Part shown: positions 1-64,000 of the stretch, piece after piece | Position numbering within the stretch: the stretch's first letter is position 1 | Layout of the letters: each line of letters begins with the position of its first letter | Assembly: GCA_965541585.1 (NCBI GenBank) | Contig: CBEUCH010000007.1 | Location: 113,055 to 177,054, forward strand | DNA length: 64,000 nt | Origin: an uncultured bacterium | GTDB taxonomy: Bacteria; Zixibacteria; MSB-5A5; UBA10806 | Reading direction: 5' to 3' | Position numbers and translations under genes: made by a program | Notes under the pieces: generated by a model | What the model was told of the DNA's origin: nothing | What the model saw: the letters and a program-made list of their open reading frames with translations, nothing else | Databases searched by the model: none

Positions 1-1
1 G

Positions 2-178
2 GACCGTCCCAAGAGAAGGCTCCGATCCTATACCGAGGAAGAGGATGGCTACATCAGGCAGAACTACAGAATGCTTACTGACGGTCAGCTGGGCAGGGCG
101 TTGAATCGCTCAAAAGCATCCATAACCGTCCACCGCAGCGAGGTCCTGGGGCTTCCCAAGGTGACTAAGAAAAAATAG
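2..178 (+). CDS. 3' end of a protein with a Myb/SANT-like helix-turn-helix repeat (truncated at window edge)
   Basis: Frame 2 is open from base 2 to TAG at 176-178: DRPKRRLRSYTEEEDGYIRQNYRMLTDGQLGRALNRSKASITVHRSEVLGLPKVTKKK*. This resembles the (W/Y)TxEED..LR..Y...LA..LNRS..S......LGL pattern. Confidence 0.5.
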   Translation, partial: DRPKRRLRSYTEEEDGYIRQNYRMLTDGQLGRALNRSKASITVHRSEVLGLPKVTKKK

Positions 179-357
179 CACAAGAGTAAGATGAGCCCAT
201 AGGATCTTGAGTCTTTCTGAAAGTAATCCCGATTCTTCCCCCCGGGAAAAAATTCCTTTCATTATAACTCGGACAATTGTAATATAGATATTAGGTTGAT
301 GGATGGCAGTTGTCGGTAGAGTCGCTCGTAGGCCATAAAGTGAATTAGATTATTCCA

Positions 358-1575
358 ATGAAAATCCTGGTTATATCACAATACTACCCTCCGGAACCGG
401 GGGCAACATCGAATCGACTTGAAGCCTTTGTTCAGGCAATGATTAACAGGGGCCACGAGGTTACTGTTATTTGCGAGTTTCCCAATCATCCAACAGGTCG
501 CCTTTCACCTGATGATAGATGGCGCCTTTTCAGGGTTGAAAATGAAGACACTCATAAGATCATAAGAACCTTCGTGTTGACCTTTACAAAAAAGAACAAT
601 ATTAAAAGAATGCTTTTTTATTTATCTTTTGCGCTGTCATCGTTCCTGGTGGGTATGTTCCTCAAGCGTCGCGATATTGTCTTCGCTTCTTCCCCTCCAA
701 TATTCCACGTATATGCTGCAATGCTGGTTGCCATCATGAAACGTTCTAAATTTGTTCTTGACGTTCGCGATATTTGGCCTGATGCAGCCCAGGAATTTAA
801 AGCAGTTTCCGATAATCGACTATTAAGGTTGGGCGGATATATAGAAAGAAAATTATATCGAAAAGCGCATCTTATTTTCACAGTGTCAAGGGGTCTTAGA
901 ACAAAGATAAGCAAAAGAGGAGGCCATGCAAAAGTAAAAGTGATTTACAACGGTTCGAATCTTGATATGCTACAATGGAAGGGGAATATAGAATCTATAA
1001 GAAACTCGTTCGGATGGTCGGAAAAACTCATTGTATGTTATGCTGGCCTCATCGGATTAGGACAGGATTTAATCAGTTTACTACCAGAGATAGCAGAGTT
1101 GCCTTCAGGAAAGATTCATTTTGTGTTTATAGGGGACGGTCCAGGGAAAGAGCCTTTTGATAGGGAAGCGAAGAGGCTAAGAATCCAGAATATCTCGATT
1201 ATGGATCTTCTGCCGAGGAACCAAGTTATTCCTTATACACATGCAGTCGATATAATGATGGTAGTGTTAAGAGAATCGAAATTTTTTAGAAGCGCTATAC
1301 CTTCGAAATTTTTTGATTGTCTCGCTGCGGGAAAGCCGGTCGTCACCAATGTGGATGGGGAACTTAGGGAGCTTATGGAAGACAGCAATTCTGGCCTATA
1401 TTTTACGCTCAACGAGAAAGGATCATTCGCCGGAGCGATAGAATTGCTGGCTGGAAATCCCCAGTTGCGCGATACAATGGGCAAAAATGGTAAAGAGCTC
1501 GTAGCCGATCAGTTCATCAGATTGGATCTTTCGGATACGGCGGTGAAGATAATCGAAGGCAGTTCTCAATGTTAG
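358..1575 (+). CDS. Glycosyltransferase family 4 (WbuB-like)
   Basis: N-terminal MKILVISQYYPPE, ASSPP, DVRDIWPD, YAGLIG, IGDG and PSKFFDCLAAGKPVV motifs typical of GT4/WbuB. Confidence 0.9.
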   Translation: MKILVISQYYPPEPGATSNRLEAFVQAMINRGHEVTVICEFPNHPTGRLSPDDRWRLFRVENEDTHKIIRTFVLTFTKKNNIKRMLFYLSFALSSFLVGMFLKRRDIVFASSPPIFHVYAAMLVAIMKRSKFVLDVRDIWPDAAQEFKAVSDNRLLRLGGYIERKLYRKAHLIFTVSRGLRTKISKRGGHAKVKVIYNGSNLDMLQWKGNIESIRNSFGWSEKLIVCYAGLIGLGQDLISLLPEIAELPSGKIHFVFIGDGPGKEPFDREAKRLRIQNISIMDLLPRNQVIPYTHAVDIMMVVLRESKFFRSAIPSKFFDCLAAGKPVVTNVDGELRELMEDSNSGLYFTLNEKGSFAGAIELLAGNPQLRDTMGKNGKELVADQFIRLDLSDTAVKIIEGSSQC

Positions 1576-1651
1576 TTCTTGTTATTGCAATGCTGAGGAT
1601 TTTTCGCTCGAGATCTTCTTTTCTTTCCATGGTGACGAAAGATTTGAAAGC

Positions 1652-2428
1652 ATGCTGAAAATACTTATTCTTACCACCAACGATCAGGTTTTCCTGCCGC
1701 ATTTTTTTGATAGAGTGTTTTCGAAGATCGGAATTGAGATTGTGGGTCTCGCTATAGTAAGTGATCCAAACCTCAGAAGGTTCTTGTTGAAGAGCTTGAA
1801 ATTTATGGGCATTCTGCAGTTCGCCGGGGAAGTCTCCCGGCAGCTCAAAATCAGGATAATGGATCTCTTATATACGGTGTTTGCACAATCGAAAAGATCC
1901 TCTATAAAAGCGGTTTGCCAAAAATACGACGTTCCCTGCATCTCAGTCGATAAAGTGAATTCGAGACATTTCCGAAAAACTTTGAAGGACGCAGAAGTTG
2001 ATCTCCTGGTTTCGGTCGCCTGCCCGCAGATCCTGAAAAAGAAACTCCTGGATTTACCCTCAAAAGGTTGCATAAACATCCATTATGGATTGCTACCTCA
2101 TTATAGAGGGTTATACCCATCATTCTGGGTTCTGGCCAATGGTGAAAAAGAGACGGGGGTTTCGGTTCACTACATGGTTGAGAAGATCGATGCGGGCGAT
2201 ATTCTAGCACAGATAAAAGAGAAAATCGCACCCGATGATACTTTTTATTCTCTTGTGAGAAGGTTGAAGACCACGATAGGTCCTGATGCATTACTCCTGG
2301 CCGTTGAAAGCATCAGGGAAGATCGAATATCTGTAATCCCGAGTGATCCTGATAAGGGATCCTATTTTGCATTTCCAACCAGGAAAGCTATGGCGCGGTT
2401 AAGAAAAAACGGTCGAAAGTGGCGGTAA
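1652..2428 (+). CDS. Formyltransferase (10-formyl-THF dependent), probably a sugar/polysaccharide N-formyltransferase
   Basis: Catalytic Asn/His/Asp motifs INIHYGLLPHYRG and HYMVEKIDAGDIL. Lacks the Fmt C-terminal domain and lies next to a GT4 gene. Confidence 0.8.
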   Translation: MLKILILTTNDQVFLPHFFDRVFSKIGIEIVGLAIVSDPNLRRFLLKSLKFMGILQFAGEVSRQLKIRIMDLLYTVFAQSKRSSIKAVCQKYDVPCISVDKVNSRHFRKTLKDAEVDLLVSVACPQILKKKLLDLPSKGCINIHYGLLPHYRGLYPSFWVLANGEKETGVSVHYMVEKIDAGDILAQIKEKIAPDDTFYSLVRRLKTTIGPDALLLAVESIREDRISVIPSDPDKGSYFAFPTRKAMARLRKNGRKWR

Positions 2429-2541
2429 TGAAATTGACTCGGCCGCGATTTCGAATCTACCTGCATATATATTACAAACTTTGAATTCAATTGCTCCGAT
2501 CCATCATATCTACTATACTTTATCGATTAGAGGATTGTGGA

Positions 2542-3195
2542 ATGGAAAGTAAAAGGAACCCGGGGGCAATAGATTATTTTAATAGACGAATTCAGGATTA
2601 TGACGATATTTACTGTGATGACAAATCCTGGTTTACGTTATTTCTGAATAAAACCATTCGGGCTTCGGTAAGACGCAGGTTCTATTTTGCTTTCGAAACG
2701 CTCGGGGATTTGAACGGAAAATCTGTACTGGATGTTGGCTGCGGGTCCGGGCGTTACATGTTTGAATCGATCAGGAAAGGGGCAGCACGAGTTGTCGGGA
2801 TCGACGCGGCTAAGGGAGCGCTGGCCATGGCCGGCAGAATGGCCTCGGATCACGGAGTCGAGGATCAGGTCGATTTCATCGAAACCGATTTCATGGATTT
2901 TGATACGGATAAGAAATTCGATCTAATCTTTGCAGTTGGATACTTCGATTATATTTTTGATCCGGCAAGACATATGAAAAAAATGATAATGCTATCGGAC
3001 GGGATAATTTACGCCTCATTTCCCAAATTGTGGTCCCCTTTGTCTGCCATCAGGAAAATCAGATTGACTCTCAATCGCTGCCCGGTCCGTTACTATACAA
3101 AGGGCCGCATCAAGAGAATCATGCGCGAGGCTGATATTACCAATTATGAAATCAGGACCATCTTTAGAGATAATATTCTCATAGTCCGCAAATAA
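2542..3195 (+). CDS. Class I SAM-dependent methyltransferase
   Basis: Motif I VLDVGCGSG, VVGIDAA, FDLIFAVG. ATG at 2542 after GAGG preferred over TTG at 2491. Confidence 0.85.
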   Translation: MESKRNPGAIDYFNRRIQDYDDIYCDDKSWFTLFLNKTIRASVRRRFYFAFETLGDLNGKSVLDVGCGSGRYMFESIRKGAARVVGIDAAKGALAMAGRMASDHGVEDQVDFIETDFMDFDTDKKFDLIFAVGYFDYIFDPARHMKKMIMLSDGIIYASFPKLWSPLSAIRKIRLTLNRCPVRYYTKGRIKRIMREADITNYEIRTIFRDNILIVRK

Positions 3196-3386
3196 CCTCT
3201 GCAACCGGGGTTCATTCAGCGGATCGGGAATCTGGCCGCAATCAAGAAGTGGCTCGTTATAAGGCCTCAATTTCGGCGGGGGCAGACGGCACTGCCAGCG
3301 ATAGAAACGGAAAGCTTAGAATTGTGTATCTTTTTTTTCAAAAATGGATATATTTATTACAGGATACTGTATTATTGGGAGGCACA

Positions 3387-4853
3387 ATGGGTTGGATCAG
3401 CCGGATATTACCGATCGTAGGCACAATACTCCTGACATTTTCAATGGCCCACGCTCAATTTGAAGGAGCCGTCTGGGACACGCTTACAGCGGATACTCTA
3501 AGAGACGCATTGAGCAGGCAACCGTTGGCGGCCACCCCCGGAGGCCTTCATCTGACACATGCCAAAAGCCGGGGTATAGGCAATGGCTGGTCTATTCATT
3601 ACCGCTTCTTCGACATCGCAGGCGGCTGGAGCGATGATATTATTGTGGAGTCCGATCTGCCGGCATTCTCGCCGTCGATTGCGGCAAGAGAATTCGATGC
3701 TTTCAAGATCGCCATATTCTTCGATGCTTACGGCGATATTTACGGCAGTATTGCCCATTCGCCATGGGATTCGTGGGATCCTGTCAATCTCACCGATTCG
3801 CCCGCCCCTGATCTCGAGCCGACCGTGGCCGTCGATAATGAAGGTTCGGTGCACGTCGCCTGGATCACTGAAATTGATGGAGAGTACGAGATTGCCTACG
3901 GGAAAATGGAAGACGATACTCTGGTCATGGAGATAATCTATGAGTCGGAGCCCGGCCCGTATGGATCGGGAGCCGCCCCGAAGATAATCACGGTGGATAA
4001 CCTCCCACAAGTATTCTACAGGGGTGTTAATTCAGGATCTTATCATATTCATCATGCTTTCAGGGAATCGCCGGGCGCACCCTGGGAGATCGGGTTCCTC
4101 TATTCCGGTAACACCGACGATTACACCTCATCGGCGGCTGCGGATGAACTCGGAGATATCCACCTGGCGATTTCCGGCAACGAGGGTTGGGGAATGCCCG
4201 GGAGAATTTACTATACGCGGCAGGATAACCAGTCCGGACAATGGACGCCTGCCGAGCGGGCCTCGGGCTCATATTCTGTAGTCGAGGGTAGCATTGGGAT
4301 TACGGATGAGGAATCTGTTTTTATCGTCAGCGCCGGGATATCCGGGAATTTTTATACTGGCGATATATACCTCTCGAGCGGTATCGATGGCTCGTTTCAG
4401 ACGGAATTTCTGACTCATTATGAGGACTGCACCGGGCCTTCGATCGCATTTCTGCCGGGATCTGTCGGGGCTTTAGCGCTGCAAGGGATAATCGGCGAAT
4501 ATAACTCGAATAATATGGAAATTATCAGTTACAGGCCGGAAAGAACCAACACCGCGGATAGTGATCTTATGCCTCGCGGTCTCACGGCCGGTTTGAATTA
4601 TCCAAATCCATTTAATTCAAACACCATTATTATTGCGAGCGGGGAGTTCTCGGAAAGCACGCCCCTGGAGATTTTTGATCTTCTGGGACGAAAGGTGAGA
4701 ATGCTTCGAAACTTTGACGGGGACGAGAATTATATCACTTACCGCTGGGACGGTCTTGACGACAATGGCAGGGTCTGTTCAAACGGGATATATATCTATT
4801 TCATTGAGACTCGAAGCTCCTCACTCTCAGGGAAGATGACGCTCCTGAAGTAG
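3387..4853 (+). CDS. Secreted acidic protein with repeated beta-propeller-like segments and a FlgD/T9SS type A-like C-terminal domain
   Basis: GGAGG then ATG at 3387; signal peptide ending AHA-Q; repeats such as PTVAVDNEGSVHVAW and SAAADELGDIHLA; C-terminus NYPNPFNSNT..LEIFDLLGRKV..WDGLDDNG..SNGIYIY..KMTLLK. Confidence 0.75.
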   Translation: MGWISRILPIVGTILLTFSMAHAQFEGAVWDTLTADTLRDALSRQPLAATPGGLHLTHAKSRGIGNGWSIHYRFFDIAGGWSDDIIVESDLPAFSPSIAAREFDAFKIAIFFDAYGDIYGSIAHSPWDSWDPVNLTDSPAPDLEPTVAVDNEGSVHVAWITEIDGEYEIAYGKMEDDTLVMEIIYESEPGPYGSGAAPKIITVDNLPQVFYRGVNSGSYHIHHAFRESPGAPWEIGFLYSGNTDDYTSSAAADELGDIHLAISGNEGWGMPGRIYYTRQDNQSGQWTPAERASGSYSVVEGSIGITDEESVFIVSAGISGNFYTGDIYLSSGIDGSFQTEFLTHYEDCTGPSIAFLPGSVGALALQGIIGEYNSNNMEIISYRPERTNTADSDLMPRGLTAGLNYPNPFNSNTIIIASGEFSESTPLEIFDLLGRKVRMLRNFDGDENYITYRWDGLDDNGRVCSNGIYIYFIETRSSSLSGKMTLLK

Positions 4854-4961
4854 CAGATAGATGGAGGGCATCTTACGGTATGGGGCCGGCGAACTATAAG
4901 GCCGGCAAATCAGTTTATTATGATAGAGGGAGTTAAATAAACTTAAGGTCGGGCACGAGAA

Positions 4962-5957
4962 ATGGCGGAAAAAGAAGATACGATAAAAAAAATAGCCCGG
5001 TTCTACCTCTTTTTCGGGCCTAACAACTATAGATTGGACGAAAAAATATCGTCGCTTATCAAGGCGGTTATTCCCGCCGGCGCGAAGGCGTTCGACCTGG
5101 ATAGGTTTGATGGGAAGCGTTGCGACGTTGCGGACCTGCTGAACAGCCTCTCGACACCTCCTGTCATGAGCCCTTTAAGAGTTGTGGTTTTGAATGACGT
5201 GGACCGAATGCCTTCAAAAAAACAAACCGTATTATGCGAATTCCTTCCCGGGATCCCTGAATATTCTGTCCTGGCCATGACCGCCGCCAAGGCAGACAAA
5301 AGATCAAAACTGTTTAAAAAGCTCCTTGCTGAAAAAAAGAAACATTCATTCGAATATGGGGTACTTACAGAGACCGAGGCTCTGGGATTGATTGCAAAGT
5401 TCGCTGCCGATCGGGATAAGATCATAGGATCCCGGATCGCGGAAACGATGATCGGGCTTTTTGGAACCGATCCTTATCGACTCGAAAACGAGGTAGAGAA
5501 ACTGGCGTTGTCAGTAGGTGATAAAAGGGAGATCGAAAAGAAAGACTTAGCTTTTATGTCGGGATTTACGAAAGCGGAAACCGCTTACGATCTCCTCGAA
5601 TTGACTTTCGGAGGACAGATAAAGGAAGCTTTGGAGCTTTGCGGCAGGGCGCTGGCATCCGGAATGAGCGAAATGCAGATCCTATATATGTTTAAGACTC
5701 ATCTGGCAGGGCTGAACGCGGCCTATAACTCCAAGGAAATCAAGACCTTGATGTCGACCTACAGGATTCCTTATCCGGTCGCCAGGCGATTTCAGGCGGA
5801 GTCGAGAAAGATGCGACCGGAGGCGATCCTGAATGGCTTGAGCCACATATTCAGGGCTGAATATTCGCTAAAATCCGCCAGATTTCCGTCCGGTTATATT
5901 ATCGAGCTTTTGGTTGAATCTTTATATCTGGCGGTGGCCGGGAATAAAGTTAAATGA
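4962..5957 (+). CDS. holA: DNA polymerase III subunit delta
   Basis: YLFFGPNNY, TPPVMSPLRVVVL, LENEVEKLAL and C-terminal AEYSLKS; 331 aa, typical HolA layout. Confidence 0.8.
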   Translation: MAEKEDTIKKIARFYLFFGPNNYRLDEKISSLIKAVIPAGAKAFDLDRFDGKRCDVADLLNSLSTPPVMSPLRVVVLNDVDRMPSKKQTVLCEFLPGIPEYSVLAMTAAKADKRSKLFKKLLAEKKKHSFEYGVLTETEALGLIAKFAADRDKIIGSRIAETMIGLFGTDPYRLENEVEKLALSVGDKREIEKKDLAFMSGFTKAETAYDLLELTFGGQIKEALELCGRALASGMSEMQILYMFKTHLAGLNAAYNSKEIKTLMSTYRIPYPVARRFQAESRKMRPEAILNGLSHIFRAEYSLKSARFPSGYIIELLVESLYLAVAGNKVK

Positions 5958-5967
5958 TGACTGTATA
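5940..5967 (+). promoter_or_regulatory. Putative ECF-sigma promoter GGGAATAAA-N13-TGTATA upstream of the sigma gene (autoregulatory candidate)
   Basis: GGGAATAAA 5940-5948 and TGTATA 5962-5967, about 20 nt before the start codon. The same boxes and spacing recur at 15743-15770. Confidence 0.55.
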
Positions 5968-5986
5968 ACTCTTGAGGGAAAGACCA

Positions 5987-6586
5987 GTGATGAGAAAAGG
6001 CGCCGGAGAGCGCGAAGACCAGATTTTGATCGGCAAGGTTCTCGAAGGTGATACGAGGGCATTCGAGAGACTGGTAGAAAAGTATAAAAAACGGATCTAC
6101 TATCTCGCTTATAGAATGACCCGCGATCATGACAGCGCCGATGAATTAGCACAGGAGAGTTTCGTGAAGGCTTATCAGGCGATGTCGGGATTTAAACCGG
6201 GCCATAGCTTTTACACCTGGATCTACCGGATCTGTGTCAACCTCTCCATTAACTTCATCAAACGGGAGAAGCAGAATGTCTCGGCAGATTTTCTGCGTGA
6301 TTCGGGAATCGCCATTGACCGTAGTAGTGAATCGAATCAGCTTGAACGTATGATAGCCTCAGAGCAGGCTGCCATCGTCAAGGAAGCGCTGAACGGACTT
6401 CCCGCGGATCAAAAGGCGGTATTTATACTTAAAACTTATGACGATATGTCTTATGAACAGATGGCGGAGGTCATGGATTGCTCCATGGGCACAGTGATGT
6501 CGCGGCTTTTTCGCGCACGTCACAAGCTCAGAAAAGCGCTTGAAATGACTGAGTCCGAAAAGGATTTTGACGATGAGAGAATGTAG
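5987..6586 (+). CDS. ECF RNA polymerase sigma factor (RpoE/SigW-like)
   Basis: Region 2 AFERLVEKY..ADELAQESFVKAY..FYTWIYRICVN; region 4 SYEQMAEVMDCSMGTVMSRLFRAR. Start is GTG 5987 or ATG 5990. Confidence 0.92.
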   Translation: MMRKGAGEREDQILIGKVLEGDTRAFERLVEKYKKRIYYLAYRMTRDHDSADELAQESFVKAYQAMSGFKPGHSFYTWIYRICVNLSINFIKREKQNVSADFLRDSGIAIDRSSESNQLERMIASEQAAIVKEALNGLPADQKAVFILKTYDDMSYEQMAEVMDCSMGTVMSRLFRARHKLRKALEMTESEKDFDDERM

Positions 6587-7559
6587 ATATAAAAAGAGAC
6601 TTCAAATATATCTCGATGGCTGGATGGACGATAAGGAGGCCAGACGCCTCGAGGTGCATCTCAAGCGGTGTTCCGATTGCCAGACCGAGATGGTCGAGTT
6701 GGAGGAAGTCGCGTCGGCGGCTCTGGAGATAGTGGATCAGGCGCCCGATTTCAATTACTGGAAAAATTTCCCCGCCCGCGTTCTTAACCGTATTATTTCC
6801 AGAGACGTAAGCCCTTATGAGCAGAAGCAGAAGCCGGCGAGAAGCCTTCGGCTGAAGATCGGGTCATATACCGTGGCGATCACGGCGCTGGCGGCCGCTA
6901 CATTGCTTATCTTTAATTACGCGAGCTGGTCGCCTGATGTCCCCGACGCCGGGGTTCGAGATGTAGTGGGAGTCGCCGACCAGATTGCCGAAACGGAGTT
7001 AGCAGAGCCGACAATATTTACCGCAGAGGAGTCTGATAGACCGACTGTTAATGATGAATCGAAGAGCATATCTGCCGGGCAGCCAGGCTTGCCGGTGGAT
7101 GAAAAGCCATTGCCGAATATGGTGCTGAACTCCGTAGTGGGTAACGAGATAGAGGAAAAACCCACCCTGCCTTCGCAGGCCGAATTGGCGTCGCAATCTG
7201 ATTATGATCTCAGTGCGGTTTTCCGGAGACCGGCCTTATTTGGACGAGCGTCATTGAAGCTTGATGACGATTATAATTTTCTCGACAGACTGATGACCGC
7301 TTATAGCGGGAGGGTGGCCAACAGCTATAGTATCAGTCCAGCAGTATTGGCCGAGCGGATTCTTTCGGGCTATACCTTTCGAGATATCAACAGGATGGAT
7401 AATGGTATTTACGGGCCACTGGATATCGGGCCGTTCCCCGGTTTGAACGGCGACCGTTTGTCATCGGGATGGGGATATTTGAGTCTCCCGGACGATACGT
7501 CAAATACTGAAGAGCTGCGGAAATATCTGATTGAACTCGAATTGATGCAGGCTAAATGA
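6573..7559 (+). CDS. Membrane-anchored zinc-binding anti-sigma factor (zf-HC2)
   Basis: C...YLDG...HLKRCSDC (HxxxCxxC), one hydrophobic segment YTVAITALAAATLLIFNY; overlaps the sigma stop codon. Confidence 0.8.
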   Translation: MRECRYKKRLQIYLDGWMDDKEARRLEVHLKRCSDCQTEMVELEEVASAALEIVDQAPDFNYWKNFPARVLNRIISRDVSPYEQKQKPARSLRLKIGSYTVAITALAAATLLIFNYASWSPDVPDAGVRDVVGVADQIAETELAEPTIFTAEESDRPTVNDESKSISAGQPGLPVDEKPLPNMVLNSVVGNEIEEKPTLPSQAELASQSDYDLSAVFRRPALFGRASLKLDDDYNFLDRLMTAYSGRVANSYSISPAVLAERILSGYTFRDINRMDNGIYGPLDIGPFPGLNGDRLSSGWGYLSLPDDTSNTEELRKYLIELELMQAK

Positions 7560-7584
7560 TTTCAGCTGTTTTTCCGATTTTTGT

Positions 7585-7613
7585 TTGATAAAGAACCCAT
7601 AAAAATATATATT
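7585..7613 (+). promoter_or_regulatory. Putative sigma70 promoter of the pgs operon
   Basis: TTGATA (7585-7590), 17 nt, TATATT (7608-7613), followed by GGAAGGA before TTG 7640. Confidence 0.55.
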
Positions 7614-7639
7614 AACCGCTTGTCATATTTGGAAGGACT

Positions 7640-8824
7640 TTGATCTTTCGTATGTGGGTAATAGTCGTCTTACTTTTAATTCTGGTTGTCTACGGTTTCT
7701 GGGAGTTCCGCAGTCACCAGTTTCATTTGAATCAAATTCCGATGAGGATTCATATCAACGGGACTCGCGGGAAATCGTCGGTGGCGAGGTTCATAGCGGC
7801 CGGGCTAAGCGGCGACGGTCGAAAGGTATTTGCCAAAACAACCGGAACTAAGGCGCGGATGATTTTTGTTGATGGCAATGAAGTTCCTGTATTACGAGTG
7901 GGGAGGGCAAACATCATTGAGCAGACCAGGATCGTAGCCAGGGCCGCGAAGCAGGAACCGGATTATTTGGTGACCGAATGTATGGGGGTGCAGCCGCACT
8001 TGCAGGAATTACTGGAACGACAATTCATTAGATCCCATATAGGCATCATAACAAATGTCCGGGCGGATCATCTCGATAACATGGGGCCAACTTTGAGAGA
8101 AGTGGCGCATTCCATGTCAAATACCATACCGCCCAACGGCTTGTTGTTTACTGCGGAAGACAAATACCTGGATATCCTCTCGGAGCGAGCGAAGGCGGTA
8201 GGGGCTGAGGTTATCACAGTCAACGACGCCGAGATCACAGATGAGGAAATGCGGGGATTTTCTTACCTGGCTCATAAGGAAAACGTCGCCATCGCCCTGT
8301 CGGTTGTCCAGCATCTTGGCGTCGATAGGGAGAAAGCCTTAAAAAGCATGCATCATGCTTCGCCCGATCCAGGAGTTGTAAGGCGTTATGAGATCGAGAT
8401 TCATGACAAGAGAATAGAATTTGTTAGCGCCTTTGCGGCCAACGATCCCGACAGCCTGCTTGCTATCTGGGATCTGTTAAAGATCCACCATGAGCCGGGA
8501 AAGACTCTGATAGTGTTGGTGAATTCCAGGAAAGACCGTATCCAGAGGGCCGAACAACTTGGCGAATTCATTACATCTCATCTGGATGCGGATTATTATG
8601 TAATTACCGGCGAATATACCCGGCCGTTAATGGCCAGAGCTATCGTCTGCGGGATGCCGCATAACAAGATCGAGGATCTCGGCGGCAGGTCTCTGGAGGC
8701 GATCTTCAATAGCGTTGTCAGTCTGGCCTCGGAAAAAACCCTGGTTTTCGGCATCGGCAACATGGTTGGATTCGGCGAGGAGATCGTGGAGTATTTTATG
8801 GAAAGGGGACGGGAGATTGTCTGA
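7640..8824 (+). CDS. pgsB: Poly-gamma-glutamate synthase PgsB/CapB
   Basis: N-terminal TM helix; RIHINGTRGKSSV P-loop; AKTTGT, ANIIEQ, ECMGVQP, ITNVRADHLDNMGPT, AFAANDPDS and GIGNMVG signatures. Confidence 0.93.
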   Translation: MIFRMWVIVVLLLILVVYGFWEFRSHQFHLNQIPMRIHINGTRGKSSVARFIAAGLSGDGRKVFAKTTGTKARMIFVDGNEVPVLRVGRANIIEQTRIVARAAKQEPDYLVTECMGVQPHLQELLERQFIRSHIGIITNVRADHLDNMGPTLREVAHSMSNTIPPNGLLFTAEDKYLDILSERAKAVGAEVITVNDAEITDEEMRGFSYLAHKENVAIALSVVQHLGVDREKALKSMHHASPDPGVVRRYEIEIHDKRIEFVSAFAANDPDSLLAIWDLLKIHHEPGKTLIVLVNSRKDRIQRAEQLGEFITSHLDADYYVITGEYTRPLMARAIVCGMPHNKIEDLGGRSLEAIFNSVVSLASEKTLVFGIGNMVGFGEEIVEYFMERGREIV

Positions 8825-8831
8825 AATATTG

Positions 8832-9281
8832 ATGATGCAATCGGTAGGGCTCGGCCTGGTGGTCAGTCTGGTATTTTCAGAAACGCTCGGCCTTGCTGCC
8901 GGAGGTATGGTCGTCCCGGGATATATGGCGCTGATGATTCATGATCCCGGCCGGATCGTGGGTACTGTCCTGGTAAGCCTGTTAACATATTATTTTATCA
9001 GGCTGCTTTCCAATTACATGTTTATTTATGGCCGGCGTCGCACAGTCGTTATCATAATAGTGGGATTCCTTTTCGGCTGGCTTTCGAGAGAATTTCTCAT
9101 GATCGGGCTCCCGGATGGTCAGACGCTGGAGTTTCAGGCGATAGGATATATTATTCCCGGTCTTATAGCCAACTGGATGGAGAGGCAGGGAGTCCTGGAA
9201 ACGATCACCACCATGATCGTAGCGGCAGTGGTTGTCAGGTTGCTTCTGATGATATTTATGGGAGGCAGGGTATTGGCATGA
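8832..9281 (+). CDS. pgsC: Poly-gamma-glutamate biosynthesis membrane protein PgsC/CapC
   Basis: GLVVSLVFSETLGLAAGGMVVPGYMAL, IYGRRR, IGYIIPGLIANWMERQG. Start ATG 8832 (alternative TTG 8817). Confidence 0.93.
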   Translation: MMQSVGLGLVVSLVFSETLGLAAGGMVVPGYMALMIHDPGRIVGTVLVSLLTYYFIRLLSNYMFIYGRRRTVVIIIVGFLFGWLSREFLMIGLPDGQTLEFQAIGYIIPGLIANWMERQGVLETITTMIVAAVVVRLLLMIFMGGRVLA

Positions 9282-10447
9282 GACCGCGCGGTCGCAACCC
9301 GTCAAAACGGCTGCTGATAGCCGTGGCTTTGTTTTCGATTTTGATGTTCTATCTGGCCGAGGGCACAAAGCAGCAGAAACAGGCGCCATATTGGGATCTC
9401 AAAAACCGGGTCGCCAATCTCGATCAGAGGGCCCAGGATTTAATACGTCAGAAAATCGAAGATCTCGGTATCCCGATCGATTTCGAGAACGATCCGAATG
9501 GGACAGGACTGATAGGTGAGCAGTATACACTGATTACTACAGACCGTGGCGAGTTGAGGAGCAAATTGATAGCCACCAACCCTAATTTCGGTGCGGCGAT
9601 GGTTGCGATGTTCAAAAAGAGCAATCTAAAGCGGGGAGATCTGATAGCCGTCAGCATAACCGGCTCTTTCCCCGGAGCAAATATTGCCCTCTACAGCGCC
9701 TGCGAGGTCATGGGCATCGAACCGATCGTGATAACCTCTCTGGGAGCGTCCAACTGGGGGGCCAACCATCCCGACTTCACCTGGCTCGACATGGAACGGA
9801 CTCTATACGAGGCGAAATTGATCTCCTTCCGTTCAGTTGCCTCCTCGCTTGGTGGCGGTACCGATAACGGCCGCGGGCTTTCGATTCAGGGTCGCCGGCT
9901 GCTTCTGGACGCGATAACGCGCAACGATATCGAATTGATTTTCAGCGGTAACATAGAAAACATCATGGAGGCAAAAGGTTCACTCAAAAGCAATATTAAC
10001 AGGCGAATGGAGATATATACCGAGAAGAGCAAAGGGCGTCGATACGCGGCTTATGTCAATATTGGCGGCGGGCTGGCATCGCTGGGTTCGTCGCAGAACG
10101 GAAGACTCATCCCATCCGGAGTCAATTTCGATCTCCACCGCAGGAATTTTCCAGCGCGCGGCGTTATTAACATGATGGCTGAAAGAAAAATCCCCGTCAT
10201 TCATTTGTTGCGTCTGGGTGAAATCGCCAGCGAGTACGGTCTTCCGATTGATGTCGTTCCCGCACCGATTGTTGGTGAAGGGCCTATCTTCTATCGCGAT
10301 GAGTATTCGCTGTCCTCTACGATAATTTATGCTGGAATTTTGATCGTGTTCGTAGTCGCTGCGATCAGAATTGATATTAAATACTATCTAAAAAAGCAAA
10401 CCCAAATACTGTTTCCTCCGCGGAGGAACGATGATCCGGAGCTGTGA
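9278..10447 (+). CDS. pgsW: Poly-gamma-glutamate system protein (PgsW-type)
   Basis: DPNGTGLIG..ITTDRG.L.SK..TNPNF, GSFPGANIA, SLGASNWGAN, SLGGGTDNG, VNIGGG; N- and C-terminal TM helices; coupled to pgsC by an ATGA overlap. Confidence 0.85.
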   Translation: MRPRGRNPSKRLLIAVALFSILMFYLAEGTKQQKQAPYWDLKNRVANLDQRAQDLIRQKIEDLGIPIDFENDPNGTGLIGEQYTLITTDRGELRSKLIATNPNFGAAMVAMFKKSNLKRGDLIAVSITGSFPGANIALYSACEVMGIEPIVITSLGASNWGANHPDFTWLDMERTLYEAKLISFRSVASSLGGGTDNGRGLSIQGRRLLLDAITRNDIELIFSGNIENIMEAKGSLKSNINRRMEIYTEKSKGRRYAAYVNIGGGLASLGSSQNGRLIPSGVNFDLHRRNFPARGVINMMAERKIPVIHLLRLGEIASEYGLPIDVVPAPIVGEGPIFYRDEYSLSSTIIYAGILIVFVVAAIRIDIKYYLKKQTQILFPPRRNDDPEL

Positions 10448-10448
10448 G

Positions 10449-11354
10449 ATGAAAAAGTTCAGCATTCTGATTCTGGCGATTTCGTTCTTGTTCAACGGTC
10501 AGCAAGTGCTGGCGCAATCCAAAACCAAATACAGGGCTTTCAAGCCGTCAAAAGCCGGCGACAGCGTATTCTTGAAATCTGGTACAAGAAGCCTCAGGTA
10601 CTATGTCCTGGAGGCAGGTAAAACAATGTATCTTGAAGTTACCGGCCCGACCCGGATCAAGCTTCGCAGCCGGGCAAGCCTCGGCCTTGTCGATTCGGGG
10701 GATTATGATCTGTATGTCTGGGAAGGCAAAGAGTTGATTGCCAGCCGAAAAGTGGGGACCTCGAAATCCAAGCTGATAATTGATGGCACAAGTGAATATG
10801 TCGGGCTGGCGAGGGATATCTTTTTCAAAGTACCCCGGGGGACGCATACCTATAGCATCTCAGCAAGATCCGAGAAAATCGATAAATTTTATCTGCGGTT
10901 CTATCGGCAGAAAAAGAATAAGAAGAAAGCCACCTATATTCCATACCGACCGTACGATTACTCTAAAGAGGCTAAACTAAAAACCCAAAAATCAGAAATC
11001 CCATATTATCTGGTTGAGAGGGATGGTGGCGTCAGCCTCAAGGTGATTGGCCCAACCAAAATCGGCATTTTTTGCCGCGCTAATTTCGATGCCACCGTCG
11101 AGGATAAATCAAAATTCGCTCTTGGAGTATACGAGAAGGGGAAATCGATCGAAATGTTCACCGGAATTGCGAAAAAGTCTAAAAAGCTGGCATTTTCAGA
11201 CCTGCCCGGTCTAATACCGTCGACTTTGCATAAGTTTTATCTCGATGTTCCCACCGGGGAGCATATCTATGAGTTTAAGAAAGTAAACTCGCCTGCGCCG
11301 AATCTGGCGGTGCGGTTTAAGATTCTGGAAAATACCCTTGGTAAGAAGAGATGA
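10449..11354 (+). CDS. Secreted, strongly basic protein with an internal two-fold repeat; hypothetical
   Basis: Signal peptide MKKFSILILAISFLFNGQQVLA; repeats YYVLE..LEVTGPTRI..VPRGTHTY and YYLVE..LKVIGPTKI..VPTGEHIY; starts 1 nt after the pgsW stop. Confidence 0.75.
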   Translation: MKKFSILILAISFLFNGQQVLAQSKTKYRAFKPSKAGDSVFLKSGTRSLRYYVLEAGKTMYLEVTGPTRIKLRSRASLGLVDSGDYDLYVWEGKELIASRKVGTSKSKLIIDGTSEYVGLARDIFFKVPRGTHTYSISARSEKIDKFYLRFYRQKKNKKKATYIPYRPYDYSKEAKLKTQKSEIPYYLVERDGGVSLKVIGPTKIGIFCRANFDATVEDKSKFALGVYEKGKSIEMFTGIAKKSKKLAFSDLPGLIPSTLHKFYLDVPTGEHIYEFKKVNSPAPNLAVRFKILENTLGKKR

Positions 11355-12424
11355 CCGGACCGCAATATCCGAATAAGATCGACTACGTACCTTTTCTGAC
11401 GCTGATTCTGGCGTTGCTCGTCTGGTCGCCTGCCGGTGCTCAAAAAAAAGAGAAGGCCCCTGAGCCCCGAAAGCTGCAGATGCTTTTTTTAGATGCCAGG
11501 ATGGAGCTGACATATGACGACAACATAATAAATTATTCCGATGCCGATCTCGATCTTTACAGTGATAACGCCCGGCCCGATAAGTTCCTTATAGAATCGG
11601 AAGATGATTGGATCATAACCAGCCGAATCGAATCGCGGCTTAAGGGGGGATTCATCTCGGGTAGAACCGCCTGGATAGATCTTAATTTTACTAATTATTT
11701 CTACGTCAGAAATGAGGTTCGTCGCTACCAGAAATACGGTTTATCCGGCCGACAATATTTCATGCGTGGAGGGTATGCTGAGATTGAGTATTTTTATATT
11801 CCGGATTATTATTATCGTAACCTCTATAATGATTCATACATCGAAGCCAGCTTTTCCAAGCATTTCCTGAAAGCTGAAGTGGGGTTTAATTTGCTGCCAT
11901 CGCTTAAGGGCGATATCTCGTATCGGTTCCAGAGCAAAAGCTTCAACGAGGAGGTGCGGGAACGCGATTTGACAGTCAACGGTGTGAGGCTCGATGGAAT
12001 CTGGAAAGCATCGAAGAAGTTCAAATTCTGGGCTTATTATAGTTTTGAGCGGGCCATAGCAAGGGGGGCGGATGATCCCGATCCTGATATCAAGGATGTC
12101 TCGTATGATGCCTGGGGAATAACTCTGGGGAGCAGGCATTATAGCCCGTATCTGCGCAGATTGAAGCCTCAGCTGGTTCTCTCGCTTCAATATCGAAAGA
12201 TCAAATTCCAGACGACGAAATACCGAGATATCTATAGATTCCTCCGCCGGGATAACAATTACGAATTCAGGATCGGTACCGCCTGGCAGCTTCTCTATAA
12301 TGTTGGCCTGGATATCGATTACAGGCTGCAGGCGAAGCGTTCGGATATTTCTGATCCCCTGGCGAAAAGCCTGCTGGAATACGACTCCAATTCCATATCA
12401 TTCGAATTTAAAAGAAGATTCTAA
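11351..12424 (+). CDS. Predicted outer-membrane beta-barrel protein; hypothetical
   Basis: Signal-like segment ending AGA-Q; YDDNI motif; many amphipathic Tyr/Arg-rich strands; C-terminal Phe (SISFEFKRRF); ATGA overlap with the upstream gene. Confidence 0.7.
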   Translation: MTGPQYPNKIDYVPFLTLILALLVWSPAGAQKKEKAPEPRKLQMLFLDARMELTYDDNIINYSDADLDLYSDNARPDKFLIESEDDWIITSRIESRLKGGFISGRTAWIDLNFTNYFYVRNEVRRYQKYGLSGRQYFMRGGYAEIEYFYIPDYYYRNLYNDSYIEASFSKHFLKAEVGFNLLPSLKGDISYRFQSKSFNEEVRERDLTVNGVRLDGIWKASKKFKFWAYYSFERAIARGADDPDPDIKDVSYDAWGITLGSRHYSPYLRRLKPQLVLSLQYRKIKFQTTKYRDIYRFLRRDNNYEFRIGTAWQLLYNVGLDIDYRLQAKRSDISDPLAKSLLEYDSNSISFEFKRRF

Positions 12425-12431
12425 AAGTCGC

Positions 12432-12460
12432 TTGACCGGAAGAGTCGAAGCGGGTATAAT
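12432..12460 (+). promoter_or_regulatory. Near-consensus sigma70 promoter upstream of pcm
   Basis: TTGACC (12432-12437), 17 nt, TATAAT (12455-12460). Confidence 0.7.
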
Positions 12461-12484
12461 CTTTCCGGGTAAGTATTATTCGCC

Positions 12485-13180
12485 ATGACTATTTTACTGG
12501 CTGTATTAATGATGTTTCCAAAACCACCGGATAGTCCCGACTACCATAAGCGGCGTCTGGGGATGGTGGAACACCAGATAGTGGCGCGCGGGGTTTCTGA
12601 CAATAATGTCCTGAATTCCATGAGAGATGTACCGCGCCATCTTTTTGTCCCGGAAGGTCTGCGAACGAGCGCTTACGACGATAGTCCGCTGCCGATCGGA
12701 TCGGGCCAGACCATCAGCCAGCCGTATATTGTTGCCCTGATGACAGAACTCTTAAAACCCGATTCCGCAGATGTGATCCTCGAAATCGGCACCGGCTCTG
12801 GCTACCAGGCGGCTGTCCTGGCTGAGATCGTCGACACGGTTTACTCAATCGAAATTATCTGCGAGCTTCAGGAAAGAGCTGATTCCACGTTGACGGCTCT
12901 CGGATATACGAATGTCCATACCCGTTGTGGTGACGGCTATGGCGGCTGGCCGGAGGCGGCGCCATTCGACGGCATAATTGTTACGGCGGCGCCGGAGAAG
13001 GTGCCGAGGCCGCTTTTAGAGCAACTCAAAGACGGCGGCCGACTCGTAATCCCTGTGGGGGACATGATTCAATTCCTCGAGGTCCACACCAGGCGGGGAG
13101 GAAAATTCACTAAAGAGCGGAGTGTACCGGTGAGATTCGTTCCCATGACAGGCAAGACGGAGGAGGAAGCCGATGAATAG
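12485..13180 (+). CDS. pcm: Protein-L-isoaspartate(D-aspartate) O-methyltransferase
   Basis: VPRHLFVP, AYDDSPLPIGSGQTISQPYIVA, ILEIGTGSGYQAA, APFDGIIVTAA, GGRLVIPVG, VRFVPM. Confidence 0.95.
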   Translation: MTILLAVLMMFPKPPDSPDYHKRRLGMVEHQIVARGVSDNNVLNSMRDVPRHLFVPEGLRTSAYDDSPLPIGSGQTISQPYIVALMTELLKPDSADVILEIGTGSGYQAAVLAEIVDTVYSIEIICELQERADSTLTALGYTNVHTRCGDGYGGWPEAAPFDGIIVTAAPEKVPRPLLEQLKDGGRLVIPVGDMIQFLEVHTRRGGKFTKERSVPVRFVPMTGKTEEEADE

Positions 13181-14210
13181 AAAGCCGCTATTAGTGCTTT
13201 CAGGCGCACTATTGATTCTGGCATCATGCATATCACATGATGTGGAGTTCGAGGGCAAAACCGTCATCAGCTCCGACGGAAAGATTCGCAGGTCGGGAGA
13301 GCTTAAGATAAGCCTTTCGGGTGACAGGGATGTTGAGAAAGATCTATCCCATGCGATGAAGTTTTATACCGATAATTTCGTACCGCCCGATTCAGATTTA
13401 TTCGAGATTCAACATACGTTCATCGACAGCGTCTTGACTATAACATGGACCGGCGAGATAGATTTAGCCGACTTGCCGATTTCGGATTATACGCATCGTA
13501 TCGGCGACGGCCCTGCAGCAAGCAATAAAATCAGTCTGCAGAAAAAAAGCCGGTGGTTTTACAATGACTTTAGCTATACCGAGATTTACTCCGATCCGGT
13601 CGATACGGTGAAGTTTTATCCCCTGGTCCAGGATGCATTCTCAAAAGCGTCGGATGATATTATGAATCTTATGCCGATGGAAGGGCTTAGAGACCGTCAG
13701 GGAGCAAGAGATCTCCTGGGAGAAATAGAGACTGTGGCCGGTATAGACCTGCTCCGGGCATTTATGGCGTATCCTCGTCGAATGGACAGCCTATCCGAGG
13801 AGCACGAGCATTATGTTTATATGGTTGCCGATAGCCTGGCTGCTTTCGCCGGCGTCAAGCTGGATCCCGATTCTCTGAGCAGCTTGCTGGGGTCAGTATA
13901 CGACGCCGTATGGGATACTCTTTTGTCGGACCATCCGGGTTTGTTCGGCAGTTACGGAATTGTAGAGCCCGAGGAGCACAGATTTAAGATCGAGATTGTC
14001 TATCCCGGCTGCCTTTCCAGCAGCAACGCCGACAGCACTTTTGGAAAGGCAGGCATCTGGATTTTTGATAATCTCGATTTCTTCGCCGGCGAGAAGAGGA
14101 TTGAATTAACATGCAGAATCTGGTCGTGGGTCAATGTGGCTATTACGGTGGTGGTGATCTTGATCGTGCTGGCCGTTATATTATGGCCCATAAGGAGGAA
14201 GCGCTCATAA
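13173..14210 (+). CDS. Hypothetical lipoprotein with an additional C-terminal TM anchor
   Basis: Lipobox ILAS-C; C-terminal hydrophobic helix followed by RRKRS. Confidence 0.6.
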   Translation: MNRKPLLVLSGALLILASCISHDVEFEGKTVISSDGKIRRSGELKISLSGDRDVEKDLSHAMKFYTDNFVPPDSDLFEIQHTFIDSVLTITWTGEIDLADLPISDYTHRIGDGPAASNKISLQKKSRWFYNDFSYTEIYSDPVDTVKFYPLVQDAFSKASDDIMNLMPMEGLRDRQGARDLLGEIETVAGIDLLRAFMAYPRRMDSLSEEHEHYVYMVADSLAAFAGVKLDPDSLSSLLGSVYDAVWDTLLSDHPGLFGSYGIVEPEEHRFKIEIVYPGCLSSSNADSTFGKAGIWIFDNLDFFAGEKRIELTCRIWSWVNVAITVVVILIVLAVILWPIRRKRS

Positions 14211-14226
14211 GGTCGCTCTGAATCTG

Positions 14227-14252
14227 TGCAACCAGGATGACTGCGAATCGTA
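14227..14252 (+). promoter_or_regulatory. Putative SigW-like ECF promoter upstream of the PspC-domain gene
   Basis: TGCAAC (14227-14232), 16 nt, CGTA (14249-14252), versus the B. subtilis SigW consensus TGAAAC-N16-CGTA. Confidence 0.55.
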
Positions 14253-14285
14253 GAAGAAGATGCAAATATATCGAGGGAGAATGAT

Positions 14286-14723
14286 ATGACCAAAAAACTC
14301 TACAGGTCCAGAACCGACAGCATGATAGCGGGCGTCTGCGGCGGGCTGGCCGAATATTTCGATATCGACGCTTCATTGGTTCGGGTCGGGGCGGTGCTTT
14401 TTACGCTGGCCTGGGGATCAGGCCTTCTGGCCTACGTGATACTCTGGCTGGTGGTTACTCAGAAACCACTGGAGTCGTCGGTGACGGAGAGCGAAGGCGA
14501 GCAAAAAGCGACGGATGAGGCAAGCGAGCCGGATAAACTGGAGAGAGATAAGGGCATTATGTTCGTGGGGATAATCCTCACGGTTCTGGGAGCCTTATTG
14601 CTTATGAATAACTATATATCCTTTGCCTGGTTGTCATTTCGCAGGCTCTGGCCGCTTTTGATTATTTTCATTGGACTTATGATCATTATGAAAGGGTCCG
14701 GCAGCAGGGGCGATGAGAGTTAG
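14286..14723 (+). CDS. pspC: PspC-domain protein fused to a LiaF/LiaI-like TM hairpin
   Basis: KKLYRSRTDSMIAGVCGGLAEYFDIDASLVR (PspC); C-terminal GIILTVLGALLLMNN..LWPLLIIFIGL. Confidence 0.85.
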   Translation: MTKKLYRSRTDSMIAGVCGGLAEYFDIDASLVRVGAVLFTLAWGSGLLAYVILWLVVTQKPLESSVTESEGEQKATDEASEPDKLERDKGIMFVGIILTVLGALLLMNNYISFAWLSFRRLWPLLIIFIGLMIIMKGSGSRGDES

Positions 14724-15645
14724 CTCGATCAGATGGGGCGTTATCTGGGTGGGGATCGGTTTTTTCTTTCTGGCCATTAACCTTGAGACGCTGGACAGCC
14801 TTGTTTTCCCCAGGCTTTTTTCTCTCTGGCCGGTTCTTCTGATTGCCGTCGGCGTTGAGCTGATTTTCAGAAAAACCAAATTCTATTTTTTTGCGCTTCT
14901 CTCGCCGCTTCTGATAGCCGGCGCCTTCGTACTTGCGGCATCTCATAAGAGCGGGCCCGGTTGGGACTTCGAAGGATTCTTACGAAGCTGGTCCTGGCGA
15001 TACGAGGGTGAAAAAATCGATCTGGTTGAGATTCCTCTTGACGACGCCATTGATACCGTCGATATAGTCCTGGATTGTGGTCCCGTCGAATTCGCATTCC
15101 AGTCTGTTCCCGGGAGGCTTTTCTCTGCGGAAACCAGGTATTATAAGAGAGGTCCGGTCATCTCTCATCGGAGAGAAGGCGAAGTGGAGTTTATCAGGTT
15201 TGAAGATCGCGAAAAACCCGGGTGGAGCTTACTTAATATAGTGAGATCGGCGCGGCAAACCGATTTTAAAATCCCCGGCCGATTGCCTCTCAAAATGGAC
15301 ATTTCGACCGAAGCCGACTTCCCCGATCTCAATTTCTCGAATATTCGACTTGTTGATCTGGAATTATATGTCAGATCGGGCGAGGTAGCGTTACGGTTGG
15401 GCGATCTGGAGGATTCGGTGAAGGTCGAGATCTCCGGCAAAACCGGCGAGCTTTCGATAATAATCCCATCCAACCTCGGCCTGCAGATTACTGGAGATCC
15501 CGGCAGGCTCGACGATGCGCTGGCGGAGACCGACCTGGTAGAATTTCCCGGAGGTTATCATTCTGATGATTTCGGCGAAGCGGAACAGAAGGTATATATA
15601 TTGATAGACGCGAGAGTAAACGAGGTTTCTATCCGCCGGAACTAG
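14713..15645 (+). CDS. LiaF/LiaI-like membrane protein with a C-terminal beta-rich extracytoplasmic domain
   Basis: WGVIWVGIGFFFLAINL..LWPVLLIAVGVELIF TM module; overlaps the pspC stop. Confidence 0.65.
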   Translation: MRVSSIRWGVIWVGIGFFFLAINLETLDSLVFPRLFSLWPVLLIAVGVELIFRKTKFYFFALLSPLLIAGAFVLAASHKSGPGWDFEGFLRSWSWRYEGEKIDLVEIPLDDAIDTVDIVLDCGPVEFAFQSVPGRLFSAETRYYKRGPVISHRREGEVEFIRFEDREKPGWSLLNIVRSARQTDFKIPGRLPLKMDISTEADFPDLNFSNIRLVDLELYVRSGEVALRLGDLEDSVKVEISGKTGELSIIIPSNLGLQITGDPGRLDDALAETDLVEFPGGYHSDDFGEAEQKVYILIDARVNEVSIRRN

Positions 15646-15653
15646 ATTGTCTT

Positions 15654-15675
15654 TTCGGGAATCACAGTTCCCGAA
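15654..15675. other. Stem-loop directly after the LiaF-like gene (possible weak terminator)
   Basis: TTCGGGAA-tcacag-TTCCCGAA, a perfect 8-bp inverted repeat with no strong U-tract on the + strand. Confidence 0.4.
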
Positions 15676-15742
15676 TGATCTGACGAAAAATATATTCACC
15701 GTCACTAACGCATAGCAATATATAAACTGTTTTCAGTTTTTA

Positions 15743-15770
15743 GGGAATAAAATTCAAATTTGAATGTATA
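15743..15770 (+). promoter_or_regulatory. Putative ECF promoter GGGAATAAA-N13-TGTATA with a palindromic spacer
   Basis: Same boxes and spacing as 5940-5967. The spacer plus the first base of the -10 box forms the perfect palindrome ATTCAAATTTGAAT (15752-15765). Confidence 0.55.
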
Positions 15771-15878
15771 TAATATAGAAGCCGGCTGATACAGGCTGTA
15801 TCAAAGATCAATAACGTAAAATCAGAATAGCTCTAAATGTGTGGTATGCTTCGGAAGCACCAAGAGAGGGAGGGAGTA

Positions 15879-17927
15879 ATGAAAATCACGAAGTCATTAT
15901 GTATCGTAACGGCAATCCTTGTAGCAGTACTTTATGGTATCTCCTTTACGGGAGCGACAGGTTCGATCAAGGGAAAAGTAACAGATGAACATGGCATCGG
16001 GATACCAGGGGTGGCCGTGCAGATCGACGGAACAACGATGGGGGCGGCGGCGAGTTTCGACGGCTCTTATGTTATTCTGAATGTACCCCCCGGAAACTAT
16101 ACCTTAATCGCAAGCAGTATAGGGTATAGCCGGATGACAATCGATAGTGTCGTTGTTGTCGCGGATAGCACCACAGAAATTGATTTCCAGTTGACTTCGG
16201 AAGCCATCAAAACTGGAGATGTTGTTGTTATGGCCCGGAAAGAACAGATAAGAGAATATGAAACCAGCATCGATATGAGAATATCGGGTTCGAATATGAA
16301 ATCGCCCACAACCAATGTAGGAGATGTGCTACGAAATACAGCGGGATTTGTAGGTCAAAACGGTGTGTTTCATGCACGGGGCGGTCGCGGTGGAGAGGTA
16401 TCGTTTATGGTCGACGGAGTCGAGATAAAAGGACGTTTAGGCGGTCTTGATTTTAGACATCGCTCTATTCACTATCCCCCATTCAATATTGAACATAACA
16501 CAGAGGCCTACGACCGAATCTACGAAAACGAATTCCTTGACGCCCTCTCCAATCCTCTTTCGACCTTTTCCATAGACGTCGATGCGGCATCGTACAGCAA
16601 TACCCGTCGCTTCTTAAATGACGGTTATCTTCCGCCGCCCGACGCCGTGCGGATCGAGGAATTTATCAACTATTTCAGCTATGAATATCCCCAGCCTGAT
16701 GACGGTATGCCGTTCTCCATCACAACCGAGGTTTCGGAATGTCCCTGGGAAAATAAGCATAGACTGTTGCATATCGGCCTGCAGGGAAAAAATGTGCCAA
16801 TGGAAGACATTCCTCCCGGAAATCTGGTATTCTTGCTCGACGTATCCGGCTCGATGAATCGTCCGGCTAAGCTGCCGCTATTGAAATCCGCGTTCAAACT
16901 CCTTGTAAAGCAACTGCGTGATGAAGACAGGGTGGCTATCGTTGTGTACGCCGGTGCGTCGGGACTGGTTTTATCGTCGACACCCGGCAGTCAAAAAGAA
17001 ACGATAATAAATGCGATCGAAAATCTATATCCCGGCGGAAGCACGGCGGGGGCGGCCGGAATTAAGCTCGCCTATGAGATCGCCAAAAAGAACTTTATCA
17101 AAGGCGGCAACAACCGTGTGATCCTCGCAACCGACGGCGATTTCAATGTCGGTGTTTCCAGCGACGGCGAACTGGTTCGTATTATCGAAGAAAAGCGCGA
17201 GCAGGGAGTCTTTTTGACCGTGCTCGGTTTTGGGACCGGCAACTATAAAGACTCCAGGATGGAGAAACTGGCCGACAAGGGTAACGGCAACTACGCCTAT
17301 ATCGACAATATCATGGAGGCAAAGAAGGTCCTGGTCAATGAATTGGGTGGCACGCTGTTTACTATCGCCAAGGATGTCAAAATTCAGCTTGAATTCAACC
17401 CTGCGAAAGTTCTGGCTTATCGTCTGATCGGATACGAAAACAGGATGCTCAAAAAGGAAGATTTCAATGACGACAAGAAAGACGCCGGAGAGATTGGCTC
17501 GGGGCATACGGTAACTGCCATTTACGAAATCATTCCCGCCGGGACCGATATGAAAGTCGCCGATGTTGATCCCTTGAAGTATCAACGGTCCAGTATCGAT
17601 CCGGACGCTTATGAAAGCGCCGAACTTATGACAATCAAGTTTCGATATAAGGAGCCCGACGGCGACAAGAGCAAACTCATAACAGTTTCGGTTCTGAGTC
17701 AGGAAATGAAATTAGCGAAAACCAGCGACAATTTCAGGTTTTCAGCTGCGGTGGCTGAGTTCGGGATGCTCCTTCGCGATTCGAAATTCAAAGGGGACTC
17801 TGATTACGATCAGGTCGTCGAGCTTGCCTCGGGGGCAAAGGGAGAGGATTCCGAGGATTATCGAGTGGAGTTTATCAGGCTGGTCAAGCTGAGCAAAGAT
17901 CTCTCGAAATCGGTGGCGGAGAGATAA
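15879..17927 (+). CDS. Secreted YfbK-like vWA protein with N-terminal carboxypeptidase-regulatory-like and TonB-plug-like domains
   Basis: TGSIKGKVTD..G.Y.ILNVPPGNYTL; plug-like RGGRGGEVSFMVDGV; YfbK-type STFSIDVDAASYS and VRIEEFINYF; MIDAS DVSGSM, GST, ATDGDFNVG; YRLIGYENR..DFNDDKKDAGEIG. Confidence 0.88.
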   Translation: MKITKSLCIVTAILVAVLYGISFTGATGSIKGKVTDEHGIGIPGVAVQIDGTTMGAAASFDGSYVILNVPPGNYTLIASSIGYSRMTIDSVVVVADSTTEIDFQLTSEAIKTGDVVVMARKEQIREYETSIDMRISGSNMKSPTTNVGDVLRNTAGFVGQNGVFHARGGRGGEVSFMVDGVEIKGRLGGLDFRHRSIHYPPFNIEHNTEAYDRIYENEFLDALSNPLSTFSIDVDAASYSNTRRFLNDGYLPPPDAVRIEEFINYFSYEYPQPDDGMPFSITTEVSECPWENKHRLLHIGLQGKNVPMEDIPPGNLVFLLDVSGSMNRPAKLPLLKSAFKLLVKQLRDEDRVAIVVYAGASGLVLSSTPGSQKETIINAIENLYPGGSTAGAAGIKLAYEIAKKNFIKGGNNRVILATDGDFNVGVSSDGELVRIIEEKREQGVFLTVLGFGTGNYKDSRMEKLADKGNGNYAYIDNIMEAKKVLVNELGGTLFTIAKDVKIQLEFNPAKVLAYRLIGYENRMLKKEDFNDDKKDAGEIGSGHTVTAIYEIIPAGTDMKVADVDPLKYQRSSIDPDAYESAELMTIKFRYKEPDGDKSKLITVSVLSQEMKLAKTSDNFRFSAAVAEFGMLLRDSKFKGDSDYDQVVELASGAKGEDSEDYRVEFIRLVKLSKDLSKSVAER

Positions 17928-17945
17928 TAATGGCGATATTCAAAA

Positions 17946-17971
17946 GGCGTCAGGTCGGGCGACCTGACGCC
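17946..17971. repeat. REP-like palindrome / possible terminator
   Basis: GGCGTCAGGTC-gggc-GACCTGACGCC, an 11-bp perfect stem between convergent genes. Confidence 0.6.
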
Positions 17972-18060
17972 GCATCTTAAAACTAAACAAAAAGCCTTTA
18001 TATTGCTTGATGACAGGGTGAAATCGATTACGATCAACACGTATTGAGTAAAGAGCGCTT

Positions 18061-18087
18061 TGGTTACCAAGCGCGGCTTGGTAACCA
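18061..18087. repeat. REP-like palindrome / possible terminator
   Basis: TGGTTACCAAGC-gcg-GCTTGGTAACCA, a 12-bp perfect stem. Confidence 0.6.
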
Positions 18088-18107
18088 GGGGAATAATTAA
18101 GCGATTA

Positions 18108-18629
18108 TCATTGATCCGGGTTTCGCGCCAGGCGGGTGATTACCGCCAGGTGATAATCATCGTGCTCGGCTGCGAAAGCTGCCATGTCGACTAATCTCAT
18201 GGGTATTTTCAGTCGCGGATGCTTGGCGGAACGGCCAACGATCTCCTCCTCCTGCTCCTCCAGCCGACCCAGGAAATTCATACGAACCGTTCTGAATGAT
18301 TCTATAACAGTATCAACATCCTGGCTGTTGTAATCGGCGTCGAAAGTGCGGCGGTTTTTCATATCGGCGGGACGAAGGGTATCCTTGCCGGCAAGAAAAT
18401 CGTCTGTTCTGCCGTCGAAAAGCTCCTCCACCTTGATGAGATGCCCGACGTTCTCCTGTATCGACCATTTGCCGTCGGCTCTTTTTGTCAGCCCCGCTTC
18501 GGGTATATTTCTTACAAGCTCCTTGACCCTGGCCGGAGTGCCGCGCAGCCTCTCTAAGATACATGGGAATACGCCGACTGCAAAATTGAACTCGAATTTC
18601 CTATCTATCCATTTTGTTAATTCTACCAT
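18108..18629 (-). CDS. DinB/YfiT-superfamily protein (putative metal-dependent)
   Basis: GKWSIQENVGHL and AEHDDYHL His motifs; AAGGAG SD upstream on the minus strand. Confidence 0.85.
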   Translation of the reverse strand: MVELTKWIDRKFEFNFAVGVFPCILERLRGTPARVKELVRNIPEAGLTKRADGKWSIQENVGHLIKVEELFDGRTDDFLAGKDTLRPADMKNRRTFDADYNSQDVDTVIESFRTVRMNFLGRLEEQEEEIVGRSAKHPRLKIPMRLVDMAAFAAEHDDYHLAVITRLARNPDQ

Positions 18630-18692
18630 GATACGCTCCTTTTATGAGAATATACGCTTGAATTTATCCCGGGGTTACCGGTTTTTATATCC

Positions 18693-18803
18693 GTAGGGGT
18701 GGATTCAAAATCGACCCGAAAAAGAGCGGGCAGGTCTGAGACTTGCCCCTTCGCTGTAATTCCTGCGTAATCGAAGATCCCCGAAGGGAAAGCAGGAATC
18801 CAG
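18693..18803. repeat. Mosaic of degenerate REP-like elements
   Basis: GTAGGGGTGGATTCAAAATCGACCCG at 18693; a facing copy CGGGCAGGTCTGAGACTTGCCCCTTCG (18727-18753; reverse complement close to GTAGGGGCAGGTCTCAGACCTGCCC); then TGTAATTCCTGCG...AAAGCAGGAATCCAG (18755-18803). Confidence 0.55.
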
Positions 18804-18864
18804 AGGTGATTTTGCCTGTTCTGTACTTGGTTTGGAATCCAACTTTTTGCTTTATTGGGATTAG

Positions 18865-20304
18865 TTACATGAAGAACTTGAAACTATAGGGCCTTCGGGT
18901 AAGTTCTGGCATTCTTTTAACTACTCTTGCGAGAATCTTTGAGTAACCCAAGGTAATTGGCAAGCGATCATAAAGGCTATCATTGTTCCAATTCATTTTG
19001 GTCAATCCAAGAATTTCTGTACAAATATCATCCCAACTACTATGCCCACCATATCTCTTTATCACCAAAGGGAATGGTATGCCTTTACCTTCCTTGAAAA
19101 AATTGCCCTCTTTCAATATTGATTTTACATTCCCTTGCGTCCACAATAGCATATCTCTTGTACCTAGTTGAAGATAAGTTCCTCTTTGACAAGGATAACG
19201 TTGTACGCTGCCTTTCTTTCCTACACCGAATGGAGGGGGGCCAAAGAAAATCCCACGCCACGGAGTGCTTACTTGAATTTGTATTAAATCTAATCCCACT
19301 GGTGCCTTCCACGCGTCAAAACAACCTTCAATTTCCTCTTTTTTAAATTCTGTTGACTTGTGGATTATGACACGCTTTGGTGTCCTACCTCCATGTCTTC
19401 CTTGGTATATTCCCAATGCCCTAACCATTAAACGTCGCATGTCAGATCTGTTTAAAAAAGGATTATCACCGTCCAACTGGATATTATCAGATTCATAAAG
19501 AATAAATTCTAAACCAGTCCCGTCAGAATCAAAAACTTGGCTGCAACAAGTTACGAATCTGGGTTTAGCGGATGAGCGAACTGCATAACTTATGCCGACA
19601 TATGCAGTTTCTGGGCTAGTATCTGCTAATTTCCATGGTATACCTCCCGCCTTGCAATATAATGCCAAGCTAAGTCGCCACATTACACTGCATCTACATT
19701 TATATTGAAAAACCCTATCTTCGCGAAGGATTTGCATCGGTATATTTTGAACAGCGGTTATCGCTTTCAAATGGTCATGTAAATCGAATTCATCACCCGT
19801 AAAACCTACAAAACATTTTGCCCATTTTTCAGGCAATAAGATAACTAGTATATCAAAATCGGATCGTTGGGCGTTTATTTGAGTTATTGCATGGCCTAAG
19901 CTTTGCGCAAGTATGGCTTGTGGCTTGTCGGATAGAGATATTTGTTCATCTAACTCCCTCGGCAATTCAATAAAAGCACTATTAGATGCTAAGACAAAGC
20001 GGATTCCGAAAATATTTGAAAATCCACGAAAATCAGGTAAATATTGTCGACGCTCGATTGGCTTATGAGAATTCTCTAATTCTTGAATAAGGAATTTCAA
20101 TTGGCTTTTATATCCAGAAGGAATAATGGCACCAACTCTAATTGGGTCCATAACACTATTTACCATTGCCCGACTTAGAGGCCCGAATTTATCTAATCCT
20201 AGTAATGGATGAGGACTTCGATCTTCTGATCGAACAGGATGAAATATTAATTCATTTTCTAAAATATTCCCGAAAGCTGGCATTTCGTACGGCTTAAAAC
20301 CCAT
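18865..20304 (-). CDS. Short prokaryotic Argonaute (MID-PIWI, catalytically inactive)
   Basis: HPLLGLDKFGP; MID FDLHDHLKA..IPMQIL and ALYCKAGGIPWKL; PIWI YVGISY (no catalytic Asp) and VIIHKSTEFKKEEIEG; LTKMNWNNDSLYDRLPITL; 479 aa with no N/PAZ domains. Confidence 0.92.
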   Translation of the reverse strand: MGFKPYEMPAFGNILENELIFHPVRSEDRSPHPLLGLDKFGPLSRAMVNSVMDPIRVGAIIPSGYKSQLKFLIQELENSHKPIERRQYLPDFRGFSNIFGIRFVLASNSAFIELPRELDEQISLSDKPQAILAQSLGHAITQINAQRSDFDILVILLPEKWAKCFVGFTGDEFDLHDHLKAITAVQNIPMQILREDRVFQYKCRCSVMWRLSLALYCKAGGIPWKLADTSPETAYVGISYAVRSSAKPRFVTCCSQVFDSDGTGLEFILYESDNIQLDGDNPFLNRSDMRRLMVRALGIYQGRHGGRTPKRVIIHKSTEFKKEEIEGCFDAWKAPVGLDLIQIQVSTPWRGIFFGPPPFGVGKKGSVQRYPCQRGTYLQLGTRDMLLWTQGNVKSILKEGNFFKEGKGIPFPLVIKRYGGHSSWDDICTEILGLTKMNWNNDSLYDRLPITLGYSKILARVVKRMPELTRRPYSFKFFM

Positions 20305-20306
20305 GA

Positions 20307-22028
20307 TTACCTTTGCTTTCTGCTAAATGCCGTTATGTTTAAAATCCTAAATTTCGCGTCTAAGCCATCAATATTTCCAAATGCACTAATCTCACTTTCA
20401 CTATTTCCAGCAGTGATAATTCTACCCCAAGCTTCCATAATCCCATTCCATTCCCGATTGTATCTACGAGCTAACCTTTCTCTAATAAATTCTTTTGTCA
20501 AGTCTGCGTCAGGATCATCTTTTTTATATTCCACATAAATCGATGGTTCGATTAATAGCCAGAGATTGTCTAATCTGTGTTCCAATTTAAATGCTAGAGA
20601 TTCCCTCCATATAAGCTCTGTCTTTGGTATTTTACCGTAAAGCTGTCTTACCACTTTTCGTAATGGATCGAAAATTCTATTACTTGCTTCTGCCAGGTCT
20701 ATTATAGCAAGATATGAACCTCTTCTTTTTACAACTTGGAGCGGCCGTTGGCGGCAAAGTGAAAGACTGAGCGCAGAATAAAGAAGATCATATTCAATTG
20801 ATTCAAAGCGTAATCTGTCTTTCTCTAAAGGATATAAATCAAATTTTGTAATATTATATTTATCAAATATTTTTCTCAAAGTTGAATCAGAACCGAAAGC
20901 TAATACACCCGCCCTTCTTCTAGTCGCAATGACATCTGCTTTAGATTCTTCGATAACTTTCTTTACTTCCTTAATACCCCCAATTTCACATTTAATTAGC
21001 CGACAAACATTTGGAAAGGCGGAAACAAGAAAAGCATTCAATCTTATTAGTGGCCAACCATTGCCCGGTTTAGGCACAGGGACATCAATAACTCTTGGTT
21101 TTTCATCGTTAATATATTTTTGAATGTAATGCGGAATATTCCCAAACAAGTTTATCATATCGCCGAGTAGTTCATCAAAAGTTTCACATTCAATTATATG
21201 GGCGTCGATTTTCCGTTCTTTTGCTTTTGATACCAGATCTTCGACTTCCTTAGATATCGAGATTGTAGAAGGATGGAACCAGAACAAACCGTTGGGGAAA
21301 CCGTCATGTTCAACAACTTTTTTAAATATTTCCATAATAGAATCATCACGGCCACTATATCCTGAAACAGCCAAACCGTAGTTTAAGCAAGCTTTAAATA
21401 AGTCGTTTCGAAGGTTGGCATCCTCTATTTTTAATTCTCGCGAAATGTTTTTGAGTCTACGGGAGTGAAAATCACCATGTAATTTAACTAACAATGGCCA
21501 TCTGTTTTCAGCCAACGCCTCTGAAGCAATAGTTGAATTATCTAGAGTTGCAATAACAAGATCTCCAGTACGTTCAAAAATAGAATATACGGCATCCTCA
21601 ATAATCTTATCGAAATTTGTGGTCCATACAATTCTGGCCTTATCTAATTTCAATAAAGCTGCAAGAATCAAATGGCCATAAGACGATGTTGCCTCTTTCA
21701 TTAATTTGTCAATGTGCAAACGACGATCCTTATCATCTTGAAAAGCACTTTCGAAATAGAAGGCATATTCATCCTTGCTGTTAAGGGGAGGAAAATTGCC
21801 GGTACTATCAAAAAAATGCTGCAATCTATCTCTTAATAACGGATCATTTAGGTCTCTACAAGTTTCAAGGGGGATTTTGTTTTTTGTGCAATAAATGAGT
21901 CTCTTAAAATCCCATATCATATGTACAGCAGTGGGTATTCCTGCCGAGGAAGATGTCCCCGCGCCCAAAAACCACATAATATTCTGGGCACGCAAGGAAT
22001 ATAATCGCAAGAAATTATCAATCTGCAT
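20307..22028 (-). CDS. Sir2-APAZ effector (NADase) of a SPARSA-type system
   Basis: Sir2 motifs WFLGAGTSSSAGIPT, WTTNFD, KLHGDF, VSGYSGRDDS; APAZ-type C-terminal half (PLIRLNAF, WLLIEPSI, RYNREWN..EAW); 2 nt upstream of the Ago gene. Confidence 0.92.
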   Translation of the reverse strand: MQIDNFLRLYSLRAQNIMWFLGAGTSSSAGIPTAVHMIWDFKRLIYCTKNKIPLETCRDLNDPLLRDRLQHFFDSTGNFPPLNSKDEYAFYFESAFQDDKDRRLHIDKLMKEATSSYGHLILAALLKLDKARIVWTTNFDKIIEDAVYSIFERTGDLVIATLDNSTIASEALAENRWPLLVKLHGDFHSRRLKNISRELKIEDANLRNDLFKACLNYGLAVSGYSGRDDSIMEIFKKVVEHDGFPNGLFWFHPSTISISKEVEDLVSKAKERKIDAHIIECETFDELLGDMINLFGNIPHYIQKYINDEKPRVIDVPVPKPGNGWPLIRLNAFLVSAFPNVCRLIKCEIGGIKEVKKVIEESKADVIATRRRAGVLAFGSDSTLRKIFDKYNITKFDLYPLEKDRLRFESIEYDLLYSALSLSLCRQRPLQVVKRRGSYLAIIDLAEASNRIFDPLRKVVRQLYGKIPKTELIWRESLAFKLEHRLDNLWLLIEPSIYVEYKKDDPDADLTKEFIRERLARRYNREWNGIMEAWGRIITAGNSESEISAFGNIDGLDAKFRILNITAFSRKQR

Positions 22029-22074
22029 TTTCAGTTCCCAGATTATTAAGGATATTCTACAAGTAACCTAAAGA

Positions 22075-22103
22075 ATTATATATTATTATTGTGTATATTT
22101 CAA
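22075..22103 (-). promoter_or_regulatory. Putative sigma70 promoter of the Sir2-APAZ/Ago operon
   Basis: Minus strand: TTGAAA (22103-22098), 17 nt, TATAAT (22080-22075). Confidence 0.65.
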
Positions 22104-22145
22104 CCGAATTCTTAAACGGGTTTTCTTGCCTAATAAGAATCTCTC

Positions 22146-23480
22146 CTACAGCCCCATCCTGCCGAAATACTCCCTGGTGGCTTTGACCACCTTGGGGGAG
22201 AGTAGCAGGGCGCCGATCAAAGTCGGAATGGCCATGGTCGCAAACATGGTGTCGAGAAGATTCAAGACGATATCCTGAGACCAGATGGCCCCGAAAAACA
22301 TACTCGCTATATAAACATAAACATATCTGCTGCCGAACTTGTAACCGAACAGATAGCGGGAGCATTTAAGGCTGTAATAGGAATAGGAAATCATCGTAGA
22401 AACAGAGAACAGTATTATAACCAGCGTCATTATGTATCGTCCCAGCCCGGGCATGGCATGCTCGAAGGCGCTGACCGTCATCACCACGCCGTCCTCGGCC
22501 GCAGGAACACCGGTGGATAGTATTACCAGGGCGGTCATGGTGCAGACGATGTTGGTATCCAGAAACGGCCCCAGCATGGCGATCAATCCCTCGCGCACCG
22601 GCTCGTCGGTCTTGGCCGCGCCGTGGGCCATGGGGGCCGTGCCCAACCCGGCTTCGTTGGAGAAGGCCGCCCGCCGGATGCCCGTAATCAGGACCTGCCT
22701 GAACGCTAATGCGGTACCGCCCCCGATGATGGCCTGCCCGCCAAAGGCCGAGGTCACTATTGATGATAAAATGCCCGGAACCGCTGTAATATTAGTTAAG
22801 ATTACGTACAGAGCCGAGATGAAATAAAGCACGAACATGGCCGGAACGACTCTGCTGGTCACCAGCCCGACACGAACGATGCCGCCTATAATAACAACCC
22901 CGACAATCAACATACAGACTATTCCGGTACCGACCCTCGGAATACCCCAATCGCTGCTGAGCAGGCCCGAAAGCTGGTTTACCTGGAACATTGCCAGGCA
23001 GCCGATCATGCCGACTACCGCAAACATGATTGCCAGCGGCTTGAAATATTTGCCCAGACCGACTTCGATGAAATACATCGGTCCGCCCTGGTCGATTCCG
23101 CGTTCGTCTTTTTTCCGATATAACGTCGCCAGCGTGCAGGTGAAATATTTGGTGGACATCCCTACCAGCCCGGCGACCCACATCCAGAAGATAGCGCCCG
23201 GTCCGCCCAGCGAAACGGCAATGGCGACTCCTGCAATATTACCCATACCTATTGTCGCCGACAGCGCCGAGGAGAGCGCCTGGAAATGGCTGATCTCTCC
23301 CGGATCATCGGGATTATCGAATTTGCCCCTCAGGATATCTATCGAATGTCTTAATCCGCTAAACGGCAGAAACCTGCCAGCAATGGTAAAATAAATACCG
23401 GCGCTGATCAGTAGGATAACCAGGGGGAGACCCCAGGCTATATCAACTGCGGCGGCCCAGAAACTACCGAAGATTTCCAA
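22146..23480 (-). CDS. Alanine/glycine:cation symporter (AGCS family)
   Basis: GEISHFQALSSALSATIGMGNIAGVA, GGPGAIFWMW, GGPMYFI, FSNEAGLGTAPMAH, FLDTNIVCTMTA. Confidence 0.93.
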   Translation of the reverse strand: MEIFGSFWAAAVDIAWGLPLVILLISAGIYFTIAGRFLPFSGLRHSIDILRGKFDNPDDPGEISHFQALSSALSATIGMGNIAGVAIAVSLGGPGAIFWMWVAGLVGMSTKYFTCTLATLYRKKDERGIDQGGPMYFIEVGLGKYFKPLAIMFAVVGMIGCLAMFQVNQLSGLLSSDWGIPRVGTGIVCMLIVGVVIIGGIVRVGLVTSRVVPAMFVLYFISALYVILTNITAVPGILSSIVTSAFGGQAIIGGGTALAFRQVLITGIRRAAFSNEAGLGTAPMAHGAAKTDEPVREGLIAMLGPFLDTNIVCTMTALVILSTGVPAAEDGVVMTVSAFEHAMPGLGRYIMTLVIILFSVSTMISYSYYSLKCSRYLFGYKFGSRYVYVYIASMFFGAIWSQDIVLNLLDTMFATMAIPTLIGALLLSPKVVKATREYFGRMGL

Positions 23481-23846
23481 ACTGATATTCTCTTGCTGAT
23501 GATGAGTCGGTTGACCGGATCAATTGCTGCATTGCCGGATAATATATTAGAGTAATCATCCCGAGTAAAAGGAAAAGTTTGATGATTTTGATTTTTTACA
23601 ATCGGTCATGCAGGTACCATAATTTCGTGTAATGGCAATTTAACGCTGTTAAATGAAGTCAACATGCGCCATTTTTCATTGACCTTTGTTCAAAAAATCA
23701 TTAATTGTGCATAATGAACGAGCCTCCTGCTGATCTTCCCACGGGGACAATACAGGCGAAAATCCCCTTTGTCTGTCGAAACGACAACCCGTGGGGATTG
23801 AAAATTAGATTATATTATCAGTGGCATTATTCAACGAGTCGAGTAG

Positions 23847-26800
23847 ATGAAATATAAGCTGGTCGCTGCCATAATTCTGATTCCGGCATTGGCAGGTGCA
23901 GAAAAAGCATATTTTCAGCAGGACGTAACCTATGACATAAAAGCAGAGCTTGACACCGATTCAGCGGTGCTGGCGGGAATCGAGAATATCAATTATATCA
24001 ACAATTCGCCGGATACCCTTCATGAAATCTATTTTCATCTTTTCTATAACGCTTTTCAACCGGGAAGCTACCTGGATATGCAGAGTCGGGAGCGGGGTTA
24101 TTATCGTATATCCCGGCTCAATGAAAAAGACCGCGGGTATATGAATATCGATTTGATAAAGATCGATGAAATCGAGATTGAAGATTATGTGATTGACAAT
24201 ACTATTATGAGGATTCCTCTGGCGACGCCACTTGGACCCTCCGATTCGGTTTCCTTCTATATAGAATTCACAGGCCAGATACCAAAACGGGGGAGCCGCG
24301 CGGCTCACAGGGGAAAACAATTCGATATCGGGCAGTGGTATCCGAAACCGGTGGTCTATGATCGATACGGCTGGCACGTTCATCAACATCTCGATCACGA
24401 ATTTTACGCTGAATTCGCCGATTTCAATATCGAACTGACATTACCGGCGGATTATATAGTTGCCCATATGGGGAAGCTTCTGAATGAAGAGGAGATATTC
24501 GGCGCCAAGCTTCCGATGCCCGAGGGGGATTCGATTATTACGAACGCCGTTGAAACTCTGGAGATAGACTCCGCAAAAGCAGAAATCGACGAGATAGAGG
24601 TTGCGGAAGATACTGCCGGATCGCCGATGAGCGATACCAGTAGTACAGATCTTGAAATAGCCGAAGATGCCCAAGATACCATTGAAGTTATTACTGAAGA
24701 ACTGGATCTAAAGACCTGGAGGATCAGAGCGGAAAACGTGCACGATTTCAGTTTTTGCGCCGATCCGAAATTCATCATGGATATTTGCCGCTATAAGGAT
24801 ACCGTAATTAAAACGTATTATAAGAAATCGACGAAGAAAAGATGGGAATATGATGTAGCCGACTATACCAGAAAAGCGATACGTCTTTTTTCCGAAAACT
24901 ATTTCCCCTATCCGTATGGTCAGTTTTCGACTGTGGCATCGCTGGTGAGCAGCGGCGGCATGGAATATCCGCAGCTAACCATGATCTCGCAGCGATCGGC
25001 CTTCCGGGGTGAGCAGTATCTTCGCATTGAATCGATAATCGGGCACGAGTTAGGGCATGCCTGGTTCGCCGGAATCCTGGGATTCAATGAGACTGAGCAA
25101 AGTTTCTTAGACGAAGGTTTGGCCTCGTTTGCCACCATACAGTATATGGAACGTTATCACGGGAGACGGCATAACAATTTTGCATACAAAAAGAAATGGC
25201 AGAGAAAGCTGCTTCCCAACGGCGACGAACGGAACGATGACCAGAAAAGATATATCTCCAGAGCTATATTGAAAAACGCCGACCCGATGATTACTCCGCC
25301 CAACCTGTTCAAGAGCGACAGGTATTATAGCGCCTCTTATTACAAGGCATCGACAGTCTATCTTATGCTTCAATACGTTCTTGGAGACGAACAATTTGAC
25401 CGGTTTATGAAGTTGCTTTTCGAAAAATGGGCTTTCAAGCATCCCTATCTGTCCGACCTTCAGGCGGTCGCGGAAGAGATCTACGGCGGCAATCTCGACT
25501 GGTTTTTCCGGCAATGGTTTACTACCACCTGGATACTTGATTATTCTCTCGATCGGTTTAAGACCGGGACGACAATAGTCGATGGCGTCCCCGGTTTCAG
25601 CACTATGGTTTCGATCGGAAAACGGGGCCGCTGCATATCCCCGCTTGACGTGACATTCTATTTTGAAGATGGATCGACCGATACCGTATACATTCCTGTC
25701 GATGTCTGGATAGATGGTCAGACGAAATTCGATACGACGCTGTTTTTCCCGACAAAGCCCGAGAAGGCCGTCATCAACCCTGATGTTCGCCTGGGAGATA
25801 TTAACCGTTTGAATAACTCTTCCGGTCTTCCGCCTGTAAACTGGCAATTCATGGTACCGAGATTTATCTACCGCGACAATTATGTCGAGAATTATGTCGA
25901 ATCTTACACGATCGCTCATAACCCGACCGTCTGGTATAATTCGGTCGATGGTGTCAAAACAGGCTACCGATTCGATGGTTCGCATTTAGGCGTAGTAAAG
26001 AAAATGCAGCTTGAAGTGTCTCTGGGCTTGAATAACAGGGCTGTAAATTACGATGCGGGATTTACCGACAGGCTTGTGGGAATCAATCCAAATCTGCAAT
26101 ACCATTTCAGATCACGGGAACTGGAGGGGCGAGGGCGACAGGAGGCAGGTATATTCTGGGATCGCAGGTCAAGGCGGAGCGGTAACTTTTTCCGAATGGA
26201 TCTATCGCTTAACAGGAACTACCAATATGATTCCGAATATATCTATGGCGCCGGCTGGTCTATAGGCGATATCAACACAATTGAATTGAACATTGCAAGA
26301 CGGCAGGGAAAGCGTTTCAGTGAAATTTATTTTCGGACGTCGTTAATATCGTCGATACCGGGAACAGATTATAATTTTACGAGGGCCGAAGCCGATCTGA
26401 CATTCATTTTGTTCGGGATCGTGGGAAACGATACCCGTATCCACATAAAAGGCGGTATCTCCGACGGAAACGTTCCCCTTGAGCGGCGGTTCTTTTTATC
26501 ATCGGCCGACCCATACGAGATCTGGGAATCGCCCCTGTTTAGAAGCAAGGGAACGCTGCCCGACCAATGGAAGGATGACGGGCATCTGTTTAAGCCGGGC
26601 GGCGCCGGGTTGTATGGCTACCTTGATCAGGGCTTGACCGGCACCCGCATGGTATCGGCGAAGATCGAGCGAGATCTGCCGAGGATACGATTTCCGGTAT
26701 CAATTCCTTATCTCTCCAAGCAGGTCAGGAGCATAGCGCCGACAATGTATCTGGCGTCGGGGTATGTCTGGGAAGAACCCGAAAACATGAAGATTGATGA

Positions 26801-26963
26801 TATATTATCCGAAGCCGGGCTATCTTTCAATTACAGCATTCCTTACCTGAATCTGTTCATCACCGAAAACGAATTGACCCTATACTTGCCGCTGTGGTTG
26901 TCCGATCCGGATTCGGATGAAGATAGGTTCAAGTGGCGCTGGCTTTTCAGTGTAACCCCATAA
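23847..26963 (+). CDS. Secreted M1-family zinc aminopeptidase with a long C-terminal beta-barrel-like region
   Basis: Signal peptide; YFQQDVTY, QWYPK, GGMEYP, HELGHAWF..FLDEG (HEXXH-x18-E), WFFRQW; the last ~350 aa are amphipathic strands ending WRWLFSVTP. Confidence 0.88.
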   Translation: MKYKLVAAIILIPALAGAEKAYFQQDVTYDIKAELDTDSAVLAGIENINYINNSPDTLHEIYFHLFYNAFQPGSYLDMQSRERGYYRISRLNEKDRGYMNIDLIKIDEIEIEDYVIDNTIMRIPLATPLGPSDSVSFYIEFTGQIPKRGSRAAHRGKQFDIGQWYPKPVVYDRYGWHVHQHLDHEFYAEFADFNIELTLPADYIVAHMGKLLNEEEIFGAKLPMPEGDSIITNAVETLEIDSAKAEIDEIEVAEDTAGSPMSDTSSTDLEIAEDAQDTIEVITEELDLKTWRIRAENVHDFSFCADPKFIMDICRYKDTVIKTYYKKSTKKRWEYDVADYTRKAIRLFSENYFPYPYGQFSTVASLVSSGGMEYPQLTMISQRSAFRGEQYLRIESIIGHELGHAWFAGILGFNETEQSFLDEGLASFATIQYMERYHGRRHNNFAYKKKWQRKLLPNGDERNDDQKRYISRAILKNADPMITPPNLFKSDRYYSASYYKASTVYLMLQYVLGDEQFDRFMKLLFEKWAFKHPYLSDLQAVAEEIYGGNLDWFFRQWFTTTWILDYSLDRFKTGTTIVDGVPGFSTMVSIGKRGRCISPLDVTFYFEDGSTDTVYIPVDVWIDGQTKFDTTLFFPTKPEKAVINPDVRLGDINRLNNSSGLPPVNWQFMVPRFIYRDNYVENYVESYTIAHNPTVWYNSVDGVKTGYRFDGSHLGVVKKMQLEVSLGLNNRAVNYDAGFTDRLVGINPNLQYHFRSRELEGRGRQEAGIFWDRRSRRSGNFFRMDLSLNRNYQYDSEYIYGAGWSIGDINTIELNIARRQGKRFSEIYFRTSLISSIPGTDYNFTRAEADLTFILFGIVGNDTRIHIKGGISDGNVPLERRFFLSSADPYEIWESPLFRSKGTLPDQWKDDGHLFKPGGAGLYGYLDQGLTGTRMVSAKIERDLPRIRFPVSIPYLSKQVRSIAPTMYLASGYVWEEPENMKIDDILSEAGLSFNYSIPYLNLFITENELTLYLPLWLSDPDSDEDRFKWRWLFSVTP

Positions 26964-26973
26964 GGAGGAGAGA

Positions 26974-28305
26974 ATGATATTGCGTCTGATGGCAGGAACC
27001 GTTGCTTTAATAATGGCAAACAGTATGGCCGTATCGGCGGAAAGAGAAATAGCAATAAATATCTATAATGATGGTTTCTCGCAGATAACCGAGAAACGCA
27101 CAGTGGAGCTCGATCGAGGACAGGAATTTATCGAGCTTTCGGATATTGCCGAGAAGATTGATCCCGGCTCCATCACGGTGACCAGCGACGATTTCGAGAT
27201 CAAATGGATCGATTACAAATATGATCTTGTCTCGGCAGAACGGCTGTTGTATAAGTTCGTTGGCAACGAGATTCAGATCCAGAAAGGTGATTCTTTAATT
27301 ACTGGCATTCTGGTGAGATATGATAAGAAATATCTTTTCGTGGCTTCACAGGGCTGGCCCGGGCCGGTATCGATTTACGAACGCGAGGACCTAAAAAATA
27401 TCGATCTCCCGACGCTTCCCGAGGGACTGGTCAGCCGTCCGACAATTAGTGTCGGGATTAACTCGAAGGGCTCGGGGAAGAAGGATCTAAAACTTTCATA
27501 TCTGACCACCGGGCTGGGATGGCAGGCGGAATACCATCTTGAATACGATGGCGGCAAAAGAGGCGAGCTTTCAGCCTGGATCAGTCTCGACAACCAATGC
27601 GGTCTGTCGTTTCCCCGGGCCAGCCTCGTTCTTGTCGCGGGACAGGTTGAACGGGACAAGCCGACGCCTGGATCGGCCGACAAATTCGCGGAGGGTCGAT
27701 CCGAAAAAACGGGCAAATCAAGCCTGGAACCTCTTGTGGATTATCATCGCTTCAGACTTCCGTTCGAGATCGCTGTGGGTGAGCGGGAATCCAAACAGGC
27801 GGCCCTGTTCTTACCGATGAAGATCGATGTCGATCATTATTATAAATATCAATGGTCGGAGACCAAATCCGCCGTCAAGTCGATAATCGCCTTTAAGAAT
27901 GATAAAAAATCGGGGCTCGGTTTTCCGTTACCGCCCGGGAGGATCGGGATAATCGATAATAAGACCGGTACGTTCCTGGGATCGGGGAAGTTCGAAGGCA
28001 CGCCAGCGGGAGAGGACGCCGAAGTATTTATAGGAACTGCATTCGATATTAAGGTCGAAAAGAAACGGACAGATCATAGAAAGTTGGGACGTAACAGAAA
28101 TGCCGACAGCTTCGAGATCCAGATCAGGAATCATAAAGCTGATAATATTAATTTGATCATTGTCGAGGAACTCTACGGATACTGGGAGATCGTCGAAAAG
28201 AGCGACGACTATACAAAGGAAGATTTCCAGACGATTGAATTCGATGTCAATGTCCCTGCCGGCGCTGAAAAGGTCATTACCTATACCGTGGAGTATGGAT
28301 ATTGA
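26974..28305 (+). CDS. DUF4139-type secreted protein
   Basis: INIYNDGF..ITEKR, YKYDLVS..LL.KFVG, LPEGLVSRPT, LSYLTTGLGWQAEY, GLGFPLPPGRI, GTAFDI. Confidence 0.8.
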   Translation: MILRLMAGTVALIMANSMAVSAEREIAINIYNDGFSQITEKRTVELDRGQEFIELSDIAEKIDPGSITVTSDDFEIKWIDYKYDLVSAERLLYKFVGNEIQIQKGDSLITGILVRYDKKYLFVASQGWPGPVSIYEREDLKNIDLPTLPEGLVSRPTISVGINSKGSGKKDLKLSYLTTGLGWQAEYHLEYDGGKRGELSAWISLDNQCGLSFPRASLVLVAGQVERDKPTPGSADKFAEGRSEKTGKSSLEPLVDYHRFRLPFEIAVGERESKQAALFLPMKIDVDHYYKYQWSETKSAVKSIIAFKNDKKSGLGFPLPPGRIGIIDNKTGTFLGSGKFEGTPAGEDAEVFIGTAFDIKVEKKRTDHRKLGRNRNADSFEIQIRNHKADNINLIIVEELYGYWEIVEKSDDYTKEDFQTIEFDVNVPAGAEKVITYTVEYGY

Positions 28306-29945
28306 TGAGAGCCAATCTCGTAGTCGCCGCTATTTCGTTTTCGATTCTCGTGTTATCGCTCGAATCGACATATGCGTCCGATTCGACCTCTGTATACTGG
28401 GTCTTCTTCAAAGACAAGGGCCCGAATGCGGCATCACGGATACGAGAATTCGAGCAGAGCCTGCCCGACAGAACAATCGAGCGCAGAAAGAAGGCAATTC
28501 GTGGGGAGACGGTGGCGGATATTTACGATCTGCCGGTATACTATCCCTATGTAGATTCCCTATCGGCTTACATCGAAAGAATTCGGGAGGAGAGCAGATG
28601 GCTCAACGCGGTAAGTGCCATCGTCAGCGCATCCAGGATCGATATGATCGAGGAACTGCCTTTTGTAAAAGATACGCGGCCGGTGTTGCGATCGGATCCG
28701 AGGATCGTAGTTGTCGATGTGGTTGAAACGTGGTCTGCGGGGAATCATGAGTATAAACCGACACCGACCTCCATCGATTACGGGCGCTCGTTCGATCAGC
28801 TCGAGCAAATCGATGTAATCTGGGCCCATGAGCAGGGGTATCACGGAGAAGGTGTGATCATCTGTTTTCTCGACACCGGATTTTTGACCTATCACCATGC
28901 ATTCAACCAGATGGATATCCTGGCCACCTACGATTTTATCAATGACGATGATTTTGTCGGTTTTGATTCCTCGCAGGACCTGCCCGAGCAGCCCCGTCAT
29001 GGAACAGGTTGTCTGGGAACCATCGGCGGGTATTATCCGGGGGAGTTGATAGGGCCGGCTTTTGCCGCTTCATATATATTATGCAAGACCGAAGAAACCG
29101 GATCGGAAACAGCGGTTGAAGAAGATTACTATGTAGTCGGTCTGGAGTGGGGGGAGTGGATGGGCGCCGACGTCGCCTCGTCCTCACTATCATATTCTGA
29201 TTGGTATATCGCCGACGATTATGACGGTCAAAGTTGTGTAACTACCGTGGCCGCCAATATCGCGTTTCGTAAGGGGATGATTCTTTGCTCATCAATGGGA
29301 AACGCGGGACCGGGGAAATTCACCCTGGGCGCTCCCGCTGATTCTCGTCTCTCACTTGGGATCGGCGCCGTCCAGTGGAACGGTGAGCTGGCGGGATTTT
29401 CGTCGTGGGGGCCTACTGCAGACGGCAGAATAAAGCCGGATGTCTGCGCACAGGGAGTGGCAACCGTAGCAGCCAGCCCCTATACGACAGACGGCTTCGG
29501 CCTCTGGAACGGGACATCTCTTTCGTGTCCTCTGGTCGCGGGAGTGGTGGCGCTGGTAGTGCAGGCCCAACCCGAATGGAGCCCTCTTGAAGTAAAAGAG
29601 GCGATAATGGCGACCGCCAGTCATGCGACCCGGCCGGATATCCGTTATGGCTGGGGAATCGTCAGCGCCGAAGATGCCATCAATTACCCTTCATTTTCAG
29701 GTTATCTGGTCGATGAGGGAACAAGAAATGCAATCACGGAATCCATATTTCTGGAAAACGAAGATACCGGAGAGATTCTCGAAATCGAACCTGATGAATC
29801 CGGGCATTTTACTGCGGCCAATCTGGATGCTGCCGCATATAAGATCATCATTCAGAAAGATGGCTTTCTCCCGTATGAGCAAACAATCGCAGTCCCGCCA
29901 TCGGAAGAGTTTGATATTTTTCTCCAAAAAATCGATCGGGAGTAG
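28305..29945 (+). CDS. Secreted S8 (subtilisin-family) serine peptidase
   Basis: Triad FLDTG / HGT / GTSLSCP; oxyanion GNAG; SSWGPTADGRIKPDV; propeptide YWVFFKDKG..SRWLNAVS. Confidence 0.92.
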   Translation: MRANLVVAAISFSILVLSLESTYASDSTSVYWVFFKDKGPNAASRIREFEQSLPDRTIERRKKAIRGETVADIYDLPVYYPYVDSLSAYIERIREESRWLNAVSAIVSASRIDMIEELPFVKDTRPVLRSDPRIVVVDVVETWSAGNHEYKPTPTSIDYGRSFDQLEQIDVIWAHEQGYHGEGVIICFLDTGFLTYHHAFNQMDILATYDFINDDDFVGFDSSQDLPEQPRHGTGCLGTIGGYYPGELIGPAFAASYILCKTEETGSETAVEEDYYVVGLEWGEWMGADVASSSLSYSDWYIADDYDGQSCVTTVAANIAFRKGMILCSSMGNAGPGKFTLGAPADSRLSLGIGAVQWNGELAGFSSWGPTADGRIKPDVCAQGVATVAASPYTTDGFGLWNGTSLSCPLVAGVVALVVQAQPEWSPLEVKEAIMATASHATRPDIRYGWGIVSAEDAINYPSFSGYLVDEGTRNAITESIFLENEDTGEILEIEPDESGHFTAANLDAAAYKIIIQKDGFLPYEQTIAVPPSEEFDIFLQKIDRE

Positions 29946-30043
29946 AGCGGTCATAAATAGTTTGAGGGAAAGCGATAACTATACTTAAAGATAATTAGAA
30001 TATCTCTAATTAAGTGGGAATCATCGCGGAACCGATAAATTGC

Positions 30044-30072
30044 TTGACAGTATAAAAACTCAGGGGTAATAT
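30044..30072 (+). promoter_or_regulatory. Putative sigma70 promoter of the cytochrome gene, overlapped by an ECF-like GGAACC-N16-GTATA (30028-30054)
   Basis: TTGACA (30044-30049), 17 nt, TAATAT (30067-30072). Confidence 0.6.
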
Positions 30073-30123
30073 GATTTTTGTCATAAATAGGTGTGAGATG
30101 AATTTCAACCCGGAGGTGATTGA

Positions 30124-30687
30124 GTGAAGAGAGTCGTAGTTATTGTGATGATTGCGGGTTTGGGGCTCCTATTGTTATCTGTTCTGGGCACCGCCCAGGA
30201 GAAACAGGAGAAAAAAGTCGAGCACCAGTATGTGGGAGTGGCTAAATGCAAAACCTGCCACAAGGCCGAGGCAAAAGGTGCCCAATATATTAAGTGGACC
30301 GAGTCAAAGCATTCCAAAGCTTATGAGGTTCTGGCGTCAGAGGAAGCTATTGCAATAGGCAAAAAGCTTGACATAGACAATCCCCAGACCAGCGACCAGT
30401 GCCTGGTCTGCCATGTGACCGCTTTCGCCGCTCCGGCTGAGGCTAAGGCTGAAAGCTTCGATCAAACCGAGGGAGTCGGCTGTGAAGTTTGCCATGGCCC
30501 GGGGTCCGACTACAGGAAGTTGAAGATCATGAAAGACCAGGAGGCCTCGATCGCCGCCGGTTTGATAATTCCGGATGAGGAAGTATGCGTGGGTTGTCAT
30601 AACGAAAAGAGTCCGAATTTCAAGGAATTCAATTTCGAGGAGGCCCTCAAGGTCATCGCTCATCCGAATCCGAAGAAGCAAAAGTAA
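30124..30687 (+). CDS. Periplasmic tetraheme cytochrome c (c554-like family)
   Basis: Signal peptide; four CxxCH motifs (CKTCH, CLVCH, CEVCH, CVGCH); YVG..C and W..SKH..AY, EGVGCEVCHGPGS. Confidence 0.9.
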   Translation: MKRVVVIVMIAGLGLLLLSVLGTAQEKQEKKVEHQYVGVAKCKTCHKAEAKGAQYIKWTESKHSKAYEVLASEEAIAIGKKLDIDNPQTSDQCLVCHVTAFAAPAEAKAESFDQTEGVGCEVCHGPGSDYRKLKIMKDQEASIAAGLIIPDEEVCVGCHNEKSPNFKEFNFEEALKVIAHPNPKKQK

Positions 30688-30707
30688 TCTCTTTTAGAAA
30701 ATAGGAT

Positions 30708-30746
30708 AAGAAAAGGGAGACCGCCGGTTCGGTCTCCCTTTTCTTT
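30708..30746. terminator. Bidirectional intrinsic terminator
   Basis: AAGAAAAGGGAGACCG-ccggtt-CGGTCTCCCTTTTCTTT between convergent genes. Confidence 0.85.
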
Positions 30747-30761
30747 ACCATAATCGAAGCT

Positions 30762-30983
30762 CTATGATTCAAGGGCTTTTTGTATCTTATCCTTTAGAAA
30801 GGTAGGCGCTTTCTCCTGGAAACAGCTTTTCTGCACCAACTCCTTCAATTTCTTTTCGAATTCAAAATGGTCGCAGCAGAGCCGGCAAAGATCGAGGTGT
30901 TTTTCTACCTGGGAGGCGGTCATACCGTCGGCCTCGCGATCCAGATATTCATAGAGCTTGTCAACCGCTTCCTTGCAGGTCAT
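30762..30983 (-). CDS. Small soluble Cys-rich zinc anti-sigma factor (RsrA/RshA-like)
   Basis: MTCKEAVDKLYEYLDRE..HLDLCRLCCDHF..EKAPTFLKDKI; HxxxCxxC plus extra cysteines; no TM segment. Confidence 0.85.
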   Translation of the reverse strand: MTCKEAVDKLYEYLDREADGMTASQVEKHLDLCRLCCDHFEFEKKLKELVQKSCFQEKAPTFLKDKIQKALES

Positions 30984-30985
30984 TT

Positions 30986-31588
30986 TTACTTCCCTTTGAG
31001 TATTCCTCTTTCCCGGGCGAATTCCCATAGCTGTTTCTGAAGTATCTTTCTCCCTCTGAATATGCGGGACTTTACAGTTCCGACGCTAATATCCAAAATC
31101 TCAGCAATCTCCTGGTAGCTGAATCCCTCAACATCACTTAACAGCACCGCCAGCCTGAATTGTTCCGGGACATTTTCCAGGGCAACAATTACATCATCGG
31201 AGACATAATCCTTGAGCATCTCGGTTACGGCTGCCGCTCCTCGCGCCTCCGATTTATCCGACGCCGTGATTTCCTTCACTAATTCATCGGCAAGGCAGAA
31301 ATTTTCTATAGCCTGGAAATCAACCATATCGGGTTCCTGTTTTTTCTTGCGGTAACGGGTGCGAAAGGTATTGGTCAATATCGTCAAAATCCATGCCCTG
31401 GCGTTCGTGCCTCTCTCAAATCGATGGAAAAACCTGAACGCCTTCAGATAGGCTTCCTGAACCAGATCTTCGGCATCCTTGACATTGCGGGTCATCCTGA
31501 GCGCAATGTTATACAGATTGTCAAGCAGGGGCAGAAATATGGTCTCAAATTCCCTTTTTTTCTCTTGATCGTTTTTTCCATCAGCCAT
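30986..31588 (-). CDS. ECF sigma factor (SigR/SigH-like)
   Basis: LDNLYNIALRMTRN..DAEDLVQEAYLKA..F..GTN.RAW..IL.NTF; FRLAVLLSDVEGFSYQEIAEIL....GTVKSRIFRGR; ATG 31588 preferred as start. Confidence 0.9.
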   Translation of the reverse strand: MADGKNDQEKKREFETIFLPLLDNLYNIALRMTRNVKDAEDLVQEAYLKAFRFFHRFERGTNARAWILTILTNTFRTRYRKKKQEPDMVDFQAIENFCLADELVKEITASDKSEARGAAAVTEMLKDYVSDDVIVALENVPEQFRLAVLLSDVEGFSYQEIAEILDISVGTVKSRIFRGRKILQKQLWEFARERGILKGK

Positions 31589-31634
31589 ATTATTACCCAA
31601 ACCTGAATTGTAGTTTGAAAATGAAAGTAGCGAC

Positions 31635-33302
31635 ATGAAAAGATTTTGTCAAGGATTATTCTCGGCGACGGGAGTTGTCTTCCTGGCTGCCTTTTTGTCT
31701 CTGAGTATATCGACCGGCAGCGCAAATACTGATGGGGATTTATTCTGGATTTTCTTCAAGGACAAAGGTAGCGAAATGCCGATTCCTGTCTCCGAAGACG
31801 CCGCTCGCCGTAGATCTATACGGTCATCCGTATCCGATTTTTCATGGATGGATACCCCTGTCAGGAAGGAATACATCGATGATCTAACAGCGAAGGGAAT
31901 CCGTGTACGAAACGAATCCCGATGGCTCAATGCAGTCAGCGCTTATATGGAGGAGATTAGCTTAAATGAGATAGCCGAGCTTCCCTTTGTTGAAGGCATA
32001 AGTCGTGTTTCTTCTTATTCCAAACCGAGAGTGCAGCCCGATTATGGGGCCGCCTTCCGGTCCGGCAAAACGGCGGCTTTTGACTATGGACCATCGTATG
32101 CTCAGATCTCCATAATCGCCATAGATTCTCTTCACAGTCTCGGCCTGTCCGGCGACGGCATATTGATCGGCATAATGGATACCGGCTTCGATACTAGTCA
32201 TTCGGTCTTCTCACGTCTCAGGGATGATAGCCGTATATTGGCAACTTATGATTATATAAACGCCGATTCTAATGTCGTCGATGAACCCGATGCCCAGCGG
32301 GCGCACGGGACTCAGGTGCTCTCCGCGCTTGCCGGCTTCAATGAGGGATCCCTGATCGGGCCGGCATTCGGCGCCGAGTTCATTCTCGCAAAAACCGAAA
32401 TAGTCCTTGGTGGTGTTGAAATTCAAGCCGAGGAGGACAACTGGGTGGCCGCGGCAGAATGGATGGAACCTCTGGGAGTGGATATCATCTCATCTTCTGT
32501 CGGCTATATCGACTGGTACGACACCACCCAGCTCGACGGCCGGACTGCTGTGATCACGCAAGCAGCAAATATCGCCACCTCGTTAGGAGTTGTGGTCGTC
32601 AATGCCGCAGGGAATGAAGGTGATAATACTAACTGGCGCAAGGTCATCCCTCCTGCCGACGGCGATTCGGTCATTGCGGTCGGAGCAGTCGATTCCGCCG
32701 GTGAGATTGCTGAGTTCTCGTCGCGAGGACCTACGGCCGATGGTCGAATAAAACCCGATTTTTGCGCCCTGGGAAAATTCGTTTTTCTGGCCAACTGGAC
32801 CGGCGGTTATGGTCAATCCCGGGGAACGTCATTTTCGACTCCTCTTATGTCCGGAGGAATTGCGCTCCTGCTTGAAGGTCATCCTGATTGGACTTTAGCC
32901 GATATATTGACCGCTCTCAAGAGATCGGCGTCCCACGGCTTTCTTCCAAACAACAGCTATGGCTGGGGAGTGCCTGATTTCACCTCGGCGTTCTATGGGC
33001 GGGCAGGATGGCCGTCGGGCGGTAGACTCTCCATCTTGATAGCCCCGCATCCTGCAATCGGTTCCGTCGTTTTCTATCTCAGGGCGACTGGTAGCGGCGA
33101 GGGAGAATTGTCTATTCACGATGTCTCAGGAGCTCTCGTAAATAGTATGCAGGTCGAAGCTGATAGTTCCGGTCTGGCAATGCTGGTCTGGGACGGCTAT
33201 AACGCTTCACATCGGCGCGTTGCCTCCGGAGTTTATATCTCCAACTTCTGCATGCGTGGAGAGAACGCCAGCGAAAAGTTCTTCTTTATTTCAGACCATT
33301 AA
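31635..33302 (+). CDS. Secreted S8 serine peptidase with a degenerate FlgD/CTD-like C-terminus
   Basis: IMDTG / HGT / GTSFSTP; AAGNEG; SSRGPTADGRIKPD; C-terminus APHP..IHDVSGALV..WDG....VASGVY. Confidence 0.9.
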   Translation: MKRFCQGLFSATGVVFLAAFLSLSISTGSANTDGDLFWIFFKDKGSEMPIPVSEDAARRRSIRSSVSDFSWMDTPVRKEYIDDLTAKGIRVRNESRWLNAVSAYMEEISLNEIAELPFVEGISRVSSYSKPRVQPDYGAAFRSGKTAAFDYGPSYAQISIIAIDSLHSLGLSGDGILIGIMDTGFDTSHSVFSRLRDDSRILATYDYINADSNVVDEPDAQRAHGTQVLSALAGFNEGSLIGPAFGAEFILAKTEIVLGGVEIQAEEDNWVAAAEWMEPLGVDIISSSVGYIDWYDTTQLDGRTAVITQAANIATSLGVVVVNAAGNEGDNTNWRKVIPPADGDSVIAVGAVDSAGEIAEFSSRGPTADGRIKPDFCALGKFVFLANWTGGYGQSRGTSFSTPLMSGGIALLLEGHPDWTLADILTALKRSASHGFLPNNSYGWGVPDFTSAFYGRAGWPSGGRLSILIAPHPAIGSVVFYLRATGSGEGELSIHDVSGALVNSMQVEADSSGLAMLVWDGYNASHRRVASGVYISNFCMRGENASEKFFFISDH

Positions 33303-33570
33303 TCATAGCCGGCCGCTGGCCTGAAAGATGGACTGTGGCCGATGGATTACTATCGCATTACACTGATATTAGATTTTGAAATATTCTATGTTCATCGTCG
33401 GGCGAATCCCCTTGACAATCGGGTATCAGCAGATACATTTGCCGTGAGAATTTTACAGAGCGGATTTAATCAGGATTCGCATTGGAGGGTGGAAATCTGC
33501 AAAGTCAATCTCGTGGTAAACAAAGAAATAAAGATGTAGATGTTCCGGGATCTGAGAGGCGATCAATAAT

Positions 33571-34761
33571 ATGAGGCTTTATGAGTACGAAGCCAAGATG
33601 CTTTTCGGCAAATTCGGGATTCCTTTGCCCGAAAGCGGTCATGCACGTTCTACAGGGGACGTCGAGGAAATCGCCGACAGGCTCGGTTTTCCAGTTATTC
33701 TCAAATCTCAGGTATTGACGGGAGGGCGGGGCAAAGCCGGTGGTATCAGAATCATAGACAGAAGGGAAGACCTTAAAGCTCAATCCGAAGAACTTTTCAA
33801 TCTCAAGATCAAAGGCTATCCCGTCGGCTCGGTCCTGGTTGAGAAAGCGCTCGATATCGATAGGGAACTCTACCTCGGGATTACCATCAACCGAACCGAT
33901 TACAGGATTGCAGTGATCGCCTCGGATTCGGGAGGAGTCGATATCGAGAAGGTTGCGTCTGAGACTCCGGAGAAAATCTATACTAAAGAGCTTGAGATAG
34001 ACGAGGAATTTTATCAATTTCATGCTATACAGCTCGGCGGGAAAATAGGGATTCCGTCGGATAAGATCCGCGATTTTGCAACAATTGCACTAGCGCTATT
34101 GAAATTTTTCAGATCTTATGATGCCAAGCTGGCGGAGATCAATCCTCTAATTGTTACGAAATCAGGCGAGTTGATAGCCGCCGATGCCCGAGTGAGTCTC
34201 GATGATGATGCCTTGTTCCGTCATCCCGATTTGAAGGAGATGGGAATCGAGAAGCGCCATGAAGAGGGCGAGCTCACTCCGCGGGAGGTTCAGGCTCACG
34301 AATCGGGAATTCCTTACCTCGATCTGGATGGCGATATTGGTATGTTTCCCGGCGGCGCCGGTTTCGGCATAATGGGTAATGATTTTATTCAATACTTCGG
34401 AGGCAGACCGGCTAATTTCATGGATTCCGGCGGCGGGCCATCGCCCGAACGGATCGCCAGAATGCTGGTTTTGCTCGATGACAACTCTCAGGTGAAGGTT
34501 ATATTCGGCGCCAGGTTCGGCGGGATATCCCGATGCGATGATTTTGCCAGGGGAGTCATAAAGTTTTTGCGCGAGCATGGATTGTCGAAACCGATGGTTC
34601 TGCGAATGACCGGCAACATGTGGCAGGAAGGCGTGAAAATATTCGAAGAAGCAAGACGTGAAACTCCGGGGCTGTTTGAGAAGATAGAGTTTCACGGTAT
34701 TGAGGTGCCGATCGAGGATATAGCAAAAAGGGCGGTGGAACTGGCAAAGGCTGCAGGATGA
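33571..34761 (+). CDS. sucC: Succinyl-CoA synthetase beta subunit-like (divergent acid-binding motifs)
   Basis: MRLYEYEAK, KSQVLTGGRGKAGG, LAEINPL, AADAR..DDDALFRHP, PANFMDSGGG, FGGISRCD. Confidence 0.75.
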   Translation: MRLYEYEAKMLFGKFGIPLPESGHARSTGDVEEIADRLGFPVILKSQVLTGGRGKAGGIRIIDRREDLKAQSEELFNLKIKGYPVGSVLVEKALDIDRELYLGITINRTDYRIAVIASDSGGVDIEKVASETPEKIYTKELEIDEEFYQFHAIQLGGKIGIPSDKIRDFATIALALLKFFRSYDAKLAEINPLIVTKSGELIAADARVSLDDDALFRHPDLKEMGIEKRHEEGELTPREVQAHESGIPYLDLDGDIGMFPGGAGFGIMGNDFIQYFGGRPANFMDSGGGPSPERIARMLVLLDDNSQVKVIFGARFGGISRCDDFARGVIKFLREHGLSKPMVLRMTGNMWQEGVKIFEEARRETPGLFEKIEFHGIEVPIEDIAKRAVELAKAAG

Positions 34762-35213
34762 AAAAGCTGCTATTTCTAATATTGGTTATAAATCTCGCCT
34801 GTGCGGGACTTTTTCACCGCGGCGCGGTGCTGCAGGATGGCCCTGTTCCATTTCATACTATATTGGCGGGCTCTCATAGCCTGGCAGATACTGCTTTCGT
34901 TGAATTGGTGACGGACAATAGGGAATGGGAGAATATCTGGCTTATTGCCAAAGGATTGGTCGATCCCCTGCCGACGAAACCGACCGTTGATTTCAGACGT
35001 CAGCGCGTTATAGCTGTTTTCATGGGTCAAAGACGGAGTTCGGGTTATCGTATCGAGGTAACATCGATTGAGAAAACCGGCAAGGTCTTGAACGTATATA
35101 TCAAGAGGTATGAGACACCCGGCATGCTCACGGTGGTTACCAATCCGTTTACCCTGGTGCGAATACCGAAAGGTAATTACCGGCTGGAGATCATCGAGGA
35201 GATCGTAAGATGA
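34758..35213 (+). CDS. PrcB C-terminal-domain lipoprotein
   Basis: Lipobox NLA-C; PTVDFRRQRVIAVFMGQRRSSGYRIEV..VVTNPFTLVRIPK. Confidence 0.7.
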   Translation: MKKLLFLILVINLACAGLFHRGAVLQDGPVPFHTILAGSHSLADTAFVELVTDNREWENIWLIAKGLVDPLPTKPTVDFRRQRVIAVFMGQRRSSGYRIEVTSIEKTGKVLNVYIKRYETPGMLTVVTNPFTLVRIPKGNYRLEIIEEIVR

Positions 35214-35256
35214 AAACGGTGAAAAGACTGTCGCCAGAGGTACGGATTAATTAGAT

Positions 35257-36123
35257 ATGGCGATACTCTTAACAAAAGATTCGAGAGTAATAGTCCAGGG
35301 GATTACCGGAACGGGTGGTTCATTTCATACCCGGCGAATGCTTGAATACGGCACCAATATCGTGGCTGGGACGTCGCCGGGCAAAGGAGGACAGGCCGTC
35401 GAGGGAGTTCCGGTAAGGAATACGGTCGCCGAATGTGTATCCGAATTTGACGCCGATTTTTCCGTGATTTTTTTGCCGGCAAGGTTCGCCTGCGAGGCTG
35501 CTATAGAGGCAATTCATGCCGGGATCAAGACCGTCGTTGTGGTTCCGGAACATATACCGATAGCCGATATGATGCAGGTCAGAAAGGTGGCCGGAGAATA
35601 CGGGGCGGTGGTGATCGGGGGCAATACCGCAGGAGTAATCACACCGGGTCAGGCAAACGTCGGCATAATTCCCGATATCGCATTCAAGGCCGGCAGGGTC
35701 GGCACCGTTTCCAGGTCGGGTTCTCTTACCTATTATGTCGCCGATACACTCACCAGGACAGGATTCGGCGAGACCACCTGCGTAGGGCTCGGGGGTGATC
35801 CGGTGCTCGGGTCGACCTTCGATGAGATACTGCTTTTATTTGATGAAGATAATGACACCAAGGCTATCGTGATGGTTGGCGAGATCGGCGGCGTATACGA
35901 GGAACGCGCTTCTGAAACGGTGAAGGGGCTTTCCAAACCGGTAATCTGCATGATTGGAGGTATCTTCGCGCCACCGGGCAAGAGGATGGGGCACGCCGGC
36001 GCCATAGTCGAAGGTAGCATGGGTACGGCCCAATCGAAACTTGGTGTTTTGACAAAGGCCGGAGCGCATCATGCGAAAACCTTCATGGATATCCCCGAGA
36101 TTCTGAAGAGGCTGAACGTATGA
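35257..36123 (+). CDS. sucD: Succinyl-CoA synthetase alpha subunit
   Basis: VIVQGITG..GSFHT, PGKGG, VSRSGSLTY, VGLGGDP, GEIGG, GKRMGHAGA (phospho-His). Confidence 0.88.
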   Translation: MAILLTKDSRVIVQGITGTGGSFHTRRMLEYGTNIVAGTSPGKGGQAVEGVPVRNTVAECVSEFDADFSVIFLPARFACEAAIEAIHAGIKTVVVVPEHIPIADMMQVRKVAGEYGAVVIGGNTAGVITPGQANVGIIPDIAFKAGRVGTVSRSGSLTYYVADTLTRTGFGETTCVGLGGDPVLGSTFDEILLLFDEDNDTKAIVMVGEIGGVYEERASETVKGLSKPVICMIGGIFAPPGKRMGHAGAIVEGSMGTAQSKLGVLTKAGAHHAKTFMDIPEILKRLNV

Positions 36124-37139
36124 GCTATGAGCCGGAGCCGGTGGCGAGGATTCTCAGAAAAGGAATCATCGAATCTATCCATTACGGCTCGGCTGCAGTG
36201 GTCAACGCCGATGGCAGCCTTCTATATCGAATCGGCGATCCCTATTTTGTAACATATTTGCGTTCCTCCGCCAAACCGTTTCAGGCTATACCGGTTGTAG
36301 AATCCGGAGCGGCCAGAGAATTCGGATTTACCTCGGCGGAAATCGCAATCATGACCGGTTCGCACTCGGGAAGCGATATTCATGTTCGGACCATTCAATC
36401 GATACTCGATAAAATAGGCCTCAGACCTGAACATTTGATGTGTGGCAGCCATCCGCCCATTAGCGATAAGTTATCAGGGCCGCTAAAGGATCCCGGAGCG
36501 CAACAGTCGGCCTTACACCATAATTGCTCCGGAAAGCACGCCGGGATGCTGGCGCTGGCGGTGTTCAAGAATTTATCTACGGATGATTATCTTTCGCCTG
36601 CTCATCCGGTTCAGCAGACTATAAGAAAAACAGTTGCAGAAATCTGCTGTTACCCTGAAGATAAGATCATGGTTGGAATCGACGGGTGCTCGGCGCCGAA
36701 CCATGCGCTGCCAATCTATAACATGGCTCTGGGATTCGCCCGTATGGTAACCCCGAATGCCGTGCCCAGGGATAAGGCCTTTGCCTATAGTGCCGTCGTT
36801 ATGGCGATGATGGAGCATCCCGAAATGGTGGCAGGCGACGGCAGGTTCGATACCACGTTGATCTCCTCTGCCGGTGAAAAACTGATCTGCAAGGTGGGTG
36901 CCGAGGCTCTGGAATGCTTTGCCTTTGTCGATCGCAAATTAGGAGCAGCCGTGAAAATAATCGACGGAACAAAAAGGGCTTTATTCCCAACGGCGGTTGA
37001 ATTTCTTTATAAAATGGGGGTGCGCTCCAGAACAGGTGAAGTAGATGAATTTCACAGACCGGTTATCAAAAATTGGAGGGGGCTCGATGTTGGCCACATT
37101 GACCCCGGATTCGAAATAAGGGAGGTAGATCATGAATGA
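36120..37139 (+). CDS. L-asparaginase II family protein
   Basis: ESIHYG, RSSAKPFQA, GSHSG, HNCSGKHAGML, DGCSAP, KVGAE. Confidence 0.88.
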   Translation: MSYEPEPVARILRKGIIESIHYGSAAVVNADGSLLYRIGDPYFVTYLRSSAKPFQAIPVVESGAAREFGFTSAEIAIMTGSHSGSDIHVRTIQSILDKIGLRPEHLMCGSHPPISDKLSGPLKDPGAQQSALHHNCSGKHAGMLALAVFKNLSTDDYLSPAHPVQQTIRKTVAEICCYPEDKIMVGIDGCSAPNHALPIYNMALGFARMVTPNAVPRDKAFAYSAVVMAMMEHPEMVAGDGRFDTTLISSAGEKLICKVGAEALECFAFVDRKLGAAVKIIDGTKRALFPTAVEFLYKMGVRSRTGEVDEFHRPVIKNWRGLDVGHIDPGFEIREVDHE

Positions 37140-37659
37140 AATCTTTCCATTGATTGATAGGATTTCCGATTCAAGTCTTCTATCGCGTACCATATCGTGC
37201 TGGGAGGAGGCAGTCAAAAGAGGTGGCTGGAGCAAACATGATCTGGATTCGATACCGTTTACGTTGCTTCCGGCAAAGTATAGACCCAGTATCGTGGCGC
37301 ACACAAACGGCGTTGCGGAATGTGCCGTAGCCATGGGCGAGGTCATCAAAAGGACCTACGGGACCAACATCGATCTTGATATGGATGTTCTCATCTCAGG
37401 GGCGATATTGCACGATGTGGGAAAGGTGCTGGAGTACGCGATAGAGAAAAAAGGATATGTTAAATCAAAATACGGAAAGCTCGTTCGTCATCCGATTTCC
37501 GGCGCCAGCCTGGCCGAGGAGGTTGCTCTTCCCCCGGAGGTTGTGCATATCATCTGGACCCACTCCCACGAGGGTGACAAAATGACTCGCACGTTGGAGT
37601 CGGTGCTTGTTCACCACGCCGATTTCGCCAATTTCGAAGTCCTGGGAGGGAAGGCGTAG
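37132..37659 (+). CDS. HD-superfamily (HDIG-type) metal-dependent phosphohydrolase
   Basis: H..., LHDVGK, RHPISG, HSH, HHADF. Confidence 0.85.
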   Translation: MNEIFPLIDRISDSSLLSRTISCWEEAVKRGGWSKHDLDSIPFTLLPAKYRPSIVAHTNGVAECAVAMGEVIKRTYGTNIDLDMDVLISGAILHDVGKVLEYAIEKKGYVKSKYGKLVRHPISGASLAEEVALPPEVVHIIWTHSHEGDKMTRTLESVLVHHADFANFEVLGGKA

Positions 37660-37912
37660 GCGGAATAGCGACGGATGGTTCCTTGTAAGATGGGCGTAAT
37701 GGGAGATTTTTCGGAATTCTGGTTATGCTATCAATATGGTTATGACTGACCGGAATCTAAAATATTAATGACGTTTTGGTGGGAGAGGATCAGAGGGGTC
37801 ATGGTTGATTCTCAGGTCGTCCCTCTGCAATGAGATCAGGATAGAGCGACTGCAAGCTTCTAACTTATTGACAATTAAGAAGATATAATAACAGAACTTA
37901 AGGGAGGAATAA

Positions 37913-39211
37913 ATGGCGCTTCAGCGAAGACAGGCCAATCTGAGTGTCGAACAGATACCGAAACTGTGGTACAATATTCTGCCGGATCTACCGGAACCAT
38001 TACCCCCGCCAAAGGACCCGGAAACAGGTGAATCGCGGCTTAAGGCTCTGCCGGAGATGCTATTGGGCGAATGTTTGAAGCAGGAATTCTCCGAGGAGAG
38101 GTGGATCGATATACCTGAGGAGCTGCAGGAGTTATATGCCCAGGCCGGGCGGCCCCGTCCATTATTCCGCGCCCTGAATCTCGAAAAACGGCTCGATACT
38201 CCGGCGCGCCTGTATTACAAGGGAGAATTCTTCAGTCCTACCGGAAGCCACAAGGTAAATACGGCTATTGCACAGGCCTATTATGCCAAAAAGGAGGGCT
38301 ATAAGAGGTTGACGACCGAAACCGGGGCCGGCCAGTGGGGTACTGCATTGGCTTATGGAGCCAGTCTGGCTGGCGTTAAATGCACCGTTTACTGGGTTCG
38401 AGCTGTCCACGATTGGAAACAGGACCGTCGAAATCTAATGGAGCTTCTTGGCGCCGAGGTGCATGCCTCGCCCAGCCCCGATACCGAATTCGGCAAAAGC
38501 CTTTATGAAAAGGATCATAATCATCCCGGCTCGCTGGGGATTGCCATTTCGGAAGGGCTTGAAGATTCCAGAAAGAATACCGATGCCGTCTACTGTCTGG
38601 GATCTGTATTGAACCACGTGCTTTTACATCAGACCATAATCGGCCTCGAGACAAAAAAACAATTTGAGATATTCGATGACTACCCTGATTTAGTTATTTC
38701 CTGTCTGGGGGGTGGCTCTAATTTCGGCGGCTTTGCCATACCTTTCATGCATGATGTCTTAAAAGAGGGCAAGAAAATAAAATTCATCGCCGCCCAGAGC
38801 CAGGTTTCCCCGAACCTCCAGGGCGAATACCGCTACGATTTTGCCGACTATGGCGAGAAAACGCCCATGCTCAAAATGTTCACGCTGGGACATCAGACGG
38901 ATATGGATCCCATCAAAGGCGATGGCCTGCGGTACCATGGCTGTTCCCCGATATTGAGTTTGATGCGCCATCACAAGTATATTGATACGGTGGCTTACCC
39001 CAAAGACGAAAAACATGTATTCAGCCAGACTCGAAGATTTATTCAGGCTGAAGGTTTTCTACCGGCGCCGGAGTCTGCTTATAGCGTCGCTTGCGCCATC
39101 GATGAAGCATTGAAATGCAAAGAATCGGGCGACAAAAAGGTCATAGCTTTTAACGTTAGCGGTCATGGCTTCATGGATATCCCCGGTTACCGCGAGGTTC
39201 TGGGTTTGTGA
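37913..39211 (+). CDS. trpB2: Type 2 tryptophan synthase beta (TrpB2), stand-alone
   Basis: WYNILPDLP, RPRPLFRA, GSHKVNTA (PLP Lys), TETGAGQWG, GSLGIAISE, GSVLNHVLLHQT, GGGSNF, GLRYHG, PAPES, SGHG; no trpA nearby. Confidence 0.92.
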   Translation: MALQRRQANLSVEQIPKLWYNILPDLPEPLPPPKDPETGESRLKALPEMLLGECLKQEFSEERWIDIPEELQELYAQAGRPRPLFRALNLEKRLDTPARLYYKGEFFSPTGSHKVNTAIAQAYYAKKEGYKRLTTETGAGQWGTALAYGASLAGVKCTVYWVRAVHDWKQDRRNLMELLGAEVHASPSPDTEFGKSLYEKDHNHPGSLGIAISEGLEDSRKNTDAVYCLGSVLNHVLLHQTIIGLETKKQFEIFDDYPDLVISCLGGGSNFGGFAIPFMHDVLKEGKKIKFIAAQSQVSPNLQGEYRYDFADYGEKTPMLKMFTLGHQTDMDPIKGDGLRYHGCSPILSLMRHHKYIDTVAYPKDEKHVFSQTRRFIQAEGFLPAPESAYSVACAIDEALKCKESGDKKVIAFNVSGHGFMDIPGYREVLGL

Positions 39212-39393
39212 TTGATAGCAGAGCTTTGTAAGGTTATGCAAACCTGTCAGTTTATGGGAAGGCGGAGTGAAAAAGATCACCTGCAGAGCTGAATCAAGAT
39301 CGATCTCTATGCGGTACATTTGCATGGCGGGGGTCTTCCTCGGTATACAGGTTTCGCGATTTTTCTCCGGTACGCTTTCAAAACCGTTAAATC

Positions 39394-39422
39394 TTGACAA
39401 GGAAAATGTCGGTTTGTATCAT
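39394..39422 (+). promoter_or_regulatory. Putative sigma70 promoter upstream of the aminotransferase
   Basis: TTGACA (39394-39399), 17 nt, TATCAT (39417-39422). Confidence 0.65.
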
Positions 39423-39587
39423 TGCCGAGAGTGACGGGATTGAAGTCATTTCCGGACTATTTCATTCGGAATGGAGTCAAGCCCCGGAGGTTGGGATCGC
39501 GAAAATAATTGGAAAAGTGATTAGAATCCGGGATTTCAGGCTAATTTGGTAAGTGCATTGTACATAATGGATTGTTGAGGTAGCGTG

Positions 39588-40751
39588 ATGAAACTGGCTG
39601 AGAGAATGTCACGATTGGGCACGGAAACGGCATTCGTGGTGCTTGCTAAAGCGAAGCAACTTGAAGCGCAGGGGAAGGAAATTATTCACCTTGAGATAGG
39701 TGAACCGGATTTTGACACTCCGCGCAATATCATAGACGCCGCCATCGGTGCTTTACGGGACGGATGGACTCATTATGGGCCGTCTGCGGGTCTGCCGGAA
39801 TTGCGGGAGGCCGTAGCCGATGAGGTTACGCGAACAAGGGGCGTGAAGGTCGATCCCGCGGAGGTGGTTATAACGCCCGGCGGGAAGCCGGTTATGTTTT
39901 TTGCCATGCTGGCCCTGATAAACGATGGCGACGAGGTCATCTACCCAAATCCCGGTTTTCCCATCTATGAATCGGTAATAAATTTTATCGGTGCTAAACC
40001 GGTGCCGATTCGGTTAAGGGAAGAGAATCGGTTCCGTCTCGATGTCGACGAACTGGCTTCCTTGGTGACCCCGAAAACCAAAATGATAGTGGTTAATTCG
40101 CCTCAGAATCCGACCGGTTCGGTTCTAACGGAAGAGGATTTGAGAGCTATAGCTGATGTATCCATCGAGAACGACATAATCGTCCTCTCCGACGAGATAT
40201 ATTCTCGGACGATTTATGACGGCGAGCATCGATCCATGTATGGTTTTAATGGTATGCCTGAAAGAATGATAATCCTCGATGGCTATTCCAAGACCTATGC
40301 TATGACCGGTTGGCGACTTGGTTACGGGGTGATGCCGGCGGCCCTTGCCGAGCAGGTGGCCAAGCTGCAGACCAATTGTAACTCATGTACCGCCAGCTTC
40401 TCGCAGATAGCCGGAATATCGGCGTTGACCGGCCCTCAGACTGAAGTGGAGGCCATGAACAATGAGTTTAGAAAAAGGCGAGACATAGTGGTTGAGGGAT
40501 TAAATCAAATCAAGAACGTTGACTGCCAGGTCCCCGACGGCGCCTTTTATGTTTTTCCAAACGTCTCACGAGCGGGCCTGAAATCGGAGGAATTGGCCGA
40601 TAGGATCCTCCGGGAAGCCGGAGTGGCTGTTCTGTCCGGAACCTCCTTTGGATCTTTCGGAGAGGGGTTTATAAGAATCTCCTACGCCAATTCAATCGAC
40701 AATATCAATAACGCCCTGGGCCGGTTAATGGACTTTTTTGGCAAGATATAG
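39588..40751 (+). CDS. Class I/II PLP-dependent aminotransferase (aspartate aminotransferase-like)
   Basis: IGEPDFDTP, HYGPSAGLPELR, NSPQNPTG, SDEIY, GYSKTYAMTGWRLG, GAFYVFP, IRISYA. Confidence 0.92.
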   Translation: MKLAERMSRLGTETAFVVLAKAKQLEAQGKEIIHLEIGEPDFDTPRNIIDAAIGALRDGWTHYGPSAGLPELREAVADEVTRTRGVKVDPAEVVITPGGKPVMFFAMLALINDGDEVIYPNPGFPIYESVINFIGAKPVPIRLREENRFRLDVDELASLVTPKTKMIVVNSPQNPTGSVLTEEDLRAIADVSIENDIIVLSDEIYSRTIYDGEHRSMYGFNGMPERMIILDGYSKTYAMTGWRLGYGVMPAALAEQVAKLQTNCNSCTASFSQIAGISALTGPQTEVEAMNNEFRKRRDIVVEGLNQIKNVDCQVPDGAFYVFPNVSRAGLKSEELADRILREAGVAVLSGTSFGSFGEGFIRISYANSIDNINNALGRLMDFFGKI

Positions 40752-40898
40752 CCATTCCGCAGCCCGGAACAAAATGTCTTTCCCGTCTGTTGCCCCGTTA
40801 AGGAAAAGCGGTTATTGCCGAACTTCGCGGATAGGGCAGGGTTTTTAGGTTAGGTTTTATGGCAGGATTTGAGGGCCGAAAATATCGTAAAAAAACAG

Positions 40899-40927
40899 TT
40901 GACTTGACCAGGGGTCTCTCCTATAGT
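40899..40927 (+). promoter_or_regulatory. Putative sigma70 promoter of the TBDR operon, giving a ~190-nt leader
   Basis: TTGACT (40899-40904), 17 nt, TATAGT (40922-40927). Confidence 0.6.
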
Positions 40928-41122
40928 TTTTCCGCCTTGCGGTGACTTGGCAGCGTCTAGGCATTTATAGGGCATTTGATTGAATTGCTTGTACCAAGGA
41001 GGGAGTCATTACTTTTAGAATCATTTTAAACAAATGGAGGTATGAAGAGGAAAAAAGAGCTATTATTTTTTCAACGTTAGTTACATTAAATCCAAATAAC
41101 ATCTTTAAAGGAGGGATGAAAC

Positions 41123-44100
41123 TTGTATCGAAAGCCTGTATTTAGACTGGCTGCGGTGATCCTGGCGTTGCTGGTTGTTTCGTCGGCATGGGCTGGCACA
41201 ACCGGAAAGATCGCCGGAAAGGTTCTCGACAGAGATTCGGGCGAACCTCTTCCAGGGGTTAGCATACTGATCAAGGGAACCACCACCGGGGCAGCCACAA
41301 ACATTCAGGGTGAGTTTTTTATCATCAATGTTCAGCCGGGCGAATACGACCTGCGAGCAACGCTGGTTGGTTACGGCCCGGTGGAGGTCGAGAAGGTCAG
41401 GGTTACCATCGATTTAACGACAACAGTTGATATTGATCTGAGCACGCAAACTATCGATATGGGAACCATAACCGTCGAGGCCCAACGTCCATTGATTGAG
41501 AAAGATCTCACCTCATCACGCATTCTGATTGCCTCAACGCAGATAACCAATTCGGCCGTTGACGGCCTTGAAGACGCCGTCAGCTTAGCTGCCGGTTCTG
41601 TGCTGGGGGCTTTCCGTGGCGGGAGAGGGAATCAGGGTGAAGTGATCTACATGCTCGACGGTGTCAACGTTGGCAACCCCATCGGATCCACTCACAGGGG
41701 CACCAATCCCGGACAGGGTAATAACGCCCTGGCCACTGTAATACCCAACGAGGCCGTAGCTGAAGCCGAGGTTTTAACGGGCGGTTTTGGGGCGGAATAC
41801 CCCAGTGTCCAGTCCGCAGTCATCAATGTCGTTACCAAAACGGGTGGCGAAAAATACACCGGGAAAATAAAATCCAAGTCGTCTCCGGAGGTTATTTTCG
41901 GCCGGGAAAACATGGAAGATGATACCTATAATCTCGACTGGGCTGCGCCCGGAAGTACCGTCGTCCTGAGGAGAGCGAAGATTGATGATAAGAACCGCTC
42001 TGATTTCTACGACATGCGCCAGCATGAGTTTTCCTTCGGCGGACCGGTTCCGATCGAGAAATTTGATATCCCGGGCAAGCTGTCATTTTTCACCTCGGGT
42101 ATCTATTCCACCCACCGTTCCTATGAGGACCAGAGAGGCTGGGCAAAATCCGGTTCCGTTCAGGGTAAGCTGACCTATGAGATCAGTTCGTCGAAGAAAT
42201 TGACAGTTAGCGGTTTGAAATCATCGGGAAGCCAACTGGGTTGGGCCAGGCACCATCTGCTGAACCTCACATGGGGAGAACCTACTTACTACCACAGAAC
42301 CGATGTTGACATAGCAACCGGGGAGACCGTGGCAGTTGATACCTTTTATACGCCCTATAGCTGGATTCTGGGGCCGGGGTTCAGCGAGACCAACGTCGCG
42401 GCTGACGTAGTAGACTACTGGATTGCCCAGTATGGCGATAATTCCTGGGATGCCGATTCGGTTCAGGCCTACTTCGACGCCAATTTCGATGAAGCCACCT
42501 ATTTCGAATGGGCTGAGATGCCGGATTCCATCAGAGGGGGCGCCGCCGATTACATCGAGGGCCTTGGATATGCTCGTCGGTACACAAATTACGACAGCGG
42601 CAATACGATAGGTCGTCCGGAATACTGGTCCAACGAATTCAGCATAAAATTTACCAACAACATCAGCTCCAAGAGCTTCTACAATCTGAGTTACTCCAGG
42701 TTTCTGACCGCTCAAAGGATAAGAGTGTATGATCCCTGGGACGGTCATCCGCTTTCCCACGACGAATTCGCAGATCCCAGAATAGGCGCTCCCCCGATCA
42801 CGGCTATCCAGTCCTCCCAGCTGTGGGCCAACCCGATGTATATCCACCGCTTCAGACAGGATGACGAGGCCTTAACTCGATCGCTCAAAGGAGATATCAC
42901 AGCCCAGGTTAACTCCAACAACCTGGTGAAATTCGGCACGGAGATAAACTGGTATGATCTCCTTTACAATTACGAGTCATACGCTTCCGGCGGCAATGAG
43001 TACACCTCTCAATACGAGGAAAGCCCATTCCAGATCGGGGTATATGCTCAGGATAAGATCGAGACCGAGGGAATGATCATCAATATTGGGTTGAGATACG
43101 ACTATTTTGATCCCAAGACGATAGTTCCATTCAATGTTAATGATCCGCTTAATACTCCTTATGCCGATGTCAATAATCCTCTTTACGGTGAAGCCTGGGA
43201 TCTGGAAGCCAGGTTGAAGAACGGGGTTCCCGCCAGCAAGAAACAGCAGTTGTCACCGAGAGTTGGTGTCAGCTATCCGATTACAGAGAATGACGTTCTG
43301 CACGTTACTTATGGTCACTACTTCCAGCTTCCTGTTTTTGACGATTTCTATTACAACCACGCTTTTGATTTGAGAGGTGCGTTTAAATACATCGGCAATC
43401 CCGACCTCAACGAACAGAAGACAGTCGCATACGAAGCCGGAATTGAGCATGGTTTCAATGATTTTGTAAAGCTCTCCGTTGTCGGCTTCTATAAGGATAT
43501 CGCGGATCTGGTGAATAATAAGAGGTTTTCGAATCCCCAGACCGGATATGTTTTCTGGATCAATGAAAACTCCGACTATGCTCGCGTCAAAGGATTCGAG
43601 CTGACAATGACCCAGCGTCCATGGAATAATTTGTCGGGCATTGTCTCCTATACATTCCAGGTAGCCAGGGGCAAGGCCTCGGATCAGCAGCAGTCATTCT
43701 TGGATGACTACAATAACAGAAAACCGCGGACTGAGGATTTCCCGCTTGATTGGGATCAGCGACACACGGCGAAGGCCAACATCAATTACAGGATTCCGCC
43801 GGTTCAGGGTCCGATTCTGGGCGATTGGGGATTTGATGTAGTTTACGTCTACGGCTCAGGCAGGCCATATACCGGCACCTCGACAGTTAGACCGCCAAAT
43901 CTGCCACCCATCAACGAGGAGAGATTTCCGGCTGAATGGAGATTGGATCTGCGCGTAGATAAAGGTATTAATCTCTACGAGCAATACAATCTCAATGCCT
44001 TTATCGAGATCCGGAATCTGACTGATAGGGCAAACATAACCCGGGCAGTGGATTTGGAAAAGTACGAACTAACTGATGATCCCGCCGGTCAATTCGGTGA

Positions 44101-44158
44101 CCCGGACGTTTACTCTTCACCCAGGAGGATTCTGCTGGGAATGCAGTTATCATTCTAA
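41123..44158 (+). CDS. TonB-dependent receptor with an N-terminal carboxypeptidase-regulatory-like domain
   Basis: TTG start after AAGGAGG; signal ending AWA-G; GTTGKIAGKV; plug RGGR..EVIYMLDGV..VLTGGFGAEY; barrel YAQDKIE..NIGLRYDYFDP, SPRVGVSYPI, GNPDL..QKTVAYE, DWDQRH; ends PRRILLGMQLSF. Confidence 0.92.
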   Translation: MYRKPVFRLAAVILALLVVSSAWAGTTGKIAGKVLDRDSGEPLPGVSILIKGTTTGAATNIQGEFFIINVQPGEYDLRATLVGYGPVEVEKVRVTIDLTTTVDIDLSTQTIDMGTITVEAQRPLIEKDLTSSRILIASTQITNSAVDGLEDAVSLAAGSVLGAFRGGRGNQGEVIYMLDGVNVGNPIGSTHRGTNPGQGNNALATVIPNEAVAEAEVLTGGFGAEYPSVQSAVINVVTKTGGEKYTGKIKSKSSPEVIFGRENMEDDTYNLDWAAPGSTVVLRRAKIDDKNRSDFYDMRQHEFSFGGPVPIEKFDIPGKLSFFTSGIYSTHRSYEDQRGWAKSGSVQGKLTYEISSSKKLTVSGLKSSGSQLGWARHHLLNLTWGEPTYYHRTDVDIATGETVAVDTFYTPYSWILGPGFSETNVAADVVDYWIAQYGDNSWDADSVQAYFDANFDEATYFEWAEMPDSIRGGAADYIEGLGYARRYTNYDSGNTIGRPEYWSNEFSIKFTNNISSKSFYNLSYSRFLTAQRIRVYDPWDGHPLSHDEFADPRIGAPPITAIQSSQLWANPMYIHRFRQDDEALTRSLKGDITAQVNSNNLVKFGTEINWYDLLYNYESYASGGNEYTSQYEESPFQIGVYAQDKIETEGMIINIGLRYDYFDPKTIVPFNVNDPLNTPYADVNNPLYGEAWDLEARLKNGVPASKKQQLSPRVGVSYPITENDVLHVTYGHYFQLPVFDDFYYNHAFDLRGAFKYIGNPDLNEQKTVAYEAGIEHGFNDFVKLSVVGFYKDIADLVNNKRFSNPQTGYVFWINENSDYARVKGFELTMTQRPWNNLSGIVSYTFQVARGKASDQQQSFLDDYNNRKPRTEDFPLDWDQRHTAKANINYRIPPVQGPILGDWGFDVVYVYGSGRPYTGTSTVRPPNLPPINEERFPAEWRLDLRVDKGINLYEQYNLNAFIEIRNLTDRANITRAVDLEKYELTDDPAGQFGDPDVYSSPRRILLGMQLSF

Positions 44159-44210
44159 GTAGGGTCTCTGAAACAGATTGCCTGATCAAATTCAGGGAGG
44201 ATTAATAAAG

Positions 44211-46040
44211 ATGCAAAAAAAAGTAATTAAGGGGGTCAGCGGCGGGCTGATAATGCTCACTCTGATACTATTTATCGGTCTGCCGGCCTGGGCCATAGAT
44301 AAAGAACTGGCTGAAAATCCCCTGCTGCGTTTCCAGGGCTTTGCCAAGCCGGCGGCTGCAGTTGACATTATCTGTGATGTAGGGATGGTACAGAATAGAA
44401 TCACTAATTCCACTGTTGAGGTGAATACGGGGACCAACGACTGGACTATCTTGTTCGGGGATGATTCCGCTGAGAAGCCCTCGATGATATGGCTGTTTCC
44501 ATCCGTCTATTCCCAGAACATGTATCTGTATTTCGGAAGCCTACGGATCGGTCAGGGGAACAAGCTGGTTCATCTGTCAACTGATACCTCGCCCGGCATC
44601 ACCACAAATTCTATCAATACCGACCCCAGTGCCATAAGCCATCTGGATACCTATTTTGAGATTTCGGATCAGTCGAGTCTGGTGGCGGAGGCAGATAAGT
44701 TCAATATTGAGGTTCATGCCGCGACCTATGCCTGGTCGGAAACGTACCGGGATGATTTCATCATTTACGATTTCCAGATCATCAATCTCAATGCCACGGC
44801 GCTGGAGGACATGTACGTCGCTTTCCATCAGGATTGCGATATATCGGGTGCCGGCGGCGGTTCGGGCACACAGGGTTTCTGGCGTGATGATAAACCCGGC
44901 TACTACCGGGACGACGTGAATAAGGAATACATCTCCTACATGCACGATGCGGATAATCCCACAATCGCGGGCGATGACACCGGCGGTAAGTTCTTGCCGA
45001 AAGAGTCGAGCGGTTATATCGGAGCCAGGCTGCTCTATTGCCCGCCGGTAATGGGTTCTTCCGAACCTAGCGTGCAATCGGGGCATGGCTGGTGGGACTG
45101 GAACTCCGACCCCGGCGCTGATGCCGACTGGATGGCGCTTATGTCGGACGGCCTGTGGCTGGATCCTCCGCCATCACCCCACGACTTCCGTTATCTGCAG
45201 AAGCTTGGCCCGTTTGAGATTGGCGGCGGCGATTCCATCAGGGTAGTAGTAGGCTTCGGAATTGGCGAGGGTCTTGAAGGTTTACGAGCCAATCTCGCCT
45301 GGGCTGATTCGCTGTTTAAGCTCAATTGGGTAGGCCCTTCGGCCCCGACGACACCCGTGTTTTCTCTCACTCCCGGCGATAGGGAGGTTGATATATCATG
45401 GGATACGTCGGCAGAAACCACACCGGATCCCGCCACCGGCGAACTCGACTTCGAGGGTTATCGCCTCTGGCGGAAAACTGGTGCGGCTGGTACCTGGACG
45501 CTTTTGATGGAGTGCGACCTGGTCAACTCGATCGGACACAACACCGGTTTGGTCCATTCTTACCTCGATACCGACGTCAGCAACGGGTTCCAGTATGGCT
45601 ATGTTGTCACGGCTTTCGACCGTGGCGAGCCCGAGAACGGAATAGAATCATTTGAGTCGGGCAAGGGTGGATTTGTATTGGTGGAGCCCGGTCTGGACTC
45701 TCCGACCGCACACGCGGATATCACCGGTATTCACGTGGTGCCCAATCCGTTTGTCAAATCGTCTCCCGCAGGTTTCGGATTCAATCCGGACCAGGTGAAT
45801 CCATCTGAGGAGAGAATTCTGTTCGTGAATCTGCCGAATGATGCGGAAGCCACCGTTACCGTTTACTCCTTGACCGGCGACGAGGTTATCACGTTGGAAA
45901 AGGATTTTGATCTTCAAGCGGTAAGCTGGGATCTGATTACCAAATCAAGGCAGATGATAGTATCGGGCGTTTACCTGTATGTCGTTGAGTCACCCGAACT
46001 CGATGAAGACTTCATCGGCAAGTTCATGGTAGTACGTTAA
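44211..46040 (+). CDS. Secreted acidic protein with an FN3 domain and a T9SS type A-like CTD
   Basis: Signal ending AWA-I; FN3 PGDREVDISWD..DFEGYRLWR..YLDTDVSNG..Y.YVVTAFD; CTD IHVVPNPF..FVNLP..VYSLTGD.V..WDL....IVSGVYLYVVE..GKFMVVR. Confidence 0.82.
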   Translation: MQKKVIKGVSGGLIMLTLILFIGLPAWAIDKELAENPLLRFQGFAKPAAAVDIICDVGMVQNRITNSTVEVNTGTNDWTILFGDDSAEKPSMIWLFPSVYSQNMYLYFGSLRIGQGNKLVHLSTDTSPGITTNSINTDPSAISHLDTYFEISDQSSLVAEADKFNIEVHAATYAWSETYRDDFIIYDFQIINLNATALEDMYVAFHQDCDISGAGGGSGTQGFWRDDKPGYYRDDVNKEYISYMHDADNPTIAGDDTGGKFLPKESSGYIGARLLYCPPVMGSSEPSVQSGHGWWDWNSDPGADADWMALMSDGLWLDPPPSPHDFRYLQKLGPFEIGGGDSIRVVVGFGIGEGLEGLRANLAWADSLFKLNWVGPSAPTTPVFSLTPGDREVDISWDTSAETTPDPATGELDFEGYRLWRKTGAAGTWTLLMECDLVNSIGHNTGLVHSYLDTDVSNGFQYGYVVTAFDRGEPENGIESFESGKGGFVLVEPGLDSPTAHADITGIHVVPNPFVKSSPAGFGFNPDQVNPSEERILFVNLPNDAEATVTVYSLTGDEVITLEKDFDLQAVSWDLITKSRQMIVSGVYLYVVESPELDEDFIGKFMVVR

Positions 46041-46062
46041 GAAAGTGGAGGTTAGAGAAAAA

Positions 46063-47079
46063 ATGAGAAAATACCTTATACCTGCGGTCATACTGGCCGT
46101 CTTGGGTCTCTGCCTTCCGGCTCACGCCCAGTTCGCCAAGGTTGGTACCGTAGGATTGAAATTCCTCGATATCGGCGTAGGCGGCAGAGCGTTAGCCATG
46201 GGTGAGGCCTATGCGGCGGTAGCCAACGATGCCTCCGCCATCTTCTGGAATCCGGCAGGAACAGCCAATATTAAGTCTGGCGAGGTCTTTGCCGGGTATA
46301 CCAATTGGCCGGCGGATATCAGCTTGTATTCGGTCGCTATGGTCAAGAAAACGGGCATGGGCCATCTGGGCGTGTCCTTTACAATCTTGAATACCGGTCT
46401 GATGAATCGGACTACGACCTATGATCCTGACGGTGATTTCTCCGGAACTTTCGCCTTCGAGGATTGGGCGGCCGGTTTTACTTACAGCCGATTTTTGACT
46501 GACCGATTTTCCTTCGGATCAACATTCAAGCTGGTCAAAGAGAAGCTTGCCGAATGGGAGGAGACCAGCTGGGCTGTAGACGTTGGCACCTATTATGAAA
46601 CCGGCTACAAATCGTTGCGGATCGGTATGGCCATTTTGAACTTCGGTCCGGATATGCGGTTTGATGTCAAGGATGTCGACGGCGTAGCCGGCGGTTTCCC
46701 TGATGGTCTGGACAACGACGGTGACGGTTTCGTCGATAACGATACCGAGGAAGCGGCGGTGCCGCTACCATTGACCTTCCGTGCTGGAGTGGCGTTCGAG
46801 ATTCTGGAAACGGCCACCTCTAAAACCACTATTGCTGCCGAGCTGATGCATCCCTCGGACAACGAGGAGCAATATAATTTTGGCGGCGAGCACTGGTTCC
46901 AGGATATGCTCGCTCTGCGAGCCGGTTGGAAGGTCAATACCGACGAGGGCGGATTTACCGCCGGTGCCGGTTTCAAGCTTCCGCTCTCGGATTTCGGAGA
47001 TGCGTCGTTCGATTATGCTTACAATAACCTCGGCAAGCTGTCCCATATACATCGTGGGTCTTTCAGCTTGTCGTTTTAG
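46063..47079 (+). CDS. PorV/PorQ-family outer-membrane barrel
   Basis: KVGTVGLKFLDIGVGGRALAMGEAYAAVANDASAIFWNPAG; AVDVGTYY; ILNFG; LPLTFRAG; GGEH..LALRAG; DYAY; ends FSLSF. Confidence 0.88.
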   Translation: MRKYLIPAVILAVLGLCLPAHAQFAKVGTVGLKFLDIGVGGRALAMGEAYAAVANDASAIFWNPAGTANIKSGEVFAGYTNWPADISLYSVAMVKKTGMGHLGVSFTILNTGLMNRTTTYDPDGDFSGTFAFEDWAAGFTYSRFLTDRFSFGSTFKLVKEKLAEWEETSWAVDVGTYYETGYKSLRIGMAILNFGPDMRFDVKDVDGVAGGFPDGLDNDGDGFVDNDTEEAAVPLPLTFRAGVAFEILETATSKTTIAAELMHPSDNEEQYNFGGEHWFQDMLALRAGWKVNTDEGGFTAGAGFKLPLSDFGDASFDYAYNNLGKLSHIHRGSFSLSF

Positions 47080-47108
47080 TCAACGCCAAATTTTAAGGAG
47101 GAATTGAA

Positions 47109-48824
47109 GTGAATTCCCTTAAGAAATTTATTTCGGAGGTGGCGGCTTTGTTGGCGTTGGCGCTCCTTCTGGCGGCCGGTTGCGCGGATACGCCGAAGGA
47201 TCCCGATACCAATAACGAGCCCAACACCTCCATAACGAGCTACATCATCGATACAGCCCCCGATTCGGCTACATTCTACAATGTAACCGTCAACTGGCGA
47301 TGGTCTGATAAGGATGGGGAGGCGGTGGCCTTTCGATACTGGGTCGATACCGGCGATACTACGGAAACGTATGATACTAACGCAATCGTCAGGCTCGACT
47401 TCCCCAACAGTACGACAACCTACACATTCTACGTCCAGGCCAAGGACAATTCGAACGACTGGGATGCCACGGCAGCTTCGAGGGTCATAGACATCACCGA
47501 GACCAGGGATATTACCGATCCCGCATTTATGCCGAGTACGGCAGGGATCACGGTTCCCCCGAACGGAGCTTCGACCTCCCGGGGAGTACCGTTTGCGATC
47601 AGCGGCACCGATGTTGACGGCATAGTAACCGATTTCCAGTGGGCGGTTGATGATCCGACTTCATGGACAACCGTTACTCCGGATATAGTCGATGTCAGCT
47701 CATCGGCAGGCGTTATCACGCTCGGTCCGGCTACTCTGACTCTGGGGACGCATATCGTTTACTTCCGGTCCTTGGACAACATGGCCAACGTTGATCCCTC
47801 ACCGCTTTCAATCTCGATCAACGTTGAGGCCGGATACGCGCCTGAAGTTGTTCTTTCAGTTGCCGACGGCCAGTCATTCATAGTGCCTTATACTGCGCCG
47901 ACCTTGGAAGATTTCACGGTTACCGTTACTGCAACCGTTGATTTTTACTATGGCCAGATCGATAGTTTTGTGGTCTCGACCAGCGAAGGCGCTTCCTTCA
48001 CCTCGACCGAGACGGAGATAGTCCTCGGAGATCTGGGTTCCGGCGATTACTGGGTGGATATAACCGCCTGGGACGCCGGCGAGAATTCAACCGCTACAGG
48101 CCAGGTCAGTTTTTCAATCCTTGAGCTGGCTGCGGACAATGGTGTTCTCTGCGTAAACGGTATCGACTGGGGAACCTATGGCAGTGACGCTGATGACATC
48201 TGGGAATCAGGTGTTCCCTGGGGCAACAGAACGAATTTCAAGACCTGGGATCTTTTTGATACATCTCCCCTCTACAGCGACCCAGATTTCGGCGACAACC
48301 TGCTGGGTAAGGGTGGCGGTGTACCTGCATGGATGCTGGATACCGATTTCTTCGAGGCCATTAGCTGGTTCGGCAACAACTTTTCCGGCGACCAGGCGCA
48401 CTGGTCAGCTCTCGAAGATGAGATTATCGCCTACCTCGAAATGGGCGGTAACATTCTGTTACCGGTCAGGTATGGGTCCACCTGGTTCTGGGACGAGTTG
48501 AATACGTACTGCGGTGTTGATCCTGACGCCTGGAATGAATCTCCGGCCGCCGATATTCTTACGGCCAAAGTTGGCACACTGGCTGATATAAATGCAGAGA
48601 CCGGTCAGAGCCTCTGGCATATTCCCATGACTAGTGGCAACCTCTGGATATACGAGGCAGCTACGGCGGCGCCCGGCATGCATGCCGGATTTATTACGTT
48701 GCCTAATGGCGATGGCGGTGGCGGTGCTTTCTGCTACATCGCCGGCAGAAGTTATCGCTGGGAAACCGCTGACATGAAGGCAGCCGTCGATGTTATCCTT
48801 AATACCTATTTCGGGGTTCAATAA
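47109..48824 (+). CDS. Acidic lipoprotein with Ig-like repeats; hypothetical
   Basis: GTG after AAGGAGG; lipobox LAAG-C; repeated W...D.DG....F.(Y/W).VD and (F/Y).V.(A/S).DN....D.(T/S)P segments; C-terminal YLEMGGNILL alpha/beta domain. Confidence 0.75.
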   Translation: MNSLKKFISEVAALLALALLLAAGCADTPKDPDTNNEPNTSITSYIIDTAPDSATFYNVTVNWRWSDKDGEAVAFRYWVDTGDTTETYDTNAIVRLDFPNSTTTYTFYVQAKDNSNDWDATAASRVIDITETRDITDPAFMPSTAGITVPPNGASTSRGVPFAISGTDVDGIVTDFQWAVDDPTSWTTVTPDIVDVSSSAGVITLGPATLTLGTHIVYFRSLDNMANVDPSPLSISINVEAGYAPEVVLSVADGQSFIVPYTAPTLEDFTVTVTATVDFYYGQIDSFVVSTSEGASFTSTETEIVLGDLGSGDYWVDITAWDAGENSTATGQVSFSILELAADNGVLCVNGIDWGTYGSDADDIWESGVPWGNRTNFKTWDLFDTSPLYSDPDFGDNLLGKGGGVPAWMLDTDFFEAISWFGNNFSGDQAHWSALEDEIIAYLEMGGNILLPVRYGSTWFWDELNTYCGVDPDAWNESPAADILTAKVGTLADINAETGQSLWHIPMTSGNLWIYEAATAAPGMHAGFITLPNGDGGGGAFCYIAGRSYRWETADMKAAVDVILNTYFGVQ

Positions 48825-48852
48825 ACCATCAACCGGAGAAAGGAGATAAAAA

Positions 48853-50337
48853 ATGAAGAAAGTATTGTCATTACTCGCCACCGGTTTGATGGTTAGCGCT
48901 CTCATAATCGGTTGCGGAACAGAGGATCCATGGAGCCCCGATCCTACCCGCTCCCTTAATCTTTCCATGGTCTCAGGGCCGGCTGATACGGTGGGTTATA
49001 GTTCGGACGTTTCATTTTCCTGGACCTCCACCGGAGGCGAAGGCGAGGTTCAATACCAATACCGACTGGACCAGGGAAGCTGGTCGACTGCGTCCAATGC
49101 CACCAGCCAGGCCTTTGAGGACGTAACCACCGGCTTTACGCTCGGTGTCAGGGCTACGGACGCCGATGGGAATACAGATGAGGATTCCCGCCAGTTCTGG
49201 GTTGGAGATCAACCAGCGGACGACACAACGCCGCCTACAGCAGAGATAACGTCCTCACCGGCTGAGGGCAGCTTTGTCGCCAGCGGCAGTACCATATCTT
49301 TCACCTGGGATGGCAGCGACGATGCCGATGGTAGTAACGTTCTATTCTGGTATTCATTTGCCGGATCCACATCGGATACATCAGCAACTCGAACCGTAAC
49401 ATTTGTAAACGTTTCAGCTGATCCTGCGGCCGCATTTTCCGTGTGGGCGCTTGACCAGAGTGGAAATGCCTCTACGGCGGCCGCGGTTTCCTTTGTCATC
49501 AAAGACGCCACGATTCTCTATATCGATGACTACCAGTGGTTTGATCTTGGTGGCAATGTGGATATGCCCACGGAGCGCGATCAGAAGCAGTTCTACCGTG
49601 ATATCCTCGAGGGATACGCGTTTGCGGAGTGGGATGTTGCCGAACAAGGTATGCCGGATGCTGCTGCGCTTGCTCCGTTCACAACTATTCTCTTTGCATC
49701 CGATGGCGATGGAGATGATGGCACCTGGTGGTATGAAGTAGGTGCTTTGGGCGGAGGCCCGTTGCGCACTTACCTGGAGACTGACGACAGCCGTCATCTT
49801 ATAGCGATTTGCTCTGAAATCCTTCCATGGATTTGGAGCACAAGCATACCTCCGGCGCCCGGCGATTTTGAATACGACTGGTTTGGCATCGATAGTCAAA
49901 ATGCAGAGGCAATTGACACCACCTATTGGCTGGAAGACTTGGATTACTCCTATGCCATATCGGGATATGACTCACTTACCGTTGATACCGTTAGTTTTTG
50001 CTGGGATTATTGGGATGATTTTACATGGGCTGTTAATACCGGTAACTTTTCCGGGTTGCCTGACTCGATGAAGATTGATGTTGCCAAGAACGGCGATCAG
50101 AACGGTATAGCGTCCAATACGATAAGCCTGCGTGCCGGAACAGTTGTTTTGTTTACATGGGGATTGAATGTTGATGGCGTCAGACCATATGCTTATACGT
50201 ATGCAGATCCTATCGCTCATCTATACTATGTAGGCGGTCAGGCGCGCACCGCTATGATCAACTTCGATGGTTATTCGATGCCACTGCCTAGCATGCGGCA
50301 AACGGTTGGAGCAATTCTTACGGAGTTCGGTGAATAG
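48853..50337 (+). CDS. Acidic lipoprotein with Ig-like repeats and a C-terminal alpha/beta domain; hypothetical
   Basis: AAGGAG SD; lipobox IIG-C; VSFSW..YQYRLD..WS, VRATDADGN, DTTPPTAEITS, VWALDQSGN; ILYIDDY..FY..IL....WDV...G.P domain. Confidence 0.75.
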   Translation: MKKVLSLLATGLMVSALIIGCGTEDPWSPDPTRSLNLSMVSGPADTVGYSSDVSFSWTSTGGEGEVQYQYRLDQGSWSTASNATSQAFEDVTTGFTLGVRATDADGNTDEDSRQFWVGDQPADDTTPPTAEITSSPAEGSFVASGSTISFTWDGSDDADGSNVLFWYSFAGSTSDTSATRTVTFVNVSADPAAAFSVWALDQSGNASTAAAVSFVIKDATILYIDDYQWFDLGGNVDMPTERDQKQFYRDILEGYAFAEWDVAEQGMPDAAALAPFTTILFASDGDGDDGTWWYEVGALGGGPLRTYLETDDSRHLIAICSEILPWIWSTSIPPAPGDFEYDWFGIDSQNAEAIDTTYWLEDLDYSYAISGYDSLTVDTVSFCWDYWDDFTWAVNTGNFSGLPDSMKIDVAKNGDQNGIASNTISLRAGTVVLFTWGLNVDGVRPYAYTYADPIAHLYYVGGQARTAMINFDGYSMPLPSMRQTVGAILTEFGE

Positions 50338-50357
50338 GACAAGTTGATCTACGATCG

Positions 50358-50399
50358 AAGAGCCCGCCCCGACTTAAGATCGGGGTGGGCTTTCTTTTT
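50358..50399 (+). terminator. Intrinsic terminator after the TBDR operon
   Basis: AGCCCGCCCCGA-cttaaga-TCGGGGTGGGCT followed by TTCTTTTT. Confidence 0.8.
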
Positions 50400-50410
50400 G
50401 ATGGTGATTT

Positions 50411-51883
50411 ATGACTAAAACCAGGATGCTTTTTTTAATCGCTACGGTCATGTTAACGGCTAAGGTATCGGCATCGCAGGACATAGCCGGGCAAATCGAC
50501 AGCCTGGTCGCGGATACGACGCTCGATGACGCCCATATCGGTCTGGCCATATATGATATTACAGCGGACAGCATGGTCTACAATCTCAATGCCGAAAAAC
50601 TCTTTTCCCCCGCTTCCAATATGAAGCTTTTCACCAGCGCCGCCACACTGGGGCTGCTCAGCCCCGAATACCGTTTTAAAACCGTCTTTTTCAGAACCGG
50701 CAAAATCGATAAAAAGGGCCGGCTCAAGGGAGATCTGGTGATCGTAGGCGGCGGCGATCCGCTTATTTCAGGGAGGTTCAGAGACAGCGTTACAGAGGTG
50801 CTGGAGTTGTGGGCGGACAGCCTTAAGTCTATGGGAATCAAAGAGATCAAAGGAGATATCGTTACAGATAATTCTTTTTTTTCAGGATCGGAACTCGGCT
50901 CGGGATGGTCCTGGGATGATCTGACATACTGGTATGCCTGTCCCATTTCAGCGCTGTCTTTCAACGATAACTGCGTTGATTTGAAGTTTCTCCCGGGAGA
51001 GAGAGTCGGGGATCCCGCGATTATCGAAATCGACCCGCCCACCGATTATATCACCATCACCAATAATGCCGTTACACTGCCTGCCGATTCGGAATTTACG
51101 CTTGATTATTACAGGAGACCGTATACGAACGATGTCACTTTTTTCGGAGGTATTTCTCTCAGCGATACAGCCGGTGAAATTGACTATGTCTCGGTGCACC
51201 GCCCGGAGATCTACACTACTTATGTATTTGCCAGTGTCATAAAAGAAAAAGGTATTAAATTCAAAGGAGATATTGTTTCTCTCGATGATTTGGAGGATGA
51301 TGAAAGGCCCGTATATGTCTCGGGAAAGCTGGCTCCGCTTTTCGAGTGGCGGTCGGATTCCCTAGGCCTGGTGATATCGGTAATTAATAAGAACAGCCAG
51401 AACTTTTTTGCCGAACAGAGCCTCAAAACCATCGGCAGAGAACTTGGCGGCGAGGGTAGTTTCTCCAGGGGTATCGAATTAGCAGAAGCGTTTTTCGATT
51501 CGATAGGGATTACAGGAGATGATATTTCCATGCACGACGGCTCCGGCTTGTCCTATATAAATATTGTAAAGCCTTCCGCCGTTATTGAGCTTTTAAAGAG
51601 TATGTGTCATAGCCCGTTTTTTCAGACGTATTACGAATCGCTGGCTATTCCGGGGGAGGACCGGTCGGTCAGAACCCGGCTCAAGGAAGTTGAGAATAGA
51701 GAACATGTGAGGGCGAAGACAGGCTATATCGCCAACACCAGCAGCTTTTCCGGGTATATAGATGGGCCGCACGCGGGTCATTTGCTTGCATTTTCGATTA
51801 TGGTTAACAATTATAGTTGTAAAACATCCTACGTGACGGGCTGGCATGATTCAGTGGTTTCGCTTCTACTTCTGGAATACTGA
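50411..51883 (+). CDS. dacB: D-alanyl-D-alanine carboxypeptidase/endopeptidase (PBP4, S13)
   Basis: Signal peptide; PASNMKL (SxxK), GGGDP, NSQNFFAE (SxN), DGSGLS, AKTGYI (KTG). Confidence 0.93.
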   Translation: MTKTRMLFLIATVMLTAKVSASQDIAGQIDSLVADTTLDDAHIGLAIYDITADSMVYNLNAEKLFSPASNMKLFTSAATLGLLSPEYRFKTVFFRTGKIDKKGRLKGDLVIVGGGDPLISGRFRDSVTEVLELWADSLKSMGIKEIKGDIVTDNSFFSGSELGSGWSWDDLTYWYACPISALSFNDNCVDLKFLPGERVGDPAIIEIDPPTDYITITNNAVTLPADSEFTLDYYRRPYTNDVTFFGGISLSDTAGEIDYVSVHRPEIYTTYVFASVIKEKGIKFKGDIVSLDDLEDDERPVYVSGKLAPLFEWRSDSLGLVISVINKNSQNFFAEQSLKTIGRELGGEGSFSRGIELAEAFFDSIGITGDDISMHDGSGLSYINIVKPSAVIELLKSMCHSPFFQTYYESLAIPGEDRSVRTRLKEVENREHVRAKTGYIANTSSFSGYIDGPHAGHLLAFSIMVNNYSCKTSYVTGWHDSVVSLLLLEY

Positions 51884-53163
51884 TGGATTACTTTCATTAT
51901 AAAAGAGGTCATTTATACTGCGAGGACGTCCGGGTTTCGGATATAGTAAAGAAATATTCGACGCCGCTCTATATCTACAGCCTGAAAACCCTTGTCAGAC
52001 ATTTCAAGGTTACATCACAGGTCTTTGGCAGCATTCCTCATATAATCTGCTACGCCGCCAAGGCCAATTCCAATCTGGCAATCTTGAAGGTGGCGGCCCT
52101 GTGCGGCGCGGGCGCCGATGTGGTCTCCGGCGGCGAGCTTCTAATGGCCCTGAAAGCAGGGATTAAGAACGACCGCATAGTCTTTTCGGGCGTGGGCAAG
52201 ACCGATGAGGAGCTTGAACTGGCTGTAAAATCCAAAATCCTGTTTATCTGCGCCGAATCTCTTGATGAAATCGAGACGATTGCCAAAATTGCACGCCGGA
52301 ACAGGATTGTGGCTCCGGTGGCCGTCAGGGTGAATCCCGATATCGATCCCAGGACACATCCTCATATCGCCACCGGGCTCAGACAGACGAAGTTCGGAAT
52401 AAGCGAAAATAGCGCCAAAAAGGCCTACAGGATCTGCCGCGATGAAAAATGGCTTAATGCCGTAGGGATATCGATGCATATCGGTTCCCAGGTTGAGTCG
52501 GTTAAGCCCTATGTCGATTCCGCCTATAAGATAGTGAGTCTTTATAAATATTTATTGAAACAAAGTATTAATCTAAAGTATATAGATATTGGTGGAGGAT
52601 GGGCGGCTCAATTTGAGCGGGACAGTATTTTGCCCCATCCCGACGATTATGTTTCGGCTATTTCGGATCTCTTTACCAATCTTCCGGTGACCGTCGTTGC
52701 CGAACCGGGAAGATCGTTAATCGGCAATGCCGGGGTACTCATTATGAAAGTCATACGCGTGAAAAGAAGTTCATCGATGAATTTCTGTATTGTCGATGCG
52801 GGAATAAATGATTTCATTCGTCCTGTTCTGTATGGGGCGAATCATAGAATTGAGCCGGTATATCATAGACCTGGCAGGAAAGTCGTATACGATATCGTTG
52901 GGCCCGTATGCGAAAACAGTGATTTTCTGGCAAAATCCGTAAGCCTTCCCGAAGTGGAGAAAGGCGATATTCTGGCGCTCTTTACGGCGGGAGCTTATGG
53001 CAGGGTCATGAGTTCGAATTACAACGGACGTCTACGGGCGGCTGAAGTGGCCGTGGCCGGCAGCAATGTTTTCTCAATCAGAGAAAGAGACGATTTTCGG
53101 GATCTTGTCAGAGGGCAGCGAGGAGTTAATATCAGCAAAAAAATAGTGGATGATTTGCTCTGA
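51883..53163 (+). CDS. lysA: Diaminopimelate decarboxylase
   Basis: TPLYIYS, YAAKANSN (PLP Lys), DVVSGGEL, FSGVGKT, RVNPD..THP.I.TG...KFG, HIGSQ, DIGGG, EPGRS, GPVCENSD, GAYG..MSSNYN.R. Confidence 0.93.
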   Translation: MDYFHYKRGHLYCEDVRVSDIVKKYSTPLYIYSLKTLVRHFKVTSQVFGSIPHIICYAAKANSNLAILKVAALCGAGADVVSGGELLMALKAGIKNDRIVFSGVGKTDEELELAVKSKILFICAESLDEIETIAKIARRNRIVAPVAVRVNPDIDPRTHPHIATGLRQTKFGISENSAKKAYRICRDEKWLNAVGISMHIGSQVESVKPYVDSAYKIVSLYKYLLKQSINLKYIDIGGGWAAQFERDSILPHPDDYVSAISDLFTNLPVTVVAEPGRSLIGNAGVLIMKVIRVKRSSSMNFCIVDAGINDFIRPVLYGANHRIEPVYHRPGRKVVYDIVGPVCENSDFLAKSVSLPEVEKGDILALFTAGAYGRVMSSNYNGRLRAAEVAVAGSNVFSIRERDDFRDLVRGQRGVNISKKIVDDLL

Positions 53164-54290
53164 TGAACGATACTGCCAGGCCTTCGAGGGTTGAAATCGA
53201 TCTTGGGTCTCTGAGGCACAACGTTCGGAAGATCAAATCCTGGATCGGGGATAAGACTAAGCTCATGGCGGTTGTCAAAGCCGATGCTTACGGGCATGGA
53301 GCGGTGAAGGTTTCCCATGTCGTATCAGAGGAAGGGGTCGACTTTCTTGGCGTGGCGATGCTGGAGGAGGCCGATGAAATCCGCCAATCCGGGATCGATA
53401 TTCCTTTAGTAATCTTATATCCCGAAACTACAGAAAGGAGCGCTGAAGCGGTCAGCCGTGGGTATTGTATTACAATATCCGATATGAGCGATTATCATGA
53501 AATCAGGCAGGCATTGTGCAACCATGATATGCCAATTAGATATTTTCTGAACGTCAATACCGGGATGAACCGTTATGGTATGGATTACGATACATCCGCC
53601 GCAGGAGATTTGATCGGTCTATCAAATCCGGCCTCTTTTATGATGGGTTTTACCACGAATCTGGCAGACCCGGCCCGAAACAACCCGGCTCTGGCGGATA
53701 AGCAGGTGGAGAATTTCATTAAAATCATGCACGCTGCCCGGCGTTTTTCGCAAGATGGCTTTCTCTATTCTTATGAGTCGTCCGGTTCGCTCTACAGGCA
53801 AAGGGCGGCGGATGGGTCTCTGGTAAGAGTCGGGCTCCTGATATACGGTCTGGCACCGGGCGAGGAAGATGCAGGAGAATTAAAGCCGGTAATGTCAGTG
53901 AAGAGTCGGATCTCGGAGATACGCGATCTCCAGGAGGGGGATGGCGTGGGCTATGGATTTTCCTATATAGCAGCCAGGAAATCGAGAATAGCTGTGATCC
54001 CGATGGGATATGCAGATGGGTATCCCTGGAGCCTTTCAAATAAAGGCGCCGTTATCATCAGGGACTCTGAAGCACCCGTAGTTGGCCGGGTCTGTATGGA
54101 CGCCTTTATGGTGGATGTAACAGATATTACGGGGTGTGCGGTTGGCGATGATGTAGTGATACTGGGATCAATGGCGGGGACCGAAATCAACGCTGATAGA
54201 TTGGGCGAATGGGCTGGCTCATTCTCTTATGAAATCCTATCAGGCTGGGGCAAAAGACTGCCGAGGATTTACCATGATAGTCAGGATTAA
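53163..54290 (+). CDS. alr: Alanine racemase family protein (divergent barrel motifs)
   Basis: MAVVKADAYGHG (PLP Lys), TGMNRYG, VRVG..IYG, GVGYG (catalytic Tyr), GYADG, VVGRVCMD, YEIL....RLPR. Confidence 0.8.
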   Translation: MNDTARPSRVEIDLGSLRHNVRKIKSWIGDKTKLMAVVKADAYGHGAVKVSHVVSEEGVDFLGVAMLEEADEIRQSGIDIPLVILYPETTERSAEAVSRGYCITISDMSDYHEIRQALCNHDMPIRYFLNVNTGMNRYGMDYDTSAAGDLIGLSNPASFMMGFTTNLADPARNNPALADKQVENFIKIMHAARRFSQDGFLYSYESSGSLYRQRAADGSLVRVGLLIYGLAPGEEDAGELKPVMSVKSRISEIRDLQEGDGVGYGFSYIAARKSRIAVIPMGYADGYPWSLSNKGAVIIRDSEAPVVGRVCMDAFMVDVTDITGCAVGDDVVILGSMAGTEINADRLGEWAGSFSYEILSGWGKRLPRIYHDSQD

Positions 54291-55056
54291 TATTAACGTC
54301 GCCGATATCAGGCTGGAGCCGCAGTATCATACCGAGAGGACCAGTCAAGCTTTGTTCAATGAACTGGTGGACGTTCTGGAGGCGAAAGAAGGGTATTGCC
54401 GGGTCAGGACATGGGATCAATACGAGGGTTGGATTGCGGAGCAATTTCTGACTGAGCATGATAATTTTGATGGCCAGGGGCCTTTTGCTATCGTGCGCAA
54501 TCTTGCATCTGCCTTCGAAAAGCCAGATCCTGCCTCCAGAAAGCTGACATCAATTCCCTATGGCTGTCAGCTTTTCGGAGCTATTACGGGTGAGTTTTTT
54601 AAAATCTACTCCGAAAGATATGGCGATATCTATATCAAACGATCAGACCTGTCGGCACCCGGTGATATCAATATAAAATATGATTCGAAATCCAACGAAC
54701 TTGTAATGGAGGCGGAGAAATTCCCGGGCGCTCCATACCTTTGGGGCGGGCGGTCTTTTTTCGGGATCGATTGTTCGGGATTCGCACAGACGATAATGAG
54801 GAGATTCGGAATTTCACTTCCCCGGGATACGAAAGATCAGATCAATTGCGGCGAAGACGTTAAACGCGAAGATATTAAATCGGGGGATTTGCTTTTCTTC
54901 TCACGTCATGTGACGATTGCCTTATCGGATACACAAATGATACATTCCAGTCTGTCAAACGGAGGGGTCGCGTACAACAGCTTCGATCCTCAAAGCCCTG
55001 TTTACAGCAAATATCTCGATGAGTCTTTCATCACCGCCCGGAGAGTTCTGGCATGA
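54274..55056 (+). CDS. SH3-NlpC/P60 gamma-D-glutamyl endopeptidase (YkfC-like), no signal peptide
   Basis: ADIRLEP..SQALFNE..YEGWI; PYLWGGRS.FGIDCSGF; LPRD; GDLLFF..HV; IHS (Cys-His-His). Start ATG 54274. Confidence 0.88.
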   Translation: MIVRININVADIRLEPQYHTERTSQALFNELVDVLEAKEGYCRVRTWDQYEGWIAEQFLTEHDNFDGQGPFAIVRNLASAFEKPDPASRKLTSIPYGCQLFGAITGEFFKIYSERYGDIYIKRSDLSAPGDINIKYDSKSNELVMEAEKFPGAPYLWGGRSFFGIDCSGFAQTIMRRFGISLPRDTKDQINCGEDVKREDIKSGDLLFFSRHVTIALSDTQMIHSSLSNGGVAYNSFDPQSPVYSKYLDESFITARRVLA

Positions 55057-55949
55057 GGATGTCGGCGAGGATTGCAGGTTGTTTCTTAATGCTCGTGGCC
55101 GTGATTGCCGGGCCGAATGAGCTTTTACCCCAGGAATCAAAGGGGGAATCCTCGGGGAAAATACCGATATACGCCAGAGTCAATATCAACATTGCCGATG
55201 TTCGGGCTGAGCCGAAGAGGCGCTCCGAGCGCGTGAGCCAGGTCCTTTTCAACGAGCTTGTGGAAATAATTGATAAAGAGGAACAATATTGCAGGATAAA
55301 GCAGCAAGATGGGTACGAGGGCTGGATCAGAAAGCAGTTTCTCGCCTCGCATGATAGGTTTACCGGCGACGGCCCCTTTATAGTCGTGAAGAATCTTGCG
55401 CCGGCATTTATAGAGCCCGATCTGTCATCGAGAAGGATCACGTCGATTCCTTATGGTTGTTTCCTTTACGGCCGAGAAGTAGACCGGTTTCTGAAGATAA
55501 CATCTGATAGATACGGAGAGTTTTTCATTAGCTCTGACGACTATATGGATATAGAGACGCTTTCTAAGGCTACAGAGCCGGATTCAGCCGGTATTGTTTT
55601 CGAGGGGGAGAAATTCCTCGGTGCGCCGTACCTCTGGGGCGGGCGTTCGTTTTTCGGGATCGATTGTTCGGGTTTTGTTCAGACCATCATGAATAGATTC
55701 AATATAGCCCTGCCGCGGGATTCCAAAGATCAGATTCGCGCCGGTGTTGAGATAAGGCGGGAGGACATCAGGGCCGGCGATCTTCTGTTTTTCCCCCGGC
55801 ATGTAACACTGGCTTTATCCAAAGACCTGATGATTCACTCGACCCCGTCCAACGGGGGAGTGGCATATAACAGCCTTAATCCCCGAAGCCTGATCTATAG
55901 CAAATATCACGATGAATCATTTATAACGGCGCGGAGGGTTTCGGAGTGA
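55053..55949 (+). CDS. SH3-NlpC/P60 gamma-D-glutamyl endopeptidase (YkfC-like) with an N-terminal signal-like extension
   Basis: Same motifs as the upstream paralog, plus MRMSARIAGCFLMLVAVIAG. Confidence 0.88.
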   Translation: MRMSARIAGCFLMLVAVIAGPNELLPQESKGESSGKIPIYARVNINIADVRAEPKRRSERVSQVLFNELVEIIDKEEQYCRIKQQDGYEGWIRKQFLASHDRFTGDGPFIVVKNLAPAFIEPDLSSRRITSIPYGCFLYGREVDRFLKITSDRYGEFFISSDDYMDIETLSKATEPDSAGIVFEGEKFLGAPYLWGGRSFFGIDCSGFVQTIMNRFNIALPRDSKDQIRAGVEIRREDIRAGDLLFFPRHVTLALSKDLMIHSTPSNGGVAYNSLNPRSLIYSKYHDESFITARRVSE

Positions 55950-57082
55950 AGACGCTTTTGAAAATTGCACTCCTGTTTGTTGTTCTCATTGCATCGATGT
56001 CATTACTTTTGATGACAAAAGGAGTAACCTCTTCAGGCAGAAGTTTTCATAAAGTCTTTTTTATCGAAACAGCGGACGATTGGCAGAAATGCAATCTTGT
56101 TAACGGCGCGGTTGATACCGAAAAGCAGTCGGTTATCTTCGATGGAAAAGCGGAAGCGGGATCATTAGAATCATTTCAAATCGATCCGGGATTCCCATTC
56201 ACCACCTTGATGTTTTCCTGGAATGCGGAGAGACTGCCGGCGTCCTCCCTTTTGAATTTCGAGGTGGAGGTCTCGACTGATGGAGATAAATGGCACCGAT
56301 TTCAATATTTAACTTACGGTATTCTCGATACGCTGGAATTAGCGGACATCATAGAATCGCCAATCAGGATTGACGGAATAGGTTATGTCGATACGGATAT
56401 TTTAAAGCTCGAAAAGCCGATGAGATTTGCCAGGGCATTAGTGCGGGCGACTGGAATGGGAGAATCAGAGGATATCAGCCTGCGAAGAATGTCTTTTTGT
56501 TTCGCCACGAATGATATTAGCTGGAAAGAATATAGAAAATTAAAAGATGAACATTCAAATGTAGAAATTGGCAAAGTGAAGTTGGCAGTCCCATATTATA
56601 CTCAGCGAGGCATGCCGCCGGGATTGTCAGGCAACTGCTGCTCGCCTACGTCGGTGACGATGGTCTTGAATTATCATGATAAGAACGTGGAACTGATTCC
56701 TTTCTGCCATGAAGTATTTGACCCGTATAATGAGATGTACGGCAACTGGGCCTATAATGTTCAGGCGGCCTATCTCATGGGTTTGCGAAAAACGTGGGTC
56801 GAGATTCACTCGGGTTTCGATGAGATTTACGAGGAAGTATCAAGTGGCAAGCCTGTCGTCATAAGTATCGCCTACGGTTATGATGAACTTCCAAACTCTC
56901 CGATTCATGAGGCCGAAGTCGGACATCTCATCACTGTGGTTGGTTTCGATGGAACGGATACTGTCATATGTAATGATCCCGCAGGACATAATATCGAGGA
57001 CGGTATAATCCGCTACCCGCGAAAGGAACTGGAGGCGGTCTGGATTGGCCACGGAGGGATTGCATATCACCTATGGCCTTGA
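55946..57082 (+). CDS. Exported or membrane-anchored peptidase C39-like protein
   Basis: N-terminal hydrophobic helix; VPYYTQ..CCSPTSVTMVL; YGNW..N; GHLITVVGF; CNDPA (Gln/Cys/His/Asp). Confidence 0.8.
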   Translation: MKTLLKIALLFVVLIASMSLLLMTKGVTSSGRSFHKVFFIETADDWQKCNLVNGAVDTEKQSVIFDGKAEAGSLESFQIDPGFPFTTLMFSWNAERLPASSLLNFEVEVSTDGDKWHRFQYLTYGILDTLELADIIESPIRIDGIGYVDTDILKLEKPMRFARALVRATGMGESEDISLRRMSFCFATNDISWKEYRKLKDEHSNVEIGKVKLAVPYYTQRGMPPGLSGNCCSPTSVTMVLNYHDKNVELIPFCHEVFDPYNEMYGNWAYNVQAAYLMGLRKTWVEIHSGFDEIYEEVSSGKPVVISIAYGYDELPNSPIHEAEVGHLITVVGFDGTDTVICNDPAGHNIEDGIIRYPRKELEAVWIGHGGIAYHLWP

Positions 57083-58014
57083 TAGTCAAGCCGTCGAGAA
57101 TCGCCCCCGGATCGACTATCGGGATCATAGCGCCGGCCGGGCCTCCGGATCGTGAGCGTTTGAAAAAAGGTATCCGGTTCTTAAAAAGCCGGGGATATCG
57201 AGTAAAAACATACCCTCAGGCGCGAAAGAAACTCGGCTATCTGGCAGGAGATGACAGATCCCGGGCGGAGGCGCTGAACGCAGCATTTGCGGATGGCGAT
57301 ATCTCGGCAATCTTCTGCGCACGCGGCGGTTTCGGCAGTCTGCGCATCCTTCAACATGTCAATTTTGATATCATAAGAGCCAATCCGAAGATATTCGTCG
57401 GCTATTCCGATATCACGGTTTTGCTTCTGGCTATCTATAAGAGAACGAGGCTGGCGACATTTCATGGCCCTATGCCGGCGGTTGAATTCGGCAGGCGGTT
57501 GAAGCGGTTTAGCATTGAGAATTTCTTTAATGCTATAGAGTCAAACCGGCCTCCTGGCTCCATTGAGAAACCAGCTGGATATAATATAGGTCGTATGAGC
57601 GGCGGTGTTGTAGAAGGCAGGATAATCGGTGGGAATCTATCGTTAATGACAAAACTAATCGGCACCGGGTTTCTTCCGAGCTTCAGGAACAAAATCGTGT
57701 TTTTCGAGGATACCGAGGAGGAAGCTTATAGAATTGATGGTTATCTTTCACAGCTATTCGCAGCCACAGATTTCGGCCAGGCAAAAGGGTATATAATCGG
57801 CGAATTTACTCGCACCGAGCCGAGATCAGGCTACTTATCGGGGTGGAGCGTCAAGCAGGTTATCAAAGATTATTTTTCCAAAATGGATCGGCCCTGCATA
57901 TACGGTTTTCCTTGCGGCCATGGGGCCGAAAAGATTACTATACCGATTGGCGTAAAAACGGTTCTCGATGCCGATAAGAAGAGTGTATCGTTCAAAGAGG
58001 CAGGTGTGAGCTGA
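57073..58014 (+). CDS. ldcA: Muramoyltetrapeptide LD-carboxypeptidase (S66)
   Basis: IGIIAPA, YLAGDD..RA, CARGGFG, GYSDIT (Ser), HGPM, GGNL, FFEDTEE (Glu), CGHG (His). Confidence 0.88.
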   Translation: MALIVKPSRIAPGSTIGIIAPAGPPDRERLKKGIRFLKSRGYRVKTYPQARKKLGYLAGDDRSRAEALNAAFADGDISAIFCARGGFGSLRILQHVNFDIIRANPKIFVGYSDITVLLLAIYKRTRLATFHGPMPAVEFGRRLKRFSIENFFNAIESNRPPGSIEKPAGYNIGRMSGGVVEGRIIGGNLSLMTKLIGTGFLPSFRNKIVFFEDTEEEAYRIDGYLSQLFAATDFGQAKGYIIGEFTRTEPRSGYLSGWSVKQVIKDYFSKMDRPCIYGFPCGHGAEKITIPIGVKTVLDADKKSVSFKEAGVS

Positions 58015-59012
58015 TGAGACTATCCATTAAAGAGCATGATATTCATCTGGTTAATACGTTCAGGACAACGCATGGCGCCTCGGATTCCAGGCGGGCGCTG
58101 ATAGTTGACATAGACGGCGGCCTGGGAGAGGCGGCGCCGGTTCACTATTATGGCGAAAACGCTGAAACCGTGAGGGATTTTGTGGGGAGGGCATCGAAGA
58201 TCCTGGGTGATGATCCCTTTCAAATCGAATCTTTAAGTGAGAAATTAGATAGAGTGGCAGCCCTCAATTATAGCGCCAAGGCAGCGATAGATGTAGCATT
58301 GCACGACCTGGTGGGGAAGAGGCTTGGCATACCGATCCACCAGTTTTACGGTATCACCCCCCGTGACGATCTGGCGACCTCGTTTACCATATCGATTTCA
58401 GATCCGGAAACGATGAAGAAACAGACGGAGAAATCCCCGGGCTATCATGTATATAAGGTTAAGGTCGGGGTTCCCGGCGATATCGAGATGGTAGCGGCGG
58501 TCAGGGATGCCACTAAAGCCAGAATCCGGGTTGATGCTAACGAAGGCTGGACCGTTAAAGAGGCGATAGCCAGGGTGAAGGAACTCGAGAAGCTGGATGT
58601 AGAATTTATAGAGCAACCATTGCATCGGGACGACCTCGACGGTTTCAGATTATTGCGATCTAAAATTGATCTGCCAATAATAGCGGACGAGGGAGTTTTT
58701 CGCGCCACTGATATTCCAAGATATATAGGGCTGGTTGACGGAATAAACATCAAGCTTTCCAAGTCGGGCGGCCTGCGCGAGGCTTTCAAGATGATAGCCG
58801 TGGCCCGCGCTCACAGGATGAAGGTAATGATAGGTTGCATGGTGGAGACCTCGGTCGGCATCACGGCGGCGGCACAGATCGCATCGCTAGTGGATTATGC
58901 CGATCTCGACGGCAACATACTAATATCAGACGATCCCTATTCGGGCGTTACACTGGAAAACGGATATATAAGGCTACCGGGCGGCCCCGGCCTGGGTGTA
59001 ACAGCGAAATAA
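58014..59012 (+). CDS. L-Ala-D/L-Glu dipeptide epimerase (enolase superfamily, MLE subgroup)
   Basis: F.T.HG, GLGEAAP..YYGE, KVKVG, RVDANEGW, EQP, IADE, NIKLSK.GG, GCMVET, DLDG. Confidence 0.9.
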   Translation: MRLSIKEHDIHLVNTFRTTHGASDSRRALIVDIDGGLGEAAPVHYYGENAETVRDFVGRASKILGDDPFQIESLSEKLDRVAALNYSAKAAIDVALHDLVGKRLGIPIHQFYGITPRDDLATSFTISISDPETMKKQTEKSPGYHVYKVKVGVPGDIEMVAAVRDATKARIRVDANEGWTVKEAIARVKELEKLDVEFIEQPLHRDDLDGFRLLRSKIDLPIIADEGVFRATDIPRYIGLVDGINIKLSKSGGLREAFKMIAVARAHRMKVMIGCMVETSVGITAAAQIASLVDYADLDGNILISDDPYSGVTLENGYIRLPGGPGLGVTAK

Positions 59013-60811
59013 TGAAATATCTTCTAACCGTATCTTTATTGTTGTTTTCTATTTCGCAGTCCAGGGCTGATGTAATTCCTAATGTAGTTTATCCCGAGGC
59101 CGATCAGCTGCTGCCATCAGTTGATTCGACATTTATTTTTGGAAACGTTACCCCGGAAGCAGAACTCTACATTAACGGTATCGAGATACCTGTGCACAGA
59201 GACGGCGGCTGGCTGGCTTATCTGCCTGTCGATCATGGAGAATTCATATTCTGTCTCATGGCCGTTCTGGACAATGATACGTCTTTTCTGGAGCTGCCGG
59301 TGCAAATCGGCCCTCCCGGATTCGGTGACATTTATACGGTTCCACAATTTCCAATTTCACCTTATCCTGTTGTAGATGTTATTTATTCTGTGGGGGATAT
59401 TTTCGAATTCTCTTTCAAAGCGCCGCCGGGCTGCAGGGGATGGTTTGGAATAAACGATTCCGATTCTGTTTCGATGTTTCCGTCACCGGCATCCGAAGGT
59501 GTATACCGGGGTGATGTATTCGGCGAATCTTCAGTGATTCAACACCAATCGGCGTACATAACATATTCTGGAAGCTACCGCTTGGCTGTTGCTGACACGG
59601 GCGTCTACAGCATTTTCTATGGATGTGAGAAAGCTGGAGATTCCGATTCGGAAGAATCGATGGCCATGCTCATGGTCGCCGATTCGGTCCTGACTGTTCT
59701 ACCAGAGTTTCCGCCGGTGGTCGGGTTGTTTTCGGGAAGATCTCAGATAGTACGAACCGGACCGCACCTGGGATATAAACTTTTATATCAGCCGCCCGGA
59801 GTTAGGGTGCACATAACAGGATCGGAATCGAACTATTATAAGATCGAGCTGGCAGAGGGTATAACAGGATACACGAATACAGATAGCGTAAAACTTTTGC
59901 CGCCGGGTACGGCCATACCGAGAGGGAGAATATCGTTTATTGCGGTGGATAAAATCGATGGAGGAATCGAGATCTCGGCCCATATCGGTCAAAGGCTGCC
60001 ATACGAGATAAGCGAGACCTTATCTCCGCCGGGGATTGATATTGATATATTCGGGGCAACGGGGGATGTGGATTGGATCAGGTATAACGCGCACGAAGAA
60101 TTCTTAAGACTCGTAAAATGGTCGCAGCCGACTGATGGGGTATTCAGAATATCGGCTGAATTTGACGAAGCTGGAATAGCGGGCTATCAACCGTATTACG
60201 ATGGCAACAGGTTTGTTATTAAAATAAAAAAGAAACTCCAATCGATTCCGCTTTTTTCAAGCCCTGTTAAGGGATCAAAAATCGTAATTGATCCCGGCCA
60301 TTCACATGACAGTGGTGCCGTGGGCCCGGCGGGATTGCGGGAGGAAGATGCTAACCTCTGGATTGCCCATGAATTGAGAGTGATGCTGGAACGAAAGGGT
60401 GCCGAGGTTTTGATGACTCGTTACGGCCATGAGGATATCGCTCTCTATGATCGCCCGAAGATGGCTGAGAAATGGGAGGCGGATCTATTGATATCAATTC
60501 ATAATAACGCTCTGCCGGATGGCATAAATCCTTTCAATAATAACGGGGCGTCGGTTTTTTATTATCATCCGCATTCCAAGCCGCTGGCGGAGACTATTCA
60601 TAAATATCTGTTAAAGGAAACCGATCTACCGGATCATGGTCTCTACTATGGCAATCTGGTTTTGACCCGGCCTACCTCGATGCCGGCGGTATTGGTTGAA
60701 TGTGCCTTTATGATGATCCCCGAACAGGAGGCGATGCTGAAAACCGATAAGTTTCAGAGAAAATGCGCCAGGGCTATCTTGAAGGGGATTGAAGAATATC
60801 TGCGCAGGTGA
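59012..60811 (+). CDS. Secreted N-acetylmuramoyl-L-alanine amidase (Amidase_3)
   Basis: TAATG coupling at 59010-59014; signal peptide; IVIDPGHS..GAVG..E...NL, ISIHNNA, PAVLVEC.F zinc motifs. Confidence 0.9.
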   Translation: MKYLLTVSLLLFSISQSRADVIPNVVYPEADQLLPSVDSTFIFGNVTPEAELYINGIEIPVHRDGGWLAYLPVDHGEFIFCLMAVLDNDTSFLELPVQIGPPGFGDIYTVPQFPISPYPVVDVIYSVGDIFEFSFKAPPGCRGWFGINDSDSVSMFPSPASEGVYRGDVFGESSVIQHQSAYITYSGSYRLAVADTGVYSIFYGCEKAGDSDSEESMAMLMVADSVLTVLPEFPPVVGLFSGRSQIVRTGPHLGYKLLYQPPGVRVHITGSESNYYKIELAEGITGYTNTDSVKLLPPGTAIPRGRISFIAVDKIDGGIEISAHIGQRLPYEISETLSPPGIDIDIFGATGDVDWIRYNAHEEFLRLVKWSQPTDGVFRISAEFDEAGIAGYQPYYDGNRFVIKIKKKLQSIPLFSSPVKGSKIVIDPGHSHDSGAVGPAGLREEDANLWIAHELRVMLERKGAEVLMTRYGHEDIALYDRPKMAEKWEADLLISIHNNALPDGINPFNNNGASVFYYHPHSKPLAETIHKYLLKETDLPDHGLYYGNLVLTRPTSMPAVLVECAFMMIPEQEAMLKTDKFQRKCARAILKGIEEYLRR

Positions 60812-60814
60812 TGA

Positions 60815-61624
60815 TCACTGTTTTATGGCTCCCGCCGTTATCCCCTCTGTAATCCGTCTCTGAAATATCAAAAAGAATATTATGACCGGTAAGGCTGCGA
60901 TTGTCGAACCCGCCATTGTAACAGGCCAGTCGCTGGATCGGGGGTCCTGCATCAGTGCCAGGCCCACGGGAAGCGTATACATCTCATTGGAAATGGTCAA
61001 TATCTTGGGAAAGAGGAAAGAATTCCAGGTGGTTAGGAATATCTGAACGGCCAGCACCGCCAGGGCCGGCTTGCATAGCGGCAAGACGACTTTAAAGAAA
61101 ATCATTAGCTCCCCTGCGCCATCTACCCTGGCGGCGTCCTCCAGGTCGGTCGGCAAGCCGTCTATATACTGCTTCATGAGAAATACGCCTAATGGCGATA
61201 CCAACCAGGGCATTATCAGCGCCAGGTAGGTGTCGAACCATCCGAATTTCAGCATCATCTGGAAAATTGGCAGAATCAGAACGTGCACCGGAATCATCAA
61301 CATTGCAACCGCCGTCATGAATATAGGCCATGTGATCCTTCCGGCGCCCCTGGAAAGGCCGTAGCCGACCATGGCGCAGAGAAGTAAATTCCCAAACGTG
61401 ACGGATATAGCCACGATGCTGGAATTCAAAAAATACCTGCCGAAGTTGTTAGTCTTGAAGACGGTTGCATAGTTTTTAAAAGTGAAACCGATTTCCTTCA
61501 AGCTAACGGAAAATGTCCCGGGATCTTGAATCGATAATAGCATCATATACAGCATGGGAAAGATCATTACGAGCAGTATTGCTATTAGAAGACCTGTAAT
61601 TAACCATCTGGGAGCCCGGCGCAT
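60815..61624 (-). CDS. Carbohydrate ABC transporter permease (MalG-type)
   Basis: RYFLNS, EAA loop LPTDLEDAARVDGA, WNSFLFP, YTLPVGL, GITAGAIK. Confidence 0.92.
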   Translation of the reverse strand: MRRAPRWLITGLLIAILLVMIFPMLYMMLLSIQDPGTFSVSLKEIGFTFKNYATVFKTNNFGRYFLNSSIVAISVTFGNLLLCAMVGYGLSRGAGRITWPIFMTAVAMLMIPVHVLILPIFQMMLKFGWFDTYLALIMPWLVSPLGVFLMKQYIDGLPTDLEDAARVDGAGELMIFFKVVLPLCKPALAVLAVQIFLTTWNSFLFPKILTISNEMYTLPVGLALMQDPRSSDWPVTMAGSTIAALPVIIFFLIFQRRITEGITAGAIKQ

Positions 61625-62490
61625 CACGTGGTTCTCCTGATGTTGGTTAGCCTGAACTGGATCAGCGAAAATACAAGTATGATAAGGAATAACAGATATG
61701 CAGCGGCCGAGGCATAGCCGATATCACCGCGGCTAATTCCCTTATCGAATATAAAGAAGACCGCGGTTAGCGTGGAGTTGAAGGGTCTGCCGGAAGTCAT
61801 AACGAATATCTCGACGAATATCTGGAATGACCTGATTGTATTTAAAACAATTACAAAGGCGAATGTCGATTTCAAAAGGGGAATCGTGATCTCTAAACTT
61901 CTTCTAAAAAAACCTGCACCATCGACCCGCGCCGCTTCGTAGAGTTCGACCGGGATCGATTTTATACCGGCTAAGAAAATAAGCACGTAATATCCGATTG
62001 CGACCCAGACATCCATCGCCATGATGGAGAGAAGAGCTGTTTTTTCAGATTGTAAAAATCCGTTCGCCGGTGGAGAGATGCCGGCCAGCTTGCAGAGCGA
62101 AAAAATATATCCTCCGCGCGAATATAGATTGTAAAATATTAGAGCTACGACCACCATGGCGGTGATGGAGGGTATGAAATATGCCGCCTGAAATATCCGG
62201 TGGCCGGGTATTTTTTCAGCTATTAAGAGTGCCAGTAATAACGCAACGAACGTGGTTATGGGTATGGTTCCGAATACGAAAAAGAAGGTGTTTTTCAAGG
62301 CCTTCACGAAAACAGGATCGGTGATTAACCGGGTATAATTCGAAAAACCTATGAACTGGCCGGTTCCTCTCAGAAGCTGGAAATCGGTGAGGGAGAGGTA
62401 GAATGAGTAACCTATGGGGTAAAGCCAGAAGACCAAAAGATATATTATCCAGGGAAGGATAAACAATAGTATTTTATTCCTGGATCGCAT
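61624..62490 (-). CDS. Carbohydrate ABC transporter permease (MalF-type)
   Basis: FIGFSNY, ALKNT, LAGIKSIPVELYEAARVDGA, ITIPLLK, FQIF, GYASA. Confidence 0.92.
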   Translation of the reverse strand: MRSRNKILLFILPWIIYLLVFWLYPIGYSFYLSLTDFQLLRGTGQFIGFSNYTRLITDPVFVKALKNTFFFVFGTIPITTFVALLLALLIAEKIPGHRIFQAAYFIPSITAMVVVALIFYNLYSRGGYIFSLCKLAGISPPANGFLQSEKTALLSIMAMDVWVAIGYYVLIFLAGIKSIPVELYEAARVDGAGFFRRSLEITIPLLKSTFAFVIVLNTIRSFQIFVEIFVMTSGRPFNSTLTAVFFIFDKGISRGDIGYASAAAYLLFLIILVFSLIQFRLTNIRRTT

Positions 62491-63670
62491 GATCCGCCGA
62501 TTTAAGTTTTGCATCTATTGTTCTTGATGCCTTCTGCAGAATTTCCTCCGCTGTCCCGTGGCCATACATGGCCGCCTCTATAGCGTCCTCGATGTCCTGT
62601 TCAATATCCACCCATAACGGAGTTGGGGGAGCGGATTTCGAATTCTGCAGCTGCTGTGCCTGTATCATTTTTTCGGGATCGGAGATCTCCAGATCGGGAT
62701 ATGGAGGAAATCCAAAGCCGGCAGCGTCACATAAACGCTGGCAGTTTTTCCTGGCCGTTATAAATTCGGCCAGTTTCCTGGCGTTTTCAATATTCCTCGA
62801 CCGCGAATGGACGGCAATATACTCGCCTCCGAAGAAGGAACTCCCCGTTCCCCCATCCTCTTTGAAAAAGGAGAGGAGCTGATATTGGAAATCGGGGGGA
62901 TTTAGTCTCAAACGTCTTAAAAGCCATCCGCCGGATATGACAAATCCGATCCTGCCCTCCCGGAAATACTCCTCGAGCCTTCTCTGGCTTTCGATGACTC
63001 CGCAGTTGCAAAGATCAAGATAGAAATCCAAGGCCTGTATGGCATTTTTCGAATCCAGCTCCGATCTCAGGCCGTCCTCGCTCAGGACGCGCCCTCCATT
63101 GCTCCATAAAAAAGGCAGATACTTCTTATACAGGCGGTGCTTCTCTGCGGAGTTGCAACCGAAACCGAAATAATCGTCGCCAATTTCGTTTATTATAGTA
63201 CAGGCCGTAAGCAATTCCTCCCAATCCTCAGGAATATCCATGTTTATCTTTCTCAAGAGGTCGAGATTGAAATAGATCAGCCTGGAATCCAGAAGCCAGG
63301 GGAGCGCGTAGAGCTTTCCCCGCCAGCGTGCCGGGTAAAGATAATTTTCCGCAAGATCCGATTCGAATTCTGCCAGCAGACCGTTATAAGCAAACTCCGC
63401 AATCCAATCCGAGCCCAATTCCATGACATCGGGTGGATAGTCGGCGGCAAACGATATAACCAGTTTATCATGACCGTTGGCCCAGGTTAAATCGGTAATC
63501 TTTACCTTGATATCAGGGTATTCTGTCTCGAACTCCCTGATGATCTGCTCAACAGCGGGTTTCGTATTAGCGTCCGACCAGAACTGCCAGAAACGGATGA
63601 CATTTTTATCCTCCCTTTGTGCAGAGCAGGCTAGAAGAACAGTTGCCATGACCAGACAGATCTTATGCAT
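62474..63670 (-). CDS. Carbohydrate ABC transporter substrate-binding lipoprotein
   Basis: Lipobox LLA-C; IRFWQFW, FE..YPDIKV, PPDVMELG, GKLYALPW..D.R..YFN, SFFGGE. Confidence 0.9.
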   Translation of the reverse strand: MHKICLVMATVLLACSAQREDKNVIRFWQFWSDANTKPAVEQIIREFETEYPDIKVKITDLTWANGHDKLVISFAADYPPDVMELGSDWIAEFAYNGLLAEFESDLAENYLYPARWRGKLYALPWLLDSRLIYFNLDLLRKINMDIPEDWEELLTACTIINEIGDDYFGFGCNSAEKHRLYKKYLPFLWSNGGRVLSEDGLRSELDSKNAIQALDFYLDLCNCGVIESQRRLEEYFREGRIGFVISGGWLLRRLRLNPPDFQYQLLSFFKEDGGTGSSFFGGEYIAVHSRSRNIENARKLAEFITARKNCQRLCDAAGFGFPPYPDLEISDPEKMIQAQQLQNSKSAPPTPLWVDIEQDIEDAIEAAMYGHGTAEEILQKASRTIDAKLKSADHAIQE

Positions 63671-63677
63671 ACAGACG

Positions 63678-63773
63678 ATTTTATTTGGTAAGATCGGCCG
63701 ATGTCAAGCAAGATCGAACTCATAGAGCGAAACAGAGATATACCTTGACATCGGATATTTCCGGTTCTAAAAT
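63678..63773. promoter_or_regulatory. Back-to-back divergent sigma70 promoters
   Basis: Minus strand: TTGACA-18-TAAAAT, then 7 nt to ATG 63670. Plus strand: TTGACA (63745-63750), 17 nt, TAAAAT (63768-63773), then 9 nt to ATG 63783. Confidence 0.65.
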
Positions 63774-63782
63774 CGCCCTGCC

Positions 63783-64000
63783 ATGAGATGGATAACTACC
63801 GCAGCGATTTTGATACTCCTCAACAGTTCCCATATTTACAGTTACGAACTTGAAGTGAGAGACTATCCCAATGATGACGGCACCAGACTTATCGTCCGAT
63901 GGGAAAAATTACCGCCCGCAGAACTTGAAGCCCTCGATCCGGAATCATACGCTCTCGAGCGTGCCCTTAGCCCCGATGGAGATTTCGTGGCGATCTCAGG
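63783..64000 (+). CDS. 5' part of a secreted protein with an FN3-like start (truncated)
   Basis: MRWITTAAILILLNSSHIYS signal, then EVRDYPNDDGTRLIVRW..YALERA..PDG.F; open to the window end. Confidence 0.55.
   Translation, partial: MRWITTAAILILLNSSHIYSYELEVRDYPNDDGTRLIVRWEKLPPAELEALDPESYALERALSPDGDFVAIS

Follow-up and report, generated by a model that had tools for sequence, protein, structure and literature searches.

Analysis of the window, a 64,000-nt stretch of DNA within which all feature positions are counted, confirmed five ORFs on the + strand at the coordinates given in an earlier note on this DNA (Table 1). The first three were identified, as proposed there, as pgsB, pgsC and pgsW, each scoring above its curated cut-off. 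PgsB, at about twice the equivalog cut-off, contains the motifs GTRGKS (residue 41), ECMG (residue 113) and TNVRADH (residue 138). PgsC is encoded by the gene adjoining pgsB, and PgsW by the gene after pgsC. Hydropathy analysis of PgsW revealed two hydrophobic segments (residues 10-26 and 343-359) flanking a large domain that would be located in the periplasm. Neither of the last two genes, referred to here as genes 4 and 5, reached a Pfam or NCBIfam cut-off, and searches with profiles of PgsW, gene 4 and gene 5 returned no sequence match to solved structures below E 0.06.

Table 1. Genes and promoter candidates of the locus, with positions counted within the window and family cut-offs in brackets.
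Feature	Position	Strand	Evidence
Sigma-70-like promoter candidate, TTGATA-17-TATATT	7585..7613	+	10/12 matches; intergenic; precedes pgsB
pgsB/capB, poly-gamma-glutamate synthase, Mur-ligase type	7640..8824	+	TIGR04012 446 bits (222.7); motifs
pgsC/capC, membrane subunit	8817..9281	+	TIGR04011 133 bits (96.45); PF14102 128 bits (27)
pgsW, poly-gamma-glutamate system protein	9278..10447	+	TIGR04332 320 bits (100); hydropathy
Gene 4, signal peptide and two predicted jelly-roll beta-sandwich repeats; likely periplasmic adaptor	10449..11354	+	
Gene 5, signal peptide and predicted 14-stranded outer-membrane beta-barrel; likely polymer exit pore	11351..12424	+	
Near-consensus promoter candidate for the next gene, pcm, TTGACC-17-TATAAT	12432..12460	+	11/12 matches

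The five-gene unit is real. The 1-nt gaps or ATGA overlaps described by the earlier note were found between pgsC and pgsW (ATGA), pgsW and gene 4 (1 nt), and genes 4 and 5 (ATGA), but not between pgsB and pgsC, which either overlap by 8 nt if pgsC starts at the TTG at 8817, or are separated by 7-10 nt if it starts at the ATG at 8832 or 8835. The promoter candidates at 7585 and 12432, taken in the note as the unit's own promoter and a new promoter following the unit, are both intergenic and are the two best promoter-like sites of the region. However, the region holds 10 such sites in total, no excess over the 9.0 +/- 3.9 obtained in shuffles, and no terminator was detected downstream of gene 5 when the region was scanned; both ends of the operon are therefore inferred. 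The candidate at 12432 likely marks the 3' end of the unit; profile matches identified the gene that follows as pcm.

The host genome encodes BamA, indicating that the host is diderm. No match to the capA family (PF09587) was found in this 98%-complete genome, whereas a control gave matches in 7 of 14 genomes, and no CapD or GGT is encoded at the five-gene locus. The claim that capA and capD are lacking thus stands genome-wide for capA and at the locus for capD, although one GGT-family gene is present on another contig. Compared with the PgsBCA(E) and CapBCA(D)E systems of Bacillus, PgsB and PgsC orthologues above the TIGR04012 and TIGR04011 cut-offs occur in the same order, but PgsW and genes 4 and 5 are found instead of capA and an adjacent capD, in a host with an outer membrane. 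As in the known pgsB-pgsC-pgsW cassette (TIGR04012/TIGR04011/TIGR04332), all three genes are in order and translationally coupled; however, the libraries name these three genes only, and such cassettes form two clades, one carrying genes 4 and 5 (clade A), to which the present locus belongs, and another, clade B.

Gene 4 had been described as secreted, very basic and internally duplicated, and each of these properties was borne out. It carries a signal peptide, the hand count of 56 K/R against 28 D/E proved exact for residues 23-301, and its two halves align with each other (BLASTP E 1e-9, 23% identity), consistent with an internal duplication. Of the 1778 ORFs in the genome that span 250 aa or more, only 2 have a net charge per residue as high as this. 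Most relatives are also net basic (124 of 141, median +13), but just 29 of the 141 contain a basic linker of the QKKNKKK type and only 9 a lipobox-like motif; counted across the family, the extreme basicity is lineage-specific. The repeats share conserved arginine pairs (R75/R210 and R150/R289), with R75 conserved in 99% and R210 in 98% of the family. The structural model (pLDDT 94.2) is all-beta apart from the signal helix and comprises two predicted jelly-rolls, whose fold matches include CBM51 and BcsB (Z 9.0-10.6). With CBM51, CBM27, CBM35 and CBM36, the gene 4 model has the jelly-roll fold in common (Z 8-10.6, 6-16% identity), with no sequence match in Pfam or the PDB. Jelly-roll Z scores of this size are typical of a common fold and give no indication of function.

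The only profile match of gene 5 was a weak one to BBP2_2 (PF10082; E 0.007, 15.7 bits against a gathering threshold of 23.7), and none was found to SlipAM (PF04575). At E <= 0.05, BBP2_2 was matched by 6 and SlipAM by 1 of 83 members of the gene-5 family, and language-model neighbours of gene 5 include clusters bearing either domain. Despite this likeness to BBP2_2 and SlipAM barrels, gene 5 remains under the BBP2_2 cut-off and has here neither an OPX partner nor a TPR region. The earlier description of an Arg/Lys/Tyr-rich barrel ending in Phe holds in that the protein is Tyr-rich, has a C-terminal Phe and is predicted to form a barrel, but it is not unusual in net charge (54 K/R, 47 D/E, with 260 of the 1778 ORFs as high).

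Structure prediction, suggested in the earlier note, yielded a putative outer-membrane barrel of 14 long strands (pLDDT 86.8) without an N-terminal TPR region. Its best fold matches are CymA (Z 23.8, rmsd 3.3 over 273 residues) and OmpG (Z 21.2), and PgaA (Z 14.9), PelB (Z 14.1) and BcsC (Z 13.7) were also matched. Although CymA and OmpG are 14-stranded monomeric channels as well, they share only 5-9% identity with gene 5 and are stand-alone channels; gene 5, in contrast, is linked to pgs genes and shows conserved loop motifs of its own. The same note had proposed predicting the charge of the lumen, for which a strand-parity estimate gave 20 K/R and 18 D/E facing inward, near neutral and not clearly electropositive; by the same estimate, 44 of 67 relatives have a net positive lumen (median +2, range -7 to +10). 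Three barrel residues are invariant (N58, D249 and R299) and four nearly so (D86, R156, D293 and D301). The model places them at the inferred extracellular mouth, and many of the conserved residues appear to be acidic loop residues there rather than residues of periplasmic turns.

Looking for genes 4 and 5 at other pgsBCW loci, as the earlier note had advised, revealed consistent co-occurrence. Among 151 genomes from the window's own phylum, pgsW was found in 25 and gene 4 in 19, in every case directly 3' of pgsW, the window's genome included. Strong gene 5 matches were obtained in 18 genomes, all within the 19 with gene 4, and two pgs-free genomes gave weak partial matches only. In a genome collection, the best 80 of 417 pgsW loci, which are those nearest to a clade-A PgsW query, with other clades under-sampled and some own-phylum genomes repeated, included 74 with gene 4, 59 with gene 5 and 58 with both; in 11 of these 80, the contig ends at most 600 nt from gene 4. 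The sampling lay outside Bacillota, Pseudomonadota, Planctomycetota, Synergistota and Archaea. Record titles were unreliable as taxonomy, a genome titled Puniceispirillum falling in the 79-genome phylum of G155. In that phylum, pgsB and gene 4 were each found in 75 genomes and together in 74, and the gene-4 loci examined had pgsW upstream in 30/30 cases and gene 5 in 28/30. The 301 genomes examined from the phylum of G488 included four with gene 4, exactly the four with the module clade's pgsB.

Furthermore, gene 4 was seen only once in a genome lacking pgsB, a fragmented case, and it accompanied pgsW more frequently than it did gene 5. In genomes with a broken operon, the genes were often retained at other sites (gene 5 in G157 and G444, both genes in G1004 and G1006). 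Absences within the module clade came from incomplete genomes: neither gene was found in G984 and G1005, gene 4 was missing from G1007, and a narrower profile detected no gene 5 in G153, G156, G158 and G159. These patterns support the view that genes 4 and 5 make up a module dedicated to this pgsBCW system.

Natural fusions bear on the position of gene 4. PgsW-gene 4 fusions form three clusters at 37-51% identity, one of them from three sources, and in 12 loci a gene-4 domain is fused ahead of the first strand of the barrel, mostly via a short linker. Fused gene 4 sits behind a membrane segment in the former and at the barrel N-terminus in the latter. Together, these two arrangements would place the gene-4 domain between PgsW and the barrel as a periplasmic bridge, and gene 4, as modeled, is likely a periplasmic adaptor.

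We also compared monoderm pgs loci, from which the earlier note had suggested that genes 4 and 5 might be missing. This was the case in the phylum of G152, where no BamA was found in 2/2 genomes tested: none of its 15 pgsB loci has pgsW, gene 4 or gene 5, and 11 have CapA, of which 10 also have GGT. Gene 4 was detected in 1 of 251 genomes of this phylum, and the contig bearing it has an identical counterpart in a different bin. Two candidate monoderm carriers were ruled out, a Dormiibacterota-titled genome that encodes BamA, and a Solirubrobacteraceae-titled contig that comes from a genome without BamA and is identical to a contig in an Eisenbacteria bin. Every locus bearing either gene belongs to a single PgsB clade (SH-aLRT 99), which takes up 87 of 114 rows, hence the contrast between diderms and monoderms rests on one origin, not many. 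Moreover, the module is not a general diderm route, since the second diderm clade, clade B, comprises pgsBCW loci without genes 4 and 5 (six in the window's own phylum, four in the phylum of G488, and Cetobacterium). Clade-B loci, for example in Cetobacterium, come with TRAP-like permease, AstE-like, DUF6305 and often GGT genes, and a PgsW search of plasmids returned one record, a clade-B locus. A gene of ~640 aa upstream of clade-B loci, in which the C-terminus suggested a barrel, was found to be a GGT.

In the established members of the family, PgsB uses ATP to join glutamate on the inner side of the membrane, which the chain traverses through PgsC. With the gene identities, the linkage, the co-retention after operon break-up, the fusions and the predicted folds established here, our main reading, to which we give a probability of about 0.6, is that genes 4 and 5 act together with PgsW as a dedicated conduit exporting poly-gamma-glutamate (PGA) through the outer membrane. 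Export would begin with ligation by PgsB and passage through PgsC, after which the PgsW domain between the membrane segments would receive it on the periplasmic side, occupying the position of CapA in monoderm loci. The two predicted jelly-rolls of gene 4, located by the fusions, would connect PgsW with the barrel opening that faces the periplasm, and the conserved arginines could guide the polyanion much as the CBM-like domains of BcsB guide cellulose. The chain would then leave through the gene 5 barrel, a role suggested by the predicted fold, and the conserved loops might gate or hold it.

Known synthase-dependent systems comprise a periplasmic scaffold and an outer-membrane barrel, according to excerpted text of PMC9603273. 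As in the AlgK/AlgE, PgaA, BcsB/BcsC and PelB systems, the locus would combine an inner-membrane synthase, a periplasmic guide and an outer-membrane barrel in one operon; BcsB is among the fold matches of the gene 4 model (Z 9.0), and PgaA, PelB and BcsC are among those of gene 5. The predicted guide and barrel are co-inherited with the synthase, as indicated by the linkage counts and fusions. Unlike in exopolysaccharide export, however, a Mur-type ligase would be making a polyamide, and there is no TPR scaffold. The AlgK/AlgE-like detail of the earlier note was not supported in the form given there: gene 4 is predicted to be all-beta, with two jelly-rolls instead of a TPR scaffold, and the predicted barrel has, by strand-parity count, a near-neutral lumen and, in the model, 14 strands, versus 16 in PgaA and 18 in WzpX/S/B (excerpted text of PMC9603273). 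Its broader idea of a cationic periplasmic chaperone and a porin survives in the dedicated module, the predicted barrel and the position of gene 4 between PgsW and the barrel, but not in the extreme basicity, which varies by lineage. An excerpt of PMC7490850 describes E. coli with only Bacillus PgsBCAE releasing PGA into the supernatant, which counts against the export reading.

Other readings have to be weighed against export. Genes 4 and 5 might keep PGA on the outer membrane, or arrange it there, in the form of a capsule, replacing CapD anchoring, with the chain crossing the outer membrane otherwise. This would fit the invariant residues at the inferred extracellular mouth, the near-neutral lumen, and the lack of an adjacent GGT/CapD gene at gene 4-5 loci, compared to its presence at 10/15 monoderm loci and most clade-B loci examined; Wzi, a barrel lectin of group 1 capsules in the excerpted text of PMC9603273, provides a precedent. 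We nevertheless consider surface retention unlikely, as the fusions put the gene-4 domain in the periplasm at PgsW and at the barrel, a placement that a surface lectin does not need, and the nearest folds, CymA and OmpG, are open channels. Alternatively, this PgsBCW clade could make something other than free PGA, for example a short or tethered polyglutamate that is attached to an envelope molecule or serves as an anchor for type IX-secreted proteins, which genes 4 and 5 would deliver to the outer membrane. The near-universal pgsB of some phyla (75/79 and 11/12 genomes) is more suggestive of a core envelope function than of a capsule that varies. Of the best 80 of 417 pgsW loci, 20 have a gingipain-like C25 gene and 22 an LVIVD-type gene at a distance of 6 kb or less, and PorU and 182 CTD-like ORFs are encoded in the window's genome. 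Such a product seems quite improbable given that PgsB keeps its motifs and scores at twice the equivalog cut-off, that the window's locus has neither a C25 nor an LVIVD-type neighbour, and that neighbouring C25 proteins reach at most 87 bits against the PorU cut-off of 420; being so far under it, they led us to reject a type IX sortase link as the main reading and to keep it as a rival only.

Slam barrels have 14 strands, the number predicted for gene 5, and both the SlipAM- and BBP2_2-bearing language-model neighbours and the single SlipAM match in 83 family members would suit a Slam- or type XI-like translocon whose cargo, the gene 4 protein, binds PGA outside the cell. We find this highly improbable: gene 5 has no N-terminal TPR region, few gene-4 proteins have a lipobox-like motif, and the fusions join gene 4 both to PgsW, behind a membrane segment, and to the barrel N-terminus; gene 4 is also retained with pgsW in more cases than with gene 5. 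CymA and OmpG, the two nearest folds, are uptake channels, which would suit a barrel importing glutamyl oligomers for recycling, with gene 4 as a periplasmic binding protein. Yet neither a hydrolase nor an inner-membrane importer is encoded in the unit, genomes without pgsB yielded no gene 4, the fragmented case aside, and its predicted fold is a jelly-roll, not that of a solute-binding protein, making uptake scarcely credible.

PGA capsule genes have been found in most phyla, and the capsule model proposed in the same study has no outer-membrane component (PMC5542703); Fusobacterium nucleatum is a diderm with known PGA (cited in an excerpt of PMC3815933). The literature searched, mostly outside subscription papers, held no description of an outer-membrane exporter for PGA; the name pgsW was not met among the matches listed, and no paper linking TIGR04332 to poly-gamma-glutamate was found. 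We judge the odds slightly better than even that PgsW and genes 4 and 5 constitute a trans-envelope channel for a non-ribosomal polyamide, drawn from two undescribed families and near-universal in several little-studied diderm phyla. The locus is a clonable five-gene candidate with two new protein families and is testable in E. coli. If the conduit works as proposed, it would extend synthase-dependent export from polysaccharides to a polyamide and identify a trait central to the envelope in several uncultured phyla; engineered Gram-negative hosts could also be made to secrete PGA better. PGA coats would then be far commoner among two-membrane bacteria than the Bacillus-centred literature implies.

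The five coupled plus-strand ORFs described in the earlier note form a unit as claimed, in which pgsB, pgsC and pgsW all score above the curated NCBIfam cut-offs and PgsB retains its ATP-ligase motifs. The two proposed promoter sites, both intergenic, outscore every other site in the region, but sites are as numerous in shuffled sequence, and a sequence scan of the region found no terminator 3' of gene 5. The genome (98% complete) encodes BamA, a sign of a diderm, contains no capA match, as had been reported for the unit, and carries one gene of the CapD-type GGT family, unlinked to pgs. The genes flanking the unit form a setting conserved in close families only. Close homologues with a source name are labelled Zixibacteria.

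Features of the window's unit and of related loci (L, locus; G, genome; C, contig; G000, the window's own genome)
Feature	Location	Strand	Basis or content
pgsB	window 7640-8824	+	NCBIfam 446 bits vs cut-off 222.7
pgsC	window 8817-9281	+	NCBIfam 133 bits vs cut-off 96.45
pgsW	window 9278-10447	+	NCBIfam 320 bits vs cut-off 100
gene 4	window 10449-11354	+	no Pfam/NCBIfam family at cut-off
gene 5	window 11351-12424	+	no Pfam/NCBIfam family at cut-off
Upstream genes	window 5972-7559		ECF sigma factor-like, zinc-finger anti-sigma
Downstream genes	window 12485-15645		pcm, lipoprotein-like, PspC-like
Type IX sorting-like tail, example	window 3249-4853		
PorU	G000:C11:28244-31459		687 bits
Split gene 5	L037/L050 (G125:C4:1713791-1714751)		broken across two reading frames
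Clade-B unnamed 5' ORF	L043:1-1194, L045:3-1100, L046:16351-17001, also L047, L048, L049		ends in amphipathic strand and Phe
LVIVD gene, examples	L075:5420-6487, L122:9200-10234, also L130, L251, others		beta-propeller
C25 peptidase gene, examples	L119:5924-8929, L077:403-4179, L107:6858-9829, others		gingipain-like
CapA-like large protein	L094:1333-4299		MslH-like match with type IX tail
CapA-like large protein	L074:1244-4141		PF09587

We observed that genes 4 and 5 are linked to pgsBCW in several phyla, as the earlier note had anticipated. Among 151 genomes of the window's own phylum, 25 carry pgsW and 19 carry gene 4, every time directly 3' of pgsW; in 17 of 18 relatives the next gene is gene 5, the remaining contig stopping within gene 4. 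Strong gene 5 matches are restricted to these gene-4 genomes, with weak partial matches in two others. In the phylum of G155 (79 genomes), pgsB occurs in 75, gene 4 in 75 and both in 74, and for 69 of 78 gene 4 matches pgsB is no more than 3 kb upstream; of the other nine, four were checked and have pgsW upstream, and three are second copies. In that of G489, pgsB is found in 11 of 12 genomes, with the full gene order in seven of eight loci retrieved and a contig end in the eighth. Such near-universal pgsB (75/79 and 11/12) is unusual for a capsule locus. In that of G488 (301 genomes), gene 4 is present in exactly the four genomes with a pgsB of the clade that carries genes 4 and 5 (clade A), and was not found in the four with a distant pgsB.

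Exceptions were also observed. The three pgsB genomes among 201 of the G154 phylum carry the full unit, pgsBCW and pgsBC, respectively, and neither gene was found in the pgsBCW-only genome. Where the operon is broken, gene 5 (G157, G444) or both genes (G1004, G1006) are often kept elsewhere in the genome; in incomplete genomes, both genes (G984, G1005) or gene 4 (G1007) were not found, nor was gene 5 with a narrower profile in G153, G156, G158 and G159, also incomplete. In G125, the split gene 5 reflects a frameshift or an assembly error. Of 417 stretches with a PgsW relative across the collection of genomes, the best 80, biased to clade A and including one identical pair, comprise 58 with both genes, 11 with gene 4 and an end at most 600 nt later, five with gene 4 alone, one with gene 5 alone and five with neither. 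Their titles, some of them wrong, include Zixibacteria, Eisenbacteria, Ignavibacteria, Marinimicrobia, Cloacimonadota, Fermentibacteria, KSB1, Nitrospirota and Auribacterota.

The expected absence from monoderm loci was borne out, as none of the 15 pgsB loci retrieved from the G152 phylum (251 genomes) besides G152's own is accompanied by pgsW, gene 4 or gene 5. CapA occurs in 11 of these loci, ten of which also have GGT, and gene 4 appears in this phylum only on G152's own, likely misbinned, contig. That 3464-nt contig (L096/L097) lies in two bins titled Eisenbacteria and Solirubrobacteraceae, the latter without BamA, and is likely a binning error. In a PgsB tree of 114 rows, one 87-row clade (SH-aLRT 99) takes in all loci with gene 4 or 5, neither gene occurring in any of the other 27 rows, so that the module has a single origin. 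Consequently, the monoderm absence is no independent test of the outer-membrane (OM) idea. In diderm pgsBCW loci of clade B, TRAP-like, AstE-like and DUF6305 genes, often together with GGT, stand in place of genes 4 and 5. In the window's own phylum, an unnamed ORF starts these loci, ahead of the TRAP-like permease and the other three genes, and is a second, unrelated candidate OM channel for a poly-gamma-glutamate (PGA) system, perhaps serving in recycling.

The charge count given for gene 4 is exact (56 K/R, 28 D/E); of the genome's 1778 long ORFs, only two match its basicity, and its internal duplication was confirmed (E 1e-9). Its wide, unnamed family comprises 588 clusters (50% identity, E <= 0.001). 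Among 141 members, 124 are net basic (median +13, range -8 to +45), but the QKKNKKK-type linker is retained in only 29; the N-terminus is hydrophobic in 137 and nine have a lipobox-like motif. The predicted structure (pLDDT 94.2, folded with 141 sequences) consists of two jelly-roll beta-sandwiches and most resembles domains of the carbohydrate-binding type (8pvs, Z 10.6; CBM51, Z 9.5-9.7), along with BcsB (Z 9.0), scores that are consistent with a common fold and no proof of function. Matched arginines occur in both repeats (R75, 99% conserved; R210, 98%), and positions R150 and R289 are basic in 97% and 89%, respectively. Two members (P0179, P0187) have three repeats, which may fit a wider periplasm.

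Gene 5 is predicted to be a barrel, in agreement with the earlier reading, has 14 strands in the model (pLDDT 86.8), and is closest to CymA (Z 23.8, rmsd 3.3, 273 residues), followed by OmpG (Z 21.2) and, lower, PgaA, PelB and BcsC (Z 13.7-14.9). Its net charge is ordinary within the genome. By strand parity on the predicted barrel, we estimated 20 K/R and 18 D/E in the lumen, and a net positive lumen in 44 of 67 relatives (median +2). Invariant residues are grouped at one barrel end, extracellular by the usual topology rule.

Other genes recur near these loci. Within 6 kb, an LVIVD beta-propeller gene occurs in 22 of the best 80 of 417 pgsW loci, mostly directly after gene 5, which it accompanies even outside the operon; its product is a possible sixth component of the PGA unit, and it is absent at the window's own locus. 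Gingipain-like C25 peptidase genes occur within 6 kb in 20 of the best 80, in several lineages, and those scanned fall below the PorU cut-off and were rejected as PorU. A true PorU is encoded in the window's genome, where type IX sorting-like tails occur on about 182 ORFs, and a type IX secretion system is therefore likely in this lineage. At two loci, CapA-like large proteins are encoded directly upstream of pgsB.

PgsW, whole or partial, is fused to a whole gene 4 in three protein clusters (37-51% identity), with an extra hydrophobic segment between the parts; because one cluster has four members from three sources, this fusion is not a single assembly error. Furthermore, a gene-4-type domain precedes the barrel's first strand in 12 loci, mostly via a short linker, and a separate gene 4 is retained there. 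Ten of these 12 were placed in the PgsB tree, all in one 13-row branch, and may therefore represent one or two events. Both fusion types would set the domain in the periplasm, between inner-membrane PgsW and the barrel, and are the strongest argument for a periplasmic bridge. Given this inferred topology, retention of PGA at the cell surface as a capsule is doubtful, and a Slam-like translocon with gene 4 as cargo is very improbable. Synthesis of another or a tethered glutamyl product, perhaps linked to type IX cargo, is quite unlikely, and an uptake role for both genes is hard to credit. Bacillus PgsBCAE expressed in E. coli yields PGA in the supernatant (PMC7490850), so a dedicated barrel is not strictly needed for some release; PMC5542703 mentions capABC in E. 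coli as well.

Synthase-dependent export offers a possible analogy, since a scaffold in the periplasm and a barrel in the OM carry alginate, cellulose or PNAG (PMC9603273) and BcsB leads the cellulose chain through the periplasm (PMC13721041). By the tests run, genes 4 and 5 do not belong to the AlgK/AlgE family to which the earlier note had likened them, and PgaA, BBP2_2 and Slam membership was also ruled out. Fusobacterium nucleatum is cited in PMC3815933 as the first Gram-negative PGA producer. A search of literature listings and abstract starts found no description of genes 4 and 5, nor one of an OM route for PGA. Genes 4 and 5 are a real, conserved and undescribed two-gene module. We favor, with a probability of roughly 0.6, a dedicated conduit in which PgsB and PgsC would synthesize PGA and extrude the chain, PgsW would take it over, gene 4 would span the periplasm and guide it along the conserved arginines, and the barrel would let it out.

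Follow-up and report, generated by a model that had tools for sequence, protein, structure and literature searches.

The nine-gene operon described here probably breaks the stem peptides of peptidoglycan into free amino acids, with its decarboxylase LysA turning meso-diaminopimelate (DAP) from foreign cell walls into lysine; a probability of about 0.6 is given to this reading. The operon lies in a window of 64,000 nucleotides (the whole stretch of DNA analysed) from a member of the Zixibacteria, whose genome (G000) is 98.17% complete. The ORF list and family searches revealed nine + strand open reading frames between positions 50411 and 60811, in the order dacB-lysA-alr-nlp1-nlp2-C39-ldcA-epimerase-amidase (Table 1). 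All eight junctions overlap, by 1, 1, 17, 4, 4, 10, 1 and 1 nt from dacB to the amidase gene, taking 54274 and 59012 as the likely starts of nlp1 and of the amidase gene. This bears out the original prediction of nine genes with an overlap at every junction, and the overlaps suggest that the genes are co-transcribed. The arrangement is not a product of chance, since it recurs in relatives.

The upstream neighbour of the operon is a TonB-receptor/PorV module, of which the strong hairpin preceding dacB is likely the terminator. A similar hairpin was found in 11 of the 13 intergenic stretches of relatives that were compared, the remaining two being 16-21 nt long as called. In G000, no second full copy of the hairpin was detected, and two loose look-alikes were. 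A promoter scan gave no site above chance level. The sugar-binding protein encoded beside the operon has no informative relative among solved structures.

Table 1. Features of the operon and of the stretch preceding it
Feature	Position	Strand	Basis and remarks
Hairpin and T run	50359..50400	+	GC-rich; 14 pairs, 9 of them G-C; ends ~10 nt before dacB
dacB, PBP4-type (S13) DD-carboxy/endopeptidase	50411..51883	+	TIGR00666, 233 bits (cut-off 108); single copy
lysA, meso-diaminopimelate decarboxylase	51883..53163	+	TIGR01048, 460 bits (cut-off 298); single copy
alr, alanine racemase	53163..54290	+	TIGR00492, 290 bits (cut-off 168); sole copy
nlp1, predicted YkfC-type SH3b-NlpC/P60 gamma-D-Glu-diamino acid peptidase	54274..55056	+	
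nlp2, tandem duplicate of nlp1	55053..55949	+	60% identical to nlp1; hydrophobic leader, predicted exported
C39-like papain-fold cysteine peptidase (putative)	55946..57082	+	PF13529 / Peptidase_C39_2
ldcA, S66 peptidase, LdcA/YkfA-like LD-carboxypeptidase	57073..58014	+	PF02016 and PF17676; predicted cytoplasmic
Dipeptide epimerase, enolase superfamily (MR_MLE), YkfB/YcjG-like	58014..59012	+	PDB matches
N-acetylmuramoyl-L-alanine amidase	59012..60811	+	Amidase_3 at residues 424-594

Predicted activities of the operon

The PBP4-type protein has a hydrophobic N-terminus (hydropathy 2.46) and is predicted to be exported. The same holds for the amidase, which carries a hydrophobic leader and about 420 residues without a Pfam match ahead of its catalytic domain. 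Nlp1 has no signal peptide (hydropathy 1.2) and is predicted to be cytoplasmic. Its best PDB matches were 3pvq, 3npf and 3h41, and the SH3b and NlpC/P60 domains, the Cys-His-His residues and a Tyr and Asp corresponding to the BoYkfC determinants Tyr80/Asp221 were recognized in the alignment to 3npf/3pvq and in the columns of relatives; Nlp2 shows the same columns. According to the accessible text of PMC4600125, this Tyr/Asp pair restricts YkfC to free stem peptides. Two nlp copies were also found in four relatives (G002, G007, G010 and G013), most others having one.

The S66 protein possesses both domains and an aligned Ser-Glu-His triad, and scores under the NF008424 cut-off. Its best PDB match was the muramoyltetrapeptide carboxypeptidase 6uuk (E 4e-39), and MccF proteins scored almost equally. 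Among solved structures, the epimerase is nearest to dipeptide epimerases, the best matches being 3iji (E 5e-70), 3jva and 1jpm; the score was below the NF011708, NF041118 and DgcA cut-offs. Both shortfalls, of the S66 protein and of the epimerase, count against the salvage reading. Entry 3iji, labelled in the database as a muconate cycloisomerase only, is presumably BT1313. The C39-like protein consists of an N-terminal helix anchor, a beta-rich domain and a catalytic domain, with Gln220, Cys232, His327 and Asn343-Asp344 conserved across 89 sequences. Its structure was predicted with a pLDDT of 93 from these 89 sequences (35 from the single sequence). The closest folds were 3erv (Z 17.9), 6mpz (Z 17.8) and the pseudomurein endoisopeptidase PeiR (Z 16.4), the N-terminal domain being barely covered by the fold search. 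A search of the Atlas returned C39_2 clusters only.

On these assignments, work outside the cytoplasm would fall to the exported PBP4, the amidase and Nlp2, perhaps together with the C39-like protein: they would sever cross-links and release the stem peptide. In the cytoplasm, LdcA, Nlp1 and the epimerase would yield D-Ala, meso-DAP and L-Ala-L-Glu. The dipeptide would be finished by an unlinked peptidase, Alr would balance D- and L-Ala while also serving as the sole biosynthetic source of D-Ala, and the unlinked DapF, whose two catalytic cysteines are intact, would feed LL-DAP into the meso pool. Some of the freed meso-DAP may reach MurE; the remainder would be converted by LysA to lysine, for use in protein or for breakdown by saccharopine enzymes. 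The earlier proposal that every stem residue ends in an L-form is thus incomplete: the operon encodes no dipeptidase for L-Ala-L-Glu, no transporter and no peptide ABC subunit (ykfD/dpp), and the C39-like protein has no assigned step. Across G000 no match to AmpG, OppB/C, DtpA or PepD was detected, which speaks against the salvage reading on the side of uptake; two AgcS-type amino-acid carriers are encoded.

lysA and alr in their genomic context

LysA passed its family cut-off, and its best PDB matches were all DAP decarboxylases, with 2p3e (E 5e-113) aligned over the full length. A scan of genome contigs with LysA returned two close relatives and two distant matches only. Of the pathway steps ahead of LysA, aspartokinase, Asd, DapA and DapB were not found in G000. 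There was no DHDPS-family match and no Ddh; phmmer and tblastn searches with E. coli queries gave no match for Asd, ThrB, ThrC or DapA and a marginal one for DapD; two amino-acid-kinase matches were read on inspection as UMP kinase and carbamate kinase. The LysW lysine route is absent as well, with no LysX, LysZ or LysY match. Of the dap genes that had been proposed for checking, DapF is present. To our knowledge, all known routes to DAP begin at aspartate semialdehyde and proceed via DapA and DapB. DHDPS was found in 2 of 61 genomes, DapA above cut-off in 5 of 239, and DapB beside dapA in a single one of the 239. Since the gap is lineage-wide, it is not an assembly artefact. LysA scored above cut-off in 23 of the 239 genomes, none of them among the five DapA carriers, and had no match in the other 216. 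As the genome shows no known DAP synthesis, LysA likely uses meso-DAP from foreign walls. The original prediction of a salvage role for lysA is supported by the missing pathway and by the conserved linkage described below. No second lysA was detected in G000, which leaves this reading standing because a full DAP pathway is absent and the linkage is conserved.

DapF was present in 55 of 61 genomes, G000 included, and is unlinked to the operon. One or both catalytic cysteines are lacking in 20 of 31 DapF sequences; both were present in all 10 sequences from the three families in which LysA is cluster-linked, compared with 1/21 elsewhere, and in family f4 DapF was found in 0/5. The DNPR motif of DAP-adding MurE (PMC3829189; 10.1101/2022.01.05.475093) occurred in all 46 MurE sequences read (60 genomes had a match and 47 of their loci were fetched), that of the also unlinked G000 gene among them; the motif is not the sole determinant of MurE substrate (PMC3829189) and does not separate lanthionine from DAP here. 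A DAP-type MurE in a DapA-less phylum means that its members all rely on outside DAP, or on a substitute, or on an undescribed route. MurA, GlmS, MurC-F, Ddl, Alr and MurI are present in G000, so that the diamino acid is the only missing component of the wall precursor.

Alr passed its family cut-off, retains the catalytic Lys and Tyr, and gave 4y2w (alanine racemase 1) as the best PDB match (E 1.7e-61). Aligned to 4y2w, a conserved active-site His, which we take to be the canonical one of the Arg-His-Tyr network, is replaced by Asn, as it is in relatives (11 of their 12 most frequent column strings). The DadX model gave 158 bits against a cut-off of 600. No second alr and no Dat were found in G000, where the sole class IV aminotransferase is IlvE; a separate biosynthetic source of D-Ala, as a catabolic DadX-type racemase would require, was thus not detected. 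Since Ddl, MurF and the dcw cluster also occur in the genome, D-Ala synthesis requires this Alr. The catabolic role proposed earlier for alr is therefore unsupported as a special role, since this sole Alr must also supply wall synthesis. Alr was also considered as a DapF2-type DAP epimerase; in staphylococci, alr2 presumably adjoins lysA within the dap operon. This was judged unlikely, from the sole D-Ala source and the existing DapF rather than from a direct DapF2 comparison.

The absence of mpl, which had been taken as a sign of scavenging, proved to be a weak argument. Mpl was above cut-off in 0 of 239 genomes, the 216 without a LysA match among them, and the NagZ-like, AnmK and MurQ genes of G000 fit own-wall turnover equally well. 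In the search for tripeptide re-use of the E. coli type, mpl, ampG and ampD were not found in G000; murQ, which had been listed with mpl and ampG for checking, is thus the one present.

Conservation of the cluster and alternative explanations

The order dacB-lysA-alr-nlp-C39-ldcA-epimerase-amidase was found on a single contig in 10 relatives (G002, G003, G004, G006, G010, G014, G015, G017, G021 and G023), with frameshifts in G004 and G010 and a dacB truncated by the contig end in G015. Of the 22 lysA carriers in the 61-genome set, 21 have dacB and/or alr next to the gene, and the linkage is thus conserved in the proposed survey of relatives. The amidase gene follows the epimerase gene in 42 of the 43 epimerase regions fetched (from 52 relatives with an epimerase match), the 43rd stopping at a contig edge. 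The core, consisting of the YkfC-type peptidase, LdcA-like protein, dipeptide epimerase, amidase and usually alr, is an old cluster of the phylum that resembles Bacillus ykfABC, and it lacks lysA in most families. It appears that dacB and lysA joined it in one lineage, a single time. Cluster-linked LysA sequences form one clade (support 0.966), so the conserved linkage counts as one event, not 21.

Also weighing against the salvage reading, 4 of the 10 genomes of the sister family have no lysA; these four retain a Cys/Cys DapF along with most cluster genes. Genus g4 has dacB-lysA apart from the alr-to-amidase part, and the separately acquired lysA of G032 had no match to cluster genes nearby. 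An apparent LysA-Alr fusion in G012 (822-aa frame) was dismissed as an artefact, as a run of unknown bases spans the junction, and a TGA noted inside lysA of G024, considered as selenocysteine, is the ordinary terminal stop.

The operon could be a housekeeping system for turnover of the own wall, into which lysA was inserted once with no functional tie, using free environmental DAP and not DAP released from walls by these enzymes. The single origin of the linkage and the lysA-free core of most families agree with this, as do the housekeeping nature of a sole alr and a sole PBP4, the NagZ-like, AnmK and MurQ genes, and two AgcS-type carriers where no peptide permease was found. Nevertheless, in three families lysA, at about 50% identity, still stands in frame and overlaps its neighbours; the lineage that acquired it has an intact DapF and also added PBP4 and the C39 gene, and environmental DAP would itself be mostly wall-derived. 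We therefore regard this explanation as unlikely. An undescribed DAP route, for instance through a LysN-like aminotransferase, would make LysA the ordinary last step in an own-wall recycling operon and would undo the argument for salvage. The gene of this aminotransferase just precedes dapF, and the two are neighbours in 20 of 31 loci. A DAP-type MurE in 46/46 sequences and DapF in 55/61 genomes also favour such a route, and new biosynthetic enzymes are still turning up, according to the accessible part of PMC13759103. It is rendered quite improbable by the missing DapA and DapB, by the defective cysteines in 20/31 DapF and the 0/5 of family f4, by the 216/239 genomes with no LysA match, and by the aminotransferase itself, which most resembles multi-substrate and 2-aminoadipate transaminases, a similarity consistent with lysine breakdown. 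A homocitrate-synthase-like gene and saccharopine enzymes in G000 may represent a second lysine source, a point against the salvage reading.

A wall cross-linked with home-made lanthionine was weighed as well, in which case LysA would be a sink for foreign DAP or act on released lanthionine. Lanthionine is used by Fusobacterium, which has retained a DapF-like gene but not the DAP pathway (PMC11602996; PMC9600241). Three CysK/CBS-like genes occur in G000, and at least one in 238 of 239 genomes. Such genes are common, however, and one here adjoins a cystathionine gamma-lyase gene, which offers an ordinary explanation. For one candidate, no entry recognizable by name as a Fusobacterium lanthionine synthase was among the best 60 of 72 PDB matches, in a table that gives no organisms. 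LysA also aligns over its full length with true DAP decarboxylases. This reading of LysA is distinctly unlikely; a lanthionine wall as such is compatible with salvage, and only the sink or lanthionine-decarboxylase role differs. Combining these elements, one may tentatively picture a free-living wall eater, a composite that is rather doubtful as a whole: the TonB-receptor/PorV module would capture fragments, the exported PBP4, amidase, second YkfC and C39-like protein (which would be a new wall hydrolase) would cut them, and DapF and LysA would provide lysine, also as fuel via saccharopine, with the own wall built on scavenged DAP or lanthionine. Most DapF of the phylum, with Cys replaced by Ser, would perhaps perform another chemistry.

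Comparison with known systems

Neither the single enzymes nor the ykfABC core is new. If the salvage reading is true, a textbook biosynthetic gene, lysA, now ends a cell-wall salvage route, and annotations for this phylum that infer a lysine pathway from lysA plus dapF would be mistaken. It would also provide a concrete enzyme set for the feeding of a widespread uncultured lineage on bacterial wall debris, and a lead for cultivation by supplying DAP or muropeptides. The question is sharpened to what occupies stem-peptide position 3 in a phylum whose MurE is of the DAP type but whose DAP pathway is missing. A literature search covering mainly the main texts of open-access papers returned nothing describing this operon or lysA within a ykf-type cluster, and no paper combining Zixibacteria, peptidoglycan and lysine.

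The S66 peptidase, YkfC-type peptidase and dipeptide epimerase occur together here, as do the LD-carboxypeptidase, gamma-D-Glu-diamino acid peptidase and L-Ala-D/L-Glu epimerase of Bacillus ykfABCD; a predicted cytoplasmic location and independence from Mpl are shared too (PMC3305447). In contrast to ykfABCD, the operon has no ABC peptide-transport subunit and adds PBP4, Amidase_3, the C39-like protein, an exported second YkfC, the sole alr and the sole lysA. B. subtilis, a control genome in the dap-gene searches, makes its own DAP. The operon thus resembles ykfABC in its working but is not ykfABCD itself. In the Bacteroides recycling pathway, BT1313 is the epimerase and BT1314 the YkfC, as far as the accessible text of PMC4600125 extends. 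The closest solved relatives of Nlp1 are of this Bacteroides type, with the Tyr/Asp pair kept, whereas a zinc Amidase_3 and an S66 peptidase stand here in place of the AmiA fusion, and lysA and alr are linked.

Two precedents favour the salvage reading. Trypanosomatids use DAP as lysine source with a truncated pathway, DapF and LysA or LysA only, and so share the last steps from DAP to lysine; they are eukaryotes lacking both a wall and a competing MurE, and the accessible portion of PMC3846528 describes no hydrolase operon linked to these genes. Fidelibacter multiformis IA91 likewise has no DAP/lysine synthesis and lives on muropeptides of other bacteria, depending on foreign wall fragments; it differs in also lacking MurNAc, D-Ala and D-Glu synthesis and in re-using the muropeptides (PMC11652737, accessible part). 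The staphylococcal alr2(dapF2)-lysA pair also ties an Alr-like gene to lysine synthesis, but there the operon is biosynthetic, DapF2 epimerizes DAP and the cell has another Alr (PMC13759103), whereas the Alr found here is the sole copy, lies above the alr cut-off and is accompanied by a separate DapF.

Organisation of the cluster and properties of its products

The original prediction of a nine-gene operon in which every junction overlaps was confirmed: nine same-strand ORFs of the expected families (dacB-lysA-alr-nlp1-nlp2-C39-ldcA-epimerase-amidase) occupy the interval, and 8/8 junctions show overlaps of between 1 and 17 nt, given starts at 54274 for nlp1 and 59012 for the amidase. The operon is real and conserved. 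Directly 5' of dacB there is a strong hairpin with a T run, which recurs in relatives. Since ~10 nt separate it from dacB, transcription of the operon has to pass through the hairpin or start at a promoter that overlaps it. A sugar-type ABC transporter is convergent with the operon at its far end. In 24 of the 43 relatives' regions read, from many families, this possible importer of wall sugar lies at the amidase end or close to it, and in one genome (G056) it is co-directional. The genes directly upstream of the cluster keep this position in three families, and in family f5 a divergent receptor-PorV module precedes a ykf-like core. The genome has two AgcS-type carriers; the one in the window is a candidate for alanine uptake.

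Coordinates of the features (window positions, or contig positions in the genome named; G000 is the genome holding the window)
Feature	Genome	Position	Strand	Locus
Nine-gene operon	window	50411-60811	+	
Stretch holding the conserved strong hairpin	window	50337-50411		
TonB-dependent receptor, T9SS-tail protein, PorV-like protein, two lipoproteins	window	41123-50337		
Sugar-type ABC transporter (binding protein, two permeases)	window	60815-63670	-	
AgcS-type amino acid carrier	window	22146-23480	-	
Consecutive LysN-like aminotransferase, dapF, argS	G000	C1:314136-317920		L032
Homocitrate/isopropylmalate-synthase-like gene, 3' of 2-oxoacid:ferredoxin oxidoreductase alpha-beta pair	G000	C1:412592-417676		L203
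Row of NagZ-like gene, anmK, SpoIID/LytB-domain gene	G000	C3:188135-191530		L196
murQ, apart from that row	G000	C6:172939		
Adjacent dapB and dapA matches	G104	C6:168171-169651		L208
lysA halves	G008	C1:738129; C1:2193534		L138; L137

By N-terminal hydropathy, a simple window score and not a signal-peptide predictor, PBP4, nlp2, C39 and the amidase were predicted to be exported, and LysA, Alr, nlp1, LdcA and the epimerase to be cytoplasmic. The tandem nlp1 and nlp2 are 60% identical, and alignment (with the columns in relatives) revealed that both retain the Tyr and Asp specificity residues of YkfC. According to excerpts of PMC4600125, this pair restricts YkfC enzymes to free stem peptides. 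LysA matched DAP decarboxylase over its full length. LdcA and the epimerase displayed the right folds and best PDB matches, yet scored under the specific NCBIfam cut-offs. Alr was above its family cut-off; Asn replaces the conserved active-site His, also in lineage relatives, and in three relatives Trp occupies the C-terminal Tyr position, which we take to be a specificity site. C39 was modelled with confidence as three parts: a helical anchor, a domain rich in beta structure, and a papain-like domain in which Gln, Cys, His and Asp are conserved. Its nearest folds (an uncharacterised C39-like peptidase, PCAT peptidase domains and the pseudomurein peptidase PeiR) fix no substrate. The close homologues of LysA and C39 carrying names were Zixibacteria. 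Within G000, the nine genes had no close paralogues apart from the nlp pair, a small distant NlpC/P60 and a second amidase, which adjoins murI.

Conservation and history of the cluster

The epimerase was found in 52 of 60 relatives, and the neighbourhoods of 43 of these were read. The amidase followed it in 42 regions, while alr was located in the same cluster (31), across a contig break (2), ~7 kb off (1) or elsewhere (9). The full order on a single contig was observed in 10 relatives, all from the two nearest families; two genomes of a third family show it minus dacB and nlp. In one genus dacB-lysA is split from the remaining cluster, and four sister-family genomes lost lysA. A LysA tree was built from 18 genome-derived proteins and homologues P0063-P0120, the omitted P0001-P0062 being near-duplicates of family f1. 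Cluster-linked proteins and metagenomic relatives formed one clade (support 0.966), with the two f11 proteins placed outside it. Judged from the sequences, cluster conservation and this clade pattern thus indicate that the core is old and that lysA was added a single time. A LysA labelled Aminicenantes (P0076) falls within the Zixibacteria f2 clade, by either transfer or mis-binning. In the single-contig genome G008 the lysA halves lie 1.45 Mb apart, reflecting either rearrangement or misassembly.

DAP and wall-synthesis genes

The genome (98.17% complete, 3.52 Mb) contains a dcw cluster, Ddl, MurI, MurA, GlmS and DapF. Its MurE bears the DAP-type motif, found in 46/46 Zixibacteria MurE read, the meaning of which is taken from parts of PMC3829189 and 10.1101/2022.01.05.475093. 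Searches of G000 found no DHDPS-family protein, DapB, Ddh, aspartokinase, Asd, ThrB or ThrC; control genomes gave the expected matches. Among 239 Zixibacteria genomes, DapA exceeded the cut-off in 5, LysA in 23 and both in none. DapB adjoined dapA in one (G104), the sole such pair, which has no accompanying LysA match and was probably acquired; four further over-cut-off DapB matches were weak. One genome (G023, 9% contaminated) combined LysA with a partial DHDPS-family match under the cut-off.

DapF was present in 55 of 61 genomes. The catalytic pair in 31 aligned proteins (alignment A2; loci L066-L095 and L032) was Cys/Cys in 11, Cys/Ser in 9, Ser/Cys in 2 and Ser/Ser in 9. Families with cluster-linked LysA had Cys/Cys in 10/10, and one other protein shared it. 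Asn64, Asn190, Glu208 and Arg209 were invariant; the Ser-bearing forms may have another activity.

Origin of the meso-DAP and related systems

The LysA reaction runs one way, and therefore the source of its substrate is decisive. As the genome has no known DAP route, whatever meso-DAP the cell contains must be of external origin, which holds whether its own wall is of scavenged DAP or of a substitute. The operon enzymes would make the cuts releasing meso-DAP from stem peptides. Because such cuts are encoded, the simplest reading, with a probability of roughly 0.6, is that LysA salvages meso-DAP from other bacteria's walls into lysine. This lysine would enter protein or be degraded; G000 has an adjacent lysine-ketoglutarate-reductase-like and saccharopine dehydrogenase pair. 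A search of G000 found no LysW route. The homocitrate-synthase-like gene, under all cut-offs, possibly points to an aminoadipate route to lysine.

Two further proposals, a catabolic direction for alr and Mpl absence as a sign of scavenging, were not borne out. Alr was the only D-Ala source found in G000, and is thus a reversible housekeeping enzyme with no special catabolic role. Mpl was absent from 239/239 genomes and NagZ-like, AnmK and MurQ were present, so own-wall turnover surely also uses these operon enzymes.

Incidental insertion of lysA, its enzyme using free DAP, would fit both the single origin of the linkage and the lysA losses, and is considered unlikely. The LysN-like aminotransferase gene neighbours dapF in 20 of 31 loci, as might be expected if an unknown DAP biosynthesis route existed, but the enzyme is related to aminoadipate or multi-substrate transaminases, making such a route rather improbable. 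It is similarly doubtful that LysA serves as a sink beside a lanthionine wall, for which Fusobacterium is a model (parts of PMC11602996 and PMC9600241): CysK/CBS-like genes occur in 238/239 genomes, but none was assigned to such a role.

A literature search found no paper on this operon among the entries listed. For a pathway remnant of DapF and LysA, excerpts of PMC3846528 offer a precedent in trypanosomatids, and for reliance on wall fragments from other bacteria those of PMC11652737 offer one in Fidelibacter. The Zixibacteria operon works like Bacillus ykfABC, as described in part of PMC3305447, and like the Bacteroides BT1313/BT1314 pair, but it has no linked peptide transporter and carries five added gene types.
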